Assembly: GCF_003991155.1 (NCBI RefSeq)
Contig: NZ_CP031293.1
Length of the DNA stretch: 64,000 nt
Strand: one strand, 5' to 3'
Source of the DNA: Escherichia coli
Lineage (GTDB): Bacteria; Pseudomonadota; Gammaproteobacteria; Enterobacterales; Enterobacteriaceae
Part shown: positions 1-64,000 of the stretch, piece after piece
How the letters are laid out: every line of letters begins with the position of its first letter
Numbering within the stretch: the stretch's first letter is position 1
Notes under the pieces: generated by a model
What the model was told of the DNA's origin: nothing
Seen by the model: the letters and a program-made list of their open reading frames with translations, nothing else
Database searches by the model: none
Made by a program: the position numbers and the translations under genes

Positions 1-976
1 CCATCGCCTGGAAGTCCAGCATCCCCTGAACATGTGCGACGCAGCTCTGTGCCGCTTCTTTTTGCAATCTGGCGTGTTGCTGTGGATCCTGCTGTGCAGC
101 GCGCCATTGTTCTACGCTCCAGCCCATCGGTAGGTAGCCATAAACCAGATCGTGAGCGGAAGTCTGGTCGGTCACCAGATCCGGCTTGATCGCCCCCTGA
201 CGTGCACGTTTCACCAGTTCAGGAACAATTTCCGCCGCATTGCCCAACAGCGCGATTGAAACAGCGTCTTTGCGCTCAGTATGGTATTTAATCAGCGCCA
301 GTGCATCATCGAGATCTTTCGCTTGTTTATCGACATAACGGGTACGCAGACGGAAGTCGATGCTACTTTGCTGGCACTCGATATTTAATGAACACGCCCC
401 CGCCAGAGTCGCCGCCAGCGGTTGTGCACCGCCCATACCACCTAGCCCTGCGGTCAGGATCCATTTTCCACTCAGCGAATTGTTGTAGTGCTGACGACCC
501 GCTTCAACAAAGGTTTCGAACGTTCCCTGCACAATGCCCTGACTACCGATGTAGATCCACGAGCCAGCGGTCATCTGGCCGTACATGAACAGACCTTTAC
601 GATCCAGTTCATTGAAATGATCCCAGTTGGCCCATTGCGGTACCAGGTTAGAGTTGGCAATCAATACGCGCGGCGCATCGGTATGCGTTTTAAACACGCC
701 TACGGGTTTACCGGACTGAACCAGCAGTGACTCATCAGCTTCCAGATTTTTCAGTGATTCAAGGATTTTGTCAAAACACTCCCAGTTACGTGCCGCACGA
801 CCAATACCACCATACACCACCAGATGCTGTGGATTTTCGGCAACGTCGGGATCAAGGTTGTTCTGCAACATCCGATAGGCAGCTTCGATCTGCCAGTTTT
901 TGCAGTGCAGCTGCGTACCGTGTGGCGCATGGATTACACGGCTGGTATCAATACGCGGGTCTGAAGGCTTACTCAT
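1..976 (-). CDS. hutU: Urocanate hydratase, N-terminal ~325 codons; 3' end lies beyond the window edge
   Basis: Minus-strand frame open to position 1; ATG at 974-976 preceded by GGAG; my translation [23 protein letters not shown]...[15 protein letters not shown]...[15 protein letters not shown]...[13 protein letters not shown] matches the urocanase family. Confidence 0.85.
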
Positions 977-1041
977 GAATCTTCTCCTGTTACTTGATAA
1001 AATTAAACGCTGTAATCGGTCAGAAAAAACGAACGAATGAA

Positions 1042-1060
1042 TATAGAAACGGTTTCTATA
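1042..1060. promoter_or_regulatory. Perfect 9-1-9 palindrome TATAGAAAC-G-GTTTCTATA about 70 bp upstream of the hutU start; candidate operator
   Basis: Palindrome read directly from the sequence; no match to a named operator consensus asserted. Confidence 0.3.
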
Positions 1061-1733
1061 ATTCCCGTTTATCATTTTGTATTATTAATTCATTTAGTGA
1101 ATATTGTTTGTCGTGGTATATTCACTATGAATATAAATTCAAAACCACCAACGCGTTGTATGCGAATTCAATATGCTTAATTTAACTTGTCGAAAAAGTG
1201 ATATTGTTGGCAAAATATTTTCTAATTTGAACATATGAATATGATGAGATTGCAAGATGTCAGTAATTTAATTATATGAGAAATGCGTTAATAACGACCA
1301 GATATTAGCGTAACAACAGGTGTTCCGACACCACACAGTGCGCATAACACAATGATATTTAAAATAAGATCTTCATTATTCGTCATAAAGACATGTTTTA
1401 TTATCATTAATAATCCATTTGTTTTCATCCCACTTTTGATAATTAAAAAACGGCAACAATGGATAGTTACCCGACGTAAAAACAGGCGTAAAAATAAATC
1501 TTAAAATATATCCACTGGAAATTATCATTTTTCATATTTTACAATCTGGCGTCGATAACTGACCCCTTTTATAACACCCCCGTTTGTTAATAGTCTTTTT
1601 TATCTTGTATTGATCGTCATTGCTGCATACACTACGCGCGTTTTCTTTCCCTTTTGCTGGCTGCTGACCGGAAAGACAAAATTACCCTCGCAATAAAGGG
1701 GGTTGTTTAACGTCTATATTTCAGGACAGCGTT

Positions 1734-3131
1734 ATGCATCATCTTTCAAGGCTTGATAAAGCCTTTCTGCGCAAAGGGATCCAACTTTCCCGCGCCAACA
1801 ATATTGTTTCATTATGTCGTCCATCAGGAGCCAGTGCCCACGTACTGCTGCCGGACGAACTGCCGCTGGAAGAAAAAGCAGTGACACAACTGCTTGATTT
1901 TGCAGAAGTGAAGATACCAGACCATCCAGGTTACGTACGCCAGACCTGTGCGACGCCAGATTTTCATCCCGGCAATGGCGTCCCCGTTGGCGCGGTAGTC
2001 GCCTCTACGCCGGATTTAGTCATTCCTGCGGCCATCGGCACCGATATTTCTTGTGGCATGCGGCTGCTGACGACCGGATTAACACTTGAGCAAGCCGAAG
2101 CGAATAAAGAAATAATCACTCAGCGGTTAACACAAGTGTTACTGCAAAATGAGCGCGATGTTCCGTTATCCGCACGAGCGTTCACCGCGCTTTTTGATGG
2201 CGGACCGGCAGATTGCATGTCGGCCTTGCCATCAGCAGGTCTCTGGACACGTACAAATATCCCCCGAATGACGCAAGAGATTGACCGCTGCATTGGGCTT
2301 AACGAGCATAACAGTCATTCGCGTTATGCCCCACCCGCCCTACTGGTAACGGACCGCCCATTACTCCGCGATCCTTGTCTTGGTACGCCGGGTTCAGGTA
2401 ATCATTTTATTGAACTTCAGGTGGTTGATAGCGTGGTTGATCGCCATGTTGCCTGGCAACAAGGGCTGAAAACGGGCGATATTGTGGTGATGATCCACAG
2501 TGGATCGCGAGATGTTGGCTTTTACGTCGGAAGACGCTGGATGGATCGCGCCCGTGCTGAATGGCCCACCGGACATAAACATCCACAAAGCGGGTTATAT
2601 GGCCTGGCAGGCGGACTGGCGGAGGAATATCTACAAGCGATGGGAATGGCGGCGCGTTACGCGTGGTTAAATCGCGTCACAATTGCCGAAATGGTGCGCG
2701 TATGTCTTGCCAATCTCTTTCATCAGGACAATTCGCATCTGGTGGTGGATGTGCCGCATAACATCATCCTTCGCGAGCATGAAATGAATATTCATCGCAA
2801 AGGTGCAACACCGGCACGCGCGGGCAATCTGGCGTTAATCCCCGGTTCAATGGGCGATTATTCGTGGCTTGCAGTCGGTTGCGGCAACCCGGAGTGGCTG
2901 TGGTCTTGCAGTCACGGAGCAGGACGCAGCCAGCGTCGGCAGGCCATGCACTCACGCGCGACTGAAGAGTCAACGTTGCCGTGGCAATGCGTCACATTGC
3001 GCGAAGAACGGCGTATTGAAGAAGCGCCAGCTGCTTATAAAGATATTGGTCCGGTTATCGAAGCCCAACAAGAGGCCGGATTAATTCATCCAGCGGTTAG
3101 ATTCCGACCGTGGTTAACGTTTAAGGCATAA
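1734..3131 (+). CDS. RtcB-family RNA ligase paralogue (465 aa)
   Basis: ORF translation carries RtcB-type motifs: VIPAAIGTDISCGMRL, GSGNHFIELQ, IHSGSRDVG, IPGSMGDYS, CSHGAGR, AYKDIGPV; start codon uncertain (weak RBS). Confidence 0.85.
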   Translation: MHHLSRLDKAFLRKGIQLSRANNIVSLCRPSGASAHVLLPDELPLEEKAVTQLLDFAEVKIPDHPGYVRQTCATPDFHPGNGVPVGAVVASTPDLVIPAAIGTDISCGMRLLTTGLTLEQAEANKEIITQRLTQVLLQNERDVPLSARAFTALFDGGPADCMSALPSAGLWTRTNIPRMTQEIDRCIGLNEHNSHSRYAPPALLVTDRPLLRDPCLGTPGSGNHFIELQVVDSVVDRHVAWQQGLKTGDIVVMIHSGSRDVGFYVGRRWMDRARAEWPTGHKHPQSGLYGLAGGLAEEYLQAMGMAARYAWLNRVTIAEMVRVCLANLFHQDNSHLVVDVPHNIILREHEMNIHRKGATPARAGNLALIPGSMGDYSWLAVGCGNPEWLWSCSHGAGRSQRRQAMHSRATEESTLPWQCVTLREERRIEEAPAAYKDIGPVIEAQQEAGLIHPAVRFRPWLTFKA

Positions 3132-3154
3132 AAAAAGGCCATCATATGATGGCC
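3130..3154 (-). terminator. Intrinsic terminator of the sdh-suc operon, shared by convergent genes (palindrome GGCCATCAT/ATGATGGCC plus U-run on minus strand)
   Basis: 18-bp perfect palindrome 3137-3154 flanked by a 7-A run 3130-3136, which is a U-run for the minus-strand transcript. Confidence 0.65.
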
Positions 3155-3229
3155 AACCATGTCGAAACCGACAGCCCTTCGCCATTCCTGTAGAGGGAAG
3201 CGGCGAGGGCTATTTCTTATTACAGATAT
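3130..3229 (-). ncRNA. sdhX: sucD 3'UTR-derived sRNA candidate (SdhX/RybD-like)
   Basis: About 100 nt between the sucD stop and the terminator; position corresponds to the known SdhX locus in E. coli; sequence identity not verified. Confidence 0.45.
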
Positions 3230-4099
3230 TTATTTCAGAACAGTTTTCAGTGCTTCACCGATATCCGCCAGGCTGCGAACGGTTTTCACGCCTGCGGCTT
3301 CCAGAGCAGCGAATTTCTCATCCGCAGTCCCTTTCCCACCGGCAATGATCGCACCTGCGTGACCCATACGTTTGCCTTTCGGCGCAGTCACACCAGCGAT
3401 GTAACCTACAACTGGCTTGGTAACGTGCTCTTTGATGTATGCAGCCGCTTCTTCTTCAGCGCTACCACCGATCTCACCGATCATCACGATCGCTTCGGTC
3501 TGCGGATCTTTTTCGAACATTTCGAGGATGTCGATAAAGTTAGAGCCAGGGATCGGGTCGCCGCCGATACCAACACAGGTCGACTGACCGAAACCGTAAT
3601 CCGTGGTCTGTTTAACCGCTTCATAGGTCAGTGTACCGGAACGGGAAACGATACCCACTTTACCCGGTTTGTGAATGTGACCAGGCTGGATACCGATTTT
3701 GCATTCACCCGGAGTGATAACGCCCGGGCAGTTCGGGCCGATCATGCGAACGCCCGCTTCATCCAGTTTCACCTTCACGGTCAGCATATCCAGCGTCGGG
3801 ATGCCTTCAGTGATGGTGATAATCAGTTTGATGCCTGCATCAATAGCTTCCAGAATGGAGTCTTTGCAGAACGGTGCTGGTACGTAGATAACAGAAGCGG
3901 TAGCGCCAGTAGCAGCAACAGCTTCACGCACGGTGTTGAACACCGGCAGGCCGAGGTGGGTGGTGCCGCCTTTACCTGGGGTTACGCCGCCAACCATTTT
4001 AGTGCCGTATGCAATAGCCTGTTCTGAGTGGAAAGTCCCCTGGCTACCGGTAAAGCCCTGGCAGATAACCTTGGTGTTTTTATCAATTAAAATGGACAT
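3230..4099 (-). CDS. sucD: Succinyl-CoA synthetase alpha subunit
   Basis: 289-aa ORF; translation [33 protein letters not shown]... Confidence 0.97.
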
Positions 4100-5265
4100 T
4101 ATTTCCCCTCCACTGCGGCAACAACCTGCTGAGCTGCATCCGTCAGACCTTTTGCTGCAATAATATTCAGGCCGCTGTCAGCCAGTTTCTTCGCGCCGAG
4201 TTCGGCGTTGTTACCTTCCAGACGTACCACGACCGGTACGTTAACACCCACTTCCGCTACCGCGCCGATGATACCGTCAGCGATCAGGTCGCAACGAACG
4301 ATACCGCCGAAGATGTTAACCAGAACGGCTTTCACTTTGTCGTCAGAGAGGATGATTTTGAACGCTTCGGTTACGCGCTCTTTGGTTGCGCCGCCGCCAA
4401 CGTCCAGGAAGTTAGCTGGTTCGCCGCCGTGCAGTTTAACGATGTCCATGGTGCCCATCGCCAGGCCTGCGCCGTTAACCATACAACCGATGTTACCGTC
4501 CAGCGCAACGTAGTTCAGTTCCCACTGTGCAGCCTGTGCTTCACGCGGATCTTCCTGCGACTGGTCACGCATTTCGCGCAGATCAGGCTGGCGGAACAGT
4601 GCGTTGCCATCAGCGCCCAGTTTGCCGTCGAGGCAAATCAGATCGCCCTGTTTGGTGATGACCAGCGGGTTGATTTCGATCAGCGCCAGGTCGCGCTCCA
4701 GGAAAATGGTCGCCAGGCCCATGAAGATTTTGGTGAACTGCTGAACCAGTTTACCTTCCAGACCCAGTTTGAACGCCAGCTCGCGTCCCTGATACGGCAT
4801 CGGGCCAGTCAGCGGATCAAGCGCAACTTTGTGGATCAGGTGCGGAGTTTCTTCCGCCACTTTTTCGATTTCCACGCCGCCTTCGGTGGAGGCCATAAAG
4901 ACCACGCGACGTGAACTACGGTCTACAACGGCACCGAGATACAGCTCTTTAGCGATATCGGTCGCTGCTTCAACCAGAATCTGGTTAACCGGTTGGCCAT
5001 TGGCATCTGTTTGATACGTTACCAGACGCTTGCCCAGCCAGTTTTCTGCAAAAGCACGGATGTCTTCTTTGCTGTTTACCACTTTCACACCGCCCGCTTT
5101 ACCGCGGCCACCAGCGTGAACCTGACATTTCACTACCCACGGACCGGCACCGATTTTTGAAGCGGCTTCTTCTGCTTCGCGCGGAGTAGTACAGGCATAA
5201 CCCACCGGTGCTGGTAAGCCATAGCGGGCAAAAAGTTGTTTTGCCTGATATTCATGTAAGTTCAT
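4099..5265 (-). CDS. sucC: Succinyl-CoA synthetase beta subunit
   Basis: 388-aa [21 protein letters not shown]...; stop overlaps the sucD start by 1 nt. Confidence 0.97.
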
Positions 5266-5305
5266 GTGTTCTGTCCATCCTTCAGTAATCGTTATCTTTT
5301 AAACC

Positions 5306-5336
5306 GTAGACCGACACCCTATCCACGTCGGTCTAC
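5306..5336 (-). other. Intercistronic hairpin between sucB and sucC (10-bp stem GTAGACCGAC/GTCGGTCTAC, 11-nt loop)
   Basis: Perfect inverted repeat read from the sequence; lies inside the operon transcript. Confidence 0.4.
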
Positions 5337-5358
5337 AGTGCAGGTGAAACTTAAACTA

Positions 5359-6576
5359 CTACACGTCCAGCAGCAGACGCGTCGGATCTTCCAGCAACTC
5401 TTTGATCGTTACCAGGAAGCCCACGGATTCGCGACCATCGATCAGACGGTGATCGTAGGACAGCGCCAGGTACATCATCGGCAGGATCTCAACCTGACCA
5501 TTCACCGCCATCGGACGATCTTTGATAGCGTGCATACCCAGAATTGCGCTCTGCGGCGGGTTGATGATCGGCGTAGACATCAGGGAACCGAACACACCAC
5601 CGTTGGTGATGGTGAAGTTACCACCGGTCAGATCTTCAACCGTCAGCTTGCCGTCACGGCCTTTAACTGCCAGCTCTTTAATTTTCTTCTCAATGTCTGC
5701 CATACCGAGGGTATCGACATCACGCAGTACCGGCGTCACCAGGCCGCGCGGCGTAGAAACCGCCATGCTGACGTCGAAATAGTTGTGGTAAACCACGTCA
5801 TCGCCGTCGATAGAAGCATTCACTTCCGGGTAACGTTTCAGGGCTTCAACCACCGCTTTCACGTAGAAGGACATAAAGCCCAGACGGATGCCGTGGCGTT
5901 TTTCAAACGCTTCACCGTACTGCTTACGCAGATCCATAATCGGCTTCATGTTGACTTCGTTGAACGTGGTCAGCATGGCGGTGGAGTTTTTCGCTTCCAG
6001 CAGACGCTCTGCCACACGCTTACGCAGGCGAGTCATCGGCACACGTTTTTCGCTACGTGCAGCCAGGGCCGGTTGCGCCGCCGGAGCAGCCGCTGCCGGA
6101 GCAGACTCTTTCGCCGGGGCTTTCGCCAGATGTTTTTCCACATCTTCACGGGTCAGACGACCACCTACACCGGTGCCTTTAATGGCGCTGGCATCAAGAT
6201 TGTGTTCAGCCAGCAGGCGACGGATCGCCGGGCTTAAAGCATCGTTGTTTTGCTCTTCCAGAGACGCCTGCTGGCGTTGCGCCGGAGTGGACGCTTTCTC
6301 TTCAGATTTGGCGCTGGTTTCTTTACCGGCGCTGTTGCCTTCACGCAGGCGACCAAGGATCTGACGAGACGTTACCGTTGTACCTTCATCTTCCAGAACC
6401 GCATCCAGAATGCCGTCTGCTGATGCCGGTACTTCCAGTACCACTTTGTCAGTTTCGATTTCTACCAGCACTTCATCACGTACGACTGCGTCGCCGGGTT
6501 TTTTATGCCAGGTTGCGACGGTGGCATCGGCTACGGATTCAGGCAGGTCAGGGACCAGAATATCTACGCTACTCAT
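5359..6576 (-). CDS. sucB: 2-oxoglutarate dehydrogenase E2 (dihydrolipoyllysine succinyltransferase)
   Basis: 405-aa ORF with lipoyl domain ([13 protein letters not shown]) and Ala/Pro-rich linker. Confidence 0.97.
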
Positions 6577-6590
6577 TGTGTATCCTTTAT

Positions 6591-9392
6591 TTATTCGACG
6601 TTCAGCGCGTCATTAACCAGATCTTGTTGCTGTTTCTGGTGAACGGACATATACCCTACCGCCGGAGAGGCGGAGGCCGGGCGGCCTGCATAACGCAGAG
6701 AAGCCCCAAACGGAATCACTTCACGGAAATGATGCTGGCTGCAGTACCATGCGCCCTGATTGAGCGGCTCTTCCTGGCACCAGACAAAATCCTTGACGTG
6801 AGCAAACTGCTGCAACACTTCCTGCATCGCTTTATGCGGGAACGGGTAGAGTTGCTCGATACGCACAATGGCGACATCGTGTTGATTGTTCTTACGACGC
6901 TGTTCCAGCAGGTCGTAATAAACCTTACCAGAACACATCACTACGCGCTTCACGCCCTTCGGATCAAGCTCGTCGATTTCACCGATGGCTGGCAGGAAGG
7001 TGCCGTTCGCCAGTTCTTCGAGGCTGGAAACCGCCAGCGGATGACGCAGCAGGGATTTCGGCGACATCACGACCAGCGGACGACGCATCCCGCGCAGCGC
7101 CTGACGACGCAGCATGTGGTAAACCTGTGCCGGGGTAGACGGTACGCACACCTGCATGTTTTGCTCAGCGCAAAGTTGCAGATAACGTTCCAGACGCGCG
7201 GAGGAGTGCTCCGGCCCCTGCCCTTCGTAACCGTGCGGCAGCAACATCACCAGACCACACATCCGGCCCCATTTCTGCTCGCCAGAGGAGATGAACTGGT
7301 CGATAACCACCTGAGCACCGTTGGCGAAGTCACCGAATTGCGCTTCCCAGATAGTCAGAGTGCGTGGTTCTGCGGTGGCATAACCGTATTCAAACGCCAG
7401 TACGGCTTCTTCAGACAGTACGGAGTCCCAGACACGGAACGCGCCCTGGCCGTTATGGATGTGTTGCAGCGGCGTGTAAGTGGAACCGTTAGACTGGTTG
7501 TGGATCACCGCGTGGCGGTGGAAGAAGGTACCGCGACCGGAGTCTTCACCCGACAGGCGAACCGGAATGCCTTCGTCAACCAGCGTGGCGTAAGCGAGGT
7601 TTTCCGCGCCGCCCCAGTCGAACAGTTTCTCACCAGCAGCCATCGCCTGGCGATCGCCATAAATCTTGGCAACGCGAGACTGCATTTCAACTGCTTCCGG
7701 CACCGTGCTGATGCGTTTAGCCAGTTCCTGCAGGCGCTTCATCTCAACTTTGTTCGGGTACTCTTCGTCCCATTCGTGGTTGAGGTACGGCGACCAGGTG
7801 AAAGAGTGCATGTTCATCGGACGCCACTCTGCTACAACGCAATCGCCAGCATCCAGCGCATCGCGGTACAGGTTAACCATCTCGGTGGCATCTTCCAGCG
7901 TCGCGACTTTTTCCTGCTCCAGCTTGTCAGCATAGATTTTGCGCGGCGTCGGATGTTTTTTGATTTTCTGATACATCAGCGGCTGGGTTGCGCTCGGCTC
8001 GTCGGCTTCGTTGTGGCCGTGACGGCGGTAGCACACCAGGTCGATGAAGACATCACGTTTAAAGGTGTTACGGAAATCGAGCGCCAGACGGGTCACAAAG
8101 GCAACGGCTTCCGGATCATCCGCGTTTACGTGGAAAATCGGTGCCTGAACCATCTTACCGATATCAGTACAGTACGGTGTAGAACGAGCATCCAGCGGAT
8201 TAGAGGTGGTGAAGCCAACCTGGTTGTTGATAACGATACGTACCGTACCGCCAACTTCATAACCACGCGCTTTCGACATGTTCAGGGTTTCCTGAACCAC
8301 GCCCTGCCCGGTCACTGCGGCGTCACCGTGGATGGTGATTGGCAGCACTTTGTTGCTGCTCGGCTCATCGAGTCTGTCCAGACGGGCACGAACAGAACCG
8401 ATAACTACCGGGCTGACAATCTCAAGGTGAGACGGGTTAAACGCCAGCGCCAGGTGCACCAGGCCGCCATCGGTCTGGAAGTCAGACGAGAAGCCCATGT
8501 GGTATTTCACGTCGCCCGTGCCGAGGTGTTCTTTATGTTTACCGGCAAACTCGTCGAACAAGTCTTGCGGTTTTTTACCCAGCACGTTCACCAGCACGTT
8601 CAGACGACCACGGTGCGCCATCCCGAGAACCACTTCGCGGGTGCCGCTGTTGCCAGCGTGGCGGATCATCTCTTTAAGCATCGGGATTAACGCGTCACCG
8701 CCTTCCAGCGAGAAGCGTTTTGCGCCAGGGAATTTTGCGCCGAGGTAACGTTCAAGGCCTTCAGCGGCGGTCAGTTCGCTTAAGAAGCGTTTTTTCTCTT
8801 CGCTATTGAAAGTCGCGCGACCAGACTCGATACGCTGTTGGATCCAGCGTTTTTCTTCGGTGCTGGTGATGTGCATATACTCGGCACCAATCGGGCCGCA
8901 GTAGGTTTGCTTGAGGGCTTCCAGCAGCTCGCCGAGTTTCATGGTTTCTTTGCCGCTGGCAAATGAACCGACGTTGAAGGTCTCCTGGAAGTCTGCTTCG
9001 GTCAGATCGTGGAAAGACGGATCCAGATCGGCCACTTTATCTTGCTGCCACAGTCCCAGCGGATCGAGATTCGCATGCTGGTGACCACGGAAGCGGTATG
9101 CGTTAATGAGCTGCAGGACTTTAACCTGCTTCACATTGGTGTCAGGGTCGGAGATCGTTGAAGAGTAACGTGAAGCGTCTTTCGCCAGGCGGCGGAAATA
9201 TTCACGCGTTTGAGAGTGGAATTGATCCGGTTTGACTCCCGTACCAGGTAACTGCTGGAACGTCGAACGCCAGTTAGCGTCAACCGAGTCAGGATCGGTT
9301 AAGAAGTCTTCATAGAGCTGTTCTATCCAGCTCTGGTTTGCGCCAGAGAGGTAAGAAGAGTCCAACCAGGCTTTCAAAGCGCTGTTCTGCAT
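6591..9392 (-). CDS. sucA: 2-oxoglutarate dehydrogenase E1
   Basis: 933-aa [34 protein letters not shown]... Confidence 0.97.
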
Positions 9393-9592
9393 CGTGATCC
9401 CTTAAGCATCTTTTTTATGCTTACTTCGCCGTGGATACTACCACGCACAGTGATGTGCGTGCCGGGGTTCACTTGCGAGCTCTTGTCTACGTAGTGGCTC
9501 GCGAAGGAACCTTTAAAAACTGTCTTAGTGTCAGGGGCAGTTTTTAAAGATTTCCTGAATAGCCGGGGGATTTCCCCGGCATCAACATTTAA

Positions 9593-10309
9593 TTACGCAT
9601 TACGTTGCAACAACATCGACTTGATATGGCCGATGGCGCGCGTCGGGTTCAGCCCCTTCGGACATACACTGACGCAGTTCATGATGCTGTGACAGCGGAA
9701 TACACTGAATGCATCGCTCAAACCGTCGAGGCGGCTGTCAGTCTCGGTATCACGGCTATCGATCAGGAAACGATATGCCGCTAACAAGCCTGCCGGGCCG
9801 ATAAACTTATCGGGATTCCACCAGAAAGACGGACAAGAGGTTGAACAACATGCGCAGAGAATACATTCATACAACCCGTCGAGTTTTTCGCGCTGCTCTG
9901 GCATCTGTAAATGCTCGCGAGCTGGCGGATTTTGTCCATTATTCAACAGGTAAGGCTTAATTTTCTCATATTGCGCATAGAATTGTCCCATGTCTACCAC
10001 CAAATCGCGGATCACCGGTAAACCTGGCAGCGGGCGAATCACAATCTTCTTGCCCGGCTGGTTGAGTGCCGAAATCGGGGTAATACAGGCCAGACCATTC
10101 TTGCCGTTCATGTTCAGACCGTCGGAACCGCACACACCTTCGCGGCAGGAGCGGCGGAACGACAGGCTGGGATCTTTCTCTTTCAGCTGGATAAGCGCAT
10201 CCAGCAGCATCATGTCGCGACCTTCTTCCGCTTCCAGGGTGTAATCCTGCATACGCGGAGCATCATCAACATCCGGGTTATAGCGATAAATTGAAAACTC
10301 GAGTCTCAT
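9593..10309 (-). CDS. sdhB: Succinate dehydrogenase iron-sulfur subunit
   Basis: 238-aa ORF with Cys clusters (CREGVCGSDG, CILCACCSTSCP, CHSIMNCVSVCP). Confidence 0.97.
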   Translation of the reverse strand: MRLEFSIYRYNPDVDDAPRMQDYTLEAEEGRDMMLLDALIQLKEKDPSLSFRRSCREGVCGSDGLNMNGKNGLACITPISALNQPGKKIVIRPLPGLPVIRDLVVDMGQFYAQYEKIKPYLLNNGQNPPAREHLQMPEQREKLDGLYECILCACCSTSCPSFWWNPDKFIGPAGLLAAYRFLIDSRDTETDSRLDGLSDAFSVFRCHSIMNCVSVCPKGLNPTRAIGHIKSMLLQRNA

Positions 10310-10324
10310 TTTCCTGTCTCCGCA

Positions 10325-12091
10325 TTAGTAAGTACGAATCTTCGGCGGGAATGCCGGGCGCAGTTTCGGTTCCATGTTGACGCTTCGGCGCGTCATGGAT
10401 TCCGACTCTGGCAGATACAGGGAGTGGCACAGCCAGTTTTCATCATCGCGATCCGGGAAGTCGAAGCGGCTATGCGCGCCACGGCTTTCGGTACGGAAGT
10501 TGGCAGAAACAGCCGTTGCATACGCCGTTTCCATCAGGTTATCCAGTTCCAGGCACTCAACGCGCTGGGTGTTGAACTCGCTGGAAGTGTCATCCAGACG
10601 GGCATTTTTCAGACGCTCGCGGATAACTTTCAACTGCTCAAGCCCTTTCGCCATCGCATCACCTTCACGGAAGACCGAGAAGTTATGCTGCATACATTCT
10701 TGCAGTGCTTTACGGATCGCCACCGGATCTTCACCGTTACGGTTGTTGTTCCAGCGATTCAGACGATCCAGAGACGCTTCTACATCAGACTCGCTGGCAT
10801 CGCGCAGTGCGCCCTGCTCGGCAATAGACTCTTGCAGATGCAGACCCGCTGCGCGACCAAAGACCACCAGGTCCAGCAGCGAGTTGCCGCCCAGACGGTT
10901 AGCGCCGTGTACCGATACACAAGCGATTTCACCAACGGCAAACAGCCCCGGAACAACCACATCTTCGCCTTTCTCGTTCACAGTCAGCGCCTGACCGGTC
11001 ACTTTGGTCGGAATACCGCCCATCATGTAGTGACAGGTTGGGATAACCGGAATCGGCTCTTTCACCGGATCAACGTGAGCGAAGGTACGGGAGAGTTCCA
11101 GAATACCCGGCAGACGGGATTCGAGAACTTCTTTACCCAGGTGATCGAGTTTCAGTTTCGCGTGTGGCCCCCACGGACCATCACAGCCGCGACCTTCACG
11201 GATTTCGATCATGATGGAACGCGCCACCACATCACGGCCCGCCAGGTCTTTGGCGTTCGGCGCATAACGCTCCATAAAGCGTTCGCCATGTTTGTTCAGC
11301 AGATAACCGCCTTCACCACGGCAACCTTCGGTGACCAGTACGCCCGCACCGGCAATACCGGTCGGGTGGAACTGCCACATTTCCATATCCTGTACCGGTA
11401 CGCCTGCACGGATAGCCATGCCGACACCGTCGCCAGTGTTAATGTGGGCGTTGGTGGTGGACTGATAAATACGCCCTGCCCCGCCAGTCGCCAGCACTGT
11501 CGCGCGAGCTTTAAAGTAAACCACTTCACCAGTTTCGATGCACAGTGCGGTACAACCGACCACTGCGCCATCCTGGTTTTTCACCAGATCCAGCGCATAC
11601 CACTCGGAGAAAATGGTGGTGTGGTTTTTCAGGTTCTGCTGATAAAGCGTGTGCAACAGTGCGTGACCGGTACGGTCAGCTGCCGCCGCAGTACGTGCCG
11701 CCTGCTCGCCGCCGAAGTTTTTCGACTGACCGCCAAACGGACGTTGATAGATACGACCATCATCAAGACGCGAGAACGGCAGGCCCATATGTTCCAGTTC
11801 CAGAATCGCTTCCGGCCCGGTTTTACACATATATTCAATCGCGTCCTGGTCACCGATATAGTCCGACCCTTTTACGGTGTCGTACATATGCCATTCCCAG
11901 TTATCTTCATGGGTATTACCCAGCGCAACGGTAATGCCGCCTTGCGCAGAAACGGTATGGGAACGGGTCGGGAAGACTTTAGAGAGCAGCGCACAGGTCT
12001 GACCGCTCTGGGAAATTTGCAGCGCCGCGCGCATACCTGCGCCACCGGCACCAATCACAACTGCATCAAATTCTCTGACTGGCAATTTCAT
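10325..12091 (-). CDS. sdhA: Succinate dehydrogenase flavoprotein subunit
   Basis: Start set at the internal Met ([19 protein letters not shown]...), which overlaps the sdhD stop; FAD-binding motif present. Confidence 0.95.
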
Positions 12092-12438
12092 CACACACCC
12101 CACACCACAACGAATCCATAAATCACGTAAACCACCAGAGCAACGACAATCACCAGTTGCAGCATCAGGCGCAAGGCCAGCGGTTTAACGTAGTCGGTCA
12201 ACACCTGCCACATGCCGATCCAGGCATGGATCAAGATAGAAAACAGCGCCAGCAGGGTGAACACTTTGGTGAACGCAGAGGCGAAGAAACCAATCCAGAC
12301 TTCATATGTCAGCTCGCCACTGGTAGCGAAAAAACCGACCATATAAATGATGTAGAGCGTCAGGACGATAGCGGTAGCGCGAACGAGGATGAAATCATGT
12401 ACGCCATTGCGTCCTAATGCGGAGGCGTTGCTTACCAT
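12091..12438 (-). CDS. sdhD: Succinate dehydrogenase membrane anchor subunit
   Basis: 115-aa hydrophobic [40 protein letters not shown]... Confidence 0.93.
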
Positions 12439-12821
12439 ACGAGGACTCCTGCGAGAAGTGAAAGCACGACAGTAATAACAAAGGAGATTTTGGCGGAGCG
12501 TTTACCCGCTTCGAATGTTTCTTCCAGATAGCCAAAATCCATCATCATGTGGCGAATACCTACGACGACGTGATATGCCAGAGCGGTAAGGATGCCCCAC
12601 ATGATAAATTTGACGAAGAAGCTGCCCATAATCGCAGAAGCTTGCTCGAAACCTTCAGGGGAAGAGAGGCTGGTACCCAGAAGCCACAGCAGGATGCCCA
12701 CTGCAACAAAGGTGATCACACCGGAAACGCGATGGAGAATGGACGCTATCGCCGTGACGGGGAACCGAATGGTCTGTAGGTCCAGATTAACAGGTCTTTG
12801 TTTTTTCACATTTCTTATCAT
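12432..12821 (-). CDS. sdhC: Succinate dehydrogenase cytochrome b556 subunit
   Basis: Start taken at [21 protein letters not shown]... (129 aa); the ORF track extends 5 codons upstream. Confidence 0.9.
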
Positions 12822-13529
12822 GAATAACGCCCACATGCTGTTCTTATTATTCCCTGGGGACTACGGGCACAGAGGTTAACTTTCTGTTACCTGGAGACGT
12901 CGGGATTTCCTTCCTCCGGTCTGCTTGCGGGTCAGACAGCGTCCTTTCTATAACTGCGCGTCATGCAAAACACTGCTTCCAGATGCGAAAACGACACGTT
13001 ACAACGCTGGGTGGCTCGGGATTGCAGGGTGTTCCGGAGACCTGGCGGCAGTATAGGCCGTTCACAAAATCATTACAATTAACCTACATATAGTTTGTCG
13101 GGTTTTATCCTGAACAGTGATCCAGGTCACGATAACAACATTTATTTAATTTTTAATCATCTAATTTGACAATCATTCAACAAAGTTGTTACAAACATTA
13201 CCAGGAAAAGCATATAATGCGTAAAAGTTATGAAGTCGGTATTTCACCTAAGATTAACTTATGTAACAGTGTGGAAGTATTGACCAATTCATTCGGGACA
13301 GTTATTAGTGGTAGACAAGTTTAATAATTCGGATTGCTAAGTACTTGATTCGCCATTTATTCGTCATCAATGGATCCTTTACCTGCAAGCGCCCAGAGCT
13401 CTGTACCCAGGTTTTCCCCTCTTTCACAGAGCGGCGAGCCAAATAACAAACGGGTAAAGCCAGGTTGATGTGCGAAGGCAAATTTAAGTTCCGGCAGTCT
13501 TACGCAATAAGGCGCTAAGGAGACCTTAA
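12822..13529. promoter_or_regulatory. Divergent gltA / sdhCDAB-sucABCD promoter region (708 bp, AT-rich)
   Basis: Large non-coding spacer between divergent TCA-cycle operons; individual sites not mapped. Confidence 0.6.
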
Positions 13530-14813
13530 ATGGCTGATACAAAAGCAAAACTCACCCTCAACGGGGACACAGCTGTTGAACTGGATGTGCTGAAAGGCAC
13601 GCTGGGTCAAGATGTTATTGATATCCGTACTCTCGGTTCAAAAGGTGTGTTCACCTTTGACCCAGGCTTCACTTCAACCGCATCCTGCGAATCTAAAATT
13701 ACTTTTATTGATGGTGATGAAGGTATTTTGCTGCACCGCGGTTTCCCGATCGATCAGCTGGCGACCGATTCTAACTACCTGGAAGTTTGTTACATCCTGC
13801 TGAATGGTGAAAAACCAACTCAGGAACAGTATGACGAATTTAAAACTACGGTGACCCGTCATACCATGATCCACGAGCAGATTACCCGTCTGTTCCATGC
13901 TTTCCGTCGCGACTCGCATCCAATGGCAGTCATGTGTGGTATTACCGGCGCGCTGGCGGCGTTCTATCACGACTCGCTGGATGTTAACAATCCTCGTCAT
14001 CGTGAAATTGCCGCGTTCCGCCTGCTGTCGAAAATGCCGACCATGGCCGCGATGTGTTACAAGTATTCCATTGGTCAGCCATTCGTTTACCCGCGCAACG
14101 ATCTCTCCTATGCCGGTAACTTCCTGAATATGATGTTCTCCACGCCGTGCGAACCGTATGAAGTTAATCCGATTCTGGAACGTGCTATGGACCGTATTCT
14201 GATCCTGCACGCTGACCATGAACAGAACGCCTCTACCTCCACCGTGCGTACCGCTGGCTCTTCGGGGGCGAACCCGTTTGCCTGTATCGCAGCAGGTATT
14301 GCTTCACTGTGGGGACCTGCGCACGGTGGTGCTAACGAAGCGGCGCTGAAAATGCTGGAAGAAATCAGTTCCGTTAAACACATTCCGGAATTTGTTCGTC
14401 GTGCGAAAGACAAAAATGACTCTTTCCGCCTGATGGGCTTCGGCCACCGCGTGTACAAAAATTACGACCCGCGCGCCACCGTAATGCGTGAAACCTGCCA
14501 TGAAGTTCTGAAAGAGCTGGGCACCAAAGATGACCTGCTGGAAGTGGCTATGGAGCTGGAAAACATCGCGCTGAACGACCCGTACTTTATCGAGAAAAAA
14601 CTGTACCCGAACGTCGATTTCTACTCTGGTATCATCCTGAAAGCGATGGGTATTCCGTCTTCTATGTTCACCGTGATCTTCGCGATGGCGCGTACCGTTG
14701 GCTGGATCGCCCACTGGAGCGAAATGCACAGTGACGGTATGAAGATTGCCCGTCCGCGTCAGCTTTACACCGGCTACGCGCAGCGTGATTTTAAGTCGGA
14801 TATTAAGAAGTAA
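13530..14813 (+). CDS. gltA: Citrate synthase
   Basis: 427-aa [42 protein letters not shown]... Confidence 0.97.
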
Positions 14814-14826
14814 AAATGACACCGAC

Positions 14827-14856
14827 AAAACCCTGCGTGTTCACGCAGGGTTTTTA
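14827..14856 (+). terminator. gltA intrinsic terminator (stem CCCTGCGTG/CACGCAGGG followed by TTTTT); probably bidirectional
   Basis: Hairpin and T-run read from the sequence; an A-run precedes the stem; the dctM stop is 4 nt beyond. Confidence 0.7.
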
Positions 14857-14859
14857 GTT

Positions 14860-16170
14860 CTACACCAACAGCAAAGATATTGCCGGGATATAGGTAATAA
14901 CCAACAGCAGTAAAATAAGACTAACCAGTAGTGGCACCGCTTCTCGCATAAATTGCCCGACAGAAACCTGCACGGTATTACATACCAGCAGCATCACCGT
15001 TCCGACAGGCGGTGATAACGTTCCTAACGATAAGTTGAGGATCATGATGATGCCAAAATGCACCGGATCAATGCCAAAATGAGCCACCACAGGTTTAAGT
15101 AATGGAACTAATATCAGCAGGATGGCACTACCTTCAAGAAACATGCCAAGCACCAGCAGCAATAGATTGATAATCAATAAAAAGACGTATTTATTATCAG
15201 TCAGAGATGTCACAAACTCCGCAACCGTGATACCTGCCCGCTCAAGGGAAAATATCCAGCCCAGCGCGGCACTCGCCATAATGATTAACATGACCGATGC
15301 CGTCGAACGCGCCGTCTCTGAGAGTGCTGTAAATACATGGCTGATTTTCAGTTCGCGATAAATTACAAAACCAATAAACATCACCAATAATACTGCTACG
15401 GCTCCAGCTTCCGTTGGCGTAAAGATATTTGCCCGAATACCACCGATAACCGCAACAATTAAGAACAGTGCTGGCCAGGCCTGCACCAGCGCCACTGACA
15501 CTTCTTTCGGTTTTGGCCAGTGTTCGCTGGAAGGTTTTAAACCGCGCCGAATAGCTACCAGCCATACAGTGACAATCAACATGGCGGAACACAGCAGACC
15601 GGGCAGGATCCCGGCCATAAACATGGAGCCGATGGAGACATCCGCCACCAGTCCGTAAAGGATCAGTGCAATACCCGGTGGAATAATTGGTGTAATCAGC
15701 GAACCACTTGCCGTTATCGCCGCCGCAAAGCCACGGGAATAACCTTTCTGTTCCATTTCCGGCACCATCATGCGCGATAACATCGCAGCATCCGCCAGGT
15801 TTGAGGCGCTAACGCCGCCCATCATGGTACTGACCAGAATATTAGCCCCACCCAGACCACCGCGCATTCTGCCAATCAACACGTTGGCAATTTGCAAAAT
15901 ACGCGCGGCAATACCGGTATAGCTCATTAACGTGCCTAATAAGATAAAAAATGGAATAGCTAACAGCGAAGGGGTTTGCGTCGTGGCAATCAAACGCTGA
16001 ATTGCTACCATTAACGGCACATTTGAATAGCAAAGGAAGTAGGTCAGAATGCCGCAAAACATCGCCAGCCATACCGGCATATTGATAAATAAACAGATGA
16101 ACATAAGCGGAATGATCATTAGCCAGTTATCCAGCCAGCTTCCCGCCAGTAATTCACTCAATGCTGTCAT
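14860..16170 (-). CDS. TRAP transporter large permease (DctM family)
   Basis: 436-aa polytopic membrane ORF; start overlaps the dctQ stop by 1 nt. Confidence 0.85.
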   Translation of the reverse strand: MTALSELLAGSWLDNWLMIIPLMFICLFINMPVWLAMFCGILTYFLCYSNVPLMVAIQRLIATTQTPSLLAIPFFILLGTLMSYTGIAARILQIANVLIGRMRGGLGGANILVSTMMGGVSASNLADAAMLSRMMVPEMEQKGYSRGFAAAITASGSLITPIIPPGIALILYGLVADVSIGSMFMAGILPGLLCSAMLIVTVWLVAIRRGLKPSSEHWPKPKEVSVALVQAWPALFLIVAVIGGIRANIFTPTEAGAVAVLLVMFIGFVIYRELKISHVFTALSETARSTASVMLIIMASAALGWIFSLERAGITVAEFVTSLTDNKYVFLLIINLLLLVLGMFLEGSAILLILVPLLKPVVAHFGIDPVHFGIIMILNLSLGTLSPPVGTVMLLVCNTVQVSVGQFMREAVPLLVSLILLLLVITYIPAISLLLV

Positions 16171-16631
16171 TATTCACCTTCCTTGCGTGGCGTTTTCTTG
16201 ATCAGGTGTAAGGCAGTAAAACAGGCGATACCGATTGCACCAACCGTGACCGCAATATCGATCCAAAACCAGGATATTTTTAATATTTGCGTGGTTTTAA
16301 ATGCTGTTCCGGCAGCTAATTTCCATGCTGACCAAGCCATCACACTCAGTAAAACAATAGATATCAGAGAGACAAATAACGTTAAAACACGTTGCACGCG
16401 TGGTGTCAGTGCATCAGCTAAAAATGGAATCGACAAATGGGTATTATCCCGCTCGGCAACGACCGCACCAAACATGACTACCCAAATCATTAATAAACCG
16501 GAAACCTCTTCTGTCCACTGTAATGGCATATGAAAACAGTAACGCATTATTACCGCAGCAATGGTCATGATTACCAATATAAAGAGCGTTAATACCGCAG
16601 CAACTTCAATCATTTTCCCTAAAAGACGCAT
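16170..16631 (-). CDS. TRAP transporter small permease (DctQ family)
   Basis: About 153 aa with 4 predicted TM segments; start chosen at the ATG (MRLLGKMIEV...) with AGAGG RBS rather than the upstream GTG. Confidence 0.8.
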   Translation of the reverse strand: MRLLGKMIEVAAVLTLFILVIMTIAAVIMRYCFHMPLQWTEEVSGLLMIWVVMFGAVVAERDNTHLSIPFLADALTPRVQRVLTLFVSLISIVLLSVMAWSAWKLAAGTAFKTTQILKISWFWIDIAVTVGAIGIACFTALHLIKKTPRKEGE

Positions 16632-16650
16632 AAACACCTCTGCTCTTAAC

Positions 16651-16672
16651 GGTCGGTGCCGAAACACCGACC
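16651..16672 (-). other. Intercistronic hairpin between the TRAP binding-protein and permease genes (GGTCGGTG..CACCGACC)
   Basis: 8-bp perfect inverted repeat with 6-nt loop, read from the sequence. Confidence 0.4.
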
Positions 16673-16690
16673 AGTCCTTATGCCATGAAG

Positions 16691-17659
16691 TTATTTCAGC
16701 TGTTGCTGAATAGTGTCATACAAACCAGGGGTCCATTCCGGGAATTGTTGATAGACTTTTAAGGCTTTTTCTTTGAAAGGGGCGACGTCAGGATAGATAA
16801 TTTCCACGCCCTGCTCCTGCATGGTTTTCAACATTGTCGCATCCTGCTCAGTGGTAATTTTCTGGCTATATAAACCAGCTTCATACGCTGTCTGGTGAAT
16901 AATATCTAACTGCGCAGGTGTCAGGGTACTGAAAAACGCTTCACCACCCAACCATAATGATGTATTGGTCAGATAGTTCACCATTGACAGATATTTCGCC
17001 TGCTCATGCAGTTTTTGCCCATACAGAACAGAAACCGGGTTTTCCACACCATCGATCATCCCCTGCGTCAGCGCCGGATAAACGTCTCCCAGCGGCATTG
17101 GCGTTGGGGTTGCGCCCATTGCTTCAATGGCTTTAATCTGCATAACGTTATTCGGCACGCGGATCTTCATCCCTTTCAGGTCTTCAGGTGTACGAATCGG
17201 TTTTTTAGCAATGATCTGCCTGGTACCGTACAGATAGTTGCTCATGACAATATGCACACCTTTTTCCCGTAGTTTCTGTTCTTTTTGTTTAAACCAGTCA
17301 CTGGCATAAATCGCAAACAGTTTCTGCGGATCTTCGGTTAAATAAGGCCCAAACAATATTCCCAGGTCTGCATCGTAGTCAGTTAAAAATCCCACATCAC
17401 TGATGGTGATAATATTCATCCCCATCAACGCTTGTTCAGTAATATCTTGTTTAGAACCTAACTGTGAACTTGGGTAAAGTTCGAAAACAATATCTCCATT
17501 GCTTTTTTTCTTCACAAGTTCTGCCCAGTGCTTCACTACTGTATCCGCTGGCTCGCCGGGGTTACTTTCATAGGCGATTTTGATAGTTACCGGTGCGGCA
17601 TTCAGCATCGGACTAAATAAAGCGAAAAGAAATAAAAGTGGTGTCAGTAATTTTTTCAT
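16691..17659 (-). CDS. TRAP transporter periplasmic solute-binding protein (DctP family)
   Basis: 322 aa; signal peptide MKKLLTPLLFLFALFSPMLNA; conserved KIRVP region typical of carboxylate-binding DctP proteins. Confidence 0.85.
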   Translation of the reverse strand: MKKLLTPLLFLFALFSPMLNAAPVTIKIAYESNPGEPADTVVKHWAELVKKKSNGDIVFELYPSSQLGSKQDITEQALMGMNIITISDVGFLTDYDADLGILFGPYLTEDPQKLFAIYASDWFKQKEQKLREKGVHIVMSNYLYGTRQIIAKKPIRTPEDLKGMKIRVPNNVMQIKAIEAMGATPTPMPLGDVYPALTQGMIDGVENPVSVLYGQKLHEQAKYLSMVNYLTNTSLWLGGEAFFSTLTPAQLDIIHQTAYEAGLYSQKITTEQDATMLKTMQEQGVEIIYPDVAPFKEKALKVYQQFPEWTPGLYDTIQQQLK

Positions 17660-17686
17660 TATTATTACCTGTAAGAGCTTTATCGA

Positions 17687-18883
17687 TTAACGGGGATCTG
17701 CCCGACAGACTGCACTTTTGCTGTAATCAAATGCTTTATACGTTAAAACAAACTCCTGATGTTCCAGTCGTTCTGCGGCACAATATTGACCGTTGGCGAC
17801 ATGTTCAATCACCTGCATAATATCGTCTGCAATATCGTCGAGCGTTGCGCCTTCGCTAATTACACGACCGGCATTAACGTCCATATCGTCAGATAAATGC
17901 TCCCACGTCTGCGGGTTATTACACACTTTAATAATAGGAGCGATCACTGAACCAATAACTGAACCGCGACCTGTGGTAAATAACACCATATGACAGCCAG
18001 AGGCGATAAGTTCCAGTGCTTCTGAGGAATCGTTAATATTCGGATACCCAAAACGAGGTTCACCATCAGGCACCACGTCCATCAACCAAAGCCCAGGAAA
18101 GGGCGTTTGTTGCGTCGGCAAAATAACGCCAGCAATCAGCGCATCGCCCGACTTGGTATAAGCCCCAAGGGATTTTTCTTCCTGAGTGGTTAAGCCGCCT
18201 TCAGCATTACCATTAGAAAAACTCCCCAGCCCCATCAAACTGTAATAACGTTCGGCTTTTGCCATTGCCACTTCGATGGCATCACGTGCCTGCGAACTAG
18301 CCGCGCGCGACATCATATGCTGCTCACAACCAAGCAACTCACCGCTTTCTTCAAAAATACAGGTAGCCCCTTTCTCCAGCAGTTGGTCAAAGGCACGTCC
18401 TACTGCCGGGTTACCCGTGATACCACTGGTGCCATCGGAGCCACCGCAGATAGTACCAACCACCAGGTCGCTCCAGTTCAGGATACAACGCGGTGTATCC
18501 GCAAGCTGTTCCAGCATTTCAGCGACCAACTGCTTACCCAGAGTAATGGTGTTGGTCGTGCCTTTATTTTCCTGAATGACCAGCGTATGGCACGGTCGCC
18601 CACTTTCTCGTACTTCTTGCTCCAGCCGACGGCGATCAAAATTCTCGCACCCCAGCGAAATAATCAGTACACCACCTACGTTGCTATGAATCGCCAGATT
18701 TTTTACCAGACGATAGCCATAATCGCTGGGATAACAACCTGAAAAACCAAAATACTGCACGTCGTGACAAGGAAATCCTTCGGCAATCTTTTTAGCGACA
18801 TGGCTGGCACACTCCACCATAAAGATTACCTGCACAGTATTACGAATACCCGGTCGACCATTTTGCCGTACATAACCTTCCAT
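17687..18883 (-). CDS. UxaA-family (altronate/galactarate dehydratase-like) large subunit
   Basis: 398-aa ORF MEGYVRQNGRPGIRNTVQVIFMVECASHV... resembling the C-terminal catalytic part of UxaA/GarD; start overlaps the small-subunit stop (TAATG). Confidence 0.8.
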   Translation of the reverse strand: MEGYVRQNGRPGIRNTVQVIFMVECASHVAKKIAEGFPCHDVQYFGFSGCYPSDYGYRLVKNLAIHSNVGGVLIISLGCENFDRRRLEQEVRESGRPCHTLVIQENKGTTNTITLGKQLVAEMLEQLADTPRCILNWSDLVVGTICGGSDGTSGITGNPAVGRAFDQLLEKGATCIFEESGELLGCEQHMMSRAASSQARDAIEVAMAKAERYYSLMGLGSFSNGNAEGGLTTQEEKSLGAYTKSGDALIAGVILPTQQTPFPGLWLMDVVPDGEPRFGYPNINDSSEALELIASGCHMVLFTTGRGSVIGSVIAPIIKVCNNPQTWEHLSDDMDVNAGRVISEGATLDDIADDIMQVIEHVANGQYCAAERLEHQEFVLTYKAFDYSKSAVCRADPR

Positions 18884-19194
18884 TATGCTTTTTCCTCTGG
18901 CTGATAGCCGGCATCATCATGATGAAAAATGGCGATGGCATTGCTGGCAAGATTATGGGAATGCACATGTTCACCCATGGCAATATCGCGAGTGGCGTGT
19001 CCGATAATGGCGCCGTATTTCAGAATCGAATCACCATTGTTCAGCGCTTCGCAGGCCAGTTTGTGACCCAGGGTAACGGAACTACAGGCCACCATTTCCC
19101 CCTCATCCCACCAGACAATATCGCCACTGGCGATGTCATTCAGCGCGACTACACAGTTATCTTTGGCATGTAGCTTTAACGCACGTTTGCGCAT
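18883..19194 (-). CDS. SAF-domain small subunit of the split UxaA-type dehydratase
   Basis: About 103 aa from MRKRALKLHAKDNCVVALNDIASGDIV... with GGAGG RBS; corresponds to the N-terminal domain of single-chain UxaA. Confidence 0.7.
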   Translation of the reverse strand: MRKRALKLHAKDNCVVALNDIASGDIVWWDEGEMVACSSVTLGHKLACEALNNGDSILKYGAIIGHATRDIAMGEHVHSHNLASNAIAIFHHDDAGYQPEEKA

Positions 19195-19208
19195 AATTCC
19201 TCCGTACA

Positions 19209-19964
19209 TCAGAAGCCGATCAATGCGCCGCCATCCACCACCAGCACCTGACCACTGACAAATGCCGCTGCGTCTGAAGCCAGATAAACCGCAGCCCAAC
19301 CGATATCTTCCGGCTTGCCGAATTTTTTCATCGGTGTCCGCCCCAGGATTTTGTTACGGCGTTCGTCATCACCTTCAATGGCCTTACGCAACATTGGTGT
19401 ATCGATCCAGCCTGGCGCAATACCGTTGACGCGAATCCCATGAACGGCAAGCTCCGTGGTCATACCGCGAATCATGCCGAGATAGGCTGACTTCGCTGCG
19501 CTGTAGCCAGTAACCAGAGGCTGCCCAAGAAATGAGGTCATCGATGCAGTAAAAAGCACACAGCCTTGACCGCGTTGTTTCATATGCGGCACCAGCGCTT
19601 TGGTTAACGCAAATGCGCCGACTACGTGAACGTCGAGTACTGACTCAAAATCACTGACGCTCATCTCTTCAATCGGTTTTTTGCAGTGATTGCCTGCGTT
19701 ATTGACCAGGATATCGATAGCCCCGTGTTCGCTAATAAGCGCATCAACTTTTTCCTGCGCGGCTGCGGTATCCCCGACATCCATTTGTATCCAACTGGCC
19801 TGCGACCCCAATGTTCCGGCGGTCGCTTGCGCCAGCTCGCCGTTCAGGTCAGCAATAATGACCTTCGCCCCGCTGACTATCATGCATTTCGCCATTGCCA
19901 GCCCCAGCCCACTGGCTGCACCGGTGATCAACGCGGTTTTGTTATGTAAAGAAAAAGCATTCAT
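19209..19964 (-). CDS. Short-chain dehydrogenase/reductase (KduD/IdnO-like)
   Basis: 251 aa; TGAASGLG nucleotide-binding motif, IDILVNNAG, YSAAK catalytic motif; AAGGAG RBS. Confidence 0.85.
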   Translation of the reverse strand: MNAFSLHNKTALITGAASGLGLAMAKCMIVSGAKVIIADLNGELAQATAGTLGSQASWIQMDVGDTAAAQEKVDALISEHGAIDILVNNAGNHCKKPIEEMSVSDFESVLDVHVVGAFALTKALVPHMKQRGQGCVLFTASMTSFLGQPLVTGYSAAKSAYLGMIRGMTTELAVHGIRVNGIAPGWIDTPMLRKAIEGDDERRNKILGRTPMKKFGKPEDIGWAAVYLASDAAAFVSGQVLVVDGGALIGF

Positions 19965-19975
19965 GGTGTCGCTCC

Positions 19976-20989
19976 TTAAAGGTCAATGAGGATTTTGGTA
20001 TACGCGCCGGGATCACTTGCCCAGTCGCTAAAAGCATGATCAGCCTGTTCCAGCGGGTAGTGAGCACTCACCAGATTGCTGACCGGATAACGCCCGGACT
20101 CCATCAATGCCAGCACGGCACGAAAATCCGCCACGGTGGCATTGCGCGAACCACGGATATCCAGTTCTTTCATCAGGAACTGCGCACTCTGATAACTCAC
20201 TGGCTGTTTGGCGTAACCGACATAAACCACACGACCGCTAAACGCCACCAACCCTGTAGCCTGTTCAATGGTTTGTTGATTACCCACCGCTTCAATCACC
20301 ACTTCCGGGCCGCGACCGTCATTTAACAGCACCAGTTCTGCCGCCACGTCACATTGCTGCGAATTAAGAAAACGTTGCGCACCGCATTCCAGGGCAATGT
20401 TCTGCTTGCGATCATCAATATCGATAGCAATTACGCGCGCCCCCATGGCGGATGCCGCGGCGATAGCGCCAAGGCCAATTACCCCACAACCGATAACTGC
20501 GACCCATTCACCCACATTAATTTGCGCACGTCTGGCCGCATGTAGTCCCACGGCCAGCGGTTCTACCAGCGCTAACTCATCAACACTTAAGGCATTACAG
20601 ACAATGACTTTATGTGCAGGCATCGTCAGTTGTTGCGCCATCCCCCCCTGACGTTGCACACCAAGAGTTTGGTTGTTTTTACAGGCGTTAGGACGACCGC
20701 TCAGACAGGAGCTGCACACGCCACACTCAGTGCAAGGCAGAACGACCACCCGGTCACCTGGCTTGATCGCCCCTGCCATATCGCCAGTTGCCAGCACCGT
20801 GCCGCCAATTTCATGCCCCGGAATACAGGGATAATTAACCAGCGGATTCAGTCCCCGCCATGTATTGAGGTCAGAACCACACAGTCCGACACGCTCAACA
20901 TTGATTAGCACTTCTCCTTTACCGCAGACAGGTTCGGGGATATCAACAAATCGCGCCTGACTTCCCTGCTCAATGGTTAATGCCTTCAT
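19976..20989 (-). CDS. Zinc-dependent medium-chain dehydrogenase (IdnD / sorbitol dehydrogenase-like)
   Basis: 337 aa; GLCGSDL, GHEIGG, structural-zinc Cys cluster CTECGVCSSC, GCGVIGLG NAD fold; AAGGAGA RBS. Confidence 0.85.
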   Translation of the reverse strand: MKALTIEQGSQARFVDIPEPVCGKGEVLINVERVGLCGSDLNTWRGLNPLVNYPCIPGHEIGGTVLATGDMAGAIKPGDRVVVLPCTECGVCSSCLSGRPNACKNNQTLGVQRQGGMAQQLTMPAHKVIVCNALSVDELALVEPLAVGLHAARRAQINVGEWVAVIGCGVIGLGAIAAASAMGARVIAIDIDDRKQNIALECGAQRFLNSQQCDVAAELVLLNDGRGPEVVIEAVGNQQTIEQATGLVAFSGRVVYVGYAKQPVSYQSAQFLMKELDIRGSRNATVADFRAVLALMESGRYPVSNLVSAHYPLEQADHAFSDWASDPGAYTKILIDL

Positions 20990-21001
20990 TCATTGCTCTC
21001 C

Positions 21002-21688
21002 TTACATTACGCCGAAGGTTTCAAAGGCCTGTACCGTGCTCATGCCATCACTGATGGCTTTGCGCACTTCACTTTCAGTTGCCACTTTTTCCAGGGCCTG
21101 GGTAATAACTTCTTTCTCAACAACCTGGGGAATAATCAGTAATCCATCACGATCACCAAACACGATATCGCCCGGATTCACCCGCACGCCGTGAAATTCA
21201 ATAGGTACGCCGAAGTCGATGACCTTGCCGCGCGGACCTTGATCTTGTGCGTAAGTGCCATGACAAAAGGTGGGAAATTTCAATTCAAGAATTTCAGCAG
21301 AGTCACGGGCGTAACCATCGAGTACCGCACCTGCTGCTTTCAGATGCATGGCACGGGTAGACATCAACCCGCCCCACAAGGCATAGCGCAGAGAGCTGCC
21401 CGTAGTGATGTAAACATCGTTCTCTTTGAGGGCATCCAGCGCTTCAAACATGATGCCAAACGGTTTTTCGCCAATCGCCGTCTTACCCGACGTCGATTTG
21501 GTTTCGTAAACGTCCGACTCCAGCACCGGCATTGCCCGGCCTGCCACCACCGTATTCACATCCAGCGGCTTGATTGCCGGAGAAACAAACTGGTGCATAT
21601 AGCCCAGCGTGTCGAGAATATCGCCAACCACGGCGGTAAATAGCCGGGTTTTCATCAAAGCAAAAAGTTCGTTATCACTCTTCCACAT
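21002..21688 (-). CDS. RraA-like protein, putative class II 4-hydroxy-2-oxoacid aldolase
   Basis: About 228 aa from MWKSDNELFALMKTRLFTAVVGDILD... (RraA/MenG-like fold family); first gene of the operon. Confidence 0.75.
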   Translation of the reverse strand: MWKSDNELFALMKTRLFTAVVGDILDTLGYMHQFVSPAIKPLDVNTVVAGRAMPVLESDVYETKSTSGKTAIGEKPFGIMFEALDALKENDVYITTGSSLRYALWGGLMSTRAMHLKAAGAVLDGYARDSAEILELKFPTFCHGTYAQDQGPRGKVIDFGVPIEFHGVRVNPGDIVFGDRDGLLIIPQVVEKEVITQALEKVATESEVRKAISDGMSTVQAFETFGVM

Positions 21689-21694
21689 TATTTT

Positions 21695-21728
21695 CACCCT
21701 GTAAGCCTGTTTAACAGGTTTACAGGGT
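21695..21728. promoter_or_regulatory. Nested perfect palindrome (ACCCTGTAA-G-CCTGTT-T-AACAGG-T-TTACAGGGT) at the 5' end of the operon; candidate operator or RBS-occluding RNA hairpin
   Basis: Read from the sequence; lies 7 nt upstream of the RraA-like start codon and overlaps its Shine-Dalgarno region. Confidence 0.35.
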
Positions 21729-21951
21729 AAGGAGAAAAAGCGCACAATACTGCGAAGGGCGTCACGAAAAAGTTGTGTATTTACTATTTCTTCGCCACTC
21801 TTTCACACAATATGTCTTTGATTCGCACTGCATGGCGGGCGCACAGGCGCAGTAGTCTATTGATAATCAAGGGTTCTGGAGGAAAATATGAAGGATACAG
21901 TCCCGGTATTCTGGATTTTACCGACCAGGAAAAAGTACAACAGGAGTAAAA

Positions 21952-22665
21952 ATGAGTGAGAGTGCGTTATTGACCAGCGTAACGTTATCGTCACAGGTCA
22001 AAAATCATATTCTTAATCTGATCGCCGAACAAAAATTGACACCGGGGATGCCAGTTCCCAGTGAAATTCAGTTGATTCAGAAATTGGGCGTCAGTCGGGG
22101 TATTGTGCGTGAGGCCTATCGTTCACTTGCCGCCCTGGGGATTCTGGAAACGCACAGCGGTAAAGTGCCACGGATCAAAAAATTTGATGATGAAGTGCTG
22201 CGCGTGGTGTTTGGATTTGCCCTGGCGACCGAACAAGTAACAACAGAGCAAATTCTTCAAGTACGTCGCTGGCTAGAGTTGGGCGTTGTGGAAGCTGCTG
22301 CCCGTAATGGCGGAGAAGAAGATTTTGCTAACCTACGGGCTGAAATGGCAAAAATCCGCGAACAGTTCGATGATGTCGAAAGCTTTATCACCCATGACAT
22401 CCGCTTCCATCAGTTACTCGCCGTTGCCTCAAAAAATCCGCTTTTTATGATGTTATTGCAGGCATTACATCAGCAATTGCGGCAATCCATCCAGGAGGGA
22501 TTAAACGCCCAAAGCGATCAGAAAGAGTATGGCAATCACATCATCACACTACACCAGAAAATCTGCGACGCTGTGTGTGCCAGAGATGTCGAAACGGCGA
22601 CTCAAGCCATGAAATCACACTTCGACAGCCCGGTCAGTGCACTGATCAATAATTCCTCGCCATAA
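21952..22665 (+). CDS. GntR-family transcriptional regulator (FadR-type C-terminal domain)
   Basis: 237 aa; N-terminal winged HTH (EIQLIQKLGVSRGIVREAYRSL) followed by an all-helical domain; divergent from the catabolic operon. Confidence 0.85.
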   Translation: MSESALLTSVTLSSQVKNHILNLIAEQKLTPGMPVPSEIQLIQKLGVSRGIVREAYRSLAALGILETHSGKVPRIKKFDDEVLRVVFGFALATEQVTTEQILQVRRWLELGVVEAAARNGGEEDFANLRAEMAKIREQFDDVESFITHDIRFHQLLAVASKNPLFMMLLQALHQQLRQSIQEGLNAQSDQKEYGNHIITLHQKICDAVCARDVETATQAMKSHFDSPVSALINNSSP

Positions 22666-22844
22666 GACTTATTTCAGTTCAATCGTTTACTCTTCCCTCT
22701 TTTACAAATGAGAGGGAGACAACGGTACTTAATACGCCCTTTAGCCAAAATCTGTCTTTTTCTTGATTACCGCTATTTTTTCGTTGAGGCGCATTCTTTA
22801 TGCTGTATCGATACACCAAAGGTAAGTTAAACAGGGAGTGACGG

Positions 22845-23891
22845 ATGCCAGTTTTGCAGTGGGGAATGTTATGTGTTCTGTCACTTCTCCTTTCTATTGG
22901 CTTCCTCGCTTTACATCTCCCGGCGGCACTCCTGCTTGGCCCGATGCTCGCCGGGATCATCTTCAGTATGCGCGGGGTTACCCTGCAACTCCCCCGCTCC
23001 GCTTTTCTCGCCGCGCAGGCCATTCTTGGCTGCATGATTGCGCAAAACCTGACCGGTTCGATCCTGACCACGCTAGCGGTGAACTGGCCGATAGTGTTAG
23101 CCATTTTACTGGTGACGCTGCTTTCCAGCGCCATCGTGGATTGGTTATTGGTGCGCTATAGCTCACTGCCTGGAAATACCGGTGCCTGGGGTTCTTCTCC
23201 TGGCGGCGCGGCGGCAATGGTCGCTATGGCGCAAGATTACGGCGCAGATATTCGCCTGGTGGCGTTTATGCAATATCTGCGAGTGCTGTTCGTCGCGGGG
23301 GCCGCTGTTCTGGTCACCCGCATGATGCTGGGCGATAACGCTGAAGCGGTTAACCAGCAGATCGTCTGGTTCCCGCCAGTGAGCATTAATCTCCTGCTTA
23401 CGATTTTGCTCGCGGTCGTTGCCGGTACGGCGGGATGCTTGCTACGTCTTCCTTCCGGCACGATGCTCATCCCGATGCTGGGGGGCGCAGTGCTCCAGTC
23501 TGGTCAGCTCATCACGATTGAACTCCCGGAATGGCTGCTGGCGATGGCATATATGGCAATTGGCTGGCGGATTGGTCTTGGTTTCGATAAGCAAATATTA
23601 CTGCGGGCATTGCGCCCACTGCCACAAATCCTGCTGTCGATTTTTGCTCTGCTGGCTATTTGTGCGGGTATGGCGTGGGGACTGACCCGGTTTATGCATA
23701 TTGATTTTATGACTGCCTACCTCGCCACCAGTCCCGGCGGGCTTGATACCGTGGCGGTCATCGCCGCAGGGAGCAATGCCGATATGGCGCTCATTATGGC
23801 GATGCAAACCCTGCGCCTGTTCAGTATTTTGCTGACGGGACCTGCCATTGCGCGGTTTATTTCAACCTATGCGCCGAAACGTACGGCCTAG
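22845..23891 (+). CDS. abrB: AbrB-family membrane protein (putative regulator/transporter)
   Basis: 348-aa polytopic [27 protein letters not shown]...; conserved position next to nei. Confidence 0.85.
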
Positions 23892-24679
23892 TGCTGACAG
23901 CCAGGGCACCAGTAAAACGGGCGAGATGACAGCGTGGTTTTCTCAATGATGCCGCCACAGCGTTCGCACGGTTCGCCATCACGATGAAAAACCTTAAAGC
24001 GAAACAGCGCCCCATGATATTTGTTTTCATCCACCTGCCCCCGCGTAGCGTAAGAAAGTCGCGGAATATCCAGTAACGCGTGTGCGAGTGCGTCCAGTTG
24101 CGCCGCATTGAGATCTTTCGCTTTATGATTTCCGGTCAACCCAACCTGCCAGAGGATCTCCACCCGCAAATAATTGCCAAGTCCTGCCAGAAACGCCTGA
24201 TCGAGTAGTAATCCAGCAAACTGACGGTTACGAAAGCGCGGTGACAATAATCGTTCCTTTACCACCTCTGGCGTCAGATTCGGATCCAGCACATCGGGAC
24301 CAACGCGTTGTAAAAACGGATGCGTGGTCAGTTGTTCCGGGGTCAACATCTCAATATCCGAGGCGCTATAAAGCAGAATGGTTTTGTCAACCGTTTGCAG
24401 TTTTACCCGCAATACTCGCGTGGTCTGCGGCTCTTCGCCGGTATCAACCACGCGCCAGACGCCGTAAAGCTGATTATGGCTGTAGAGCGTTAATTCGTTG
24501 GAAAAATGAGTTAACAACGCCTTACCACGCGTTTCCACATGGGTAACGTGTTGACCGATAAGTTGTGATTGATAAGATTTTAACTGCGGGAAGGCAAACC
24601 AGACATCAGTTAGTGGTTTGCCTTTGATCGCCGCCTCCAGGTTATCCGCTGCACGGCGGATCTCCGGGCCTTCAGGCAT
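23888..24679 (-). CDS. nei: Endonuclease VIII
   Basis: 263 aa; [18 protein letters not shown]-terminus and C-terminal zinc finger CERCGG...CPGCQ. Confidence 0.95.
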
Positions 24680-24714
24680 GGTGATATCCTTTTTTCATTC
24701 TTTATTAAGCGGGG

Positions 24715-25449
24715 TTATGCTGCGACAACAATCCCCTTTTCGGCAAATGTAGAGCGTAGTCGGCGGGCGAACGCCAGTGCGTGCTCGCCATCGCCATGCA
24801 GGCAGACCGTTTGCGCCGTGACCGTTGCCCATTCGCCGGTGATACTTTTGACTCTGCCGTGTTGCACCATCTCCAGCGTTTGCGCCAGCGCCTGTTCTTC
24901 GTTTTCAATCAACGCGCCTGGCTGGCTTCGCGGCACCAGCGAACCGTCTGCCTGATAACCGCGATCGGCAAACACTTCCTCGCGCGTTGTCAGGCCATAT
25001 TGCTTGCCTGCACGAATCAGCTCGCTTCCCGCCAGCCCGACGAGAATCAATGCCGGATCGCAAGCGTATACCGCTCTGGCGATGGCGTCTGCCAGTTGTG
25101 CCTCTTTCGCCGCCTGGTTGTATAACATGCCGTGCGGTTTGACATGACGCATTACACCGCCTTGCGCACGGGCAATCGCTGCCAGCGCGCCAATTTGATA
25201 CAGCGTCTGGGCGAAAGCGGTTTCTGGCGGCAGCTGCATGGCGCTGCGACCAAAATTTTCCCTGTCGGGAAAACTCGGGTGAGCGCCAATCGCGACACCA
25301 TTTTTTATTGCTTCACGCACGCAAGCCTGCATGGTTTGCGCATCGCCTGCATGAAATCCACAGGCAATATTGGCAGAGGAAACCAGCGTTAATAGCTCTG
25401 CGTCGCTGGCATAGCCTTCGCCCAGATCAGCGTTCAGGTCAATTTTCAT
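24715..25449 (-). CDS. pxpA: 5-oxoprolinase subunit A (LamB/YcsF family)
   Basis: 244-aa [23 protein letters not shown]... Confidence 0.9.
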
Positions 25450-26371
25450 TGTGCAGCCGCCACGCTAATTGTTCGAAATAACGTTGCTGATCTTGCCGTG
25501 CTTTAAGTGCCTCTTCCAGTGAACACTGGACAAAATGAATCGGCTGACCGAGCGGAATTTGCGCCAGATGGTACATATCAGCCTCGATGATACAGGCAAT
25601 ACGCGGATAACCACCGGTGGTCTGTGCGTCGTTCATCAACACAATGGGCTGCCCGTTATGCGGCACCTGCACCACGCCCGGTAACAAACCGTGAGATAAC
25701 AGTTCGCGATCGGTGGTACGTTTTAAAATTTGCCCCTGTAAGCGATAGCCCATTCGGTTACTTTGCGGGCTAAGCTGCCAGGGCGAACGCCAGAATGCAT
25801 CCTGCGAGGCGCGATCGAACTCATGATATTCCGGCCCCGGCAAGGCGCGAATGCGGTTGCCCCACAGCAGCTGTTTAACGCCCTGCGCTTCCATAAAATC
25901 ACGCTTCGATTTGCCAATCGGGAGTCGGTCACCATCCTTCAGTAAACGGCCTTCCAGCCCGCCAATCCCCACTTTGAGATCGGTGCTGCATGACCCCATT
26001 ACCGGCGGAACGTCAATACCACCCGCGACCGCCAGATAACTGCGCATCCCGTGCTGCGGGCGTTTAAGCGTTAAACGCTGGCCTGCTTTCATCGGCAATC
26101 GCCAGCCGGTCCAGACGGCGTTATCATCCAGCCGCGCTTCGCAACCGGCCCCCGTCAGAGCAAACCACCCATCAGTTTCGAACTCAACCGTTAACTGACC
26201 GAGCGTGATCTCCAGCGCGGGGGCATTGGCGTCATTACCCACCAGTAGGTTAGCAATGCGTAACGCGGGCATATCCAGTGCGCCGCAGTGGCTGATACCC
26301 GACTGGCGAAAACCGTGACGACCGCCATCCTGCACAGTGGTATACATGCCCGCACGAATAATCTTCAGCAT
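25439..26371 (-). CDS. pxpC: 5-oxoprolinase subunit C
   Basis: 310-aa ORF; position in the ybgIJKL-nei operon. Confidence 0.88.
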
Positions 26372-27021
26372 ACTCCCTCCTTTTGCGGTACAAAGCGCAC
26401 GCTGTCTCCCGGACGTAATAAGATGGGTTCGCCACGCGCCGGATCAAACAGGCTGAGTGAGGTATGACCAATCAACTGCCAGCCACCCGGCGTTGCCAGC
26501 GGATAAACACCAGTCTGCGGCCCGCCGATCCCGACAGAACCTGCCGGAACGAGCAAGCGCGGTTCAGCGCGCCGTGGCGTGTGTAGTTGTTCCGGCAAAC
26601 TCCCGAGATACGGGAAGCCCGGTTGAAAACCTAAAAACCAGACCACGTATTCCACGGAGGAGTGCAATTCAACAACCTGTTTTTCGCTCAACCCGCAATG
26701 CGCCGCGACCACCGCCAAATCCGGTCCGCCTGCACCACCGTAAACCACCGGAATTTCAATAAAGCGAGACTCCGGCTCCAGCGCCTCACTCTCCTCCCAC
26801 CAGCGTTGCAAACGCTCTATGGCATCCAGCGCCAGCGACTCAGGATTACGTAAAATCACCGTGATATTGTTCATCCCCGGTATCGCTTCAACCACATTTG
26901 GCATATCCACCAGACGCTGCGCCAGTCGCCAGATCCGTTTCTGGCTAGCCAGCGTCACCGGCGGTTCCAGCTCCAGCACTACCGCCGTTTCACCTATCAG
27001 ATAACAACGCGCTCGTTGCAC
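26365..27021 (-). CDS. pxpB: 5-oxoprolinase subunit B
   Basis: 218-aa ORF; overlaps pxpC. Confidence 0.88.
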
Positions 27022-27043
27022 TTTCGATCCCTCTGATTATTCG

Positions 27044-27787
27044 TTATGCAGGATTAGGAATATCAATAAAGGTCACATCAAGATCGGTATTTTCATTCAG
27101 CCACTCGCTCAACGCGCGAATACCACCGCGTTCAGTGGCATGGTGACCCGCAGCATAAAAATGCAATCCCTGCTCGCGGGCTGAATGAATGGTCTGTTCA
27201 GAAACTTCGCCAGTAATAAAAGCATCCACGCCAAAACGCGCGGCGCTATCGATAAAACTTTGCCCGCCCCCCGTGCACCAGGCGACGCGCTGGACCACCT
27301 CAGGTCCGGTATCGCCACACCATAACGGCTTACGTCCCAGACGCGCTTCAATCCAGGAGGCCAGTTCCAGTCCCGGCACAGGCATGGTCAGTTCGCCCCA
27401 CGGCACCAACGGCTCAATATCGCCCATGACCGTGATCCCCAGTAACGCCGCCAGCTGTGCGTTATTGCCCAGCTCAGGATGTGCGTCAAGCGGCAAATGC
27501 CAGCCATACAGGTTGATATCATTTGCCAGCAACGTTTTTAAACGGTTACGCTTCATGCCGCGAATGACCGGGGATTCACCTTTCCAGAAGTAGCCATGAT
27601 GCACAATGACCGCATCCGCGCCCAGACGCACCGCTTCATCGAGCAAAGCCTGGCTGGCGGTGACACCGGTAACAATTTTTTGCACCGTCTCTTTGCCTTC
27701 CACCTGCAAACCATTCGGCGCGTAATCACTAATCGCCGCGCTGTTCAGTTTTTCGTTAATCAGTTGTTCCAGTTCGGTGTTTTTCAT
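27044..27787 (-). CDS. ybgI: Nif3-family metal-binding protein
   Basis: 247-aa ORF MKNTELEQLINEKLNSAAISDYAPNGLQVEG... Confidence 0.9.
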   Translation of the reverse strand: MKNTELEQLINEKLNSAAISDYAPNGLQVEGKETVQKIVTGVTASQALLDEAVRLGADAVIVHHGYFWKGESPVIRGMKRNRLKTLLANDINLYGWHLPLDAHPELGNNAQLAALLGITVMGDIEPLVPWGELTMPVPGLELASWIEARLGRKPLWCGDTGPEVVQRVAWCTGGGQSFIDSAARFGVDAFITGEVSEQTIHSAREQGLHFYAAGHHATERGGIRALSEWLNENTDLDVTFIDIPNPA

Positions 27788-27874
27788 CTTCGCGCCTTCC
27801 GTATTCTGATAGCTACACCGTTAACATAGCGTTACCTCGCCTGTTCGTCGATAGCCAATCTTTTGACATATTAA

Positions 27875-29539
<1,665 letters not shown>

Positions 29540-29554
29540 CAGGCCAGCACCGAT

Positions 29555-29588
29555 GCCTGATAAGACGCTCGCTGCGTTTTATCAGGCT
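29555..29588. repeat. REP-like palindromic element between convergent dtpD and phr
   Basis: GCCTGATAAGACGC...GCGTTTTATCAGGC inverted repeat. Confidence 0.45.
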
Positions 29589-31000
29589 CCTTTCCTCGCT
29601 TCTTCGTACGCTGCCAGCGTTCGCAGCCTTGCCTCTTTGTGATCAACTATCGGTTGCGGATAATCCAGCGTCACACCTGCTTTCTGCGCCCACTTCCACG
29701 GCTCATGCACCACTTTCCCTGGCACATCGCGCAGCTCCGGGAGCCACTGGCGGATAAATTCGCCTTCGCGGTCAAATTTCTCACCCTGAGTTGTCGGGTT
29801 GAAAATACGAAAATACGGCGCTGCATCGGTTCCGGTTGAAGCGGCCCACTGCCAGCCACCGTTATTGGCTGCCAAATCACCATCAATCAGCTGCGACATG
29901 AAATATCGCTCACCTTCGCGCCAGTCGATCAATAAATCTTTCACCAAAAAACTGGCTGTAATCATCCGTAGCCGGTTATGCATCCAGCCAGTGCTGTTAA
30001 GCTGACGCATGGCAGCATCAACAATCGGGTATCCCGTTTTGCCTTCCTGCCAGGCCTTTAAATGCGCGGAATTGCTCTGCCACTGCACGCGGTCGGTCCA
30101 GACAATAAACGGACGATGTTTACACAGCGAGGGGTAATACGTTATCAGATGACGGTAAAACTCGCGCCAGATCAGCTCATTAAGCCAGATACTACCGGCC
30201 CCACCGTCCAGCGCCTGCGGCTGTTCCGCCAACAGGCGATGCAAACACTGGCGAGGCGATAACCCGCCCGTTGCCAGGCTGGCGGACAAACGGCTGGTGC
30301 CTTCTACCGCAGGGAAATCTCGCTGTTGCTCATACTCTCCGGCACCGTTCTGGCAAAACTGGCGTAATTGCGCAATCGCCGCTTTCTCTTCCACCGGGAA
30401 ATGCGCAGTATCGAAAGGCTGACGAGGATAATTCAGCGTAATGGATGGCGCGGGCTTTATCGATCCGCTACTACGAACTTTTGGTGCAGCGACGCACTCC
30501 GGCATCCCTTCCCGCAGCCGTTTCAGCCAGGCATTTTGAAAAGGCGTAAAGACTTTGTACATCTCATGATTGCCAGTCATCACCGCCCCCGGCGGCAGGA
30601 TCACGCTGTCGTCAAATCCTTCACACACCACGTTACGCAGCGTTCTCTCAACCTGCACATCCCGCGCCCGCTCATTCACCTCATACTGATAGTTATAAAA
30701 CAGATGGGTAACACGATTTTCCGCGCACACCTGTTTAACTATTTCGACGCTGGCGGCAAAGTCATCCACTTCATGAAACAGTAAAGGAATGCCTTTTTCC
30801 GCCAGCGCAATTTGTAGCCCATTCAGTTGAGCATTGATAAGTTCAGCCTGACGCGGCGACATGTTATGCGCCGCCCACTGGCGTGGTGTAGCGATATACA
30901 ACGCCAGCACGCGCGCAGACGAATTGCGGCAGGCGGCAGCCAGCGCGAGATTATCATGCTGACGTAAATCCTGGCGAAACCAGACCAGATGGGTAGTCAT
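29582..31000 (-). CDS. phr: Deoxyribodipyrimidine photolyase
   Basis: 472-aa ORF MTTHLVWFRQDLRQHDNLALAAAC... Confidence 0.93.
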   Translation of the reverse strand: MTTHLVWFRQDLRQHDNLALAAACRNSSARVLALYIATPRQWAAHNMSPRQAELINAQLNGLQIALAEKGIPLLFHEVDDFAASVEIVKQVCAENRVTHLFYNYQYEVNERARDVQVERTLRNVVCEGFDDSVILPPGAVMTGNHEMYKVFTPFQNAWLKRLREGMPECVAAPKVRSSGSIKPAPSITLNYPRQPFDTAHFPVEEKAAIAQLRQFCQNGAGEYEQQRDFPAVEGTSRLSASLATGGLSPRQCLHRLLAEQPQALDGGAGSIWLNELIWREFYRHLITYYPSLCKHRPFIVWTDRVQWQSNSAHLKAWQEGKTGYPIVDAAMRQLNSTGWMHNRLRMITASFLVKDLLIDWREGERYFMSQLIDGDLAANNGGWQWAASTGTDAAPYFRIFNPTTQGEKFDREGEFIRQWLPELRDVPGKVVHEPWKWAQKAGVTLDYPQPIVDHKEARLRTLAAYEEARKGA

Positions 31001-31506
31001 AAAACTCCTGAATGGCGCAAGTTAATCACACGCGGCCAAAGTTCGAAATAACGCTGCCCTGAAAGCCAGGCGTCAGGATAAAGCGCCATATAGTGTTTGA
31101 TACGCATCAGCGGCGCAAGAAGCGGTTGCTCGCCACCGCGATAACTGTCGATAAGCGCCGCCAGCTGCTGGCGTTCTGTGGAATCAATATGAGGGCGAAA
31201 ATAACCCTGAACGTGCATCAAAACATTGGTGTGGTCACGTCGGTTGGCGGGGTGAGAAAGCAAAACAACTACGCGTTGGCGGTACTGGTTGTAATAGTCA
31301 TCCAGATTTTGCCACTGGTGAATATCAGCCACGAACGGGCCAAGTTTGCGGTACTCGGGCTGGGAATGGGCCAGAAAGACGAGTTTATAGCGGCTGTGAT
31401 AATCGTTGAGTGCCCCGCGCGTTAGTCCTCGATCTTTGAGATTGTGTAACTCATGCAAAGCAAAAATGCGGATAAGGGTGCTGTCATCAAAAAGTTGTTG
31501 ATTCAT
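30997..31506 (-). CDS. ybgA: DUF1722-family protein
   Basis: 169-aa ORF overlapping the phr start by 4 nt. Confidence 0.85.
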   Translation of the reverse strand: MNQQLFDDSTLIRIFALHELHNLKDRGLTRGALNDYHSRYKLVFLAHSQPEYRKLGPFVADIHQWQNLDDYYNQYRQRVVVLLSHPANRRDHTNVLMHVQGYFRPHIDSTERQQLAALIDSYRGGEQPLLAPLMRIKHYMALYPDAWLSGQRYFELWPRVINLRHSGVL

Positions 31507-31544
31507 TACTGCTCCTGAACGGTTTACAGGAGTAAGTGTAGACG

Positions 31545-31584
31545 CCGAAAAAAGAAAACCGCCAGCGTTTCCACCGGCGGTTTT
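31545..31584 (-). terminator. Intrinsic terminator downstream of ybfA
   Basis: Stem AAAACCGCC/GGCGGTTTT followed by a U-run on the minus strand. Confidence 0.55.
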
Positions 31585-31606
31585 CTTTAAACGTCATGTT
31601 TGGCAA

Positions 31607-31813
31607 TCAGTAAAAATCACCGGTTGCCTTTTCGGCCTGATCCATCCACACCGGTTTATCGCTGGTTTTCGACCAGACGCGGTGCAGGTAGCTGTAAAAG
31701 CGGGCGCGGTCTTTCCAGAAAAGCATGAAAGGCAGCGCCAGAACGCCCGCTGCAACCGCATAAGTACGGCGTAAAAAGATAAGCCATGCAGGATATTCTC
31801 TGTAGAGTTCCAT
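31607..31813 (-). CDS. ybfA: Small membrane protein (DUF2517)
   Basis: 68-aa [36 protein letters not shown]... Confidence 0.8.
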
Positions 31814-32021
31814 ACTTTTCTCCCCCTTTTGTATCTACCCGGTGAATGGCACCGGAAAAATGAATTTGTTTATCTGATGAAAATAGTACCGCCTTTTGTG
31901 TAATTTTACTACTCATCCGACCACTTATTTTTGTTTATTGATGGTTTATTTACATTCACTGTGTAATTAAGTTACACAAAAGTTAAATTAATACTAAACA
32001 TTAGTTAAATCATGGCTTTTG

Positions 32022-32048
32022 CCATTTTTATACTTTTTTTACACCACG
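32022..32048 (+). promoter_or_regulatory. kdpFABC promoter with KdpE-binding region
   Basis: CATTTTTATACTTTTTTTACACCACGCCCG matches the T-rich direct-repeat KdpE site described for E. coli. Confidence 0.5.
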
Positions 32049-32125
32049 CCCGCAGATTTTTGCGAAATCTTTGCAGCCAGAATTCTACCCTTCCGATATC
32101 ACTTTTAGGCCACTGGAGGTGCACT

Positions 32126-32215
32126 GTGAGTGCAGGCGTGATAGCCGGCGTGTTGCTGGTGTTTTTATTACTGGGTTATCTGGTTTATGCCCTGATCAAT
32201 GCGGAGGCGTTCTGA
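32126..32215 (+). CDS. kdpF: K+-transporting ATPase subunit F (29 aa)
   Basis: GTG start; [29 protein letters not shown]; stop overlaps the kdpA start. Confidence 0.8.
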
Positions 32216-33888
32216 TGGCTGCGCAAGGGTTCTTACTGATTGCCACGTTTTTACTGGTGTTAATGGTGCTGGCACGTCCTTTAGGCAGCGGGCTGGCGCG
32301 GCTGATTAATGACATACCTCTTCCCGGTACAGCGGGCGTTGAACGCGTACTCTTTAGCGCGCTTGGCGTCTCTGACCGCGAGATGAACTGGAAGCAGTAT
32401 CTCTCAGCCATTCTTGGCCTGAATATGCTGGGGCTGGCGGTGCTTTTTTTTATGTTGCTCGGTCAGCACTATCTGCCGCTTAATCCACAGCAGTTGCCGG
32501 GGCTGTCGTGGGATCTGGCGCTCAATACCGCCGTCAGCTTTGTCACGAATACCAACTGGCAATCTTATAGCGGTGAAACCACGTTGAGCTATTTCAGCCA
32601 GATGGCGGGCTTAACGGTGCAAAACTTTCTTTCTGCCGCCAGCGGGATTGCGGTGATTTTTGCCCTCATCCGTGCGTTTACCCGCCAGAGCATGAGCACG
32701 CTCGGGAATGCCTGGGTCGATCTGCTACGCATCACGTTATGGGTGCTAGTCCCTGTGGCATTGTTGATCGCATTGTTTTTTATTCAACAAGGTGCGCTGC
32801 AAAACTTTCTGCCCTATCAGGCGGTGAATACCGTTGAAGGAGCGCAACAGCTGTTACCCATGGGGCCTGTAGCTTCTCAGGAAGCGATCAAGATGCTCGG
32901 TACTAACGGCGGTGGCTTCTTTAATGCCAACTCGTCGCATCCGTTTGAAAACCCAACCGCACTGACCAACTTCGTGCAAATGCTGGCGATTTTCTTGATC
33001 CCAACAGCGCTGTGCTTTGCCTTTGGTGAAGTGGCGGGCGATCGTCGCCAGGGGCGCATGTTGCTGTGGGCGATGTCAGTGATTTTTGTCATCTGCGTAG
33101 GCGTAGTGATGTGGGCAGAAGTTCAGGGTAATCCTCATCTGCTGGCGCTCGGCGCGGACAGCAGCATCAATATGGAAGGTAAAGAGAGCCGTTTCGGCGT
33201 GCTGGTCAGTAGCCTGTTTGCGGTCGTGACTACGGCGGCTTCCTGCGGCGCGGTGATTGCGATGCATGATTCGTTTACCGCTCTTGGTGGCATGGTGCCG
33301 ATGTGGTTGATGCAAATTGGTGAAGTGGTATTCGGCGGCGTCGGTTCCGGCCTTTACGGCATGATGCTGTTTGTTCTGCTGGCGGTGTTTATTGCTGGGC
33401 TGATGATTGGTCGTACACCGGAATATCTGGGTAAAAAAATCGACGTACGTGAGATGAAACTGACTGCACTGGCGATTCTGGTCACCCCGACGCTGGTGCT
33501 GATGGGCGCGGCGCTGGCAATGATGACCGACGCCGGACGTAGCGCCATGCTCAACCCTGGCCCGCATGGTTTTAGCGAAGTGCTGTACGCCGTGTCGTCC
33601 GCCGCTAACAACAACGGCAGCGCCTTTGCCGGATTAAGCGCCAACTCTCCATTCTGGAACTGTTTGCTGGCGTTGTGCATGTTTGTCGGTCGCTTCGGGG
33701 TAATTATCCCGGTGATGGCAATTGCCGGTTCGTTGGTGAGTAAAAAGAGCCAACCCGCCAGCTCCGGCACGCTGCCAACGCACGGCCCGCTGTTTGTTGG
33801 CCTGTTAATCGGCACCGTGTTGCTGGTTGGCGCACTGACCTTTATCCCTGCCCTGGCGCTTGGTCCGGTGGCGGAATATCTCTCCTGA
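32215..33888 (+). CDS. kdpA: K+-transporting ATPase subunit A
   Basis: 557 aa from [24 protein letters not shown]...; the ORF track's longer N-terminus is rejected. Confidence 0.95.
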
Positions 33889-33910
33889 TGATATTGAGTG
33901 AGCACTGAAT

Positions 33911-35959
33911 ATGAGTCGTAAACAACTGGCGCTATTCGAACCAACACTTGTCGTTCAGGCGCTGAAAGAAGCGGTGAAAAAATTAAACCCGCAGGCGCAA
34001 TGGCGCAATCCGGTGATGTTTATCGTCTGGATCGGCAGTCTGCTGACCACCTGTATTAGCATCGCGATGGCAAGCGGGGCGATGCCTGGCAATGTGCTGT
34101 TTAGCGCGGCCATTAGCGGCTGGCTGTGGGTCACCGTACTGTTCGCTAATTTCGCCGAGGCGCTGGCAGAAGGCCGCAGTAAAGCGCAGGCCAACAGTCT
34201 GAAAGGGGTGAAAAAAACTGCCTTTGCCCGCAAGCTGCGTGAGCCGAAATATGGCGCTGCGGCGGACAAAGTTCCCGCCGATCAACTGCGTAAAGGCGAT
34301 ATCGTACTGGTAGAAGCTGGCGATATTATCCCCTGCGATGGTGAAGTCATTGAAGGGGGCGCATCGGTCGATGAAAGCGCCATCACCGGAGAATCGGCAC
34401 CGGTGATCCGTGAATCCGGCGGCGATTTTGCCTCCGTCACTGGCGGCACGCGTATTCTTTCTGACTGGCTGGTGATTGAGTGCAGCGTTAACCCCGGTGA
34501 GACATTTCTGGATCGGATGATCGCAATGGTGGAAGGCGCACAGCGACGCAAAACGCCAAACGAGATTGCCCTGACCATTCTCCTGATTGCCCTGACTATC
34601 GTCTTTTTACTGGCAACCGCCACGCTGTGGCCGTTTTCCGCGTGGGGCGGTAATGCAGTCAGCGTAACGGTACTGGTGGCACTGCTGGTCTGTCTGATCC
34701 CAACCACTATTGGCGGCCTGTTGTCAGCGATTGGCGTCGCCGGGATGAGTCGGATGCTGGGCGCGAATGTGATTGCCACCAGCGGACGTGCAGTTGAAGC
34801 GGCAGGTGACGTTGACGTTCTGCTACTGGATAAAACCGGCACCATCACACTTGGTAACCGTCAGGCGTCGGAGTTTATCCCTGCGCAGGGCGTGGATGAA
34901 AAAACGCTGGCTGACGCCGCACAACTGGCTTCGCTGGCTGATGAAACGCCGGAAGGCCGCAGTATTGTGATCCTCGCCAAGCAGCGTTTTAACCTGCGCG
35001 AGCGCGATGTGCAGTCGCGCCATGCCACCTTTGTACCGTTTACTGCGCAAAGCCGGATGAGCGGGATCAACATCGACAACCGCATGATCCGTAAAGGTTC
35101 TGTCGATGCCATTCGCCGCCATGTTGAGGCTAACGGTGGTCACTTCCCTGCCGATGTTGATCAAAAAGTCGATCAGGTTGCGCGTCAGGGGGCCACGCCG
35201 CTGGTGGTGGTGGAAGGTTCACGCGTGCTGGGTGTTATTGCGCTGAAAGATATCGTCAAAGGCGGCATTAAAGAGCGTTTCGCGCAACTGCGCCAAATGG
35301 GCATTAAAACAGTGATGATTACCGGCGATAACCGTCTGACTGCCGCCGCCATTGCTGCGGAAGCGGGAGTTGATGATTTCCTCGCCGAAGCGACACCGGA
35401 GGCCAAGCTGGCATTGATTCGTCAGTATCAGGGGGAAGGCCGTTTGGTGGCGATGACCGGCGATGGCACCAACGATGCTCCGGCGCTGGCGCAGGCAGAT
35501 GTCGCGGTGGCGATGAACTCTGGTACTCAGGCGGCGAAAGAAGCGGGCAATATGGTGGATCTCGACTCTAACCCGACCAAGTTGATCGAGGTGGTGCATA
35601 TTGGCAAACAGATGCTGATGACCCGTGGCTCGCTGACCACCTTCAGCATTGCCAACGATGTGGCGAAATACTTCGCCATTATTCCGGCGGCATTCGCGGC
35701 AACATATCCGCAGTTAAATGCGCTGAACATCATGCGCCTGCATTCGCCCGACTCCGCCATTCTCAGTGCGGTCATTTTCAACGCCTTGATTATCGTCTTT
35801 TTGATTCCCCTGGCGTTAAAAGGCGTGAGTTATAAACCGCTTACCGCTTCTGCCATGTTGCGCCGTAACTTATGGATTTACGGTCTGGGTGGGCTGCTGG
35901 TGCCGTTTATTGGTATCAAAGTCATTGATTTACTGCTGACCGTTTGCGGTCTGGTGTGA
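33911..35959 (+). CDS. kdpB: K+-transporting ATPase subunit B (P-type ATPase)
   Basis: 682 aa; DKTGTIT phosphorylation motif and [10 protein letters not shown]. Confidence 0.97.
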
Positions 35960-35967
35960 GGTTTACC

Positions 35968-36540
35968 ATGAGTGGATTACGTCCGGCATTATCGACATTT
36001 CTCTTTTTGTTACTGATTACTGGCGGCGTTTACCCGCTGCTGACCACCGCGCTGGGGCAATGGTGGTTTCCCTGGCAGGCCAACGGTTCGTTGATTCGTG
36101 AAGGTGATACGGTGCGCGGTTCGGCATTAATCGGGCAGAATTTTACCGGCAACGGCTATTTTCATGGTCGCCCGTCGGCAACGGCAGAAATGCCCTATAA
36201 TTCACAGGCTTCTGGCGGGAGCAATCTGGCAGTCAGTAACCCGGAGCTGGATAAACAGATAGCCACACGCGTTGCTGCATTACGGGCCGCTAACCCGGAT
36301 GCCAGCGCGAGCGTTCCGGTTGAACTGGTGACGGCGTCGGCAAGCGGGCTGGACAATAACATCACCCCGCAAGCGGCGGCCTGGCAAATCCCACGCGTGG
36401 CGAAAGCGCGTAATCTCAGCGTTGAACAGCTCACGCAACTGATCGCAAAATACAGCCAACAACCGCTGGTGAAATATATCGGCCAGCCGGTCGTCAACAT
36501 TGTCGAACTCAATCTGGCGCTGGATAAGCTTGATGAATAA
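35968..36540 (+). CDS. kdpC: K+-transporting ATPase subunit C
   Basis: 190 aa from [25 protein letters not shown]... Confidence 0.93.
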
Positions 36541-39217
36541 CGAACCCTTACGTCCCGACCCCGATCGTCTACTGGAACAAACTGCCGCGCCGCATCGGGG
36601 GAAGCTGAAAGTTTTCTTCGGTGCCTGCGCAGGCGTCGGGAAGACCTGGGCGATGCTGGCAGAAGCCCAGCGACTGCGGGCGCAAGGGCTGGATATTGTG
36701 GTTGGCGTGGTAGAAACCCACGGGCGGAAAGATACCGCCGCAATGCTGGAAGGGCTGGCTGTTCTACCGCTAAAACGCCAGGCGTACCGTGGGCGGTACA
36801 TCAGCGAGTTTGATCTCGATGCCGCCCTCGCCCGCCGTCCGGCACTGATCTTAATGGACGAACTGGCGCACAGTAATGCGCCAGGTTCACGTCATCCTAA
36901 ACGCTGGCAGGACATCGAAGAGCTGCTGGAAGCTGGCATTGATGTTTTCACTACCGTCAACGTTCAGCATCTGGAAAGTCTGAATGATGTGGTCAGCGGC
37001 GTCACCGGAATTCAGGTACGGGAAACCGTGCCCGATCCTTTTTTTGATGCCGCCGACGACGTAGTACTGGTGGACTTGCCCCCGGACGATCTGCGCCAGC
37101 GACTGAAAGAAGGCAAAGTCTATATTGCCGGGCAGGCGGAGCGCGCCATTGAACATTTTTTCCGCAAAGGCAATCTGATCGCCCTGCGCGAACTGGCACT
37201 GCGCCGTACTGCCGATCGTGTTGATGAGCAAATGCGCGCCTGGCGGGGGCATCCTGGCGAAGAGAAAGTCTGGCACACGCGCGACGCGATCCTTTTATGC
37301 ATCGGGCATAACACCGGCAGTGAGAAACTGGTCCGCGCTGCGGCGCGGCTGGCGTCACGGCTGGGTAGTGTCTGGCACGCGGTGTATGTTGAAACCCCTG
37401 CCCTGCATCGCTTACCGGAGAAAAAACGTCGGGCAATTCTCAGCGCCTTACGTCTGGCGCAGGAGCTGGGCGCGGAGACGGCAACACTTTCTGATCCAGC
37501 GGAAGAGAAAGCGGTAGTGCGTTATGCCCGTGAACATAATCTCGGCAAGATTATTCTCGGTCGCCCGGCCTCGCGCCGCTGGTGGCGTCGGGAAACGTTT
37601 GCTGACCGACTGGCGCGTATCGCCCCCGATCTCGATCAGGTGCTGGTCGCGCTTGATGACCCACCCGCCCGCACGATTAACAACGCGCCGGATAGCCGCT
37701 CTTTTAAAGACAAGTGGCGGGTACAGATTCAGGGATGCGTGGTTGCCGCCGCGTTATGCGCCGTTATCACCTTAATTGCCATGCAGTGGCTGATGGCGTT
37801 TGATGCCGCCAACCTGGTGATGCTGTATCTGCTTGGCGTGGTGGTGGTGGCGCTATTTTATGGACGCTGGCCTTCGGTGGTCGCCACCGTCATTAATGTA
37901 GTGAGTTTCGATCTCTTTTTTATCGCCCCACGCGGCACGCTCGCCGTCTCTGATGTGCAATATCTGCTTACCTTCGCGGTGATGTTAACCGTCGGGCTGG
38001 TGATCGGGAACCTTACTGCTGGCGTGCGTTATCAGGCGCGGGTAGCCCGTTACCGCGAGCAACGCACACGGCACTTATATGAAATGTCGAAAGCTCTGGC
38101 TGTGGGCCGCAGTCCGCAGGACATCGCCGCCACCAGCGAACAATTTATTGCCTCCACGTTTCATGCCCGCAGTCAGGTGCTGTTACCCGATGACAACGGT
38201 AAATTGCAGCCGTTAACACATCCGCAAGGAATGACGCCGTGGGACGATGCCATCGCGCAGTGGAGTTTTGATAAAGGCCTGCCTGCGGGCGCGGGCACCG
38301 ACACGTTACCCGGTGTACCGTACCAGATTTTGCCGCTAAAAAGCGGCGAGAAAACCTACGGGCTGGTGGTGGTGGAACCGGGGAATCTGCGCCAGTTGAT
38401 GATCCCGGAACAGCAACGCCTGCTGGAGACGTTTACGCTGTTAGTCGCCAATGCCCTTGAGCGGCTGACACTGACCGCCAGCGAAGAACAGGCGCGGATG
38501 GCAAGCGAACGAGAACAGATCCGCAACGCCCTGCTGGCGGCACTTTCGCATGATTTACGCACGCCGCTTACGGTGCTGTTCGGTCAGGCAGAAATCTTAA
38601 CGCTCGATCTGGCAAGCGAAGGATCGCCCCACGCCCGCCAGGCCAGCGAGATTCGCCAGCATGTGCTGAACACGACCCGACTGGTGAATAATCTACTGGA
38701 TATGGCGCGAATTCAGTCCGGCGGCTTTAATTTGAAGAAAGAGTGGTTAACGCTGGAAGAAGTGGTCGGCAGCGCGCTGCAAATGCTGGAACCGGGTTTA
38801 TCGTCGCCCATCAATCTTTCTCTGCCAGAACCGCTGACCTTAATCCACGTTGACGGGCCACTGTTTGAACGGGTGCTGATTAATCTGCTGGAGAACGCGG
38901 TGAAATACGCGGGTGCGCAGGCCGAAATTGGTATCGATGCCCACGTTGAGGGCGAAAATCTACAACTGGATGTCTGGGATAATGGCCCCGGTCTTCCACC
39001 AGGCCAGGAGCAGACGATATTTGATAAGTTTGCTCGCGGGAATAAAGAGTCGGCGGTGCCGGGGGTAGGGCTTGGGTTGGCAATTTGTCGGGCGATTGTG
39101 GATGTACACGGCGGAACCATTACCGCGTTCAACCGACCGGAAGGTGGTGCCTGTTTTCGTGTTACACTTCCCCAGCAAACTGCCCCTGAACTTGAAGAAT
39201 TTCATGAGGATATGTGA
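36533..39217 (+). CDS. kdpD: Sensor histidine kinase KdpD
   Basis: 894 aa from [38 protein letters not shown]...; overlaps kdpC by 8 nt. Confidence 0.95.
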
Positions 39218-39891
39218 CAAACGTTCTGATTGTTGAAGATGAACAGGCTATTCGTCGCTTTCTGCGCACGGCGCTGGAGGGCGACGGGATGCGCGTCTTT
39301 GAGGCCGAAACGCTGCAACGCGGCTTGCTGGAAGCGGCAACCCGTAAGCCAGATTTGATTATTCTCGATCTCGGCCTGCCCGATGGTGATGGGATTGAGT
39401 TTATCCGCGACCTGCGCCAGTGGAGCGCGGTGCCGGTGATTGTGCTTTCCGCACGCAGCGAAGAGAGCGACAAAATCGCCGCGCTGGATGCCGGAGCGGA
39501 TGATTACCTGAGTAAGCCGTTTGGCATTGGCGAATTGCAGGCCCGTCTGCGCGTCGCTTTACGCCGCCACTCCGCCACCACCGCGCCCGATCCGCTGGTG
39601 AAATTTTCCGATGTGACCGTCGATTTAGCCGCCCGCGTGATTCACCGGGGTGAGGAAGAGGTGCATCTCACGCCGATTGAATTCCGCCTGCTGGCCGTGC
39701 TGCTCAACAACGCCGGAAAAGTGCTCACCCAGCGCCAGTTACTCAATCAGGTGTGGGGACCAAACGCGGTCGAACACAGTCATTATTTGCGTATTTATAT
39801 GGGGCATCTGCGACAAAAACTGGAACAGGATCCCGCCCGCCCCCGCCATTTCATTACTGAAACCGGTATTGGGTATCGGTTTATGCTTTGA
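39214..39891 (+). CDS. kdpE: Response regulator KdpE
   Basis: 225 aa OmpR-family regulator; overlaps kdpD by 4 nt. Confidence 0.95.
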   Translation: MTNVLIVEDEQAIRRFLRTALEGDGMRVFEAETLQRGLLEAATRKPDLIILDLGLPDGDGIEFIRDLRQWSAVPVIVLSARSEESDKIAALDAGADDYLSKPFGIGELQARLRVALRRHSATTAPDPLVKFSDVTVDLAARVIHRGEEEVHLTPIEFRLLAVLLNNAGKVLTQRQLLNQVWGPNAVEHSHYLRIYMGHLRQKLEQDPARPRHFITETGIGYRFML

Positions 39892-40124
39892 ATATTAATT
39901 TTAATACATCCTGCCTTTTATTAATTAAAGCCGTAATAATAAATACGGCTTTTTATCTTAAACAACACACAAAAATAACAATTCAATATTTTATATTACT
40001 GAGTAAAAAGCTCATCATTAAATAAATTAAGATTGATCATTTTTTATTGATCACCTTCACAGTTCAACCGTATTTCCTGGATAGAATACCTTCACCTTCA
40101 TTCACATCAGGAAAGGTAAATTAA

Positions 40125-40229
40125 ATGGAAAATAACAGCCGCACTATGCCCCATATAAGGCGGACAACTCATATTATGAAGTTTGCTCATCGCAATAGCT
40201 TCGACTTTCACTTCTTCAATGCCCGTTAG
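40125..40229 (+). CDS. speFL: speF leader arrest peptide (34 aa)
   Basis: Hand translation MENNSRTMPHIRRTTHIMKFAHRNSFDFHFFNAR-stop matches the described ornithine-sensing leader peptide; not in the ORF track (<60 aa). Confidence 0.85.
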   Translation: MENNSRTMPHIRRTTHIMKFAHRNSFDFHFFNAR

Positions 40230-40486
40230 TCTACCGACTAAGGGCACTTCAGCGTACAGGTCTTCCTGACTCTCTGTATTACAGGCATATGCCTGTATTC
40301 CGCAGTGCTCATTCTCTGTTAACCCTTGTATTATCAGCCACCGGACTGATAAGGGTTTCTGCATTCTGAAAAAAGCAAACTTCTGATTAATTTATCAGCG
40401 GGGTAACTTTGCTTTTTTTCCGGCACGATCGATTTCTCATTCGAGAAATTGAGGACCTGCTATTACCAAAAATAAAGAGTTGGAAA

Positions 40487-42685
40487 ATGTCAAAATTAAA
40501 AATTGCGGTTAGTGATTCTTGCCCGGACTGTTTTACCACGCAGCGAGAATGTATCTATATTAATGAAAACAGTAATATCGATGTGGCGGCAATAGTTTTA
40601 TCGCTCAACGATGTTACACGCGGAAAACTCGATGAAATCGATGCCACGGGTTATGGCATCCCGGTATTTATTGCTACTGAAAATCAAGAACGTGTACCCG
40701 CAGAGTATTTGCCCCGTATTTCGGGTGTCTTTGAGAATTGCGAATCGCGACGAGAATTTTATGGTCGTCAGTTAGAAACCGCAGCCAGCCATTATGAAAC
40801 TCAACTGCGCCCGCCCTTCTTCCGCGCACTGGTCGATTATGTCAATCAGGGTAACAGCGCGTTTGATTGCCCCGGTCATCAGGGCGGCGAATTTTTCCGT
40901 CGCCATCCGGCGGGGAATCAGTTTGTGGAATACTTTGGTGAGGCGCTGTTCCGTGCTGACTTGTGCAACGCGGATGTGGCAATGGGCGATCTGCTGATTC
41001 ACGAAGGCGCGCCATGCATTGCACAGCAACATGCGGCAAAAGTGTTTAATGCCGATAAAACATACTTCGTTCTAAATGGCACTTCATCTTCTAACAAAGT
41101 GGTTTTAAACGCCCTGTTAACACCGGGGGATCTGGTGCTGTTTGACCGTAATAACCATAAATCTAATCACCACGGAGCGTTGCTACAGGCTGGCGCAACA
41201 CCAGTTTATCTGGAAACCGCACGCAACCCGTATGGCTTTATCGGTGGTATTGATGCCCACTGCTTCGAAGAAAATTACCTGCGCGAACTGATTACAGAAG
41301 TCGCACCGCAGCGGGCAAAAGAGGCGCGTCCTTTCCGCCTCGCCGTTATTCAGCTAGGCACTTACGACGGTACGATTTATAACGCCCGTCAGGTGGTGGA
41401 TAAAATTGGTCATCTGTGTGACTACATCCTCTTTGACTCCGCATGGGTCGGCTATGAGCAGTTTATCCCGATGATGGCGGACTGTTCACCACTGTTGCTG
41501 GATCTTAATGAGAACGATCCGGGTATTCTGGTTACGCAATCTGTGCATAAACAGCAGGCTGGTTTTTCCCAGACTTCACAAATCCATAAAAAAGACAGCC
41601 ATATCAAAGGGCAACAGCGTTATGTACCGCACAAACGCATGAACAACGCCTTTATGATGCATGCCTCCACCAGCCCGTTCTATCCGCTGTTTGCCGCACT
41701 GGATATCAACGCCAAAATGCATGAAGGTGTCAGCGGTCGTAATATGTGGATGGATTGTGTAGTAAATGGCATTAATGCCCGCAAACTGATCCTCGATAAC
41801 TGTCAGCATATTCGTCCATTCGTACCTGAACTGGTGGATGGTAAACCCTGGCAGTCGTATGAAACAGCGCAAATTGCGGTTGATCTGCGCTTCTTCCAGT
41901 TTGTACCAGGTGAGCACTGGCATTCTTTTGAAGGCTATGCAGAGAATCAATACTTTGTCGATCCGTGCAAACTGTTGCTGACAACCCCAGGTATTGATGC
42001 ACGTAACGGCGAATATGAAGCGTTCGGTGTACCCGCGACGATTCTTGCTAACTTCCTGCGCGAAAATGGCGTAGTGCCGGAAAAATGCGATCTTAACTCC
42101 ATCCTCTTTCTGCTGACTCCGGCAGAAGATATGGCCAAACTTCAGCAACTTGCTGCTCTGCTGGTACGCTTCGAAAAACTGCTTGAGTCCGACGCGCCAT
42201 TATCAGAAGTACTGCCTTCCATCTACAAACAGCATGATGAGCGCTACACCGGTTATACCCTGCGTCAGTTGTGTCAGGAAATGCATGATTTGTATGCCCG
42301 TCACAACGTGAAACAACTGCAAAAAGAGATGTTTCGTAAGGAACACTTCCCACGTGTCAGCATGAATCCACAAGAAGCCAACTACGCCTATTTACGCGGT
42401 GAAGTGGAGCTGGTTCGTCTGCCGGATGCAGAAGGCCGTATCGCTGCAGAAGGTGCGCTTCCTTATCCTCCGGGTGTGCTGTGTGTTGTTCCGGGTGAAA
42501 TCTGGGGTGGTGCTGTTCTGCGTTACTTCAGCGCTCTGGAAGAAGGGATCAACCTGCTGCCAGGTTTTGCACCGGAGCTTCAGGGTGTCTATATCGAAGA
42601 ACATGATGGTCGTAAGCAAGTTTGGTGCTATGTCATCAAGCCTCGTGATGCGCAAAGCATCCTGTTGAAAGGGGAAAAATTATGA
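40487..42685 (+). CDS. speF: Inducible ornithine decarboxylase
   Basis: 732 aa from MSKLKIAVSDSCPDCFTTQRECIYINE...; the upstream extension in the ORF track is rejected. Confidence 0.95.
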   Translation: MSKLKIAVSDSCPDCFTTQRECIYINENSNIDVAAIVLSLNDVTRGKLDEIDATGYGIPVFIATENQERVPAEYLPRISGVFENCESRREFYGRQLETAASHYETQLRPPFFRALVDYVNQGNSAFDCPGHQGGEFFRRHPAGNQFVEYFGEALFRADLCNADVAMGDLLIHEGAPCIAQQHAAKVFNADKTYFVLNGTSSSNKVVLNALLTPGDLVLFDRNNHKSNHHGALLQAGATPVYLETARNPYGFIGGIDAHCFEENYLRELITEVAPQRAKEARPFRLAVIQLGTYDGTIYNARQVVDKIGHLCDYILFDSAWVGYEQFIPMMADCSPLLLDLNENDPGILVTQSVHKQQAGFSQTSQIHKKDSHIKGQQRYVPHKRMNNAFMMHASTSPFYPLFAALDINAKMHEGVSGRNMWMDCVVNGINARKLILDNCQHIRPFVPELVDGKPWQSYETAQIAVDLRFFQFVPGEHWHSFEGYAENQYFVDPCKLLLTTPGIDARNGEYEAFGVPATILANFLRENGVVPEKCDLNSILFLLTPAEDMAKLQQLAALLVRFEKLLESDAPLSEVLPSIYKQHDERYTGYTLRQLCQEMHDLYARHNVKQLQKEMFRKEHFPRVSMNPQEANYAYLRGEVELVRLPDAEGRIAAEGALPYPPGVLCVVPGEIWGGAVLRYFSALEEGINLLPGFAPELQGVYIEEHDGRKQVWCYVIKPRDAQSILLKGEKL

Positions 42686-44001
42686 GTCAGGCTAAATCGA
42701 ACAAAATGGGCGTCGTTCAGTTAACCATACTGACGATGGTCAACATGATGGGCTCCGGTATCATCATGCTGCCGACAAAGCTTGCCGAAGTTGGGACAAT
42801 CTCAATAATCTCCTGGTTGGTGACTGCCGTAGGCTCAATGGCGCTGGCATGGGCATTCGCAAAATGCGGCATGTTCAGCCGTAAATCAGGCGGTATGGGC
42901 GGTTATGCGGAGTATGCTTTCGGTAAATCAGGGAACTTTATGGCGAACTACACCTACGGTGTCTCGCTGCTGATTGCTAACGTCGCGATTGCTATTTCGG
43001 CGGTTGGTTACGGCACCGAACTGCTCGGCGCGAGTTTGTCGCCAGTGCAGATTGGTCTTGCGACCATCGGAGTGCTGTGGATTTGTACCGTGGCTAACTT
43101 TGGTGGTGCGCGCATTACCGGGCAAATCAGTAGCATTACTGTGTGGGGGGTCATTATTCCGGTCGTCGGTCTGTGCATTATCGGCTGGTTCTGGTTTAGC
43201 CCGACGCTATACGCTAACTCATGGAACCCGCACCATGTGCCGTTCTTTAGCGCTGTAGGTTCTTCCATCGCTATGACGTTGTGGGCTTTCCTTGGTCTGG
43301 AGTCAGCCTGTGCCAACGCCGAAGTAGTGGAAAACCCGGAACGTAACGTGCCAATAGCAGTCCTTGGCGGTACGTTAGGTGCGGCGGTGATTTATATCGT
43401 CTCCACCAACGTGATTGCCGGGATTGTGCCAAATATGGAGCTGGCAAATTCAACGGCACCATTTGGCCTGGCCTTCGCACAGATGTTCACACCAGAAGTG
43501 GGTAAAGTCATTATGGCGCTGATGGTGATGTCCTGCTGCGGTTCACTGCTTGGCTGGCAGTTCACCATTGCCCAGGTGTTTAAATCTTCATCTGATGAAG
43601 GCTACTTCCCTAAAATTTTCTCCCGTGTAACCAAAGTGGATGCACCGGTTCAGGGAATGTTGACCATTGTGATTATTCAGAGTGGATTGGCACTGATGAC
43701 CATTAGCCCGTCACTGAACAGCCAGTTCAACGTGCTGGTTAACCTGGCCGTGGTGACCAATATCATCCCGTATATTCTGTCGATGGCAGCATTAGTTATT
43801 ATTCAGCAGGTCGCCAATGTGCCACCGTCAAAAGCGAAAGTAGCAAACTTTGTTGCCTTTGTTGGTGCGATGTACAGTTTCTATGCGCTGTACTCATCCG
43901 GGGAAGAAGCCATGCTGTACGGTTCCATCGTGACCTTCCTTGGTTGGACACTGTATGGTCTGGTATCTCCACGCTTTGAACTGAAAAATAAACACGGTTA
44001 A
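42682..44001 (+). CDS. potE: Putrescine-ornithine antiporter
   Basis: 439-aa APC-family transporter; 4-nt overlap with speF. Confidence 0.95.
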   Translation: MSQAKSNKMGVVQLTILTMVNMMGSGIIMLPTKLAEVGTISIISWLVTAVGSMALAWAFAKCGMFSRKSGGMGGYAEYAFGKSGNFMANYTYGVSLLIANVAIAISAVGYGTELLGASLSPVQIGLATIGVLWICTVANFGGARITGQISSITVWGVIIPVVGLCIIGWFWFSPTLYANSWNPHHVPFFSAVGSSIAMTLWAFLGLESACANAEVVENPERNVPIAVLGGTLGAAVIYIVSTNVIAGIVPNMELANSTAPFGLAFAQMFTPEVGKVIMALMVMSCCGSLLGWQFTIAQVFKSSSDEGYFPKIFSRVTKVDAPVQGMLTIVIIQSGLALMTISPSLNSQFNVLVNLAVVTNIIPYILSMAALVIIQQVANVPPSKAKVANFVAFVGAMYSFYALYSSGEEAMLYGSIVTFLGWTLYGLVSPRFELKNKHG

Positions 44002-44012
44002 TAAAGCAAAGT

Positions 44013-44046
44013 AAAAAAGGGCGATCTTCTGACCGCCCTTTTTCTT
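44013..44046. terminator. Bidirectional intrinsic terminator between convergent potE and pgm
   Basis: A-run, stem AAGGGCG/CGCCCTT, T-run. Confidence 0.65.
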
Positions 44047-44057
44047 ATTAAATGTGT

Positions 44058-45698
44058 TTACGCGTTTTTCAGAACTTCGCTAACAATCTCAACCGCTTCT
44101 TTCTCGATCTGCTTGCGATGTTCTTCACCGAGGAAGCTTTCGCAGTAGATCTTATATGCGTCTTCCGTGCCTGACGGACGCGCGGCGAACCAGCCGTTGT
44201 CAGTCATCACTTTCAGACCGCCAATAGAAGCACCGTTGCCAGGCGCAGCGGTCAGGCGCGCGGTGATCGGGTCACCTGCCAGGGTGCTGGCGCTCACCAT
44301 TTCCGGAGACAGCTTAGACAGCGCCGCTTTTTGTGCGGAAGTCGCAGCTGCCTGCAAACGGTTGTAGCTCGGCGCACCAAAGCGTTTTGCCAGTTCGTTG
44401 TAGTGTTCCTGCGGGTTCTTACCGGTGACAGCGGTGATTTCCGCCGCCAGCAGACACATAATGATGCCGTCTTTGTCGGTGGACCACGGCGTGCCGTCGA
44501 AACGCAGGAAGGAAGCCCCTGCGCTCTCTTCGCCGCCAAAGCCGAAGCTGCCGTCGAACAGGCCATCAACAAACCATTTGAAGCCTACCGGCACTTCCAC
44601 CAGCCTGCGGCCCAAATCATTGACCACACGGTCGATCATCGCAGAAGAAACCAGCGTTTTACCAACGGCAACATCTTTGCCCCACTGCGGACGATGCTGG
44701 AACAGGTAATTGATCGCCACCGCCAGGTAGTGGTTCGGATTCATCAAACCTGCCGGAGTGACGATACCGTGACGGTCATAATCCGGGTCGTTAGCAAACG
44801 CCAGATCGAACTTATCACGCAGTGCCAGCAGACCCGCCATCGCACACTCGGAGGAGCAGTCCATACGGATCGCGCCGTCTTTATCGAGGTGCATAAAGCG
44901 GAAGGTTTGATCGACCTGATCGTTAACGATGGTCAGGTTAAGGTTGTAATACTCGCCAATACGCTTCCAGTATTCGATACCGGAACCGCCCAGCGGATCA
45001 ACGCCCAGCGTCAGGCCCGCTTTCTGAATCGCCGCCATATCAACGATATCGGCCAGACCTTCCACAAACGGCTGCACCAGATCCTGCTCTTTCACATGAC
45101 CGGATGCCATCGCTTCGTCGAGGGAGATACGCTTCACGCCTTTCAGGCCATCGGCCAGCAGTGCGTTGGCACGATCTTCCACCACTTTAGTGACGTTGGT
45201 ATCAGCCGGGCCACCATTTGGCGGATTGTACTTGATACCACCATCTTCCGGCGGGTTATGGGACGGTGTAATCACGATACCGTCTGCCAGTGGGCCACCT
45301 TTTTTATTGTGAACCAGGATGGCATTGGAAACGGCAGGCGTCGGAGTGAAGCCATTGTTTTCCTGCACAATAACATCAACGCCGTTCGCTGCCAGCACTT
45401 CCAGAACGGAAATGAACGCAGGTTCGGACAGGGCGTGAGTATCTTTACCCACATAGCAAGGGCCAGTGATGCCGTTTTTCGCACGTTCTTCAGCAATTGC
45501 CTGAGCGATCGCCAGAATATGCGGCTCGTTAAAGCTGTGGCGCGCTGCACTGCCACGGTGACCGGAAGTACCGAATTTCACCGCGTGCTCCGCATTCCCT
45601 GCTTCTGGTTTCAGTACATAATATTGCGCCGTCAGTTGGGCGACGTTAATCAAATCACTCTGTTGTGCAGGTTGGCCTGCACGGTTGTGGATAGCCAT
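44058..45698 (-). CDS. pgm: Phosphoglucomutase
   Basis: 546 aa from [22 protein letters not shown]...; active-site TSGHRGS motif. Confidence 0.93.
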
Positions 45699-45723
45699 TG
45701 CTTTGTCCTTTGTCTGCAACGTT

Positions 45724-46269
45724 TTAGATAGTTCCGCAAACCTTCTCAATCAATTCCGCCGGGAATTGCATCGACTGCATGATGTGTTCGATCATGCTGC
45801 ATTTACGGCCGGTGTTGGTGTTGGTGATCACCCAATACGGCGTACCAGGCACATGTTTCGGCTTGGTCTGATTACCATTTTTCAGCAGCGTTTGTTCATC
45901 TGCCGCAAAGTACACGCGTGTACGACCGTGCAACGATTCCGTTGCTTCGGCAAACGCCTGGGCGTCAAGAGAATATAGTGTAGACAACAGCAGCATAAAG
46001 CGATTGACCGCTCGCTTTTGCTCTGCGTATTCATCCGAAAGCAGAAGTTCACGCATTGCGCGAACCTTGTCTTTAATCGTTTTGACCGGCTTCGCTTCGA
46101 CGATAGCAGGTGACGCAACGCGAACCTCTTTCGTCACCGGAGCAGCAGGCTGTGATGCGGCGGAAAATTTCAACATACGCCGTAAAATGTCGGATGCGCT
46201 CTCGCCGATATGCTTAGTGTGGCTGGCAATATAGCTGTAGAGTTCATCATCAACTTCAATCGTTTTCAT
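45724..46269 (-). CDS. seqA: Replication-origin sequestration protein SeqA
   Basis: 181 aa from [35 protein letters not shown]... Confidence 0.9.
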
Positions 46270-46453
46270 CTTAATCCAGTGCAGTGTCTTAGCTGAATAC
46301 AAGTCGCCAGGAGTATATGAATAAATCCCGGCAGCGGATAGCGTCAAGCCTGGCTTGCAGAAAAACTCGGAATAAACCTTATTTGTTGCAGCCCTGTGGC
46401 ACAATGGTCAACATAATACCCTAACCCGACAACGCGAAAAAAAGAACTTTGCC

Positions 46454-47218
46454 ATGAAATTGAATATCCGCGCGCAAACTGCACAAAACCAGCACAATAA
46501 TTCTCCCATCGTTCTTGTCCATGGTCTGTTTGGCAGCCTCGACAACCTTGGCGTACTGGCTCGCGATCTGGTAAACGATCACAATATCATCCAGGTTGAT
46601 ATGCGTAACCACGGTCTTTCACCGAGAGATCCGGTAATGAATTACCCGGCGATGGCGCAGGATCTTGTTGATACCCTGGATGCACAGCAGATCGACAAAG
46701 CAACATTTATCGGTCACTCAATGGGCGGTAAAGCGGTAATGGCTCTTACTGCACTAGCCCCCGATCGCATTGACAAGCTGGTGGCGATTGATATTGCGCC
46801 GGTCGACTATCACGTACGCCGTCATGATGAGATTTTCGCGGCCATCAACGCAGTCAGTGAATCAGACGCACAAACACGCCAGCAAGCAGCGGCAATAATG
46901 CGCCAGCATCTTAATGAAGAAGGGGTGATTCAGTTTCTGTTGAAATCTTTTGTTGACGGGGAGTGGCGCTTTAACGTGCCAGTATTGTGGGATCAGTATC
47001 CGCATATTGTGGGTTGGGAGAAAATCCCGGCATGGGATCATCCTACCCTGTTTATCCCTGGCGGCAATTCTCCGTATGTTAGCGAGCAGTACCGTGATGA
47101 TTTACTGGCACAATTTCCACAGGCTCGGGCGCATGTGATTGCAGGCGCGGGTCACTGGGTCCATGCTGAAAAACCGGATGCGGTATTACGCGCTATCCGT
47201 CGCTATCTCAATGATTAA
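46454..47218 (+). CDS. ybfF: Alpha/beta-hydrolase esterase
   Basis: 254 aa; HGLFGS and GHSMGG motifs. Confidence 0.9.
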   Translation: MKLNIRAQTAQNQHNNSPIVLVHGLFGSLDNLGVLARDLVNDHNIIQVDMRNHGLSPRDPVMNYPAMAQDLVDTLDAQQIDKATFIGHSMGGKAVMALTALAPDRIDKLVAIDIAPVDYHVRRHDEIFAAINAVSESDAQTRQQAAAIMRQHLNEEGVIQFLLKSFVDGEWRFNVPVLWDQYPHIVGWEKIPAWDHPTLFIPGGNSPYVSEQYRDDLLAQFPQARAHVIAGAGHWVHAEKPDAVLRAIRRYLND

Positions 47219-47357
47219 CGCAACTGATTAAAAACCCAGCGTCCGCGTCGCTTTCCGCGCGTGGACGTTGGCGTGACTCCTCACGCTGATGTATTATGGC
47301 GCGCTATCCATCCGGGCAGAGGCCTGGCTGATTGTTTCCCCCGAAGTCACCAAGATC

Positions 47358-47651
47358 ATGGCCAAAGAACAAACGGACCGTACGACATTAGATCTGTTCG
47401 CGCACGAGCGTCGACCGGGACGACCGAAAACTAATCCGCTTTCGCGCGATGAACAGCTGCGTATTAATAAACGTAACCAACTAAAACGCGACAAAGTACG
47501 TGGCCTTAAGCGTGTCGAACTGAAGCTGAACGCGGAAGCTGTCGAGGCACTGAACGAGCTGGCGGAGTCGCGCAATATGAGCCGTAGCGAACTGATCGAA
47601 GAGATGTTAATGCAGCAACTGGCGGCGCTGCGTAGTCAGGGCATCGTTTAA
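47358..47651 (+). CDS. ybfE: Small DNA-binding protein YbfE
   Basis: 97 aa from [27 protein letters not shown]...; internal start chosen. Confidence 0.75.
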
Positions 47652-47790
47652 ATTTCCACTTTCATGTAGCACAGTGTGCAGTCCTGCTCGTTTGCTGATT
47701 CCGCAAGACTGCCTGTTCTGCTATGATTGCCTTTATCCGTGGGCAATTTTCCACCCCCATTTCAATAAGTTTCAAGAGGTTATTTCACTC

Positions 47791-48321
47791 ATGGCTATCA
47801 CTGGCATCTTTTTCGGCAGCGACACCGGTAATACCGAAAATATCGCAAAAATGATTCAAAAACAGCTTGGTAAAGACGTTGCCGATGTCCATGACATTGC
47901 AAAAAGCAGCAAAGAAGATCTGGAAGCTTATGACATTCTGCTGCTGGGCATCCCAACCTGGTATTACGGCGAAGCGCAGTGTGACTGGGATGACTTCTTC
48001 CCGACTCTCGAAGAGATTGATTTTAATGGTAAACTGGTTGCGCTGTTTGGTTGTGGCGACCAGGAAGATTACGCAGAATACTTCTGCGATGCATTGGGCA
48101 CCATCCGCGACATCATTGAACCGCGCGGCGCAACTATCGTTGGTCACTGGCCAACTGCGGGCTACCACTTCGAAGCGTCAAAAGGTCTGGCTGATGATGA
48201 CCACTTTGTCGGTCTGGCTATCGACGAAGATCGTCAGCCGGAACTGACCGCTGAACGTGTAGAAAAATGGGTTAAACAAATTTCTGAAGAGCTGCATCTC
48301 GACGAAATTCTCAATGCCTGA
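47791..48321 (+). CDS. fldA: Flavodoxin 1
   Basis: 176 aa from [27 protein letters not shown]... Confidence 0.93.
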
Positions 48322-48360
48322 TGTGATGCGGCGTAGACTCATGTCTACGCCGTATTAATA

Positions 48361-48379
48361 GATAATGCCAATCAAAATA
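48361..48379 (+). promoter_or_regulatory. Fur-box-like sequence in the fur promoter region
   Basis: GATAATGCCAATCAAAATA matches about 14 of 19 positions of GATAATGATAATCATTATC by eye; a second similar site TATAATGATACGCATTATC is at 48527-48545. Confidence 0.35.
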
Positions 48380-48530
48380 ATTGCTACAAATTTGTAACTT
48401 TTGCTGTTGTACCTGTACAATGTCCCGGTGTTCAAGTGGCCTTGCCGTTGTAAATGTAAGCTGTGCCACGTTTTTATTAACAATATTTGCCAGGGACTTG
48501 TGGTTTTCATTTAGGCGTGGCAATTCTATA

Positions 48531-48617
48531 ATGATACGCATTATCTCAAGAGCAAATTCTGTCACTTCTTCTAATGAAGTGAACCGCTTAGTAACAGGAC
48601 AGATTCCGCATGACTGA
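48531..48617 (+). CDS. uof: uof leader ORF upstream of fur (28 aa)
   Basis: MIRIISRANSVTSSNEVNRLVTGQIPHD-stop; stop overlaps the fur start, consistent with translational coupling. Confidence 0.7.
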   Translation: MIRIISRANSVTSSNEVNRLVTGQIPHD

Positions 48618-49056
48618 TAACAATACCGCCCTAAAGAAAGCTGGCCTGAAAGTAACGCTTCCTCGTTTAAAAATCCTGGAAGTTCTTCAGGAGCCGGACA
48701 ACCATCACGTCAGTGCGGAAGATTTATACAAACGTCTGATCGATATGGGTGAAGAAATTGGTCTGGCTACGGTATATCGCGTACTGAACCAGTTTGACGA
48801 CGCTGGTATCGTCACCCGCCACAATTTTGAAGGCGGTAAATCCGTATTTGAACTGACACAGCAACATCACCACGATCACCTGATCTGCCTCGACTGCGGC
48901 AAGGTAATCGAATTTAGTGATGATTCCATCGAAGCGCGTCAGCGTGAAATTGCCGCAAAACATGGCATTCGCCTGACTAACCACAGTCTCTATCTTTACG
49001 GTCACTGTGCCGAAGGCGATTGCCGCGAAGATGAGCACGCGCACGAAGGCAAATAA
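48610..49056 (+). CDS. fur: Ferric uptake regulator
   Basis: 148 aa MTDNNTALKKAGLKVTLPRLKILEVLQEPDNHHVSAEDLYKRLIDMGEEIGLATVYRVLNQF... Confidence 0.97.
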   Translation: MTDNNTALKKAGLKVTLPRLKILEVLQEPDNHHVSAEDLYKRLIDMGEEIGLATVYRVLNQFDDAGIVTRHNFEGGKSVFELTQQHHHDHLICLDCGKVIEFSDDSIEARQREIAAKHGIRLTNHSLYLYGHCAEGDCREDEHAHEGK

Positions 49057-49071
49057 GCCAGCCTGAACGAG

Positions 49072-49100
49072 AAAAGCCAACCTGCGGGTTGGCTTTTTTA
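49072..49100 (+). terminator. fur intrinsic terminator
   Basis: Stem AAGCCAACC/GGTTGGCTT followed by TTTTTT. Confidence 0.7.
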
Positions 49101-49139
49101 TGCAAGGGAAATAAGAAAAGCGAGAGTTACAGCTCTCAC

Positions 49140-49466
49140 TTATTTGTTATTACTGCGAATTTCCTGCCAGACCTTATCACAATCGGCTTTCACCGCCTGA
49201 TCATTTCCGGTTTGCGTTGCGCGCAGACACTGCTGATAATCCAGTACGCGGACACTTTCCTGGTCGGCAAACTGCTGATGTTGTTTCTCTTTCTTCAGCA
49301 CGTTTAACACGCTCTGGCAGGCTTCAATTTTTTCTGGCGAACCTTGTGCGGTGTTGATACAGGCGCTGTATGCCTCTTTCAGACGACTGTCTTCCTGTGG
49401 CGCGGTTGATTGCACACAAGCTACCAGCCCCGATGCCATTATGGCGATGAGAATCAGTTTTTTCAT
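49140..49466 (-). CDS. chiQ: Lipoprotein ChiQ
   Basis: 108 aa; signal peptide with lipobox LVAC. Confidence 0.85.
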   Translation of the reverse strand: MKKLILIAIMASGLVACVQSTAPQEDSRLKEAYSACINTAQGSPEKIEACQSVLNVLKKEKQHQQFADQESVRVLDYQQCLRATQTGNDQAVKADCDKVWQEIRSNNK

Positions 49467-49515
49467 AGCAAATTCCTCAAACGTGCGGCAGGCACAAAAC
49501 CTGCCGCGTCGGGCA

Positions 49516-50922
49516 TCAGAAGATGGTGAATGGTGCGATTACCATAAATTTCACGTCACGCTCATCCTGGAAGATGTTGCCGTAACCACCGCCCCAGCTT
49601 GGGATGTCGGAGTGGTTGTCGTATTCGGTGAAGTGCAGTTTGAACATCGTGCCTTTGGCGCGACCGTCCTGAATGGTGTACACCGCATCCAGGCTGTAGG
49701 CAGACTCTTCAATAGTCCGGTTTTTATCGTAGTACGCATCCGGATTGCTCTGCCAGGTCGCAGGTTTAGCATCCCATGCGTAAACGTAGGAAGCGCCGAT
49801 GGCGAAGCCTGGAAGATTCCAGTTTTTCAGGTCATACATCGCACCGAAGAAGATCGCTTTTTCGCCGTTGGCGTTGAAGTCGGAACGGTTATCCCACCAG
49901 ATATCCAGGCGACCGTTCGAGGAAGCGTAGGTTGGAGTCATACGTTGCAGGAAGTATCCCTGCTGACCGTCAGCCTTAACCCAGGTACCTTCGAGGCGCA
50001 AATCCACTACGTCAGCCGCCCGGTAACCAAAGGTCAACGCCTGCAGCCAGGCGGTGCCGTCATAAAGATCGTTGACGCTGCGATCGTCAACTTTATCGCG
50101 CGTACCATAGAACTGGTAGCTGGTGGTTAACGGGCTACCGGCGATATCAAATTTGTAGCTGGCTTTGGCAAAATATTGATCGATATACCCTTCGGCCTGA
50201 CCAAACGCCGCTTCCAGTACGAAGTTATTTTTGAAGTCGTACTTCGCCCCAAGGGAGTGTAGATAATCAACTTTGGTGGTTTTATCGTTCTGATAAAACT
50301 CATCCATTTCCAGATGCCACGGTGCTTTGTATTCGTTGGTCCACATGTAGGAGAAACTCAACGCACCAGCATCGCCATAATCAAAATTCGCCCCGGCTTC
50401 CGCCCCCTGATAAGTACCCGGCATAAAGCTCCAGTGCGGCGCTAACAGCGTTTGACCAGTTGGCTGAATGTAACCTGCCCTCGCCCAAACCGGACCGTAT
50501 TTAAATTTAGCCGCCGCTTTATACAGACTTATACCGCTTTTATCGCCGGACCAGTCTTCGTCATAGGCTTTATTACTTTTTGAAAACGCGATTTCGTTCG
50601 GGTGAGAGCTGTCGCCGTTTTCTGCCATTTCAATCGCTGTAAACGCGGCAATATCCAGACCGAACATATCAGCGGCATAGCCAGACTGAAAATCGAGATT
50701 AGCGTTCCAGGTGGAGTGAGAAAGGTTGGTTTTATATTTGTCGCCGTCGGTAACATCTTTACGGTCGCGTTCACGCTGCCAGTAATAGATACCGCCGGTT
50801 AAGGTTGAATCGTCGATGAATCCTTCGGCGCGAGCCTCCGGAATTGCCATAAAGCCCGACATAGCTGTAACACCGGCGATAGCCAGCGCCAGCGTACTAC
50901 GTTTGCCACTAAACGCACGCAT
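49516..50922 (-). CDS. chiP: Chitoporin (OprD-family outer-membrane porin)
   Basis: 468 aa; signal peptide; C-terminal ...FTIF beta-barrel signature. Confidence 0.93.
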
Positions 50923-51361
50923 GGGTTAATCCTCTTTGACGTATAAATTGCTGCACCAAAGGTGAACAGCGAAAAAAATAAAAATTAAAAAGTAGCGTTG
51001 AGAAAAGTCTCGCTGACTACAGGAACAGACTATTTTTCGCGACGCGAATTATCAATCTCTTTCTGTAATCAGAATGTAAGAACATGAGCAACCGCACATA
51101 TTTTGATGATTTTTGTTACAAGGCTTAAGTTGTAGTTGAAAGGTGTGTTGAAGAAAAAATGCGTGAATTTCCAGCAAGATGAAAGCGGTTACATTTTATT
51201 TAATTATGATTTGTAATTTTAAATTTGTTTTATGAATAAATTACGAAGCGGAATTAATTCGCGAAGAAAAGCAGAAAAAAACGCCGCAGAGCGCGGCGTT
51301 TGGGATTGTTTGCATATTTCTTTCCGGATGCGGCGTAAACGCTCTATCCGACAACGTAAAC

Positions 51362-53026
51362 TTACTCGCCTACTTTCGCCCAGGTATCACGCAGCCCAAC
51401 GGTGCGGTTAAATACCGGTTTTTCCGCCGTAGAATGGCGGCTGTCGAGGCAGAAATAACCTTCACGCTCAAACTGGAATGCTTTACCCGCAACCGCATCT
51501 TTCAGCGACGGTTCAGCAAAGCCCTGTTTGATCACCAGCGATTCCGGGTTAATCACCGACAGGAAATCATCCGCAGCACCAGGGTTCGGCACGCTGAACA
51601 GACGGTCATACAAACGGATTTCAACCGGCAGCGCATGTGCCGCGCTCACCCAGTGAATAACACCTTTGACTTTACGACCATCTGCCGGATCTTTGCTTAA
51701 GGTGTCGGCGTCATAAGTACAGAAGATGGTGGTGATATTGCCTTCGGCATCTTTCTCGACGCGTTCTGCCTTAATGACGTAAGCATTACGCAGACGCACT
51801 TCTTTACCCAGCACCAGACGCTTGTACTGCTTGTTAGCTTCTTCGCGGAAATCGGCGCGATCGATCCAAATCTCACCGCTAAACGGCACCTGACGGCTCC
51901 CCATTTCCGGTTTGTTCGGATGGTTCGGCATGGTAACCATTTCGCCTTCGCCCTGATAGTTTTCGATAACCAGTTTCACCGGATCGATAACCGCCATTGC
52001 GCGCGGGGCGTTTTCGTTGAGATCTTCACGGATGCAGGATTCCAGCGACGCCATTTCAATGGTGTTGTCCTGCTTGGTCACGCCGATGCGTTTGCAGAAC
52101 TCACGAATAGAAGCCGCAGTGTAACCACGACGACGCAGACCGGAAATGGTCGGCATACGCGGGTCATCCCAGCCTTCAACGTGCTTGTCTGTCACCAGCA
52201 GGTTCAGCTTACGCTTGGACATCACAGTGTATTCCAGATTCAGGCGCGAGAATTCGTACTGGCGCGGGTGAACAGGAATGGTGATGTTGTCCAGCACCCA
52301 GTCGTACAGGCGACGGTTGTCCTGGAACTCAAGCGTACACAGAGAGTGCGTAATACCTTCCAGCGCATCGCTGATGCAGTGGGTGAAGTCGTACATCGGG
52401 TAGATGCACCACTTGTTGCCAGTCTGGTGGTGTTCAGCAAACTTAATGCGGTACAGCACCGGATCGCGCATCACGATAAACGGCGAAGCCATGTCGATTT
52501 TCGCACGCAGGCAGGCTTTACCTTCTTCAAAACCGCCGGTACGCATTTTCTCGAACAGCGCCAGGTTCTCTTCAACGCTGCGATCGCGGTACGGGCTGTT
52601 TTTACCCGGCTGCGTCAAGGTGCCGCGGTATTCGCGGATCTGTTCCGGCGTCAGTTCATCAACGTACGCCAGGCCTTTATTGATCAGTTCGATCGCATAG
52701 GCGTGGAGCTGATCAAAATAATCGGAGGAGTAACGGACGTTACCAGACCAGTGAAAACCTAACCACTCAACGTCGTTTTTGATCGACTCAACATACTCGA
52801 TATCTTCTTTTACCGGGTTAGTGTCGTCGAAACGCAGGTTGCACTGGCCTTTATAGTCCTGGGCGATCCCGAAGTTCAGGCAGATAGATTTCGCATGGCC
52901 AATATGCAGATAGCCATTCGGCTCCGGCGGGAAACGGGTGTGTACTGTGGTGTGCTTACCACTGGCCAGATCTTCATCGATGATCTGACGAATAAAGTTA
53001 GTCGGGCGGGCTTCTGCCTCACTCAT
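51362..53026 (-). CDS. glnS: Glutaminyl-tRNA synthetase
   Basis: 554 aa; HIGH motif ([14 protein letters not shown]) and VMSK (KMSKS-class) motif. Confidence 0.97.
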
Positions 53027-53228
53027 CGTGGATTCCTCAAAGCGTAAACAACGTATAACGGCGTATGATCTTATAAGCGGGACAGGCTGACAACTGTTAG
53101 TTAGTGAAAATCGAAAATCTCACTGAGATTATGGGGATGATTGATGAAAAAAAAAGCGGCAGAGAAGATCTCCACCGCTTGTCATTGTTGGATGCGACGC
53201 TCAAGCGTCGCATCAGGCATAAAGAAGA

Positions 53229-55175
53229 TTACTTTTTGATTTCATACAGCGGCGTTTGACCCGCCACGACATGGCCCTGAGCTTTAATGATCAAGCCGCT
53301 GAAATCGTCGATATTGCTGCAAACCACCGGGCTAATCATCGAGCGGGCGTTTTCGTTCAGATAATCCAGATCCATTTCCAGAATCGGTTGCCCTGCGCTT
53401 ACTTTCGCGCCCTCTTCCACCAGACGTTTAAAGCCTTTACCTTCCAGCGCTACGGTGTCGATACCCATATGGACGACAATCTCCGCGCCTTTTTCAGTTT
53501 CCAGGCAGAATGCATGGTTGGTGTTGAAGATTTTCACGATAGTCCCTGCGGCTGGTGATACGACGATTTTATCTGTCGGTTTCACCGCCACACCGTCACC
53601 CACCGCTTTGCTGGCGAATGCTTCGTCAGGAACCTGATCCAGTGCCACAACATCACCGGTAACCGGCGATACCAGCTCCGCGATAGATACTGCGTTTGGT
53701 ACAGCCTGCGGTTTTGCTACAGGCGCGGCAGTTGCAGGCGCAGTTTCAGCTGTCGCAGCGGCTACCGGACCACGGGCAACAACTTTCTTCATTGCATCGC
53801 CAATGGATTCCGCTTTCGCGCCAACAATCACCTGAATAGTCTGTTTGTTCAGTTTCACTACCCCAGAAGCCCCCAGACGTTTACACATCGCATCGTTGAC
53901 GCGAGCTGAGTCAACCACGGTCAGGCGCAGACGAGTAATACAGGCGTCAATGGCTTTCAGGTTGTCAGTACCGCCAACCGCAGCAATATAGTTGGTTGCC
54001 AGTTGATTGAGACCTTCTTCAGTATTGCTGTTAGCCTCTTCAGTAACGATCTCGTCTTCTTTATCTTCACGACCTGGCGTTTTCAGGTTGAACATGCGGA
54101 TAACCAAACTGAACACCACGAAGTAGATAGCGAAGAAGACAACCCCCATCACCAGCAGCATCCAGACGTTCTGGCTGGCGGCCGGCAGGTTATACATCAA
54201 CGCGTAGTCGATAGCCCCCGCAGAGAAAGAGAAGCCGGCATGGATACCCAGCAACGTTGCCACAAACAGGCTGATACCGGTCAGCAGTGCGTGCAGGAGG
54301 TACAGCAGCGGTGCAAGGAACATGAACAGGAATTCCAGCGGCTCAGTCACACCGGTCAGGAACGCAGTAACAGCAACAGAAAGCAGCATCCCGCCAACCA
54401 TCGGACGACGCTCTTTCGGTGCTGCAAAGTACATCGCCAGCGCCGCACCCGGCAGACCGAACATCATGATCGGGAAGAAGCCGGACATGAACATCCCCGC
54501 GGTGCCGTCACCGGCATAGAAGCGGTTGATATCACCGTGGAAAACTGTACCCGCCGCGTTGGTGAATTCACCAATCTGGAACCAGGCGATGGTGTTCAGC
54601 ACCTGATGCAGACCGGTTGGGATCAGCAGACGGTTGATGAAACCAAAGATACCGGAACCCAGCGCGCCCGCAGAAACGATCCACTCGCCGCCTGCATGGA
54701 TAGCGTGCTGTACCGGCGGCCAGACGTAACCAAAAATGGCCGCCAGCACCAGGCAGAAGAAGCCGGTGGCAATCGGCACAAAGCGTTTGCCGCCGAAGAA
54801 ACTCAGGAAGTCCGGCAGTTTAATATCGGACCAACGGTTATAGGCTGCGCCACCAACCAGACCAGTAATGATACCCGCCAGTACACCCATGTTAATTTCT
54901 GGGTTGATGGTAACCATCGCTTTGGTTAACACAAAGTAACCTACCGCACCCGCCAGTGCCGCCGCACCTGCGCTGTCTTTCGACCAGCTGGATGCCACGC
55001 CGATGGCGAAGATTAATGCGAGGTTATCAAAAATCGCACCGCCCGCCTGGGCAATAAACGCAACGTTAAGTAAATCTGGCTGACCGAATCGCAGCAACAG
55101 CGCCGCCACCGGCAGCACCGCGATAGGGAGCTGTAACGCCCTACCGAGTCGCTGGAAAAAACCTAAAATATTCAT
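53229..55175 (-). CDS. nagE: PTS N-acetylglucosamine-specific EIICBA
   Basis: 648-aa ORF. Confidence 0.97.
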   Translation of the reverse strand: MNILGFFQRLGRALQLPIAVLPVAALLLRFGQPDLLNVAFIAQAGGAIFDNLALIFAIGVASSWSKDSAGAAALAGAVGYFVLTKAMVTINPEINMGVLAGIITGLVGGAAYNRWSDIKLPDFLSFFGGKRFVPIATGFFCLVLAAIFGYVWPPVQHAIHAGGEWIVSAGALGSGIFGFINRLLIPTGLHQVLNTIAWFQIGEFTNAAGTVFHGDINRFYAGDGTAGMFMSGFFPIMMFGLPGAALAMYFAAPKERRPMVGGMLLSVAVTAFLTGVTEPLEFLFMFLAPLLYLLHALLTGISLFVATLLGIHAGFSFSAGAIDYALMYNLPAASQNVWMLLVMGVVFFAIYFVVFSLVIRMFNLKTPGREDKEDEIVTEEANSNTEEGLNQLATNYIAAVGGTDNLKAIDACITRLRLTVVDSARVNDAMCKRLGASGVVKLNKQTIQVIVGAKAESIGDAMKKVVARGPVAAATAETAPATAAPVAKPQAVPNAVSIAELVSPVTGDVVALDQVPDEAFASKAVGDGVAVKPTDKIVVSPAAGTIVKIFNTNHAFCLETEKGAEIVVHMGIDTVALEGKGFKRLVEEGAKVSAGQPILEMDLDYLNENARSMISPVVCSNIDDFSGLIIKAQGHVVAGQTPLYEIKK

Positions 55176-55295
55176 CTTATTCCCCCTACGAGAACCCTAT
55201 TTGGCTCGTTTAAAGCCGTATTTTTATTTTGCTGCAAATTGTACTGCCGATGTTCTGTAATCAGATTGTTAGATCATCTGCTACAGAGTGTGTGA

Positions 55296-55415
55296 AAATT
55301 TAATTCGTATCGCAAATTAAACGCGTGTCTTTTGTGAGTTTTGTCACCAAATATCGTTATCATCACTCCCTTTTACTGGCTAAACCAGAAAACTTATTTT
55401 ATCATTCAAAAAATC
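55296..55415. promoter_or_regulatory. nagE-nagB divergent control region: two NagC operator-like sites and a CRP site
   Basis: AATTTAATTCGTATCGCAAATTAA (55296-55322), TGTGAgttttgTCACC (55333-55348), CTTATTTTATCATTCAAAAAATC (55393-55415), recognised from the known nag regulon architecture. Confidence 0.55.
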
Positions 55416-55508
55416 AGGTCGGATTGACGCCTGTCTGCGCAAATCCAGGTTACGCTTAAAGATGCCTAATCCGCCAACGGCTTACTTTTTACTTACTTGA
55501 GGTGAATA

Positions 55509-57517
<2,009 letters not shown>

Positions 57518-57525
57518 GAGAAAGT

Positions 57526-58746
57526 ATGACACCAGGCGGACAAGCTCAGATAGGTAATGTTGATCTCGTAAAACAGCTTAACAGCGCGGCGGTTTATCGC
57601 CTGATTGACCAGTACGGACCAATCTCGCGGATTCAGATTGCCGAGCAAAGTCAGCTTGCCCCCGCCAGCGTAACCAAAATTACGCGTCAGCTTATCGAAC
57701 GCGGGCTGATCAAAGAAGTTGATCAGCAGGCCTCCACCGGGGGCCGCCGCGCTATCTCTATCGTCACCGAAACCCGCAATTTCCACGCAATCGGCGTACG
57801 GCTTGGTCGTCACGACGCCACCATCACTCTGTTTGATCTTAGTAGCAAAGTGCTGGCAGAAGAACATTACCCGCTGCCGGAACGTACCCAGCAGACGCTG
57901 GAACATGCCCTGCTTAACGCCATTGCTCAGTTTATTGATAGCTACCAGCGCAAACTGCGCGAGCTGATCGCCATTTCCGTGATCCTGCCAGGACTTGTTG
58001 ACCCGGACAGCGGCAAAATTCATTACATGCCGCATATTCAGGTAGAAAACTGGGGGCTGGTAGAAGCACTGGAAGAACGTTTTAAAGTGACCTGTTTTGT
58101 CGGCCACGATATCCGCAGTCTGGCGCTGGCAGAGCACTACTTCGGTGCAAGTCAGGATTGCGAAGACTCCATTCTGGTGCGTGTCCATCGTGGAACCGGG
58201 GCCGGGATTATCTCTAACGGGCGAATTTTTATCGGGCGCAACGGCAACGTCGGTGAAATTGGCCATATTCAGGTCGAACCGCTGGGTGAACGCTGCCACT
58301 GTGGCAACTTTGGCTGCCTGGAAACTATCGCCGCCAACGCTGCCATTGAACAACGGGTGTTGAATCTGTTAAAGCAGGGCTACCAGAGCCGTGTGCCACT
58401 GGACGACTGCACCATCAAAACTATCTGCAAAGCCGCGAACAAAGGCGATAGCCTGGCCTCGGAAGTGATTGAGTATGTCGGTCGTCATCTGGGTAAAACC
58501 ATCGCCATTGCTATCAACTTATTTAATCCGCAAAAAATTGTTATTGCTGGTGAAATCACCGAAGCCGATAAAGTGCTGCTCCCTGCTATTGAAAGCTGCA
58601 TTAATACCCAGGCGCTGAAGGCGTTTCGCACTAATCTGCCGGTGGTACGTTCTGAGCTGGATCACCGCTCGGCAATCGGCGCTTTTGCGCTGGTAAAACG
58701 CGCCATGCTCAACGGTATTTTGCTCCAGCATTTGCTGGAAAATTAA
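57526..58746 (+). CDS. nagC: ROK-family repressor NagC
   Basis: 406-aa ORF. Confidence 0.97.
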   Translation: MTPGGQAQIGNVDLVKQLNSAAVYRLIDQYGPISRIQIAEQSQLAPASVTKITRQLIERGLIKEVDQQASTGGRRAISIVTETRNFHAIGVRLGRHDATITLFDLSSKVLAEEHYPLPERTQQTLEHALLNAIAQFIDSYQRKLRELIAISVILPGLVDPDSGKIHYMPHIQVENWGLVEALEERFKVTCFVGHDIRSLALAEHYFGASQDCEDSILVRVHRGTGAGIISNGRIFIGRNGNVGEIGHIQVEPLGERCHCGNFGCLETIAANAAIEQRVLNLLKQGYQSRVPLDDCTIKTICKAANKGDSLASEVIEYVGRHLGKTIAIAINLFNPQKIVIAGEITEADKVLLPAIESCINTQALKAFRTNLPVVRSELDHRSAIGAFALVKRAMLNGILLQHLLEN

Positions 58747-58793
58747 TGTGCTTTTATAGTGGCGCTTATTGTTGTCAATATTCTGGGTAGTCC

Positions 58794-59546
58794 ATGACCA
58801 TTAAAAATGTAATTTGCGATATCGACGGCGTGCTGATGCACGATAACGTCGCCGTACCGGGTGCAGCGGAATTTTTGCACGGGATTATGGATAAAGGCCT
58901 GCCGCTGGTGTTGCTGACCAACTATCCTTCGCAGACCGGGCAAGATCTGGCGAACCGCTTTGCCACTGCCGGTGTCGATGTACCTGACAGCGTGTTTTAT
59001 ACCTCTGCAATGGCGACCGCCGATTTCCTGCGTCGCCAGGAAGGCAAGAAAGCGTATGTGGTGGGCGAAGGCGCACTGATTCATGAACTGTACAAAGCCG
59101 GTTTCACTATTACCGATGTGAACCCTGATTTCGTGATTGTTGGCGAAACGCGTTCCTACAACTGGGACATGATGCATAAAGCAGCCTATTTCGTCGCTAA
59201 CGGTGCACGCTTTATCGCCACCAACCCGGACACCCACGGGCGCGGTTTTTATCCGGCCTGTGGCGCGTTGTGTGCAGGCATCGAAAAAATCTCCGGACGT
59301 AAACCGTTCTATGTTGGTAAGCCGAGTCCGTGGATCATCCGCGCGGCATTAAACAAAATGCAGGCGCATTCGGAAGAAACGGTGATTGTCGGCGATAACC
59401 TGCGTACCGATATTCTGGCGGGCTTCCAGGCGGGTCTGGAGACGATTCTGGTGCTTTCTGGTGTTTCATCGCTCGACGATATCGACAGTATGCCGTTCCG
59501 CCCAAGCTGGATTTACCCGTCGGTCGCTGAAATCGACGTTATCTGA
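58794..59546 (+). CDS. nagD: UMP phosphatase (HAD family)
   Basis: 250 aa MTIKNVICDIDGVLMHDN... Confidence 0.95.
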   Translation: MTIKNVICDIDGVLMHDNVAVPGAAEFLHGIMDKGLPLVLLTNYPSQTGQDLANRFATAGVDVPDSVFYTSAMATADFLRRQEGKKAYVVGEGALIHELYKAGFTITDVNPDFVIVGETRSYNWDMMHKAAYFVANGARFIATNPDTHGRGFYPACGALCAGIEKISGRKPFYVGKPSPWIIRAALNKMQAHSEETVIVGDNLRTDILAGFQAGLETILVLSGVSSLDDIDSMPFRPSWIYPSVAEIDVI

Positions 59547-59552
59547 ATAGCA

Positions 59553-59585
59553 ACCACGCCTCAGGGCGTGGTTTCTTATTTTTAG
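59553..59585 (+). terminator. Intrinsic terminator after nagD
   Basis: Stem ACCACGCC/GGCGTGGT followed by a T-run. Confidence 0.65.
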
Positions 59586-59802
59586 CCATCATTAAAATCA
59601 TCCTATTCAATAAAACCCGCCCAAAATTATCGATCCATCAATAAATACGTCACCACACCCTATCCTTTTTCACAAATCAGCAATCGCCATTACGTTTTTT
59701 ATTTTTCCACCGCCAAATCGCTTGCGCACAGTGCTACTTTGCGGCATTTTTTTAAACAAGCAAACACAACAAGCAACAAATACCAGGTTAACGGAGAAGG
59801 TT

Positions 59803-61467
59803 ATGTGTTCAATTTTTGGCGTATTCGATATCAAAACAGACGCAGTTGAGCTGCGGAAGAAAGCCCTCGAGCTGTCACGCCTGATGCGTCATCGTGGCCC
59901 GGACTGGTCCGGTATTTATGCCAGCGATAACGCCATTCTCGCTCACGAACGTCTGTCAATTGTTGACGTTAACGCAGGGGCGCAACCTCTCTACAACCAA
60001 CAAAAAACCCACGTACTGGCGGTAAACGGTGAAATCTACAACCACCAGGCACTGCGCGCCGAATATGGCGATCGTTATCAGTTCCAGACCGGATCTGACT
60101 GCGAAGTGATCCTCGCGCTGTATCAGGAAAAAGGGCCGGAATTTCTTGACGACTTGCAGGGCATGTTTGCCTTTGCCCTGTACGACAGCGAAAAAGATGC
60201 CTACCTGATTGGTCGCGACCATCTGGGGATCATCCCACTGTATATGGGCTATGACGAACATGGTCAGCTGTATGTGGCCTCAGAAATGAAAGCCCTGGTG
60301 CCGGTATGCCGCACGATTAAAGAGTTCCCGGCGGGGAGCTATTTGTGGAGTCAGGACGGCGAAATCCGTTCTTATTATCATCGCGACTGGTTCGACTACG
60401 ATGCGGTGAAAGATAACGTGACCGACAAAAACGAGCTGCGTCAGGCACTGGAAGATTCCGTTAAAAGCCATCTGATGTCTGATGTGCCTTACGGTGTGCT
60501 GCTATCTGGTGGCCTGGATTCCTCAATCATTTCCGCTATCACCAAGAAATACGCCGCCCGTCGCGTGGAAGATCAGGAACGCTCTGAAGCCTGGTGGCCG
60601 CAGCTGCACTCCTTTGCTGTAGGTCTGCCGGGTTCACCGGATCTGAAGGCAGCCCAGGAAGTGGCAAACCATCTGGGCACTGTGCATCATGAAATTCACT
60701 TCACTGTACAGGAAGGTCTGGACGCCATCCGCGACGTGATTTACCACATCGAAACCTATGATGTGACCACTATTCGCGCTTCAACACCGATGTATTTAAT
60801 GTCGCGTAAGATCAAGGCGATGGGCATTAAAATGGTGCTGTCCGGTGAAGGATCTGATGAAGTGTTTGGCGGTTATCTATACTTCCACAAAGCGCCGAAT
60901 GCCAAAGAACTGCATGAAGAGACGGTGCGTAAACTGCTGGCCCTGCATATGTATGACTGCGCGCGTGCCAACAAAGCGATGTCAGCCTGGGGCGTGGAAG
61001 CACGCGTTCCGTTCCTCGACAAAAAATTCCTTGATGTAGCGATGCGCATTAACCCACAGGATAAAATGTGCGGTAACGGCAAAATGGAAAAACACATCCT
61101 GCGTGAATGTTTTGAAGCGTATCTGCCTGCAAGCGTGGCCTGGCGGCAGAAAGAGCAGTTCTCCGATGGCGTCGGTTACAGTTGGATCGACACCCTGAAA
61201 GAAGTGGCGGCGCAGCAGGTTTCTGATCAACAGCTGGAAACTGCCCGCTTCCGCTTCCCGTACAACACGCCGACGTCCAAAGAAGCGTATCTGTACCGCG
61301 AGATCTTTGAAGAACTGTTCCCGCTTCCGAGCGCCGCTGAGTGCGTGCCGGGCGGTCCTTCCGTCGCGTGTTCTTCCGCTAAAGCGATCGAATGGGATGA
61401 AGCGTTCAAAAAAATGGACGATCCATCTGGTCGTGCGGTTGGTGTTCACCAGTCGGCGTATAAGTAA
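59803..61467 (+). CDS. asnB: Asparagine synthetase B (glutamine-hydrolysing)
   Basis: 554 aa from MCSIFGVFDIKTD... (N-terminal Cys nucleophile); upstream ORF extension rejected; GGAGAAGG RBS. Confidence 0.95.
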   Translation: MCSIFGVFDIKTDAVELRKKALELSRLMRHRGPDWSGIYASDNAILAHERLSIVDVNAGAQPLYNQQKTHVLAVNGEIYNHQALRAEYGDRYQFQTGSDCEVILALYQEKGPEFLDDLQGMFAFALYDSEKDAYLIGRDHLGIIPLYMGYDEHGQLYVASEMKALVPVCRTIKEFPAGSYLWSQDGEIRSYYHRDWFDYDAVKDNVTDKNELRQALEDSVKSHLMSDVPYGVLLSGGLDSSIISAITKKYAARRVEDQERSEAWWPQLHSFAVGLPGSPDLKAAQEVANHLGTVHHEIHFTVQEGLDAIRDVIYHIETYDVTTIRASTPMYLMSRKIKAMGIKMVLSGEGSDEVFGGYLYFHKAPNAKELHEETVRKLLALHMYDCARANKAMSAWGVEARVPFLDKKFLDVAMRINPQDKMCGNGKMEKHILRECFEAYLPASVAWRQKEQFSDGVGYSWIDTLKEVAAQQVSDQQLETARFRFPYNTPTSKEAYLYREIFEELFPLPSAAECVPGGPSVACSSAKAIEWDEAFKKMDDPSGRAVGVHQSAYK

Positions 61468-61475
61468 GAAATGCG

Positions 61476-61505
61476 AAACAGCCCCGGTAAAATCCGGGGC
61501 TGTTT
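61476..61505. terminator. Bidirectional terminator between asnB and the convergent 145-aa gene
   Basis: Stem AACAGCCCCGG/CCGGGGCTGTT. Confidence 0.55.
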
Positions 61506-61508
61506 CAG

Positions 61509-61946
61509 TTATTGAGGTGCTTGTTGATTCTGATATGCAGTAAGGAAATGTTCCGGGTTTGCCACATCACTGTTTGACAACTCATTACTGTAGGCCACCG
61601 ACCAGGTCGCCTGCTCATCCGGAATATGCAGGCTGCCATTCCCCTCTTTCAGGCGTAATAACTCAAAAGATTTGCCCTTAATTACGGCGGTATAGGATTT
61701 TTCACCTTCCTGTAATGCTTTCACTTTACAGCGAAAAATCTGGCCATCGATGTCATTATCAACATGCGATACCTGAATGAGGGCTTCATTAGAGGCTTTC
61801 GGCCCTATCCGCATCATCCACACCACAGCGCCTTCCTGCCCACGATAGCCAAAAACATATTTACCGATTTCCGGTTTGACCGTATCGGCAAACGCAGATT
61901 GCATAAGTAATAACGCACCCATCAGCGCCGTCATAAAACGCAGCAT
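61509..61946 (-). CDS. Hypothetical secreted protein (145 aa, cleavable signal peptide)
   Basis: ATG with GAGGGAA RBS; N-terminus MLRFMTALMGALLLMQSAFA-DTVKPE...; no family recognised. Confidence 0.65.
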   Translation of the reverse strand: MLRFMTALMGALLLMQSAFADTVKPEIGKYVFGYRGQEGAVVWMMRIGPKASNEALIQVSHVDNDIDGQIFRCKVKALQEGEKSYTAVIKGKSFELLRLKEGNGSLHIPDEQATWSVAYSNELSNSDVANPEHFLTAYQNQQAPQ

Positions 61947-62209
61947 AGTATTCCCTCAATAAATCGCCTGAAGTGGTAGCAGAGATGCAGGCGTAGCGAT
62001 CCCTGCCCTGTCCTGTTGCAACGGGCCAGTATTTCATAGATTAATTTCCCACCACTATTGTTGAATTCCGAATTTCATCCTGTATGACAAAAGAATGGCT
62101 GTAGGGTGGGGAAAAAACACAAAGTAAACAATAATTGACGAATATAGCGCCACGCTGTTCGCAACCTAACCAAACAGTCACTTTCGAGCAATTTTCCTTG
62201 AAAAAGAGG

Positions 62210-62246
62210 TTGACGCTGCAAGGCTCTATACGCATAATGCGCCCCG
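62210..62246 (+). promoter_or_regulatory. tRNA operon promoter (-35 TTGACG, 17-bp spacer, -10 CATAAT, GC-rich discriminator)
   Basis: Read from the sequence; the GCGCCCCGC discriminator is typical of stringently controlled stable-RNA promoters. Confidence 0.55.
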
Positions 62247-62278
62247 CAACGCCGATAAGGTATCGCGAAAAAAAAGAT

Positions 62279-62355
62279 GGCTACGTAGCTCAGTTGGTTA
62301 GAGCACATCACTCATAATGATGGGGTCACAGGTTCGAATCCCGTCGTAGCCACCA
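62279..62355 (+). tRNA. metT: tRNA-Met (elongator, CAU)
   Basis: GGCTACGTAGCTCAGTTGGTTAGAGC...CTCATAA...GGTTCGAATCC...CCA cloverleaf. Confidence 0.93.
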
Positions 62356-62363
62356 TCTTTTTT

Positions 62364-62448
62364 GCGGGAGTGGCGAAATTGGTAGACGCACCAGATTTAG
62401 GTTCTGGCGCCGCAAGGTGTGCGAGTTCAAGTCTCGCCTCCCGCACCA
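62364..62448 (+). tRNA. leuW: tRNA-Leu (UAG), long variable arm
   Basis: GCGGGAGTGGCGAAATTGGTAGACGC...TTTAGGT...GAGTTCAAGTCTCGCCTCCCGCACCA. Confidence 0.9.
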
Positions 62449-62471
62449 TTCACCAGAAAGCGTTGTACGGA

Positions 62472-62546
62472 TGGGGTATCGCCAAGCGGTAAGGCACCGG
62501 TTTTTGATACCGGCATTCCCTGGTTCGAATCCAGGTACCCCAGCCA
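62472..62546 (+). tRNA. glnU: tRNA-Gln (UUG)
   Basis: TGGGGTATCGCCAAGCGGTAAGGCACCGGTTTTTGATACCGG...CCA. Confidence 0.92.
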
Positions 62547-62580
62547 TATTCTTCGAGTAAGCGGTTCACCGCCCGGTTAT

Positions 62581-62655
62581 TGGGGTATCGCCAAGCGGTA
62601 AGGCACCGGTTTTTGATACCGGCATTCCCTGGTTCGAATCCAGGTACCCCAGCCA
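62581..62655 (+). tRNA. glnW: tRNA-Gln (UUG), identical copy
   Basis: Same sequence as the 62472-62546 copy. Confidence 0.92.
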
Positions 62656-62670
62656 TCGAAGAAACAATCT

Positions 62671-62747
62671 GGCTACGTAGCTCAGTTGGTTAGAGCACAT
62701 CACTCATAATGATGGGGTCACAGGTTCGAATCCCGTCGTAGCCACCA
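62671..62747 (+). tRNA. metU: tRNA-Met (elongator, CAU), second copy
   Basis: Identical to the 62279-62355 copy. Confidence 0.93.
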
Positions 62748-62795
62748 AATTCTGAATGTGTCGAATGTGTTCGGCAAATTCACAAACCAATTTGT

Positions 62796-62870
62796 TGGGG
62801 TATCGCCAAGCGGTAAGGCACCGGATTCTGATTCCGGCATTCCGAGGTTCGAATCCTCGTACCCCAGCCA
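62796..62870 (+). tRNA. glnV: tRNA-Gln (CUG)
   Basis: TGGGGTATCGCCAAGCGGTAAGGCACCGGATTCTGATTCCGG...CCA. Confidence 0.92.
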
Positions 62871-62907
62871 ATTTATTCAAGACGCTTACCTTGTAAGTGC
62901 ACCCAGT

Positions 62908-62982
62908 TGGGGTATCGCCAAGCGGTAAGGCACCGGATTCTGATTCCGGCATTCCGAGGTTCGAATCCTCGTACCCCAGCCA
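62908..62982 (+). tRNA. glnX: tRNA-Gln (CUG), second copy
   Basis: Identical to the 62796-62870 copy. Confidence 0.92.
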
Positions 62983-62985
62983 CAT

Positions 62986-63012
62986 TAAAAAAGCTCGCTT
63001 CGGCGAGCTTTT
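62986..63012 (+). terminator. Intrinsic terminator of the tRNA operon
   Basis: Stem AAAAGCTCGC/GCGAGCTTTT followed by a T-run. Confidence 0.7.
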
Positions 63013-63027
63013 TGCTTTTCTGCGTAT

Positions 63028-63110
63028 ATTCAATGTCGAATGCGATGTTGACACGTCTTATCCTTCAAAGTCGGATGCGACGCTGACGCGTCTTATCCGA
63101 CCTACGGTTG
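63028..63110. repeat. REP/BIME-like palindromic units
   Basis: CGAATGCGATGTTGACACGTCTTATCC and GTCGGATGCGACGCTGACGCGTCTTATCCGACCTAC resemble REP consensus. Confidence 0.5.
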
Positions 63111-63135
63111 GCATGCATCCGGCAATGTTGTAAGG

Positions 63136-64000
63136 CTACAACCCTAACGCATATTTCAGCGCCTGACGTTTCAACACGCCAGCACGCTCCGCCGCCATCA
63201 AACCAAGATTACGCACAAAACGCAGCGGCGGCAGATTATTACTGAATCCGGCATAAAACAGATCCATACCGCTTTGCATAATGAAGTTATCCGCCATACG
63301 CCGCATCTGGTAACGCTTGAGGACAGGATAACTGGCCCACGCTTCACCGTAGCTGCGGGCATTCACCAGAACGTCAATCAGCGCATCAACATCGCGATAA
63401 CCGAGGTTAACCCCCTGCCCCGCCAACGGATGAATGGTGTGCGCGGCATCGCCCACCAGCGCAAGCCCTGGTTGCACATACTGCAACGCATGGCGACGTG
63501 TCAGCGGAAACGCACCAGCGGCAAGCGGTGTCACGTAACCCAGACGCGACGGGAAATGCTTCGCGATTTCCGCCTGGAGCTGCGCCATATTCATATTCTG
63601 CAACTGGCGAATACGCGCCGGAGAGTCATACCACACCAGCGACGCCCAGTTATCAAACAGCGGCAAAAACGCACGCGGCCCGTCCGGAGTAAACTGCTGC
63701 CAGGTGCTGTCGCCGGGATCATTCTCGCACTGTACGCTAATCAACATACACGACTGCGCATACTGCCAGGCATGAACGCCAATTCCCGCTATCTGCCGCA
63801 CCTGCGAATTTGCGCCATCGGCACCAATCACCAGCTTCGCGCGGATCGTTTCACCGCCCTTCAGTTCCAGCTCCTGAAGATCATTATGGCGATGCAGCGC
63901 AATCAGCGAGCCTGGCACACGTAACGTTACTTTCGGATGCGCTTCCAGCGCCTGCCACAGCGCCTGTTGCAGGACAGTGTTTTCCACCATGTAGCCAAGC
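63136..64000 (-). CDS. ubiF: Ubiquinone biosynthesis FAD-dependent hydroxylase, C-terminal ~288 codons; 5' end beyond the window
   Basis: Minus-strand frame open to the window end; translation ...GADGANSQVRQIAGIG...HPLAGQGVNLGYRDVDALIDVL... Confidence 0.9.
   Translation of the reverse strand, partial: LGYMVENTVLQQALWQALEAHPKVTLRVPGSLIALHRHNDLQELELKGGETIRAKLVIGADGANSQVRQIAGIGVHAWQYAQSCMLISVQCENDPGDSTWQQFTPDGPRAFLPLFDNWASLVWYDSPARIRQLQNMNMAQLQAEIAKHFPSRLGYVTPLAAGAFPLTRRHALQYVQPGLALVGDAAHTIHPLAGQGVNLGYRDVDALIDVLVNARSYGEAWASYPVLKRYQMRRMADNFIMQSGMDLFYAGFSNNLPPLRFVRNLGLMAAERAGVLKRQALKYALGL

Follow-up and report, generated by a model that had tools for sequence, protein, structure and literature searches.

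An intact speFL–speF–potE regulatory leader, carrying the K-12-type allele, almost certainly lies upstream of speF in the window, by which we mean the whole 64,000-nt stretch of Escherichia coli DNA analysed here. The leader gene speFL is the plus-strand ORF at positions 40125–40229, which runs from ATG to TAG through 34 codons and encodes MENNSRTMPHIRRTTHIMKFAHRNSFDFHFFNAR. This is exactly the translation given by an earlier note on this DNA, which had proposed an intact ornithine-sensing arrest peptide in the interval that ends at 40486, the final base before the speF ATG (40487–40489). Taken alone, a 34-codon ORF is within chance expectation, as 6 kb of sequence yields 91 ORFs of 20 aa or more in the mechanical list. 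We nevertheless consider the ORF to be real because its product is identical to SpeFL at 34 of 34 residues, because it sits upstream of speF, and because the substitutions that it has accumulated fall predominantly at third codon positions. The peptide matches the SpeFL chain of the cryo-EM structures PDB 6TBV and 6TC3 over its full length (E = 7.6e-20), as well as the b4803 peptide of K-12 MG1655, and the ORF, its Shine-Dalgarno sequence and the stop-codon hairpin are the same in K-12 and in the window. The alignment to published SpeFL sequences that the earlier note had put forward as a check therefore confirms its assignment to a known regulatory element, with all 34 residues identical. RefSeq annotation, the Pfam match and the comparison of haplotypes described below point the same way, and we found no sequence evidence that contradicts the speFL explanation.

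The residues on which ornithine sensing has been reported to depend are all in place. The HIRRXXH ornithine-recognition loop reads H-I-R-R-T-T-H at codons 10–16 (40152–40172, plus strand), and within it the rare codons ATA-AGG-CGG, which specify Ile11, Arg12 and Arg13, occupy 40155–40163; both the motif and the part played by the rare codons are taken from the SpeFL paper (bioRxiv 10.1101/604074). Glu2, Asn3, Pro9, Phe20, Arg23, Asn24, Phe26, Phe28, Phe30, Phe31, Ala33 and Arg34 all stand at their published positions, and the effector domain (F20, F26, F28, F30, F31) ends in Arg34, followed directly by the UAG stop at 40227–40229. Searched exhaustively with phmmer, a library of 1.84 billion representative proteins returned 13 clusters related to SpeFL. 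In the alignment of these 13 relatives R13 and H16 are invariant, while conservation is at least 90% at H10, I11, R12, T15, M18, F20, H22, R23 and F26, a pattern that, judged from the alignment, matches the published sensor and effector residues of SpeFL.

Profile-based annotation of so short a peptide proved less straightforward. The sole family match was to Pfam PF10940 ‘Leader peptide SpeFL’ (formerly DUF2618), with E = 4e-5 and a score of 23.8 bits, where the gathering score is 25; the alignment takes in only residues 8–33 of SpeFL against a 40-position profile. We attribute this shortfall to the short profile rather than to divergence, since the type SpeFL sequence is identical to that of the window and would score equally. 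It follows that threshold-based Pfam annotation would miss the founding member of the family. NCBIfam contains no HMM for the SpeFL peptide.

The window leader is a common natural allele: the 671-nt region around speFL is 100% identical in at least 15 complete E. coli chromosomes from independent isolates, and in 260 genomes the identity is 99% or higher. Complete E. coli genomes are, however, split between two deeply diverged kdpE–speF leader haplotypes that are about 85% identical (window 39889–40492 compared with L003:1294–1990 and L004:1293–1990, two loci of the second type). At a query coverage of at least 80%, the K-12 type found in the window occurs in 1699 of 5426 complete genomes, whereas the second type, distinguished by N5 and L7 in SpeFL, occurs in 3318 and is the commoner of the two; speF itself was found in 5125. 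The SpeFL of the second haplotype (WP_001312672.1, beginning MENNNRLMPH) occupies the same locus, has the same 34 codons and shares 32 of 34 residues with that of the window, differing by S5N and T7L, with the motif residues and rare codons unchanged. Of the 15 nucleotides of speFL that differ between the haplotypes, 12 occupy third codon positions; counted by codon, 11 changes are synonymous and 2 non-synonymous, which indicates that the sense frame is under purifying selection at the level of the peptide. The ATA-AGG-CGG triplet is unchanged even though 11 other codons carry synonymous changes. The second haplotype also retains the pause hairpin and the terminator-like hairpin described below, but its sequence adjoining kdpE differs from that of the window, and an insertion of about 52 nt with a dispersed repeat between speFL and speF lengthens its spacer to 309 nt. 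The core of this insertion (L003:1773–1832, equivalent to query positions 477–536 of L003:1297–1984) is a short dispersed repeat that occurs at 4 sites in the median E. coli genome; its sequence presumably resembles the end of an ERIC/IRU element.

Downstream of the leader lie two genes whose products score above equivalog-level cutoffs. The regulated gene, speF (40487–42685, plus strand), encodes the inducible ornithine decarboxylase (TIGR04301 ODC_inducible, 1429.9 bits; cutoff, 1310), and the second gene of the operon, potE (42682–44001, plus strand), encodes the putrescine-ornithine antiporter (NF007938, 854 bits; TIGR04299, 845 bits); RefSeq annotates both. The chromosomal order, kdpFABCDE–speFL–speF–potE–pgm–seqA, is that of the core E. 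coli chromosome. We observed separately that speF (window 41000–42200) is unusually polymorphic for a core gene, with 1418 genomes matching at only 90–95% and roughly 300 lacking a close match. Elsewhere in the window, a plus-strand cluster at 62279–62982 contains seven tRNA genes in the order Met-Leu-Gln-Gln-Met-Gln-Gln, which we take to be the metT-leuW-glnUW-metU-glnVX cluster of K-12.

The earlier note had also stated that ORF calling overlooks speFL and that the region would be mis-called by automated annotation, and both statements hold in part. ORF tracks with a length threshold do omit speFL, but the mechanical list used here, with its minimum of 20 aa, includes it. Likewise, mis-calling is confined to naive length-cut tracks: in DNA that is 100% identical, RefSeq places ‘speFL: leader peptide SpeFL’ (WP_211180488.1) at the exactly equivalent coordinates between kdpE and speF, and PGAP calls speFL, starts speF at its ATG and predicts nothing antisense. 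In genomes of the second haplotype PGAP additionally reports a ‘hypothetical protein’ of 44 aa, encoded in a different frame and overlapping the start of speFL (L003:1458–1592 and L004:1457–1591), a call that is probably spurious; no counterpart of it is annotated in the window haplotype. Two further small genes of the window fall below 60 aa and are likewise hidden by a length cut-off, namely kdpF (29 aa, GTG start; 32126–32215) and uof, the fur leader peptide (28 aa; 48531–48617), both identical to the copies annotated by RefSeq in strain 2016C-3878. The lesson is that length-cut ORF tracks hide functional mini-genes and instead display shadow ORFs and starts placed too far upstream, while curated pipelines such as PGAP already treat the speFL locus correctly.

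Several RNA landmarks of the leader could be placed on the plus strand. A scan of 39850–40550 found no match to a sigma-70 consensus promoter. A −10-like hexamer, TAGAAT, can be read at 40082–40087 within the block TGGATAGAATA, which does not vary between the E. coli haplotypes, and no −35 consensus element lies upstream of it; the hexamer is therefore best regarded as a candidate. Given the lack of a consensus sigma-70 site, we placed the start of transcription by analogy with Salmonella, where the mapped start lies 31 nt ahead of the orf34 AUG (PMC6386406); transcription in the window would accordingly begin near 40094, 31 nt before the speFL AUG. Upstream of TAGAAT there are also two TGATCA palindromes, which start at 40034 and 40048 (together 40034–40053) and are partly conserved in the other haplotype; these could be a putative binding site for a regulator. 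The Shine-Dalgarno sequence of speFL, AGGAAAGG, lies at 40109–40116, 8 nt before the ATG, and at the equivalent position Salmonella orf34 has AGGA (PMC6386406).

At the 3′ end of speFL, codons 33–34 and the UAG are covered by a predicted hairpin (40220–40246) with a folding energy of −15.2 kcal/mol (z = −3.96). None of 200 shuffled sequences folded as well, and the other haplotype has an equivalent at −15.8 kcal/mol. We identify this structure with the hairpin at which, in the published model, RNA polymerase pauses (10.1101/604074). Directly after it, GGCACTTCAGCG at 40243–40254 fits the pause consensus given in the SpeFL paper (G−11 G−10 … Y−1 G+1; 10.1101/604074) and predicts a premature 3′ end at 40253; the element lies approximately 160 nt from the presumed start site, compared with a short transcript of 157 nt in Salmonella (PMC6386406). 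A C-rich, G-poor stretch spans the 3′ half of speFL and slightly beyond (40165–40254), where the C/G ratio in 60-nt windows reaches its maximum of 2.0–2.4 for windows starting at 40165–40180, as against at most 1 near speF. Its composition is consistent with a candidate rut (Rho-loading) site overlapping speFL, and a rut in this position is stated in the SpeFL paper (10.1101/604074).

The intergenic leader between speFL and speF (40230–40486) is 257 nt long, which equals the published length (10.1101/604074), and contains four further predicted hairpins at 40267–40311, 40321–40357, 40368–40419 and 40429–40452. The whole leader folds better than shuffled sequences (z = −3.27), and an Rfam scan of it at permissive E-values returned no family; the Rfam ‘speF’ leader RNA of other bacteria is evidently a different element. 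One of the four hairpins, 40368–40419, also emerged from a terminator scan. Located about 70 nt before speF and flanked by an A-tract and a T-tract, it has a predicted energy of −14.4 kcal/mol (z = −3.1), is conserved in both haplotypes, and in its modelled form looks like an intrinsic or bidirectional terminator. It is not mentioned in the available text of either 10.1101/604074 or PMC6386406, and for the Salmonella speF 5′UTR the authors report no Rho-independent terminator (PMC6386406). The leader ends with the speF ribosome-binding region (AAGAG) and ATG at 40475–40489, the start at 40487 being that of both RefSeq and the NCBIfam profile alignment. In the minimum-free-energy fold of the full leader, the speF RBS/AUG region (40475–40491) pairs with speFL codons 27–31 (40203–40216). 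For the window allele this helix has an energy of −8.4 kcal/mol, and 120 of 500 shuffles are equal or better; in the other haplotype it reaches −14.7 kcal/mol, with only 3 of 500 shuffles equally good. As the duplex of the window allele is no better than shuffled sequence, we do not claim this regulatory layer for it.

Identity, anatomy, conservation and predicted hairpins come from our analysis, whereas ornithine sensing and Rho dependence are drawn from the literature. Ornithine-dependent stalling and Rho control have been reported for the identical SpeFL on the basis of toeprinting, cryo-EM and lacZ fusions with bicyclomycin (10.1101/604074), and also for Salmonella orf34 (PMC6386406); given the matching sequence we infer that the published mechanism operates unchanged in the window strain. 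According to the SpeFL paper (10.1101/604074, for each of the following steps), transcription would start about 30 nt upstream of speFL and RNA polymerase would pause just past the hairpin that covers the speFL 3′ end, until the first ribosome translating speFL melts the hairpin and releases it. When ornithine is low, the ribosome would terminate at the UAG while the rare Arg12 and Arg13 codons hold back trailing ribosomes, so that the C-rich rut becomes exposed; Rho would then load and terminate transcription approximately 20–25 nt past the stop codon, leaving speF and potE off. When ornithine is high, 23S rRNA and the HIRRXXH loop of the nascent peptide (residues 10–16) would together form a pocket that captures a single L-ornithine, and the C-terminal Phe-rich effector domain would prevent release at the UAG while Arg34 occupies the P site. 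Stalled and queued ribosomes would then cover the rut such that Rho cannot load, permitting readthrough into speF–potE. Work on Salmonella adds further layers: there, a long-range helix that hides the speF RBS is opened when the leader is translated, and the rate of translation at the Arg codons affects sensitivity to RNase G (both from PMC6386406).

One may postulate alternative scenarios in which the interval has a different coding content. As the earlier note had observed, the mechanical list shows both an antisense ORF of 85 aa (40107–40364, minus strand) and an extension of speF upstream to 40409. The antisense ORF is the longest across the interval, and were it the real gene the 34-codon sense ORF would be incidental; we consider this exceedingly improbable. 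It has no Pfam or NCBIfam match and is absent from the RefSeq annotation, and in the second haplotype it is cut to 45 aa, where the sense ORF keeps its 34 codons with almost only synonymous changes; the sense peptide, moreover, has been seen in a ribosome structure. We therefore reject it as a gene and judge it to be a non-coding shadow of speFL and the leader. Similarly, the mechanical 758-aa ORF begins at TTG 40409, and if translation started there speF would carry an N-terminal extension of 26 residues and part of the leader would be coding. The chance of this is, in our view, vanishingly small: position 1 of the NCBIfam ornithine decarboxylase profiles aligns with residue 1 of the protein that starts at ATG-40487, RefSeq starts speF at the same ATG, and the extension would cover a conserved hairpin and the speF Shine-Dalgarno sequence. 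In addition, K-12 has one T fewer in the T-run just after the TTG, which puts that codon out of frame with speF, and we reject the TTG start. The truncation in the other haplotype, the lack of a family, the K-12 reading frame and the profile start together identify the antisense ORF and the TTG-extended speF as artefacts of mechanical listing.

A different possibility is that the ORF is intact, yet regulation departs from that of K-12 through polymorphisms of the spacer or promoter, with an altered basal level or induction threshold or with a silent operon. The window leader departs from K-12 at around ten positions within the spacer and the ribosome-binding region of speF; some of these are 1-nt indels that fall within the terminator-like hairpin and its T-run. 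The predicted RBS-sequestering helix is weak in the window, as its shuffle statistics above indicate. However, K-12 has the same or almost the same sequence for speFL, its Shine-Dalgarno sequence, the pause hairpin and approximately 230 nt upstream. None of the predicted hairpins is lost, and the allele is a common natural one, found unchanged in at least 15 independent isolates. Altered regulation is accordingly very unlikely, and the interval is best read as an intact K-12-type speFL–speF–potE leader.

The speFL of the window is thus real, correctly identified, already well characterised and an ordinary finding. Its importance beyond correct annotation is small, given that speFL is a textbook-level metabolite-sensing nascent peptide and that this copy is identical to the one whose structure has been published. 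The only item of some interest is that the leader comes in two haplotypes, a division that could affect regulation. The window leader is 98–99% identical to K-12, while the speF coding region is only about 96% identical to that of strain 4FA, presumed to be a K-12-type genome; this combination suggests mosaic recombination. More speculatively, E. coli may maintain two old, recombining speFL–speF leader alleles, the K-12 type of the window and the commoner N5/L7 type with its repeat insertion and its much stronger predicted RBS helix, possibly with different basal levels or ornithine thresholds, as a regulatory rather than neutral polymorphism. We regard this as rather unlikely; if true, the leader haplotypes would represent a natural regulatory polymorphism in putrescine production.

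The closest known system is E. coli K-12 SpeFL itself (b4803; 6TBV/6TC3; Herrero del Valle et al., bioRxiv 10.1101/604074), to which the peptide, stop codon, rare codons and pause hairpin of the window are identical. K-12 also has the 257-nt spacer and the order kdpE–speFL–speF–potE. The study of Herrero del Valle et al. reportedly appeared in Nat Microbiol in 2020. Outside the ORF, the K-12 and window leaders are separated by approximately 12 single-base differences or 1-nt indels; within the spacer about 10 positions differ, two 1-nt indels among them. The two also differ after the operon: K-12 has ybfP–ybfG–ybfI after potE, whereas in the window potE is followed directly by pgm. At 44001–44058 we observed the 3′ end of pgm adjoining potE across a 56-nt gap, and the segment of strain FDAARGOS_497 that carries a wHTH pseudogene and DUF2625 is also absent there.

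Beyond E. coli, orf34 of Salmonella Typhimurium (Ben-Zvi et al. 2019, PMC6386406) likewise precedes speF, has 34 codons and contains AGG-CGG as consecutive Arg codons, and its translation is needed to prevent Rho-dependent termination just after the ORF. The long-range helix described there, which joins the speF RBS to the 3′ part of the ORF (PMC6386406), has the same pairing in the minimum-free-energy fold of the window, although weakly. In Salmonella the leader is longer, placing the AUG of speF at +516 (PMC6386406) compared with an estimated +394 or so in the window, and orf34 ends in UGA (PMC6386406) where speFL of the window ends in UAG. A more distant parallel is the tryptophan-sensing TnaC of tnaCAB. 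This likeness is one of mechanism only, without homology; TnaC, unlike SpeFL, has an unrelated sequence, L-Trp as its ligand, a UGA stop read by RF2 and a different ligand pocket. The logic is nonetheless alike in both systems, in that a leader peptide and a free amino acid block release at the stop codon, and the ribosome thus stalled masks the rut and prevents Rho-dependent attenuation (10.1101/604074).

Follow-up and report, generated by a model that had tools for sequence, protein, structure and literature searches.

The Escherichia coli DNA analyzed here carries, at both the potE-pgm and the sucB-sucC junction, the short allele that is the majority form in E. coli, and K-12 carries the unusual one. 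The sequence, referred to here as the window, is a 64,000-nucleotide stretch of contig NZ_CP031293.1 (NCBI RefSeq assembly GCF_003991155.1), and its relevant features are collected in the table below. Across 5,426 complete E. coli genomes, potE and pgm were contiguous within one match in 3,196 (a few of these include IS200C or a BIME in the spacer), the K-12 insert was present at a coverage of at least 80% in 1,850, and 354 lacked speFL-speF-potE and had kdpE opposed to pgm, a BIME and the pgm terminator that we designate T1 lying between the two. At sucB-sucC, the short hairpin form (scored as the presence of 51 bp centred on the hairpin) was found in 3,331 of the same genomes and a K-12-like spacer of 274 bp in 959; the remaining genomes appear to be mostly of a 365-bp form. 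An earlier reading made from the letters alone (the sequence-only reading) had treated both differences as minor indels relative to the reference. The indels are real, but the short forms are the E. coli majority and not strain-specific deletions. Taken as a whole, our explanation, in which both junctions hold common short alleles, the potE-pgm short form is ancestral, and the sucB-sucC allele is one without a REP array, is very probably correct.

Features of the window at and around the two junctions
Feature	Position	Strand	Basis
sucC, succinyl-CoA synthetase beta subunit	4099..5265	-	Direct reading and 2016C-3878 annotation
sucB-sucC spacer, 93 bp, form without BIME array	5266..5358		Reading; comparison with 274-bp and 365-bp forms
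Hairpin, core GTAGACCGAC / GTCGGTCTAC, no U-tract	~5303..5339	-	Fold and sequence comparison
sucB (odhB), E2 of 2-oxoglutarate dehydrogenase	5359..6576	-	2016C-3878 annotation mapped on the window; stop codon read
kdpE 3' end, ~91% identical copy is K-12 pseudogene ybfI	39748..39891	+	BLAST of K-12 locus; ybfI compared with kdpE alleles
potE, putrescine-ornithine antiporter, 439 aa	42682..44001	+	ORF list and RefSeq annotation of near-identical 2016C-3878
potE-pgm spacer, 56 bp	44002..44057		Direct reading
Shared hairpin A6-GGGCGATC-TTCT-GACCGCCC-T5	44013..44044		Pattern scan, folding, shuffles
pgm, phosphoglucomutase, 546 aa	44058..45698	-	ORF list and 2016C-3878 annotation

Strain background and divergence of the speF-potE locus

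By its sequence, the window is non-K-12 E. coli and essentially strain 2016C-3878 (NZ_CP029747.1), from which it differs by 1 mismatch in 49,967 bp. The sequence-only reading had suspected a non-K-12 background, and the comparison agrees: identity to K-12 is 94 to 98.8% block by block, the rhsC element is missing, and two further sites hold different islands. This block-by-block comparison excludes descent of the strain from K-12. The K-12 rhsC element (9.6 kb, 729392 to 738963, with rhsC, ybfB, ybfO, ybfC, ybfQ, ybfL, and ybfD) is absent at window positions ~31545 to 31555, where ybfA is directly followed by ybgA. Between abrB and gltA (14777 to 22755), the ybgOPQD fimbrial operon of K-12 is replaced by genes for a GntR-family regulator, an RraA-family protein, two dehydrogenases, UxaA-family hydrolases, and a TRAP transporter. 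Downstream of sucD (1 to 3130), an RtcB-family gene and hutU take the place of the mngR-mngAB genes of K-12. A further ~430 bp (61597 to 62024) without K-12 counterpart lie between asnB and the metT-leuW-glnUW-metU-glnVX tRNA cluster, all seven tRNAs of which are present at 62279 to 62979.

The speF and potE alleles of the window (40487 to 44001) are unusually divergent within E. coli. The potE gene is 93.6 to 95.0% identical to seven other E. coli alleles, which are 97 to 99.7% identical among themselves, and speF identity ranges from 91.3% to 96.4%. Over window positions 43400 to 44700, an identity of at least 99% was reached in only 58 of 5,434 records. This divergence suggests old allelic lineages or recombinational imports at the locus. 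The exact allele of the potE-pgm spacer is likewise rare, being found in 68 genomes at a coverage of at least 80% with an 81-bp megablast query; such a query is unsuited to counting the arrangement itself because spacer alleles are too different for 28-bp words.

The hairpin between potE and pgm

potE, the last gene of speFL-speF-potE, ends with the TAA stop codon at 44001, and pgm ends on the opposite strand at 44058, so that the two genes converge across 56 bp, as the sequence-only reading had described. (The orientation of the window is opposite to that of the K-12 coordinates.) The spacer consists of a single hairpin with approximately 10 nt on either side. Within it, an A-run (44013 to 44018) is followed by one half of the stem (44019 to 44026), the 4-nt loop, the other half (44031 to 44038), and a T-run (44039 to 44043). 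The 8-bp GC-rich core extends to 14 pairs with the flanking A and T runs, and the stem begins 17 nt past the potE stop and 19 nt past the pgm stop.

Several features give this element the character of an intrinsic terminator. In a pattern scan, it scored as a terminator-like site of 14 pairs, and only for the pgm strand. Folded as RNA, the hairpin reaches −21.1 kcal/mol (z = −5.8) on the pgm strand and −16.2 kcal/mol (z = −3.9) on the potE strand, and on neither strand did any of 200 shuffles fold as well. The gap between the strands traces to a single position of the stem, where the pgm RNA forms a G-U wobble and the potE RNA has an A-C mismatch. A U-tract is present on each strand: TTTTTT for pgm and TTTTT followed by CTTATT for potE. 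Furthermore, the structure is kept at the orthologous site despite sequence change, since approximately 40 Enterobacteriaceae loci have single elements composed of an A-run, a GC hairpin, and a T-run, with unrelated stems, between pgm and potE or between pgm and kdpE. We thus predict an intrinsic terminator that would end both transcripts, more strongly that of pgm than that of potE. The label of bidirectional terminator given by the sequence-only reading is plausible, with a weaker prediction in the potE direction; the A-C mismatch in the potE-strand stem and a T-run of only five T's argue against a two-way role.

Terminators that act in both directions between convergent genes have been described as a class in E. 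coli (Ju et al. 2019, as summarized in bioRxiv 10.1101/2022.10.23.513370). As the class is outlined in that summary, the window resembles it in having, between two convergent stops, one hairpin that either transcript can form, bordered by an A-run at one end and a T-run at the opposite end. It differs in that those terminators are said there not to resemble classical intrinsic ones, whereas the hairpin of the window does so, at least in the pgm direction, where a U-tract follows the GC stem. Profiling is usually done in K-12, in which two distinct terminators occupy this position, and its transcript 3'-end data are not applicable to the 56-bp arrangement.

Two trivial readings of the short spacers can be weighed at this point. 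The K-12 spacers at both junctions hold repeats (terminator copies at one, a REP array at the other) that short-read assemblers could collapse, and the short forms might be artefacts of such collapse. The same forms are, however, present in the 3,196 and 3,331 genomes counted above, all at the RefSeq "complete genome" level, and 2016C-3878, only one base apart, is an independent complete genome; an assembly origin is therefore next to inconceivable. It is also exceedingly improbable that the 56 bp encode a small RNA, a small peptide, or anything else beyond a terminator. That idea has no supporting observation and arises only from K-12 having genes at this position. An Rfam scan of the whole window at gathering thresholds found no family at or near either spacer and matched only the seven tRNAs, and the sole open reading frame of at least 40 aa overlapping the potE-pgm spacer (44052 to 44174, plus strand) lies almost wholly antisense within pgm. 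Given no Rfam family, no independent open reading frame, and 56 bp taken up by the hairpin and its short flanks, we rejected a hidden small gene in the potE-pgm spacer; the sucB-sucC spacer likewise showed no small gene.

The probable insertion in K-12 and the history of the junction

Alignment with K-12 at both junctions, the check that the sequence-only reading had itself proposed, shows indels at both and rules out that K-12 has the same spacing. The MG1655 spacer, between the end of pgm at 715198 and that of potE at 716946, is 1,747 bp long and contains ybfP, the pseudogenes ybfG and ybfI, REP elements, and two terminator copies; the sequence-only reading was thus right to place ybfP and ybfG between potE and pgm in K-12. 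In a BLAST comparison of the K-12 locus with the window, the pgm side matched up to 44011 and the potE side from 44041. The hairpin region matches K-12 twice because K-12 carries two terminator copies: T1, after pgm, is GGGCGGTC-GCAA-GATCGCCC in K-12 orientation, and T2, after potE, is GGGCGATC-ATTC-AATCGCCC. The two share an exact 15 bp, or ~33 bp imperfectly. T2-type hairpins are perfect palindromes; the wobble or mismatch position belongs to the T1 type. Between them, K-12 has a two-REP BIME, ybfP (a lipoprotein gene), ybfG (a DUF2625 pseudogene), ybfI (a 150-bp fragment of the kdpE 3' end), and a partial REP.

The ybfP-ybfG-ybfI segment is absent from the window, where positions 4746 to 6406 of the K-12 locus have no counterpart except through the paralogy of kdpE. 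Compared with kdpE of eight Escherichia genomes, ybfI is 85 to 91% identical, and none stands out as its source. Since the K-12 ybfI is only 88 to 91% identical to every E. coli kdpE tested, it is an old or foreign copy. K-12 segments that are absent from other E. coli, as in the comparison of K-12 with O157:H7, are known as K-islands. The ybfP-ybfG-ybfI segment is like them in that K-12 has it and O157:H7 and this strain do not. It differs in that neither an integrase nor an IS borders it in K-12; a duplicated terminator and REPs take their place, with the kdpE fragment inside. In pan-genome papers, ybfP appears among the accessory genes, with enrichment in phylogroup A. Such lists were all the literature on ybfP and ybfG that we found, and we found no study of this junction.

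Outgroup loci bear on the direction of change. We collected 80 loci around pgm across Enterobacteriaceae, with one genome per species, and none of the 80 encodes YbfP or YbfG. E. albertii has pgm and potE converging on one hairpin in a 57-bp spacer. Convergent pgm and potE also occur in Citrobacter, Enterobacter, Leclercia, Atlantibacter, Cedecea, and others, with spacers of 35 to 130 bp that contain one A-run/GC-stem/T-run element apiece, the stems being unrelated in sequence. In many other Enterobacteriaceae species, kdpE directly faces pgm in the same manner. Because E. albertii and many Enterobacteriaceae have the same layout and the YbfP/YbfG genes are missing from all outgroup loci, the single-hairpin potE-pgm arrangement is most likely ancestral and the insertion state of K-12 derived. 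As we reconstruct it, potE and pgm would originally converge on one GC-rich hairpin that ends both transcripts. In K-12 and approximately one-third of E. coli, an insertion of ~1.69 kb would then have been placed beside this hairpin, comprising the two-REP BIME, ybfP, ybfG, ybfI, and a second copy of the terminator. The direct repeat that brackets the insertion (15 bp exact, ~33 bp imperfect) is the terminator itself.

The 56-bp form could also be a secondary deletion, in which T1 and T2 (~16 bp shared) recombined in a double-terminator ancestor, with or without ybfP-ybfG; the product would be a T1-type hairpin joined to the potE-side flank, which is exactly the junction of the window. The hairpin of the window is indeed of the pgm-side, T1 type of K-12 (GGGCGGTC..GATCGCCC), yet its potE-proximal flank (TTTTTTACTTTGCTTTATTAA in K-12 orientation) matches the flank of T2. 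The stem and loop of the E. albertii hairpin are identical to T2 of strain E69, from which T2 of K-12 differs by one base, suggesting that T2 is the older copy beside potE, and E69 itself provides a double-terminator form without ybfP. Against this history, all six other short-form E. coli genomes compared (94 to 97% identity range) have spacers of 55 to 56 bp and share the T1-type hairpin, so that the deletion would have had to occur very early or several times in identical form. Single-hairpin spacers are moreover the rule in other genera, and the outgroups count against an ancestral ybfP-ybfG. The potE gene of K-12 is a normal E. coli allele, 98 to 99% identical to others and 88% to those of E. 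albertii and E69, so that T2 may equally have arrived with the inserted segment. Deletion is thus unlikely, and we retain the ancestral single hairpin as the preferred reading.

Other arrangements occur at this locus. Across the genera of Enterobacteriaceae, speF-potE is repeatedly either present between pgm and kdpE or missing from there. An example lacking speFL-speF-potE is E. coli O145 RM8843, in which kdpE and pgm are separated by a BIME and the pgm terminator (locus positions 5887 to 6048), and some genomes without speF-potE, including UCPROB-002 and S1-ESP-03-A, retain a ybfP-like gene between pgm and kdpE (pgm-ybfP-kdpE), an intermediate form. Strain E69 has another intermediate arrangement, pgm-T1-two-REP BIME-T2-potE, spanning 222 bp (locus positions 1857 to 2080) and without ybfP or ybfG. 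Its speF and potE are only 87 to 89% identical to those of other E. coli, and E69 therefore probably belongs to a divergent Escherichia lineage whose genome was deposited as E. coli. An IS1-mediated deletion is a further variant at the pgm junction. In two strains with different arrangements, IS200C lies immediately beside the T-run of the pgm terminator, on opposite sides of the hairpin (locus positions 2103 to 2869 in one and 2236 to 3150 in the other). Elements such as IS200C prefer hairpin and REP-like targets, and insertions beside the pgm terminator fit that preference.

A broader proposal, possible but in our judgment doubtful, is that the pgm terminator is a recurrent hotspot of recombination and insertion, at which modules (speFL-speF-potE, ybfP-ybfG, BIMEs, and IS200C) would be exchanged between Escherichia lineages through copies of the terminator hairpin serving as short homology. 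If so, the divergent speF and potE alleles (up to ~9% and 6%, respectively) would be imports from such exchanges.

The sucB-sucC spacer and what the short alleles mean

sucB and sucC lie on the minus strand of the window, with the sucB stop codon at 5359 to 5361 and the sucC start codon at 5263 to 5265. The spacer between them is 93 bp long with a single hairpin, and in K-12 MG1655, where sucB ends at 762739 and sucC starts at 763014, it is 274 bp long; the sequence-only reading had correctly given the length and hairpin of the former and described the latter as longer. A global MAFFT alignment of the two spacers misplaced the gap, and we instead read the shared ends directly. Both spacers have the ends ...CTGTAGACCG and CGGTCTACGG..., which enclose 15 nt in the window and 196 nt in K-12; the difference is thus not a clean insertion, the 15 nt of the window being replaced by the 196 nt of K-12.

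The 196 nt consist of alternating y-type REPs (GTAGGTCGGATAAGGCGC...GCATCCGAC) and z2-type REPs (GCCTGATGCGACGC...GTCTTATCAGGCCTAC) with a period of ~90 bp. They form an array of two tandem y/z2 BIME-2 units spaced 89 to 90 bp apart, and strain 1283 has three units; the 365-bp form is the K-12 form with one extra 91-bp y/z2 unit. No y or z2 REP was found in the window at 5266 to 5358, which therefore carries the array-free allele, and in K-12 the array splits apart the outer stem halves of the hairpin seen in the window. BIME-2 elements are z2 and y REPs in tandem copies, whose number per locus varies between strains (Ton-Hoang et al. 2012, PMC3333891; Bachellier et al. cited there). Copy number varies between strains at sucB-sucC as well, with spacers of 93, 274, and 365 bp, and from these sequences, the difference is best read as variation in the number of BIME-2 units (0, 2, or 3), which is a type of polymorphism already on record. 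The BIME-2 units (two in K-12, three in other strains) lie between the halves of the hairpin found in the window.

The likeness to BIME-2 belongs to K-12, with its alternating GTAG-headed y-type and z2-type REPs at the ~90-bp period, and to other strains with one unit more. Unlike a BIME-2, the window has no canonical REP and only a 31-nt palindrome (GTAGACCGAC...GTCGGTCTAC), the outer parts of which coincide with the ends of the K-12 array. This palindrome may be a degenerate REP or the original target, and the 93-bp form may be either an empty site or an array that has collapsed. Given that sucABCD forms one operon and that no U-tract follows the hairpin, an internal mRNA structure is a likelier role for it than a terminator.

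Both junction differences are of ordinary types, known from earlier work on variation between strains, and the sequence itself is publicly available with annotation; there is nothing new in them as such. Their meaning lies in K-12 being atypical at two well-known loci. K-12 transcript maps, terminator annotations, and REP observations for pgm, potE, and sucB-sucC are not directly transferable to ~60% of E. coli. The potE-pgm junction also shows, as a clean natural case, a single hairpin shared by two convergent genes, for both of which it is the predicted terminator, alongside natural variants in which this hairpin occurs in two copies, is interrupted by insertions, or has IS200C next to it.

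Follow-up and report, generated by a model that had tools for sequence, protein, structure and literature searches.

The fldA–uof–fur control region of Escherichia coli: a Fur operator overlapping the start codon of the uof leader open reading frame

In E. coli, the short open reading frame (ORF) uof runs into the start of fur and is accompanied by two sequences that resemble Fur boxes. The question raised by this locus was which of the two is the functional operator, and which fur transcripts are able to carry the complete uof. The window comprised 64,000 nucleotides of E. coli DNA (contig NZ_CP031293.1), and all positions given below are window positions unless stated otherwise. The first-pass annotation, made by eye, had described a 28-codon leader ORF that ends inside the fur start region, a Fur-box-like sequence over the uof ATG, and a second such sequence at 48361–48379, and it had left the choice between the two sites to a comparison with mapped promoters and Fur footprints.

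The identity of the region was evaluated via comparison with complete genomes. A 401-nt slice of the fldA–uof–fur region was 100% identical to E. coli K-12 MG1655, and at least 80% of the slice was present in 5423 of the 5426 complete E. coli genomes; the genes annotated in the matching stretch were fldA, uof, and fur. In the MG1655 annotation (NC_000913.3), fur (710200–710646) and uof (b4637; 710639–710725) are both placed on the minus strand; hence, the plus strand of the window is the genomic minus strand. A window position p was converted by g = 759256 − p for NC_000913.3 and by g = 758479 − p for NC_000913.2, the older coordinates used in two papers, and both conversions were verified against the flanking sequences printed in the paper tables. 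The genes and the upstream boundary of the region were as follows:

47791–48321, plus strand: annotated coding sequence 5′ of the fldA terminator hairpin (RefSeq annotation mapped, with ATG and TGA read; operon cotranscription according to PMC4161252)
48326–48359, plus strand: fldA intrinsic terminator hairpin and RNA 3′ end (arms 48326–48338 and 48343–48355; Term-seq end)
48531–48617, plus strand: uof, 28 codons (ATG at 48531, TGA at 48615–48617; annotation and NF011344)
48610–49056, plus strand: fur coding sequence, 148 amino acids (NCBIfam NF006999 and annotation)

The fldA terminator was a 13-nt inverted repeat with 92% complementarity, and the Term-seq primary 3′ end at 710897 (NC_000913.3) corresponded to 48359. 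The Fur protein scored 309 bits against NCBIfam NF006999, the Fur equivalog, which has a cutoff of 146. The uof peptide, MIRIISRANSVTSSNEVNRLVTGQIPHD, scored 85.2 bits against NCBIfam NF011344 (cutoff 71) over residues 1–28 of 28. This ORF is annotated as “fur leader peptide” in RefSeq and as “RyhB-regulated fur leader peptide” under b4637 in MG1655. The fur ATG is located at 48610, and the two genes overlap on the same strand by the 8 nt ATGACTGA. Both the 28-codon leader ORF and its termination inside the fur start region were thus borne out. The length of the ORF was by itself statistically unremarkable, and short ORFs were common here, with 55 ORFs of at least 20 amino acids overlapping the 3.5 kb around uof. 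The sequence, position, length, and fur overlap were all identical to those of b4637 of E. coli K-12 (Vecerek, Moll and Blasi, 2007, EMBO J; NF011344). Compared with the published uof there was no difference, and the only added context was that the major mapped transcription start site (TSS) lies inside the ORF and that only some of the Enterobacteriaceae have this ORF. The whole region is the already known E. coli uof leader ORF and the Fur-repressed promoter upstream of fur. The points added here are the answer on the functional site, the caveat from the transcript starts, the automatic nature of the stop/start overlap, and a hairpin within uof.

The sequence over the uof ATG was compared with the Fur consensus GATAATGATAATCATTATC. 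Site 1, which was TATAATGATACGCATTATC at 48527–48545, matched this consensus at 16 of the 19 positions and contained the inverted repeat ATAATG/CATTAT, which gave it dyad symmetry. It was the sole match with three or fewer mismatches on either strand of the 64-kb window, for which 0.01 were expected from shuffles. Citing de Lorenzo 1988, PMC2189734 (Table 3) gives 709931–709960 (NC_000913.2) as the stretch of the fur promoter that Fur protects from DNase I; this interval converts to 48519–48548 and encloses site 1. Because a unique 16/19 match lies inside the published Fur footprint, site 1 is the functional Fur operator of the main fur promoter, and the comparison proposed in the first-pass annotation answers the operator question. 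The second best Fur-like match in the window (CATAATGATTAACATGACC, 15/19, at 15277–15295) falls within the coding sequence of pxpB and probably arose by chance. The operator and the promoter were positioned as follows:

48519–48548, no strand assigned: Fur operator (DNase I footprint, with the 19-bp box at 48527–48545 inside)
48504–48540, plus strand: main fur promoter (−35 TTTTCA at 48504–48509, −10 TATAAT at 48527–48532, TSS at 48540)

The main promoter, TTTTCA–17–TATAAT, scored 10/12 in the consensus scan, and the elements GTTTTCA and TATAAT and the next GAGACGCATTA were conserved out to Erwinia and Dickeya. The first six bases of site 1 are the −10 hexamer of this promoter, and site 1 spans −13 to +6 of the TSS at 48540, covering both the −10 hexamer and the start site. 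This position is the classic one for repression by promoter occlusion. Fur bound at 48527–48545 would exclude RNA polymerase from the main promoter, resulting in weak autorepression, and weak autoregulation has been reported for fur. The overlap of the Fur box with the −10 hexamer of Pfur-a and the presence of fur TSSs inside uof were also described in PMC7867234. Moreover, the fur operator had two walkers, of which the stronger reached an Ri of 12.3 bits, whereas the values for cir, entC, fecI, and sodA were approximately 20 bits or more (Chen et al., 2007; PMC2189734). An Ri lower than those of the classic iron-uptake operators fits the reported weak autoregulation. The operator of de Lorenzo et al. 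(1988), which was used in the Fur model of Chen et al. (2007), has the same arrangement, with site 1 inside the footprint, matching at 16/19, and overlapping the −10 hexamer.

The transcript starts were taken from a single TSS-seq data set (Kim et al., 2012; PMC3415461, Table S1; NC_000913.2), and the positions were matched to the window by 51-nt sequences. The strongest start in the region was 709939, which is 48540 in the window (46 reads), followed by 710051 (48428, 8 reads) and 710082 (48397, 5 reads). The starts at 48540 and 48428 sit at the expected distances from the scanned promoter hexamers. The last two bases of the main −10 hexamer are the A and T of the uof ATG, and the main TSS is located 9 nt downstream of the uof A (48531). 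Since the uof ATG lies upstream of 48540, transcripts from the main promoter cannot encode full-length uof. The complete uof is present only on transcripts starting at 48428 and 48397 and on fldA read-through RNA, and operon read-through (ybfE–fldA–uof–fur), i.e., past the fldA terminator, has been reported (PMC4161252). The published descriptions include fur-a and fur-b starts inside uof with a separate uof start upstream (PMC7867234), and two transcripts on northern blots, one from Puof and one from a Pfur “located within the uof ORF” (PMC6191717). The first-pass annotation had named mapped starts that exclude the uof ATG from all transcripts as counter-evidence; the strongest start does exclude it, whereas 48428, 48397, and the read-through RNA include it.

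Two RNA ends were found next to the fur start codon:

48603–48611, plus strand: RNA ends at the fur start (5′ end at 48603, i.e., 709876, 28 reads; strong 3′ end at 48611, i.e., 710645)

The 5′ end at 48603, taken from the same TSS-seq table, is 7 nt away from the fur ATG, with the Shine-Dalgarno (SD) sequence on one side and the start codon on the other, in the context CAG↓AUU. The RNase E motif is RN↓WUU, and the context at 48603 fits this motif. No convincing promoter was seen upstream of 48603; hence, it may be a processing site that separates the fur SD from its AUG. The very strong 3′ end at 48611 falls on the T of the fur start codon; in the Term-seq data it was not Rho-dependent, had a low intrinsic-terminator score, and was flagged “uORF”. 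Together with the TSS at 48540, this Term-seq end (Adams, 2021) would define a leader fragment of approximately 72 nt containing the hairpin described below.

The second Fur-box-like sequence was examined together with the promoter behind it. The two features concerned were as follows:

48392–48428, plus strand: upstream (uof) promoter (−35 TTGTAA at 48392–48397, −10 TACAAT at 48416–48421, TSS at 48428; minor TSS at 48397)
48358–48394, plus strand: OxyR-consensus-like site (top window match to ATAGntnnnanCTATnnnnnnnATAGntnnnanCTAT, 14/20; conserved block)

The upstream promoter, TTGTAA–18–TACAAT, is located approximately 110 bp 5′ of the main fur promoter; it scored 9/12 in the consensus scan, and its hexamers were invariant in an alignment of 14 genera. 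Site 2, which was GATAATGCCAATCAAAATA at 48361–48379, matched the Fur consensus at 14 of the 19 positions, was one of four 14/19 sites in the window and thus much weaker than site 1, and spans −67 to −49 of the TSS at 48428. It is contained in the interval 48358–48394, which gave the best match on both strands of the whole window (14/20) to ATAGntnnnanCTATnnnnnnnATAGntnnnanCTAT, which we take to be the OxyR consensus, with four ATAG/CTAT-type elements at 10-bp spacing. This OxyR-like site spans −70 to −34 of the TSS at 48428 and ends within the upstream −35 hexamer. The orthologues of site 2 read GATAAAACCAATCAAAATA / GATAAAACC... in 14 Enterobacteriaceae genera, and by inspection they matched the Fur consensus at approximately 12/19 although the block stayed conserved. 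The higher Fur score of E. coli and E. albertii came from ATG at a place where their relatives have AAA. Conservation of site 2 as a Fur box was therefore not found in the orthologous regions (approximately 12/19, compared with 14/19 in E. coli). Given that site 2 lies inside the top OxyR match and that its orthologues lose the similarity to a Fur box while the block is conserved, site 2 is most likely part of the predicted OxyR site and not a Fur box. Hence, the second sequence pointed out in the first-pass annotation is present as a 14/19 match, but its reading as a Fur box did not hold in the orthologues, and it lies outside the listed footprint. According to the literature, OxyR activates fur and SoxS acts through fldA. 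For the activation of the fur promoter by OxyR (Zheng, Doan, Schneider and Storz, 1999), the array of OxyR-type tetranucleotides seen here directly upstream of the −35 hexamer of the 48428 promoter is a candidate site, as judged by the consensus assumed above.

The consequences for translational coupling were then considered. According to papers citing Vecerek 2007, the translation of fur is coupled to that of uof, and RyhB blocks uof initiation, leading to less Fur. Genetic evidence for RyhB and uof, including compensatory mutations (RyhB G44/C45), is cited in PMC6191717. Codon 6 of uof is Ser-UCA (TCA at 48546–48548), a codon that is, according to the literature, read preferentially by MiaB-modified tRNA, which links its decoding to iron. 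In PMC6191717, it was the short transcript, not the long one, whose level was reported to fall with RyhB, which is hard to square with a RyhB site where uof translation begins, upstream of the main TSS. The best duplex predicted for RyhB at the uof start had −11.9 kcal/mol, which was at the 65th percentile of the window background and thus indistinguishable from background; the published RyhB–uof pairing model was likewise not predictable in PMC3018821. A site within the fur coding sequence (48671–48695, −18.1 kcal/mol) was the best by the seed region; it was discarded, as 15% of the background windows were as good and its codons were not unusually conserved at synonymous positions. The folding of full-length RyhB with the leader RNA gave only meaningless long-range loops. 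No conserved SD was found before the uof AUG in enterobacterial alignments, and no ribosome-profiling supplementary table mentioning uof was found in the literature search.

The SD of fur was located as follows:

48596–48599, plus strand: fur SD core AGGA (10 nt before the ATG; inside a nearly invariant 35-nt block)

The GG of this SD had a predicted unpaired probability of 0.01–0.12 and was predicted to pair with UCC at 48605–48607; the columns were invariant, so covariation lent no support to the pairing. The predicted pairing would be compatible with a need for coupling. The stability of the whole-leader folds did not exceed that of shuffles (z = −1.15 and −0.06). In the long transcripts, an RNA hairpin that pairs the uof AUG was predicted for the Fur-box dyad ATAATG/CATTAT (48528–48544), with an unpaired probability of 0.02–0.14. 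Since the strongest TSS (48540) excludes the uof AUG, coupling is limited to longer transcripts, and in that data set it cannot explain the synthesis of Fur from the most abundant transcript.

Taken together, the locus is very probably the fldA–uof–fur control region with two layers of control, namely, the Fur operator at the DNA level and uof coupling at the RNA level. The anatomy, database identity, RNA ends, footprint coordinates, and conservation entering this model are observations, and coupling, the action of RyhB, and codon-6 decoding are taken from the literature. We infer the exclusion of RNA polymerase, the identity of the OxyR site, and the translation of Fur from the uof-less main transcript. 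In the RNA layer, the upstream promoter (48428), preceded by the OxyR-type site, and fldA read-through would make the longer transcripts that bear the uof AUG. On these transcripts, ribosomes would translate 28 codons and terminate at the UGA within AUGACUGA over the fur AUG, and termination would lead to fur initiation by termination-reinitiation and/or by the opening of the weak, poorly spaced fur SD, as published. RyhB, which is itself repressed by Fur, would block uof initiation, so that Fur synthesis would fall when iron is scarce. The decoding of Ser-UCA at codon 6, which depends on the Fe-S enzyme MiaB, would likewise lower Fur synthesis under iron scarcity. The arrangement resembles GcvB acting on thrL or ivbL and the mdtU–mdtJI system, in which a short upstream ORF (uORF) also governs the downstream gene and an sRNA acts on the uORF start; a Term-seq 3′ end associated with the uORF is a further shared feature. 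In contrast to transcription attenuators, uof has no terminator 3′ of it, the end at 48611 is neither Rho-dependent nor intrinsic according to its Term-seq scores, and the reported control is translation reinitiation.

The leader was further searched for conserved RNA structure, and one hairpin was found:

48562–48582, plus strand: RNA hairpin in uof (TCACTTC, 7-nt loop, GAAGTGA; perfect 7-bp inverted repeat)

From the end of the 3′ arm to the fur ATG, the distance is 28 nt in E. coli and 28–30 nt in nearly all relatives. The hairpin occurred at the same place in all 53 distinct Enterobacteriaceae sequences, with stems as different as ACTTCC/GGAAGT, GCTCC/GGAGC, CGCTCA/TGAGCG, and TGCTTCG/CGGAGCG. 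Stems of at least 6 bp were present in 79% of the sequences and in 17% of the shuffles. The cognate arms paired perfectly in 27 of 48 cases, whereas the value for non-cognate arms was 7% (cis/trans arm test). In a gap-free register class of 21 sequences, which was picked by best pairing and therefore leaves some bias in the covariation figures, 81% of the cells paired compared with 37–46% for slid partners, both sides had changed in five of the nine pairs, and the covariation score was reached by none of 500 shuffles. RNAalifold found no hairpin in the MAFFT alignments of 81 and 64 leaders because loops of differing length shifted the 5′ arms against one another, and this was resolved by per-sequence hairpin calls. 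An Rfam scan of 47000–50000 with E-values up to 1 gave nothing on the fur leader and only sub-threshold chance matches elsewhere. Among these, sub-threshold matches to the enterobacterial sRNA families STnc370 (29.2 bits; gathering score, 54) and isrD lay on the minus strand at 49066–49147, in the terminator region between fur and chiQ, and these are probably due to chance or to the shape of the terminator. No mention of the hairpin at 48562–48582 was found in the fur-leader literature searched. As it occupies +23 to +43 of the main transcript (TSS 48540), the hairpin is a candidate leader element of the uof-less main mRNA, judging from the sequence comparison.

The conservation of the uof frame was evaluated over 80 species-level Enterobacterales loci with the fur start at a fixed position. 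In 36 of the 80 loci, the ORF starting at TATAATG ran in the uof frame up to the fur start, with a length of 28–30 codons, and the frame was kept in Escherichia, Citrobacter, Enterobacter, Kosakonia, Phytobacter, Kluyvera, and others. In the other loci, this ORF ran in another frame (7), met an early stop (24, e.g., Salmonella arizonae, Klebsiella oxytoca, Atlantibacter, and Pantoea), was in the fur frame or read through (5), or lacked the ATG (8). The hairpin at 48562–48582 was thus more widely conserved than the uof frame. The alignment contained indels in mid-uof that were not multiples of three, and the last approximately 35 nt before the fur ATG were nearly invariant over the 80 loci. A TGA across the fur start was present in frame −2 (ATGA) in 80 of 80 loci and in frame −1 (ACTGA) in 77; only L046, L068, and L074 lacked the latter. 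TGA occurs in both non-fur frames because fur begins with ATG ACT GAY, and the stop/start overlap of uof and fur is thus an automatic by-product of fur’s own conserved codons 1–3. In these alignments, uof is a clade-restricted feature that builds on elements (the promoter, the operator, and fur codons 1–3) conserved for other reasons. This restriction is not in conflict with the demonstrated function of uof in E. coli.

Two further observations were made on these alignments. In four Buttiauxella, Dryocola, and Enterobacter sp. loci (L057, L058, L060, and L063), the ATG of TATAATG was in the fur frame, approximately 66–69 nt before the fur start (locus position 1501) and with no stop between, which would give a possible N-terminal extension of Fur by 22–23 amino acids if transcribed. 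In 63 Enterobacteriaceae sequences, the synonymous sites of fur codons 1–17 (48610–48660) were unusually conserved, with the commonest codon at 92–100% for Thr2, Asp3, Thr6, Ala7, Lys9, Gly12, Lys14, Thr16, and Leu17. For Asp3, E. coli itself uses GAT, which is the rarer codon in this set. The conserved codons included the ACT that gives rise to the uof stop, even in taxa without a uof-type ORF.

Other readings of the two sites and of the leader were weighed against the two-layer model. Site 2 might be a second functional Fur operator, e.g., one that represses the upstream promoter through competition between Fur and OxyR; it was one of only six sites with a score of at least 14 in 64 kb, its position at −67 to −49 of the 48428 start overlaps the presumed activator site, and the ATG of E. 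coli and E. albertii raises the Fur score over that of the AAA in relatives. However, the Fur footprint listed for fur comprises only 709931–709960, the orthologues keep the OxyR pattern at a Fur match of approximately 12/19, the site falls within the top OxyR-consensus match of the window, and AT-rich intergenic DNA readily yields partial Fur matches, which together make a second operator quite unlikely. For the short transcript, coupling could in principle be retained through an in-frame internal start such as GUG 48579 (codon 17), with a mini-uORF of 12 codons. A GTG at −31 of the fur ATG in the uof frame was present in most Enterobacteriaceae loci, and the short transcript was reported to respond to RyhB (PMC6191717). 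The conservation of this GTG is, however, explained by its place in the hairpin’s 3′ arm (GAAGTG); the codon was predicted to be paired (unpaired probability 0.01–0.17), no SD precedes it, and no experimental evidence for it was found in the literature. Initiation at this codon was thus regarded as highly improbable.

The conservation data bear on a broader alternative, in which the uof ORF is largely a by-product of other constraints, the conserved cis element is the RNA structure, with the hairpin at 48562–48582 and the invariant ribosome-binding block as its conserved parts, and uof translation adds little to the Fur output of wild-type cells, given that most transcripts start at 48540. The uof ATG is made up of the last bases of the −10 hexamer plus the G contributed by the Fur box, its stop comes from fur codons 2–3, and TATAATG was conserved even where the ORF stops early. 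In almost every taxon, both non-fur frames have a stop across the fur start, the indels in mid-uof disregard the reading frame, and the nucleotides encoding the conserved C-terminal “EVNRLATGQIPHD” were equally conserved in taxa without the frame. Furthermore, the hairpin at 48562–48582 has compensatory changes, and the major TSS is 48540. Nevertheless, the published genetics, as cited in later papers, tie fur translation to uof, and the compensatory RyhB/uof mutations behave as expected. In 36 species of many genera, indels of 3 nt (ATG at −79 or −82) left the frame intact, several substitutions in the 3′ part of uof were synonymous (AAC/AAT and CGC/CGT), and the TSS read counts represent one data set under one set of conditions. 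The by-product reading was therefore considered unlikely. A related proposal has a somewhat better, though still tentative, chance: the widely conserved regulatory part of the enterobacterial fur leader may lie in an RNA module and not in the peptide-coding uof ORF, with the module formed by the covarying hairpin and the invariant ribosome-binding block on the uof-less 48540 transcript, perhaps with a stable fragment of approximately 72 nt (48540–48611), and uof coupling may be a lineage-restricted addition on minor, long transcripts driven by oxidative stress. The two-layer model, with the operator at site 1 and coupling on the longer transcripts, was retained as the preferred reading.

A textbook locus was thus rediscovered, and its leader ORF and operator were recognisable from the raw sequence. 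At this locus, the uof start codon, the −10 hexamer, and the Fur operator share the same few bases. As a result of these shared bases, the Fur-repressed promoter yields a transcript that is unable to encode full-length uof, and the model of RyhB acting through uof coupling accordingly applies only to the longer transcripts. Moreover, any mutation of the uof ATG on the chromosome also alters the Fur box, and a change of its A or T also alters the −10 hexamer of the main fur promoter.

Follow-up and report, generated by a model that had tools for sequence, protein, structure and literature searches.

An ancestral gene between asnB and the metT tRNA operon of Escherichia coli, deleted in K-12, and its predicted periplasmic barrel protein

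The window, which is the whole stretch of 64,000 nucleotides of Escherichia coli DNA (contig NZ_CP031293.1) analyzed here, contains an open reading frame (ORF) of 145 codons between asnB and the metT tRNA operon. The asnB–metT spacer is about 811-851 bp long in the window and 379 bp in K-12 MG1655, where it holds no annotated gene. This raises the questions which of the two states is ancestral, whether the ORF is a functional gene, and what its product would do. The earlier note on this DNA had given the K-12 spacer, correctly, as a few hundred bp without a gene, and had read the difference as a probable insertion of roughly 450 bp at a tRNA integration hotspot. The gene is already known in RefSeq and UniProt as an uncharacterized protein: it is labelled hypothetical protein WP_000943488.1 (annotated so in strain 2016C-3878, whose asnB–metT spacer is 100% identical to that of the window), and the UniProt entry, present in AFDB, is A0A376LJX6. 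Literature searches by the RefSeq accession and by asnB plus metT found no paper on the ORF. New here are the polarity of the polymorphism, a deletion in K-12, its exact junction, the evidence for purifying selection, the wide spread of the family, the barrel prediction and the sensor-type fusions.

The gene order at the end of the window is nagD – asnB (+) – ORF (−) – seven-tRNA operon (+) – ubiF (−), the ORF being convergent with asnB and divergent from the tRNA operon (Table 1). The elements of a well-formed gene which had been described before, i.e., 145 codons, an ATG and a GAGGGAA ribosome binding site (RBS), were all found, and the sequence TTGAGGGAATA at the RBS is kept from Escherichia to Pseudocitrobacter. 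A terminator hairpin common to the convergent asnB and ORF had also been claimed rightly: its arms (61475-61487 and 61494-61506) lie between the two stop codons, and a terminator scan scored it as a minus-strand terminator. The Rfam search of the spacer gave, tRNAs aside, only weak sub-threshold matches. REP-like palindromic units at 63034-63102, between the terminator of the tRNA operon (62987-63013) and ubiF, gave weak, sub-threshold matches to Rfam naRNA4 on both strands. The K-12 assembly NZ_CP010440.1 has six operon tRNAs compared to seven in the window, with one copy of tRNA-Gln(CUG) fewer. Recombination between the tandem glnV/glnX copies, or their collapse in the assembly, could account for this.

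Table 1. Features of the asnB–metT region, in window coordinates.
Feature	Position	Strand	Remarks
asnB	59803-61467	+	stop at 61467
Bidirectional intrinsic terminator hairpin	61475-61506	both	perfect 13-bp stem, 6-nt loop
ORF, CDS of the 145-aa precursor	61509-61946	−	ATG start, TAA stop; dN/dS, family, AF2
3' remnant of the ORF (29 codons + stop)	61509-61597	−	survives in K-12, BL21, O157:H7 and others
GGCCA microhomology, left copy	61593-61597		deletion endpoint
Segment missing from K-12-type genomes	61598-62028		431 bp
Predicted Sec/SPase I signal peptide, MLRFMTALMGALLLMQSAFA	61887-61946	−	codons 1-20; predicted cleavage before D21
Shine-Dalgarno sequence GAGGGAA	61951-61957	−	4 nt ahead of ATG
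GGCCA microhomology, right copy	62024-62028		deletion endpoint
Upstream block, …AGGATGAAATTCGGAATTCAACAATAGTG…GGAAATT..TCTATGAAATACT	62028-62082	−	conserved across genera; retained in K-12
metT tRNA-operon promoter, divergent	62210-62238	+	TTGACG, 17-nt spacer, CATAAT; context only
tRNA operon metT-leuW-glnU-glnW-metU-glnV-glnX	62279-62982	+	seven genes

When K-12 was aligned to the window, the match ran continuously from asnB through the terminator into the last 89 nt of the ORF (2 mismatches, 87/89 positions identical), jumped to 62024 and went on to metT. The missing segment spans codons 1-116 of the 145, the RBS and ~80 nt of upstream leader, and one copy of GGCCA is left in K-12. A tblastn search with the protein recovered the remnant (residues 117-145) separately in K-12-type chromosome records. 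Since K-12 retains the 3' end of the ORF and the gap is bounded by GGCCA, K-12 is a deletion derivative; the ORF is an ancestral resident of the locus, and about four fifths of all E. coli strains, with K-12 among them, have deleted 431 bp. The gene occupies the equivalent slot, in the order ubiF–tRNA array–gene–asnB, in E. albertii and E. marmotae and is present in all sampled sister Escherichia species. At the equivalent locus it was also found in assemblies labelled Salmonella enterica (some Salmonella; 89% identity) and in Pseudocitrobacter (70% identity), there alongside the identical seven-tRNA set.

Among 5,426 complete E. coli genomes, the 431-bp segment was carried by 985, always in a single chromosomal copy, and the exact K-12-type junction was present in 4,240, counted with a junction-centered 41-mer which carriers cannot match; by difference, about 201 genomes are in neither state. 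A presence/absence survey, as the earlier note had proposed, thus shows the gene to be absent from K-12 and most E. coli; the reading as an insertion is not supported. O25b:H4-ST131 is among the carriers, as are many extraintestinal isolates of avian and human origin. The junction is identical in K-12, O145 and strain 16843, the last with a left flank of the divergent type, and was found in O157:H7 by the 41-mer match; strain 33E has a second, further deletion. That one junction occurs in divergent backgrounds could mean that the deletion recurred or was spread by recombination, instead of having happened just once. The gene is dispensable, since ~80% of E. coli strains do without it.

Two readings that would deprive the ORF of its standing as an old, functional gene were weighed against these data. 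The ORF could be an islet of ~450 bp lately inserted beside the tRNA array, an integration hotspot, in the lineage of this strain. This would agree with the absence of the gene from K-12 and most E. coli, with the adjoining seven-tRNA operon, and with the three different loci at which family members are found on the chromosomes of other Enterobacterales, since two of these loci adjoin tRNA-Met genes. It is nevertheless highly improbable, for the gap in K-12 begins inside the ORF and outgroup species and genera carry the gene at this locus. The segment contains no integrase or other mobility gene and no second ORF, the junction does not involve the tRNA genes themselves, and no att-like or long direct or inverted terminal repeats flank it. 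Direct repeats, for which the earlier note had proposed a search, were found at chance level and short only, GGCCA being the microhomology of the deletion. There were no matches to the gene in phages and no copies on genuine mobilizable plasmids; the matches in the plasmid collection were chromosome-sized or non-mobilizable E. coli records and one 508-kb Xanthomonas replicon. Of the marks of an integrated element, neither an integrase nor att repeats with a tRNA 3' end were seen, and the 'empty' site of K-12 is not intact but holds 89 nt of the gene.

The ORF could also be decaying or non-functional, either a gene on its way to becoming a pseudogene or a frame left open by chance in the long spacer. 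The loss of the gene by ~80% of E. coli would fit, as would the lack of a recognizable σ70 promoter and the frameshifted alleles on record (a few carriers, such as NMBU-W13E19, flagged 'frameshifted' by PGAP, as well as P0033, P0040 and P0043). Against this stand dN/dS values (Nei-Gojobori) of 0.05 compared to a phylogroup-B2-type allele (14 differences are synonymous, 3 non-synonymous) and of 0.07-0.09 compared to the Salmonella orthologue (dS ≈ 0.75), a reading frame which stays intact as far as Pseudocitrobacter and further afield, 42 columns invariant across 17 homologues, the conserved RBS and a confident fold prediction, so that decay or chance has very little probability. The dN/dS values, the 212 clusters of the family and the confident AlphaFold2 (AF2) model, both described below, make the ORF far more than a chance ORF; judged from its sequence evolution, it is a real, selectively maintained gene. 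Of the pseudogenization for which the earlier note wanted a check, some frameshifted alleles do exist, whereas the ORF itself is under purifying selection.

Upstream of the ORF, the ~55-nt block at 62028-62082 hardly varies between E. coli and Pseudocitrobacter and contains two ATGAAAT repeats, ~43 nt apart. Its place is between the divergent ORF and the metT promoter, at a distance of 125-180 bp upstream of the metT −35 box (62210-62215), and the endpoint of the K-12 deletion is its exact edge. The block may be the promoter or operator of the ORF, an upstream region of FIS/UP type of the tRNA promoter, or both; given its retention in the K-12 deletion and its distance from the metT −35 box, it may serve the tRNA promoter. 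The minus-strand promoter search did not find a consensus σ70 site for the ORF. Matches resembling σE and σ54 sites, seen by eye in 62020-62075, had the wrong spacing or were not conserved and were discarded.

The N-terminus of the product (MLRFMTALMGALLLMQSAFA, followed by DT) has the n/h/c layout of a signal peptide, with a single basic residue, a hydrophobic core of 12 residues and A at positions -3 and -1. S17-A18-F19-A20 is invariant in the 17 enterobacterial homologues, and there is no lipobox Cys; the signal peptide ending in AFA-DT which had been noted before is borne out by this. Cleavage would probably occur after SAFA and leave a mature protein of ~125 aa (13.9 kDa, pI 5.6, one Cys). 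The AF2 model has a low-confidence helix at residues 3-17.

AF2 was run on an alignment of 70 sequences and gave a mean pLDDT of 87.4 (> 90 over residues 31-140) and a pTM of 0.75. Eight strands were predicted (27-36, 41-47, 54-60, 69-77, 83-89, 92-100, 103-107 and 114-119), followed by a short helix and, at 131-142, by a C-terminal helix which is conserved. The predicted fold is an eight-stranded up-and-down β-barrel with a C-terminal helix as cap. A Foldseek search against the PDB gave no match at E ≤ 1e-3 and generic barrels only. Because the fold is predicted and no Foldseek PDB match is significant, inference of function from the fold is weak.

Homologues were collected in two ways. A word-indexed search yielded 48 homologues down to 56% identity, and an HMM search run exhaustively over 1.84 billion representatives yielded 212 clusters at E ≤ 1e-3 and 106 at E ≤ 1e-10. 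With clusters defined at 50% identity, the family thus comprises at least 212 clusters; it occurs in Proteobacteria and Bacteroidota, and nearly all members have 135-160 aa, an N-terminal signal sequence and an end-to-end alignment. The consensus of 70 sequences is RPEvGxYvkaYxGxEG–vW–R-GP–EaLvQ–GiDHxWD–Y–G–L–LyLP–Y–LS–nxEHFLTxYLxQ, with R46, E54, Q58, D63 and D67 as conserved polar residues. The ORF product itself has a full-length match to the family profile, the signal peptide and the C-terminal HFLT-Y-Q helix. In Pfam, the window protein had no match at E ≤ 10 and 70 relatives had none at E ≤ 0.001, and the protein matched nothing in NCBIfam, PADLOC or PHROGs, in agreement with the previous statement that no family was recognizable. 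The UniRef name of the Pseudocitrobacter homologue, 'DUF4367 domain-containing', was not reproduced by the Pfam scan.

Relatives in AFDB50 (TM 0.7-0.83, 25-48% identity) are all uncharacterized and come from Atlantibacter, Yersinia, Pantoea, Brenneria, Xanthomonas, Pseudomonas, Rhizobium, Pedobacter, Cytophaga and Myxococcus. The labels of some read lipoprotein or secreted protein, and the depositor of one chose 'Inhibitor of vertebrate lysozyme'. The gene is best described as belonging to a sequence family which is new, yet of a known kind (small periplasmic binding proteins with an eight-stranded barrel), and not as a categorically new system. In the enterobacterial clade, the loop between strands 3 and 4 reads D-N-D-I-D-G (codons 63-68; 61743-61760, minus strand), which fits the DxDxDG pattern of calcium-binding loops, and the wider family has (I/V)DHxWDG at this place. 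Metal binding at this loop is possible, judging by the motif.

No conserved gene neighbours were found across six contexts of distant family members, which fits a protein working alone. A 56%-identical homologue is flanked by amiC and mltA and has a tRNA-Met gene nearby (L005, 6001-7313); by its position, we take this tRNA gene to belong to the initiator cluster. Another with 54% identity lies between a gene for a TonB-dependent receptor and a PTS EIICB gene (L017, 5001-5429), presumably fhuE and ptsG, again by position. More distant members adjoin unrelated genes, and all appear monocistronic. The members at these other Enterobacterales loci are paralogous or translocated, so that the family relocates over evolutionary time without recognizable mobile-element genes.

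Several distant relatives (E 1e-14 to 1e-21) carry the domain fused to others, and its ligand or role in these may differ from that in the E. coli protein. P0118 combines TIR_2 (E 5e-24), a transmembrane helix (TM) at 159-187 and the domain of the ORF family; in P0077, a class III nucleotide cyclase (Guanylate_cyc, PF00211), a TM at 219-238 and a low-complexity linker precede it. The domain is tandemly duplicated in P0055, and P0135 has a SH3/Tudor-like N-terminal region, as assessed by eye. A response-regulator protein, P0099, has the domain at its C-terminus; its contig also encodes a HLH protein, and P0099 is taken to be fungal, given a similar architecture in the yeast Blastobotrys in AFDB. 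A class of ~270 aa adds a Cys-rich C-terminal region without a Pfam match. Like the extracytoplasmic sensor domains of single-pass signalling proteins, the domain thus stands after one TM, C-terminal to a class III cyclase or TIR, in these relatives, whereas the E. coli protein would be free in the periplasm, without membrane anchor or output domain, and no named sensor family was matched.

Since membrane proteins with a TIR or cyclase domain elsewhere carry it as their outward-facing, extracytoplasmic module, a binding mode of action is suggested for the domain, and the most likely role of the E. coli protein is that of a periplasmic binding protein. The reading as a whole, an ancestral, Sec-exported periplasmic barrel binding protein deleted in K-12, is considered probable. 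The gene would have been inherited vertically on the chromosome of the Escherichia/Salmonella/Pseudocitrobacter group. Its product would be exported by the Sec pathway, cut after SAFA and freed as a soluble periplasmic protein of ~14 kDa, and would fold into the eight-stranded up-and-down β-barrel capped by the conserved C-terminal helix (…HFLTxYxxQ). There it would act as a stand-alone binding or sequestering protein without an operon partner. The gene would have been lost from most E. coli lineages, among them K-12, via one 431-bp deletion bounded by microhomology.

Given a binding role, the target may be a peptidoglycan hydrolase or, slightly more likely, a small molecule, neither of them probable by itself, and the larger part of the probability is given to neither. 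As a special case of the binding reading, the protein may be a proteinaceous inhibitor of a peptidoglycan hydrolase in the periplasm (host c-type lysozyme, bacterial or phage muramidase, or lytic transglycosylase), with loops of the barrel inserted into the active-site cleft of the enzyme as in PliC/MliC, Neisseria ACP and Brucella PhiA. In Foldseek, PliC-St had the best target-normalized TM score (0.66). In the structure comparison list, the Ochrobactrum D-aminopeptidase barrel domain (9.3) was followed by Brucella PliC (8.9), Salmonella PliC (8.8), Brucella PhiA (7.9), Neisseria ACP (6.7) and E. coli MliC/YdhA (5.9), interspersed with unrelated eight-stranded barrels (outer-membrane proteins, avidins, the barrel of factor-H-binding protein and designed barrels). 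The gene is stand-alone, monocistronic and periplasmic by prediction, and mliC, pliC and ivy are usually stand-alone and monocistronic, too; it is kept in ExPEC lineages such as ST131, and the depositor's label of the one AFDB member mentioned above points the same way. The only match of the PDB sequence profile was Neisseria ACP (5my7), which is non-significant (E 0.69) and lies partly over the signal peptide, and no sign of an adhesin or inhibitor function as in ACP (5my7/6gq4) or PhiA (7dpy) was seen in the ORF product. With MliC/PliC (PF09864; 3oe3, 4mir, 3f6z, 2f09) the product would share the eight-stranded antiparallel barrel, as predicted, and export to the periplasm or outer membrane, as suggested by its Sec signal peptide. 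However, it is ~40 residues longer, has the extra conserved C-terminal helix, and lacks a disulfide (one Cys) and a lipobox. PF09864 was matched neither by any of 70 members scanned singly (E ≤ 0.1) nor by the window protein (E ≤ 10).

For a profile comparison, E. coli MliC (100% identical to 2f09 over residues 27-109), P. aeruginosa MliC and Brucella PliC (both from PDB alignments) were aligned as reference; hhalign gave a probability of 0.6%, with limited power due to the three reference sequences. The lysozyme-contacting motifs I-S-x-S-G-A-x-Y and W-x-K-G-x-x-A, invariant in these three, are absent from both the 70-sequence consensus and the window protein. Membership in MliC/PliC was rejected on these grounds, the common fold class notwithstanding, and Ivy (PF08816) was likewise rejected, as neither a profile match nor the CKPHDC loop nor an α/β sandwich was found. 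That cyclase and TIR proteins employ the domain as a sensor module is atypical of enzyme inhibitors as well, and an inhibitor of peptidoglycan hydrolases is accordingly judged unlikely. A calycin- or lipocalin-like protein which carries or senses a low-molecular-weight periplasmic ligand inside the barrel is a tentative possibility. Eight antiparallel strands followed by a helix are, in the prediction, the arrangement of lipocalins; an extracytoplasmic domain of cyclase and TIR proteins fits a ligand sensor, and the five conserved polar residues could line a binding site. On the other hand, no lipocalin or avidin signature or Pfam match was found, ~105 barrel residues are few for a lipocalin, and bacterial lipocalins and avidins scored below PliC. 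Rather doubtful is the furthest-reaching reading, that the family constitutes undescribed extracytoplasmic barrel binding domains which provide E. coli with a third type of periplasmic inhibitor of peptidoglycan hydrolases of hosts or competitors, independent of MliC and Ivy, or with a sensor or decoy for another envelope-targeting factor, kept in extraintestinal lineages such as ST131. If it were true, the loss from K-12 and most surveyed strains would explain the absence of study.

Whichever target a periplasmic binding protein of this kind may have, it is the presence of the seemingly strain-specific gene next to the tRNA genes that is ancestral, and K-12, the reference, is the mutant, which corrects a tempting misreading and gives an example of how a K-12-centered view hides conserved genes. 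The gene is a conserved hypothetical one, dispensable in most strains, and belongs to the small unstudied proteins, here predicted to be periplasmic, of clinically dominant E. coli (ST131). If a ligand were defined, this would provide an annotation for a new sensor domain and for proteins by the hundred.

Other differences to K-12 were seen elsewhere in the window. In the window, ybfA is followed directly by ybgA (30997-31813), and K-12 MG1655 has ~9.6 kb between these genes, made up of the RhsC element (rhsC, ybfB, a RHS fragment and ybfC) and ISAs1 transposase pseudogenes; in this indel it is K-12 which holds the extra, mobile-looking DNA. The potE/pgm spacer measures ~56 bp in the window (44001-44058) and ~2.5 kb in K-12, the extra DNA containing IS1A, a lipoprotein gene (presumably ybfP), a pseudogene of DUF2625 type and a fragment with a wHTH. 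The nagD–asnB spacer (59547-59802) has 256 bp compared to 396 bp in K-12 (L019, 4089-4484), and the glnS–chiP spacer 439 bp compared to 576 bp. Both are ~140 bp longer in K-12, probably due to small repeat elements present in K-12 only.

Follow-up and report, generated by a model that had tools for sequence, protein, structure and literature searches.

What are the direct repeats between asnB and ubiF in the Escherichia coli DNA analysed here: a repeat array in its own right, an acquired tRNA island, or a core operon with duplicated members? Across the window, by which we mean the whole 64,000-nucleotide stretch, a generic repeat finder lists two direct-repeat families at this locus, with irregular spacings of 109, 215 and 112 nt, and the warning in the earlier note that the region could be confused with a repeat array was fair, since an 82-nt and an 86-nt family are indeed reported. 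We find that the locus is almost certainly the metT tRNA operon, a single co-transcribed unit that would be matured as published for K-12.

Gene content and identity of the duplicated copies

To establish the gene content, we scanned the window with ARAGORN and Rfam. From 62279 to 62982 ARAGORN placed seven tRNA genes, all on the + strand, and the Rfam tRNA model RF00005 recovered the same set with scores of 57.6-71.1 bits, the gathering score being 29; each was aligned to the full model (1-71). The two programs agree on the order Met(CAU), Leu(UAG), two Gln(UUG), Met(CAU), two Gln(CUG) (Table 1). [quoted passage not shown] The 3' CCA is genomically encoded in 7/7 genes, as ACCA in the Met and Leu genes and as GCCA in the Gln genes. 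Over the whole 64-kb window, the Rfam and ARAGORN scans returned no tRNA or RNA family beyond these seven.

Table 1. Positions of the regulatory elements and genes of the metT operon, counted from the first base of the window.
Feature	Position	Strand	Basis
A/T-rich stretch AATTTTCCTTGAAAAAGAGG just upstream of the -35 hexamer; possible UP element	62190-62209	+	Sequence
-35 hexamer TTGACG	62210-62215	+	Promoter scan; invariant in 7 genera
-10 hexamer CATAAT, after a 17-nt spacer	62233-62238	+	Promoter scan, 10/12 matches; TACGCATAAT invariant in 7 genera
G+C-rich discriminator GCGCCCCG, directly after CATAAT	62239-62246	+	Sequence; invariant in 7 genera
Probable 5' leader, ~33 nt, removed by RNase P	62246-62278	+	Sequence
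metT, elongator tRNA-Met(CAU), CCA encoded	62279-62355	+	ARAGORN, Rfam; same as K-12 metT
leuW, tRNA-Leu(UAG), 85 nt, long variable arm	62364-62448	+	ARAGORN, Rfam; same as K-12 leuW
glnU, tRNA-Gln(UUG)	62472-62546	+	ARAGORN, Rfam, string comparison, K-12 comparison
glnW, tRNA-Gln(UUG), identical to glnU	62581-62655	+	ARAGORN, Rfam, string comparison, K-12 comparison
metU, elongator tRNA-Met(CAU), identical to metT	62671-62747	+	ARAGORN, Rfam, string comparison, K-12 comparison
glnV, tRNA-Gln(CUG)	62796-62870	+	ARAGORN, Rfam, string comparison, K-12 comparison
glnX, tRNA-Gln(CUG), identical to glnV	62908-62982	+	ARAGORN, Rfam, string comparison, K-12 comparison
Rho-independent terminator, 11-bp stem with core GCUCGC-UUCG-GCGAGC, then UUUUUGCUUUUCU	62988-63022	+	Terminator scan, fold

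Both Met genes encode elongator tRNA rather than initiator tRNA-fMet or lysidine tRNA-Ile2: G1 and C72 are paired, the anticodon stem, CAUCA/UGAUG, lacks the GGG/CCC run of three G-C pairs, and the sequence is that of K-12 metT. The same two genes have been named as identical elongator tRNA-Met genes (PMC6265465).

In a direct string comparison the two members of each pair, Met, Gln(UUG) and Gln(CUG), were 100% identical, so that the identity asserted in the earlier note is borne out base for base; this identity is lost within 0-2 nt of where the genes end. Between the two Gln isoacceptors, 7/75 positions differ. The six inter-gene spacers, of 8, 23, 34, 15, 48 and 37 nt, are mutually unrelated. 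These comparisons bear directly on the possibility that the repeats form a non-tRNA array (CRISPR-like, REP/BIME-like or minisatellite) and that the tRNA calls are coincidental. The output of the repeat finder, four copies of an 82-nt unit and two of an 86-nt unit, is what such a reading would build on, but each unit is a complete tRNA that scores 57-71 bits where the threshold is 29, with a proper anticodon and an encoded CCA, and each is identical to a named K-12 tRNA gene; moreover, the spacers are unequal in length (8-48 nt), and three different families make up the units, with the single-copy leuW in addition. We therefore regard a coincidental array as vanishingly improbable. A CRISPR or other interspersed repeat array was considered separately and rejected, as the region does not consist of short uniform repeats with regular spacers. 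The direct repeats at 62270-62987 are wholly accounted for by duplicated tRNA genes and do not constitute an unexplained repeat array.

Chromosomal position and relation to K-12

The array is flanked by asnB and ubiF, as in K-12. A search with the 1-kb region matched 5424 of the 5426 complete E. coli genomes, with at least 80% query coverage in 5281 of them, which agrees with the description of the locus in the earlier note as a core array. In many E. coli chromosomes the 1-kb region is 100% identical and carries the annotation tRNA-Leu, tRNA-Met (two) and tRNA-Gln (four), which excludes chance as the source of the gene calls. At the scale of the entire window, a single base in 64,000 differs from E. 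coli 2016C-3878.

Comparison with K-12 revealed the same seven genes in the same order, 7/7 at 100% identity, together with the same promoter, leader and terminator sequences and the same asnB and ubiF neighbours. Five differences fall within the operon, all of them in spacers (an indel at 62357, positions 62548, 62760 and 62767, and an indel at 62783), and two substitutions lie just beyond the terminator. The present strain also differs from K-12 in having about 426 bp extra between asnB and the promoter, a segment that bears an open reading frame of 145 aa.

We also weighed whether the array could have arrived by horizontal transfer, as a tRNA island on a phage, plasmid or integrative element, instead of being a core locus. 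Large phages hold single tRNA-Gln and tRNA-Leu genes at 85-91% identity, and 35 records of a plasmid collection match the region. The phage matches, however, are confined to single tRNA genes and cover at most 19% of the query, and the array occupies the same asnB-ubiF position in Escherichia, Klebsiella, Enterobacter and Yersinia, as well as being matched in nearly every complete E. coli genome (see above). A mobile origin is accordingly so improbable that we give it practically no weight. Plasmid-borne copies were likewise rejected: the 12 near-full-length plasmid matches (H53-H64, PLSDB) are megabase-sized or flanked by asnB/ubiF and appear to represent chromosomes or pieces of them filed as plasmids, in a check that left out one 28.8-kb E. 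coli record (CP043024.1, 92.9% identity). The core locus is already known as the textbook metT operon, and nothing about it is novel.

Promoter, terminator and maturation of the transcript

A consensus pattern scan of 61900-63300, of a kind that could overlook weak internal promoters, returned one promoter-like site, TTGACG-17-CATAAT at 62210-62238. This fits the single promoter proposed in the earlier note, whose start coordinate, 62210, is exactly where the -35 hexamer begins. The -35, the -10 and the G+C-rich discriminator are invariant in seven genera of Enterobacterales. In the 7-genus alignment of upstream regions, in which Klebsiella aerogenes, K. pneumoniae, Enterobacter hormaechei, Yersinia pseudotuberculosis, Proteus mirabilis and Arsenophonus nasoniae were set against E. 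coli, neither the -35 hexamer nor the block TACGCATAATGCGCCCCGCAAC.CCGA changes, save for one base in Arsenophonus, whereas the sequence between these two elements, and upstream of both, varies across genera. Because the -35 hexamer and the TACGCATAATGCGCCCCGCAAC.CCGA block are kept while their surroundings vary, this phylogenetic footprint is good evidence of a functional promoter. Further upstream, Klebsiella and Enterobacter have kept the motif TTTTC.TTGAAAAAG; Yersinia, Proteus and Arsenophonus still have a run of A.

The position of the -10 hexamer and the design of a published primer point to a transcription start at ~62245-62246. The in-vitro precursor of an earlier study was built on the native 5' end, with a primer beginning CGCAACGCCGATAAGGTA, which corresponds to window position 62245 (PMC3985628), and a pre-metT species of ~125 nt with an unprocessed 5' end, which accumulates in rnpA49 mutants (PMC2241853), fits a leader of ~33 nt and a start at this site. 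G+C-rich discriminators go together with promoters of stable RNAs that are subject to stringent control and to control by supercoiling (PMC8422995). The metT promoter carries such a discriminator, as expected from its earlier description as 'stringent-type'; that label draws on the discriminator sequence only, which suggests sensitivity to ppGpp. In the searchable literature we found general statements on discriminators and no direct ppGpp/DksA test of the metT promoter.

At the other end of the operon, the terminator starts five bases past glnX, its stem ends at 63013 and the U-tract runs to about 63022. The hairpin folds at -17.9 kcal/mol (z = -4.45), and 0/200 shuffled sequences were as stable. 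The strong terminator of the earlier note is therefore present as a stable hairpin with a U-tract, the end given there, 63012, being one base short of the stem end. Orthologous arrays have a hairpin and a T-run in the same place, with compensatory stems GCTCAC/GTGAGC, GCCCGC/GCGGGC and GCTCGC/GCGGGC in Klebsiella, Enterobacter and Yersinia. That promoter and terminator are conserved is established here from direct comparison, as are gene content, copy identity, K-12 identity and synteny.

Co-transcription, the processing pathway and essentiality are carried over by analogy from the literature on K-12; all the experimental data come from K-12 derivatives, whose functional elements are identical in the present strain. 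In K-12, northern blots with nine probes detected one full-length transcript comprising the 5' leader, the seven tRNAs and the terminator (PMC2241853), as expected for the operon under one promoter that the earlier note described, and a terminator-specific probe picks up this full-length transcript in rne mutants (PMC2241853). In the same study, removal of the terminator and the cuts downstream of metU were attributed mainly to RNase E, the five upstream tRNAs were separated by RNase P cuts at the mature 5' ends, and the 3' ends were finished by RNase T, PH and D (PMC2241853). RNase E cuts the triphosphorylated precursor via direct entry, and the glnW tRNA, which lies upstream, stimulates its cleavage 3' of metU (PMC3985628, PMC9841416).

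By this analogy, sigma-70 RNA polymerase would start at the single strong promoter, whose discriminator is of the type linked to growth-rate and ppGpp control. The predicted precursor, roughly 780 nt, would consist of the ~33-nt leader and the seven tRNAs with their spacers, ending at the hairpin and U-tract. RNase E would take off the terminator and cut downstream of metU, as published for K-12, RNase P would next cut at each mature 5' end and so separate the tRNAs, and 3' exonucleases would trim the products to the encoded CCA.

Could the locus instead be split into two or more transcription units, an internal promoter within a longer spacer, such as metU-glnV, adding materially to expression? 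At 48 nt this spacer is the longest of the six, and a metU-glnV-glnX species is present in rne-1 mutants (PMC2241853). That species, however, was ascribed to an RNase P cut at the 5' end of metU and is without upstream spacer sequence, and the full-length band hybridises with both the 5' leader and the terminator probes (PMC2241853); our + strand consensus scan also found no second promoter-like site. We consider a second unit very unlikely and retain the reading of a single co-transcribed operon, with which none of the results is in conflict.

The operon would be the source of all tRNA-Gln (both isoacceptors), all elongator tRNA-Met and the sole tRNA-Leu(UAG), and for this reason it would be essential. 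In keeping with this, the unit was not deletable without complementation in K-12 derivatives, where it holds all copies with the anticodons CAU (elongator), UAG, UUG and CUG (PMC11480407, PMC6265465). Its biological importance lies both in this reported essentiality and in its use as a standard model substrate of the two enzymes, RNase E and RNase P.

Five other E. coli tRNA operons, argX-hisR-leuT-proM, glyW-cysT-leuZ, valV-valW, leuQPV and secG-leuU, resemble metT in having one promoter, several tRNAs and a Rho-independent terminator, and in being processed by endonucleases followed by 3' exonucleases (PMC2241853). The division of labour varies: for metT and secG-leuU the main task of RNase E is to take off the terminator, and the tRNAs are parted by RNase P; the glyW and argX operons are RNase E-dependent; and two other polycistronic tRNA transcripts are processed by RNase P alone (PMC2241853).

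Each of the three longer spacers, glnU-glnW (62547-62580), metU-glnV (62748-62795) and glnV-glnX (62871-62907), contains one small hairpin. Across the window and the loci L009-L011, these hairpins occupy the same relative position in Escherichia, Klebsiella and Enterobacter with differing stem sequences, and in the comparison of four genera each is weakly better than shuffled sequences (z from -0.2 to -3.6). With individual z-scores this weak, we do not claim the hairpins as an established feature. Small-RNA sponging by released spacer fragments has been described in other E. coli tRNA operons. It is doubtful that the present hairpins are functional parts of the precursor, either as RNase E determinants or, once released, as small-RNA sponges.

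Probable homogenisation of the copies, array variants and neighbouring features

The arrays of Klebsiella, Enterobacter, Yersinia, Proteus and Arsenophonus all begin Met-Leu-Gln(UUG)-Gln(UUG), as in E. coli. Among these other Enterobacterales the promoter core is invariant, the terminator lies in the same position and paralogues are usually identical within a genome. Differences are found in the later part of the array and in its length: the Yersinia array has six genes and that of Arsenophonus five, against seven in E. coli, and in Proteus a third Gln(UUG) and a second Leu replace the Gln(CUG) pair.

The Gln(UUG) genes of Yersinia are 8 positions away from those of E. coli, and its Met genes are 4 away, whereas within Yersinia the two copies of each are identical. 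Klebsiella behaves likewise, its paralogues and those of Yersinia being identical within the genome even where they are 4-8 nt from E. coli. Since paralogues are identical within species and differ between species, and since the spacers are unrelated, the copies are probably kept identical by purifying selection on the tRNA, to which we would add gene conversion as a probable contributor. On this reading, the spacers would drift while the duplicated genes stay identical, and the identical repeats would permit the occasional gain or loss of a unit. An apparent exception is found in Enterobacter hormaechei, where the second Gln(CUG) gene (locus L010, 1298-1372) differs from the first at 10/75 positions, compensatory stem changes included. 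This copy appears from its sequence to have escaped homogenisation, because the other paralogue pairs, in E. hormaechei and in most of the species examined, are identical.

Variants also occur within E. coli. Strain FORC_082 has a six-gene array with a single Gln(CUG) gene (locus L003, 2196-2270), around which the upstream spacer and terminator are normal. This is a clean loss of one unit and fits unequal recombination of the identical glnV and glnX repeats. Coverage of the query by the best match falls below 80% in 143 of the 5424 matching genomes, so array variants of this kind are uncommon.

In CY598, the seventh gene (locus L005, 1308-1382, equivalent to window 62908-62982) has the anticodon CTA in place of CTG, a supE-type amber suppressor allele. 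ARAGORN labels this gene tRNA-Pyl, and the RefSeq annotation leaves it out. Duplicate copies let one member turn into a supE-type suppressor, as in CY598: a spare identical copy can change its decoding.

The one puzzling case is CEA224S, deposited as a complete genome (NZ_CP166080.1; locus L004, 2450-2850, equivalent to window 62278-62982), in which the metT promoter and leader run straight into the glnX terminator. Missing are 705 bp, which reach from one base ahead of metT to the final base of glnX, and the junction shows 1-nt microhomology. A chromosome search found no other copy of the array in this strain, and no tRNA is annotated on its 134-kb plasmid. Because the metT unit is reported to be essential, the gap is most likely an assembly artefact, though the precision of the junction is odd.

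Several features of the surrounding DNA were recorded alongside the operon. The 145-aa open reading frame (61509-61946, - strand) lies between asnB and the metT promoter, is directed away from the promoter and has a signal-peptide-like N-terminus. It is annotated as a hypothetical protein only (WP_000943488.1), and a Pfam search with it gave no match. The extra segment missing in K-12, at about 61598-62024, is present in 985 of the 5426 complete E. coli genomes. On the other side of the operon, two tandem 35-nt REP-like repeats, 86% identical, occupy 63029-63098, between the operon terminator and the 3' end of ubiF, which is convergent.

Further away, glnS, encoding glutaminyl-tRNA synthetase (51362-53026, - strand), is situated about 9 kb from the four tRNA-Gln genes, the only ones in the cell, a linkage already known in K-12. 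A cluster comprising a GntR regulator, an RraA-family gene, a dehydrogenase, a UxaA-family gene and a TRAP transporter is found between abrB and gltA (14860-22665), and an RtcB-family gene and hutU lie beyond sucD (1-3131). With respect to the K-12 map, both gene sets may be accessory content that varies among strains.
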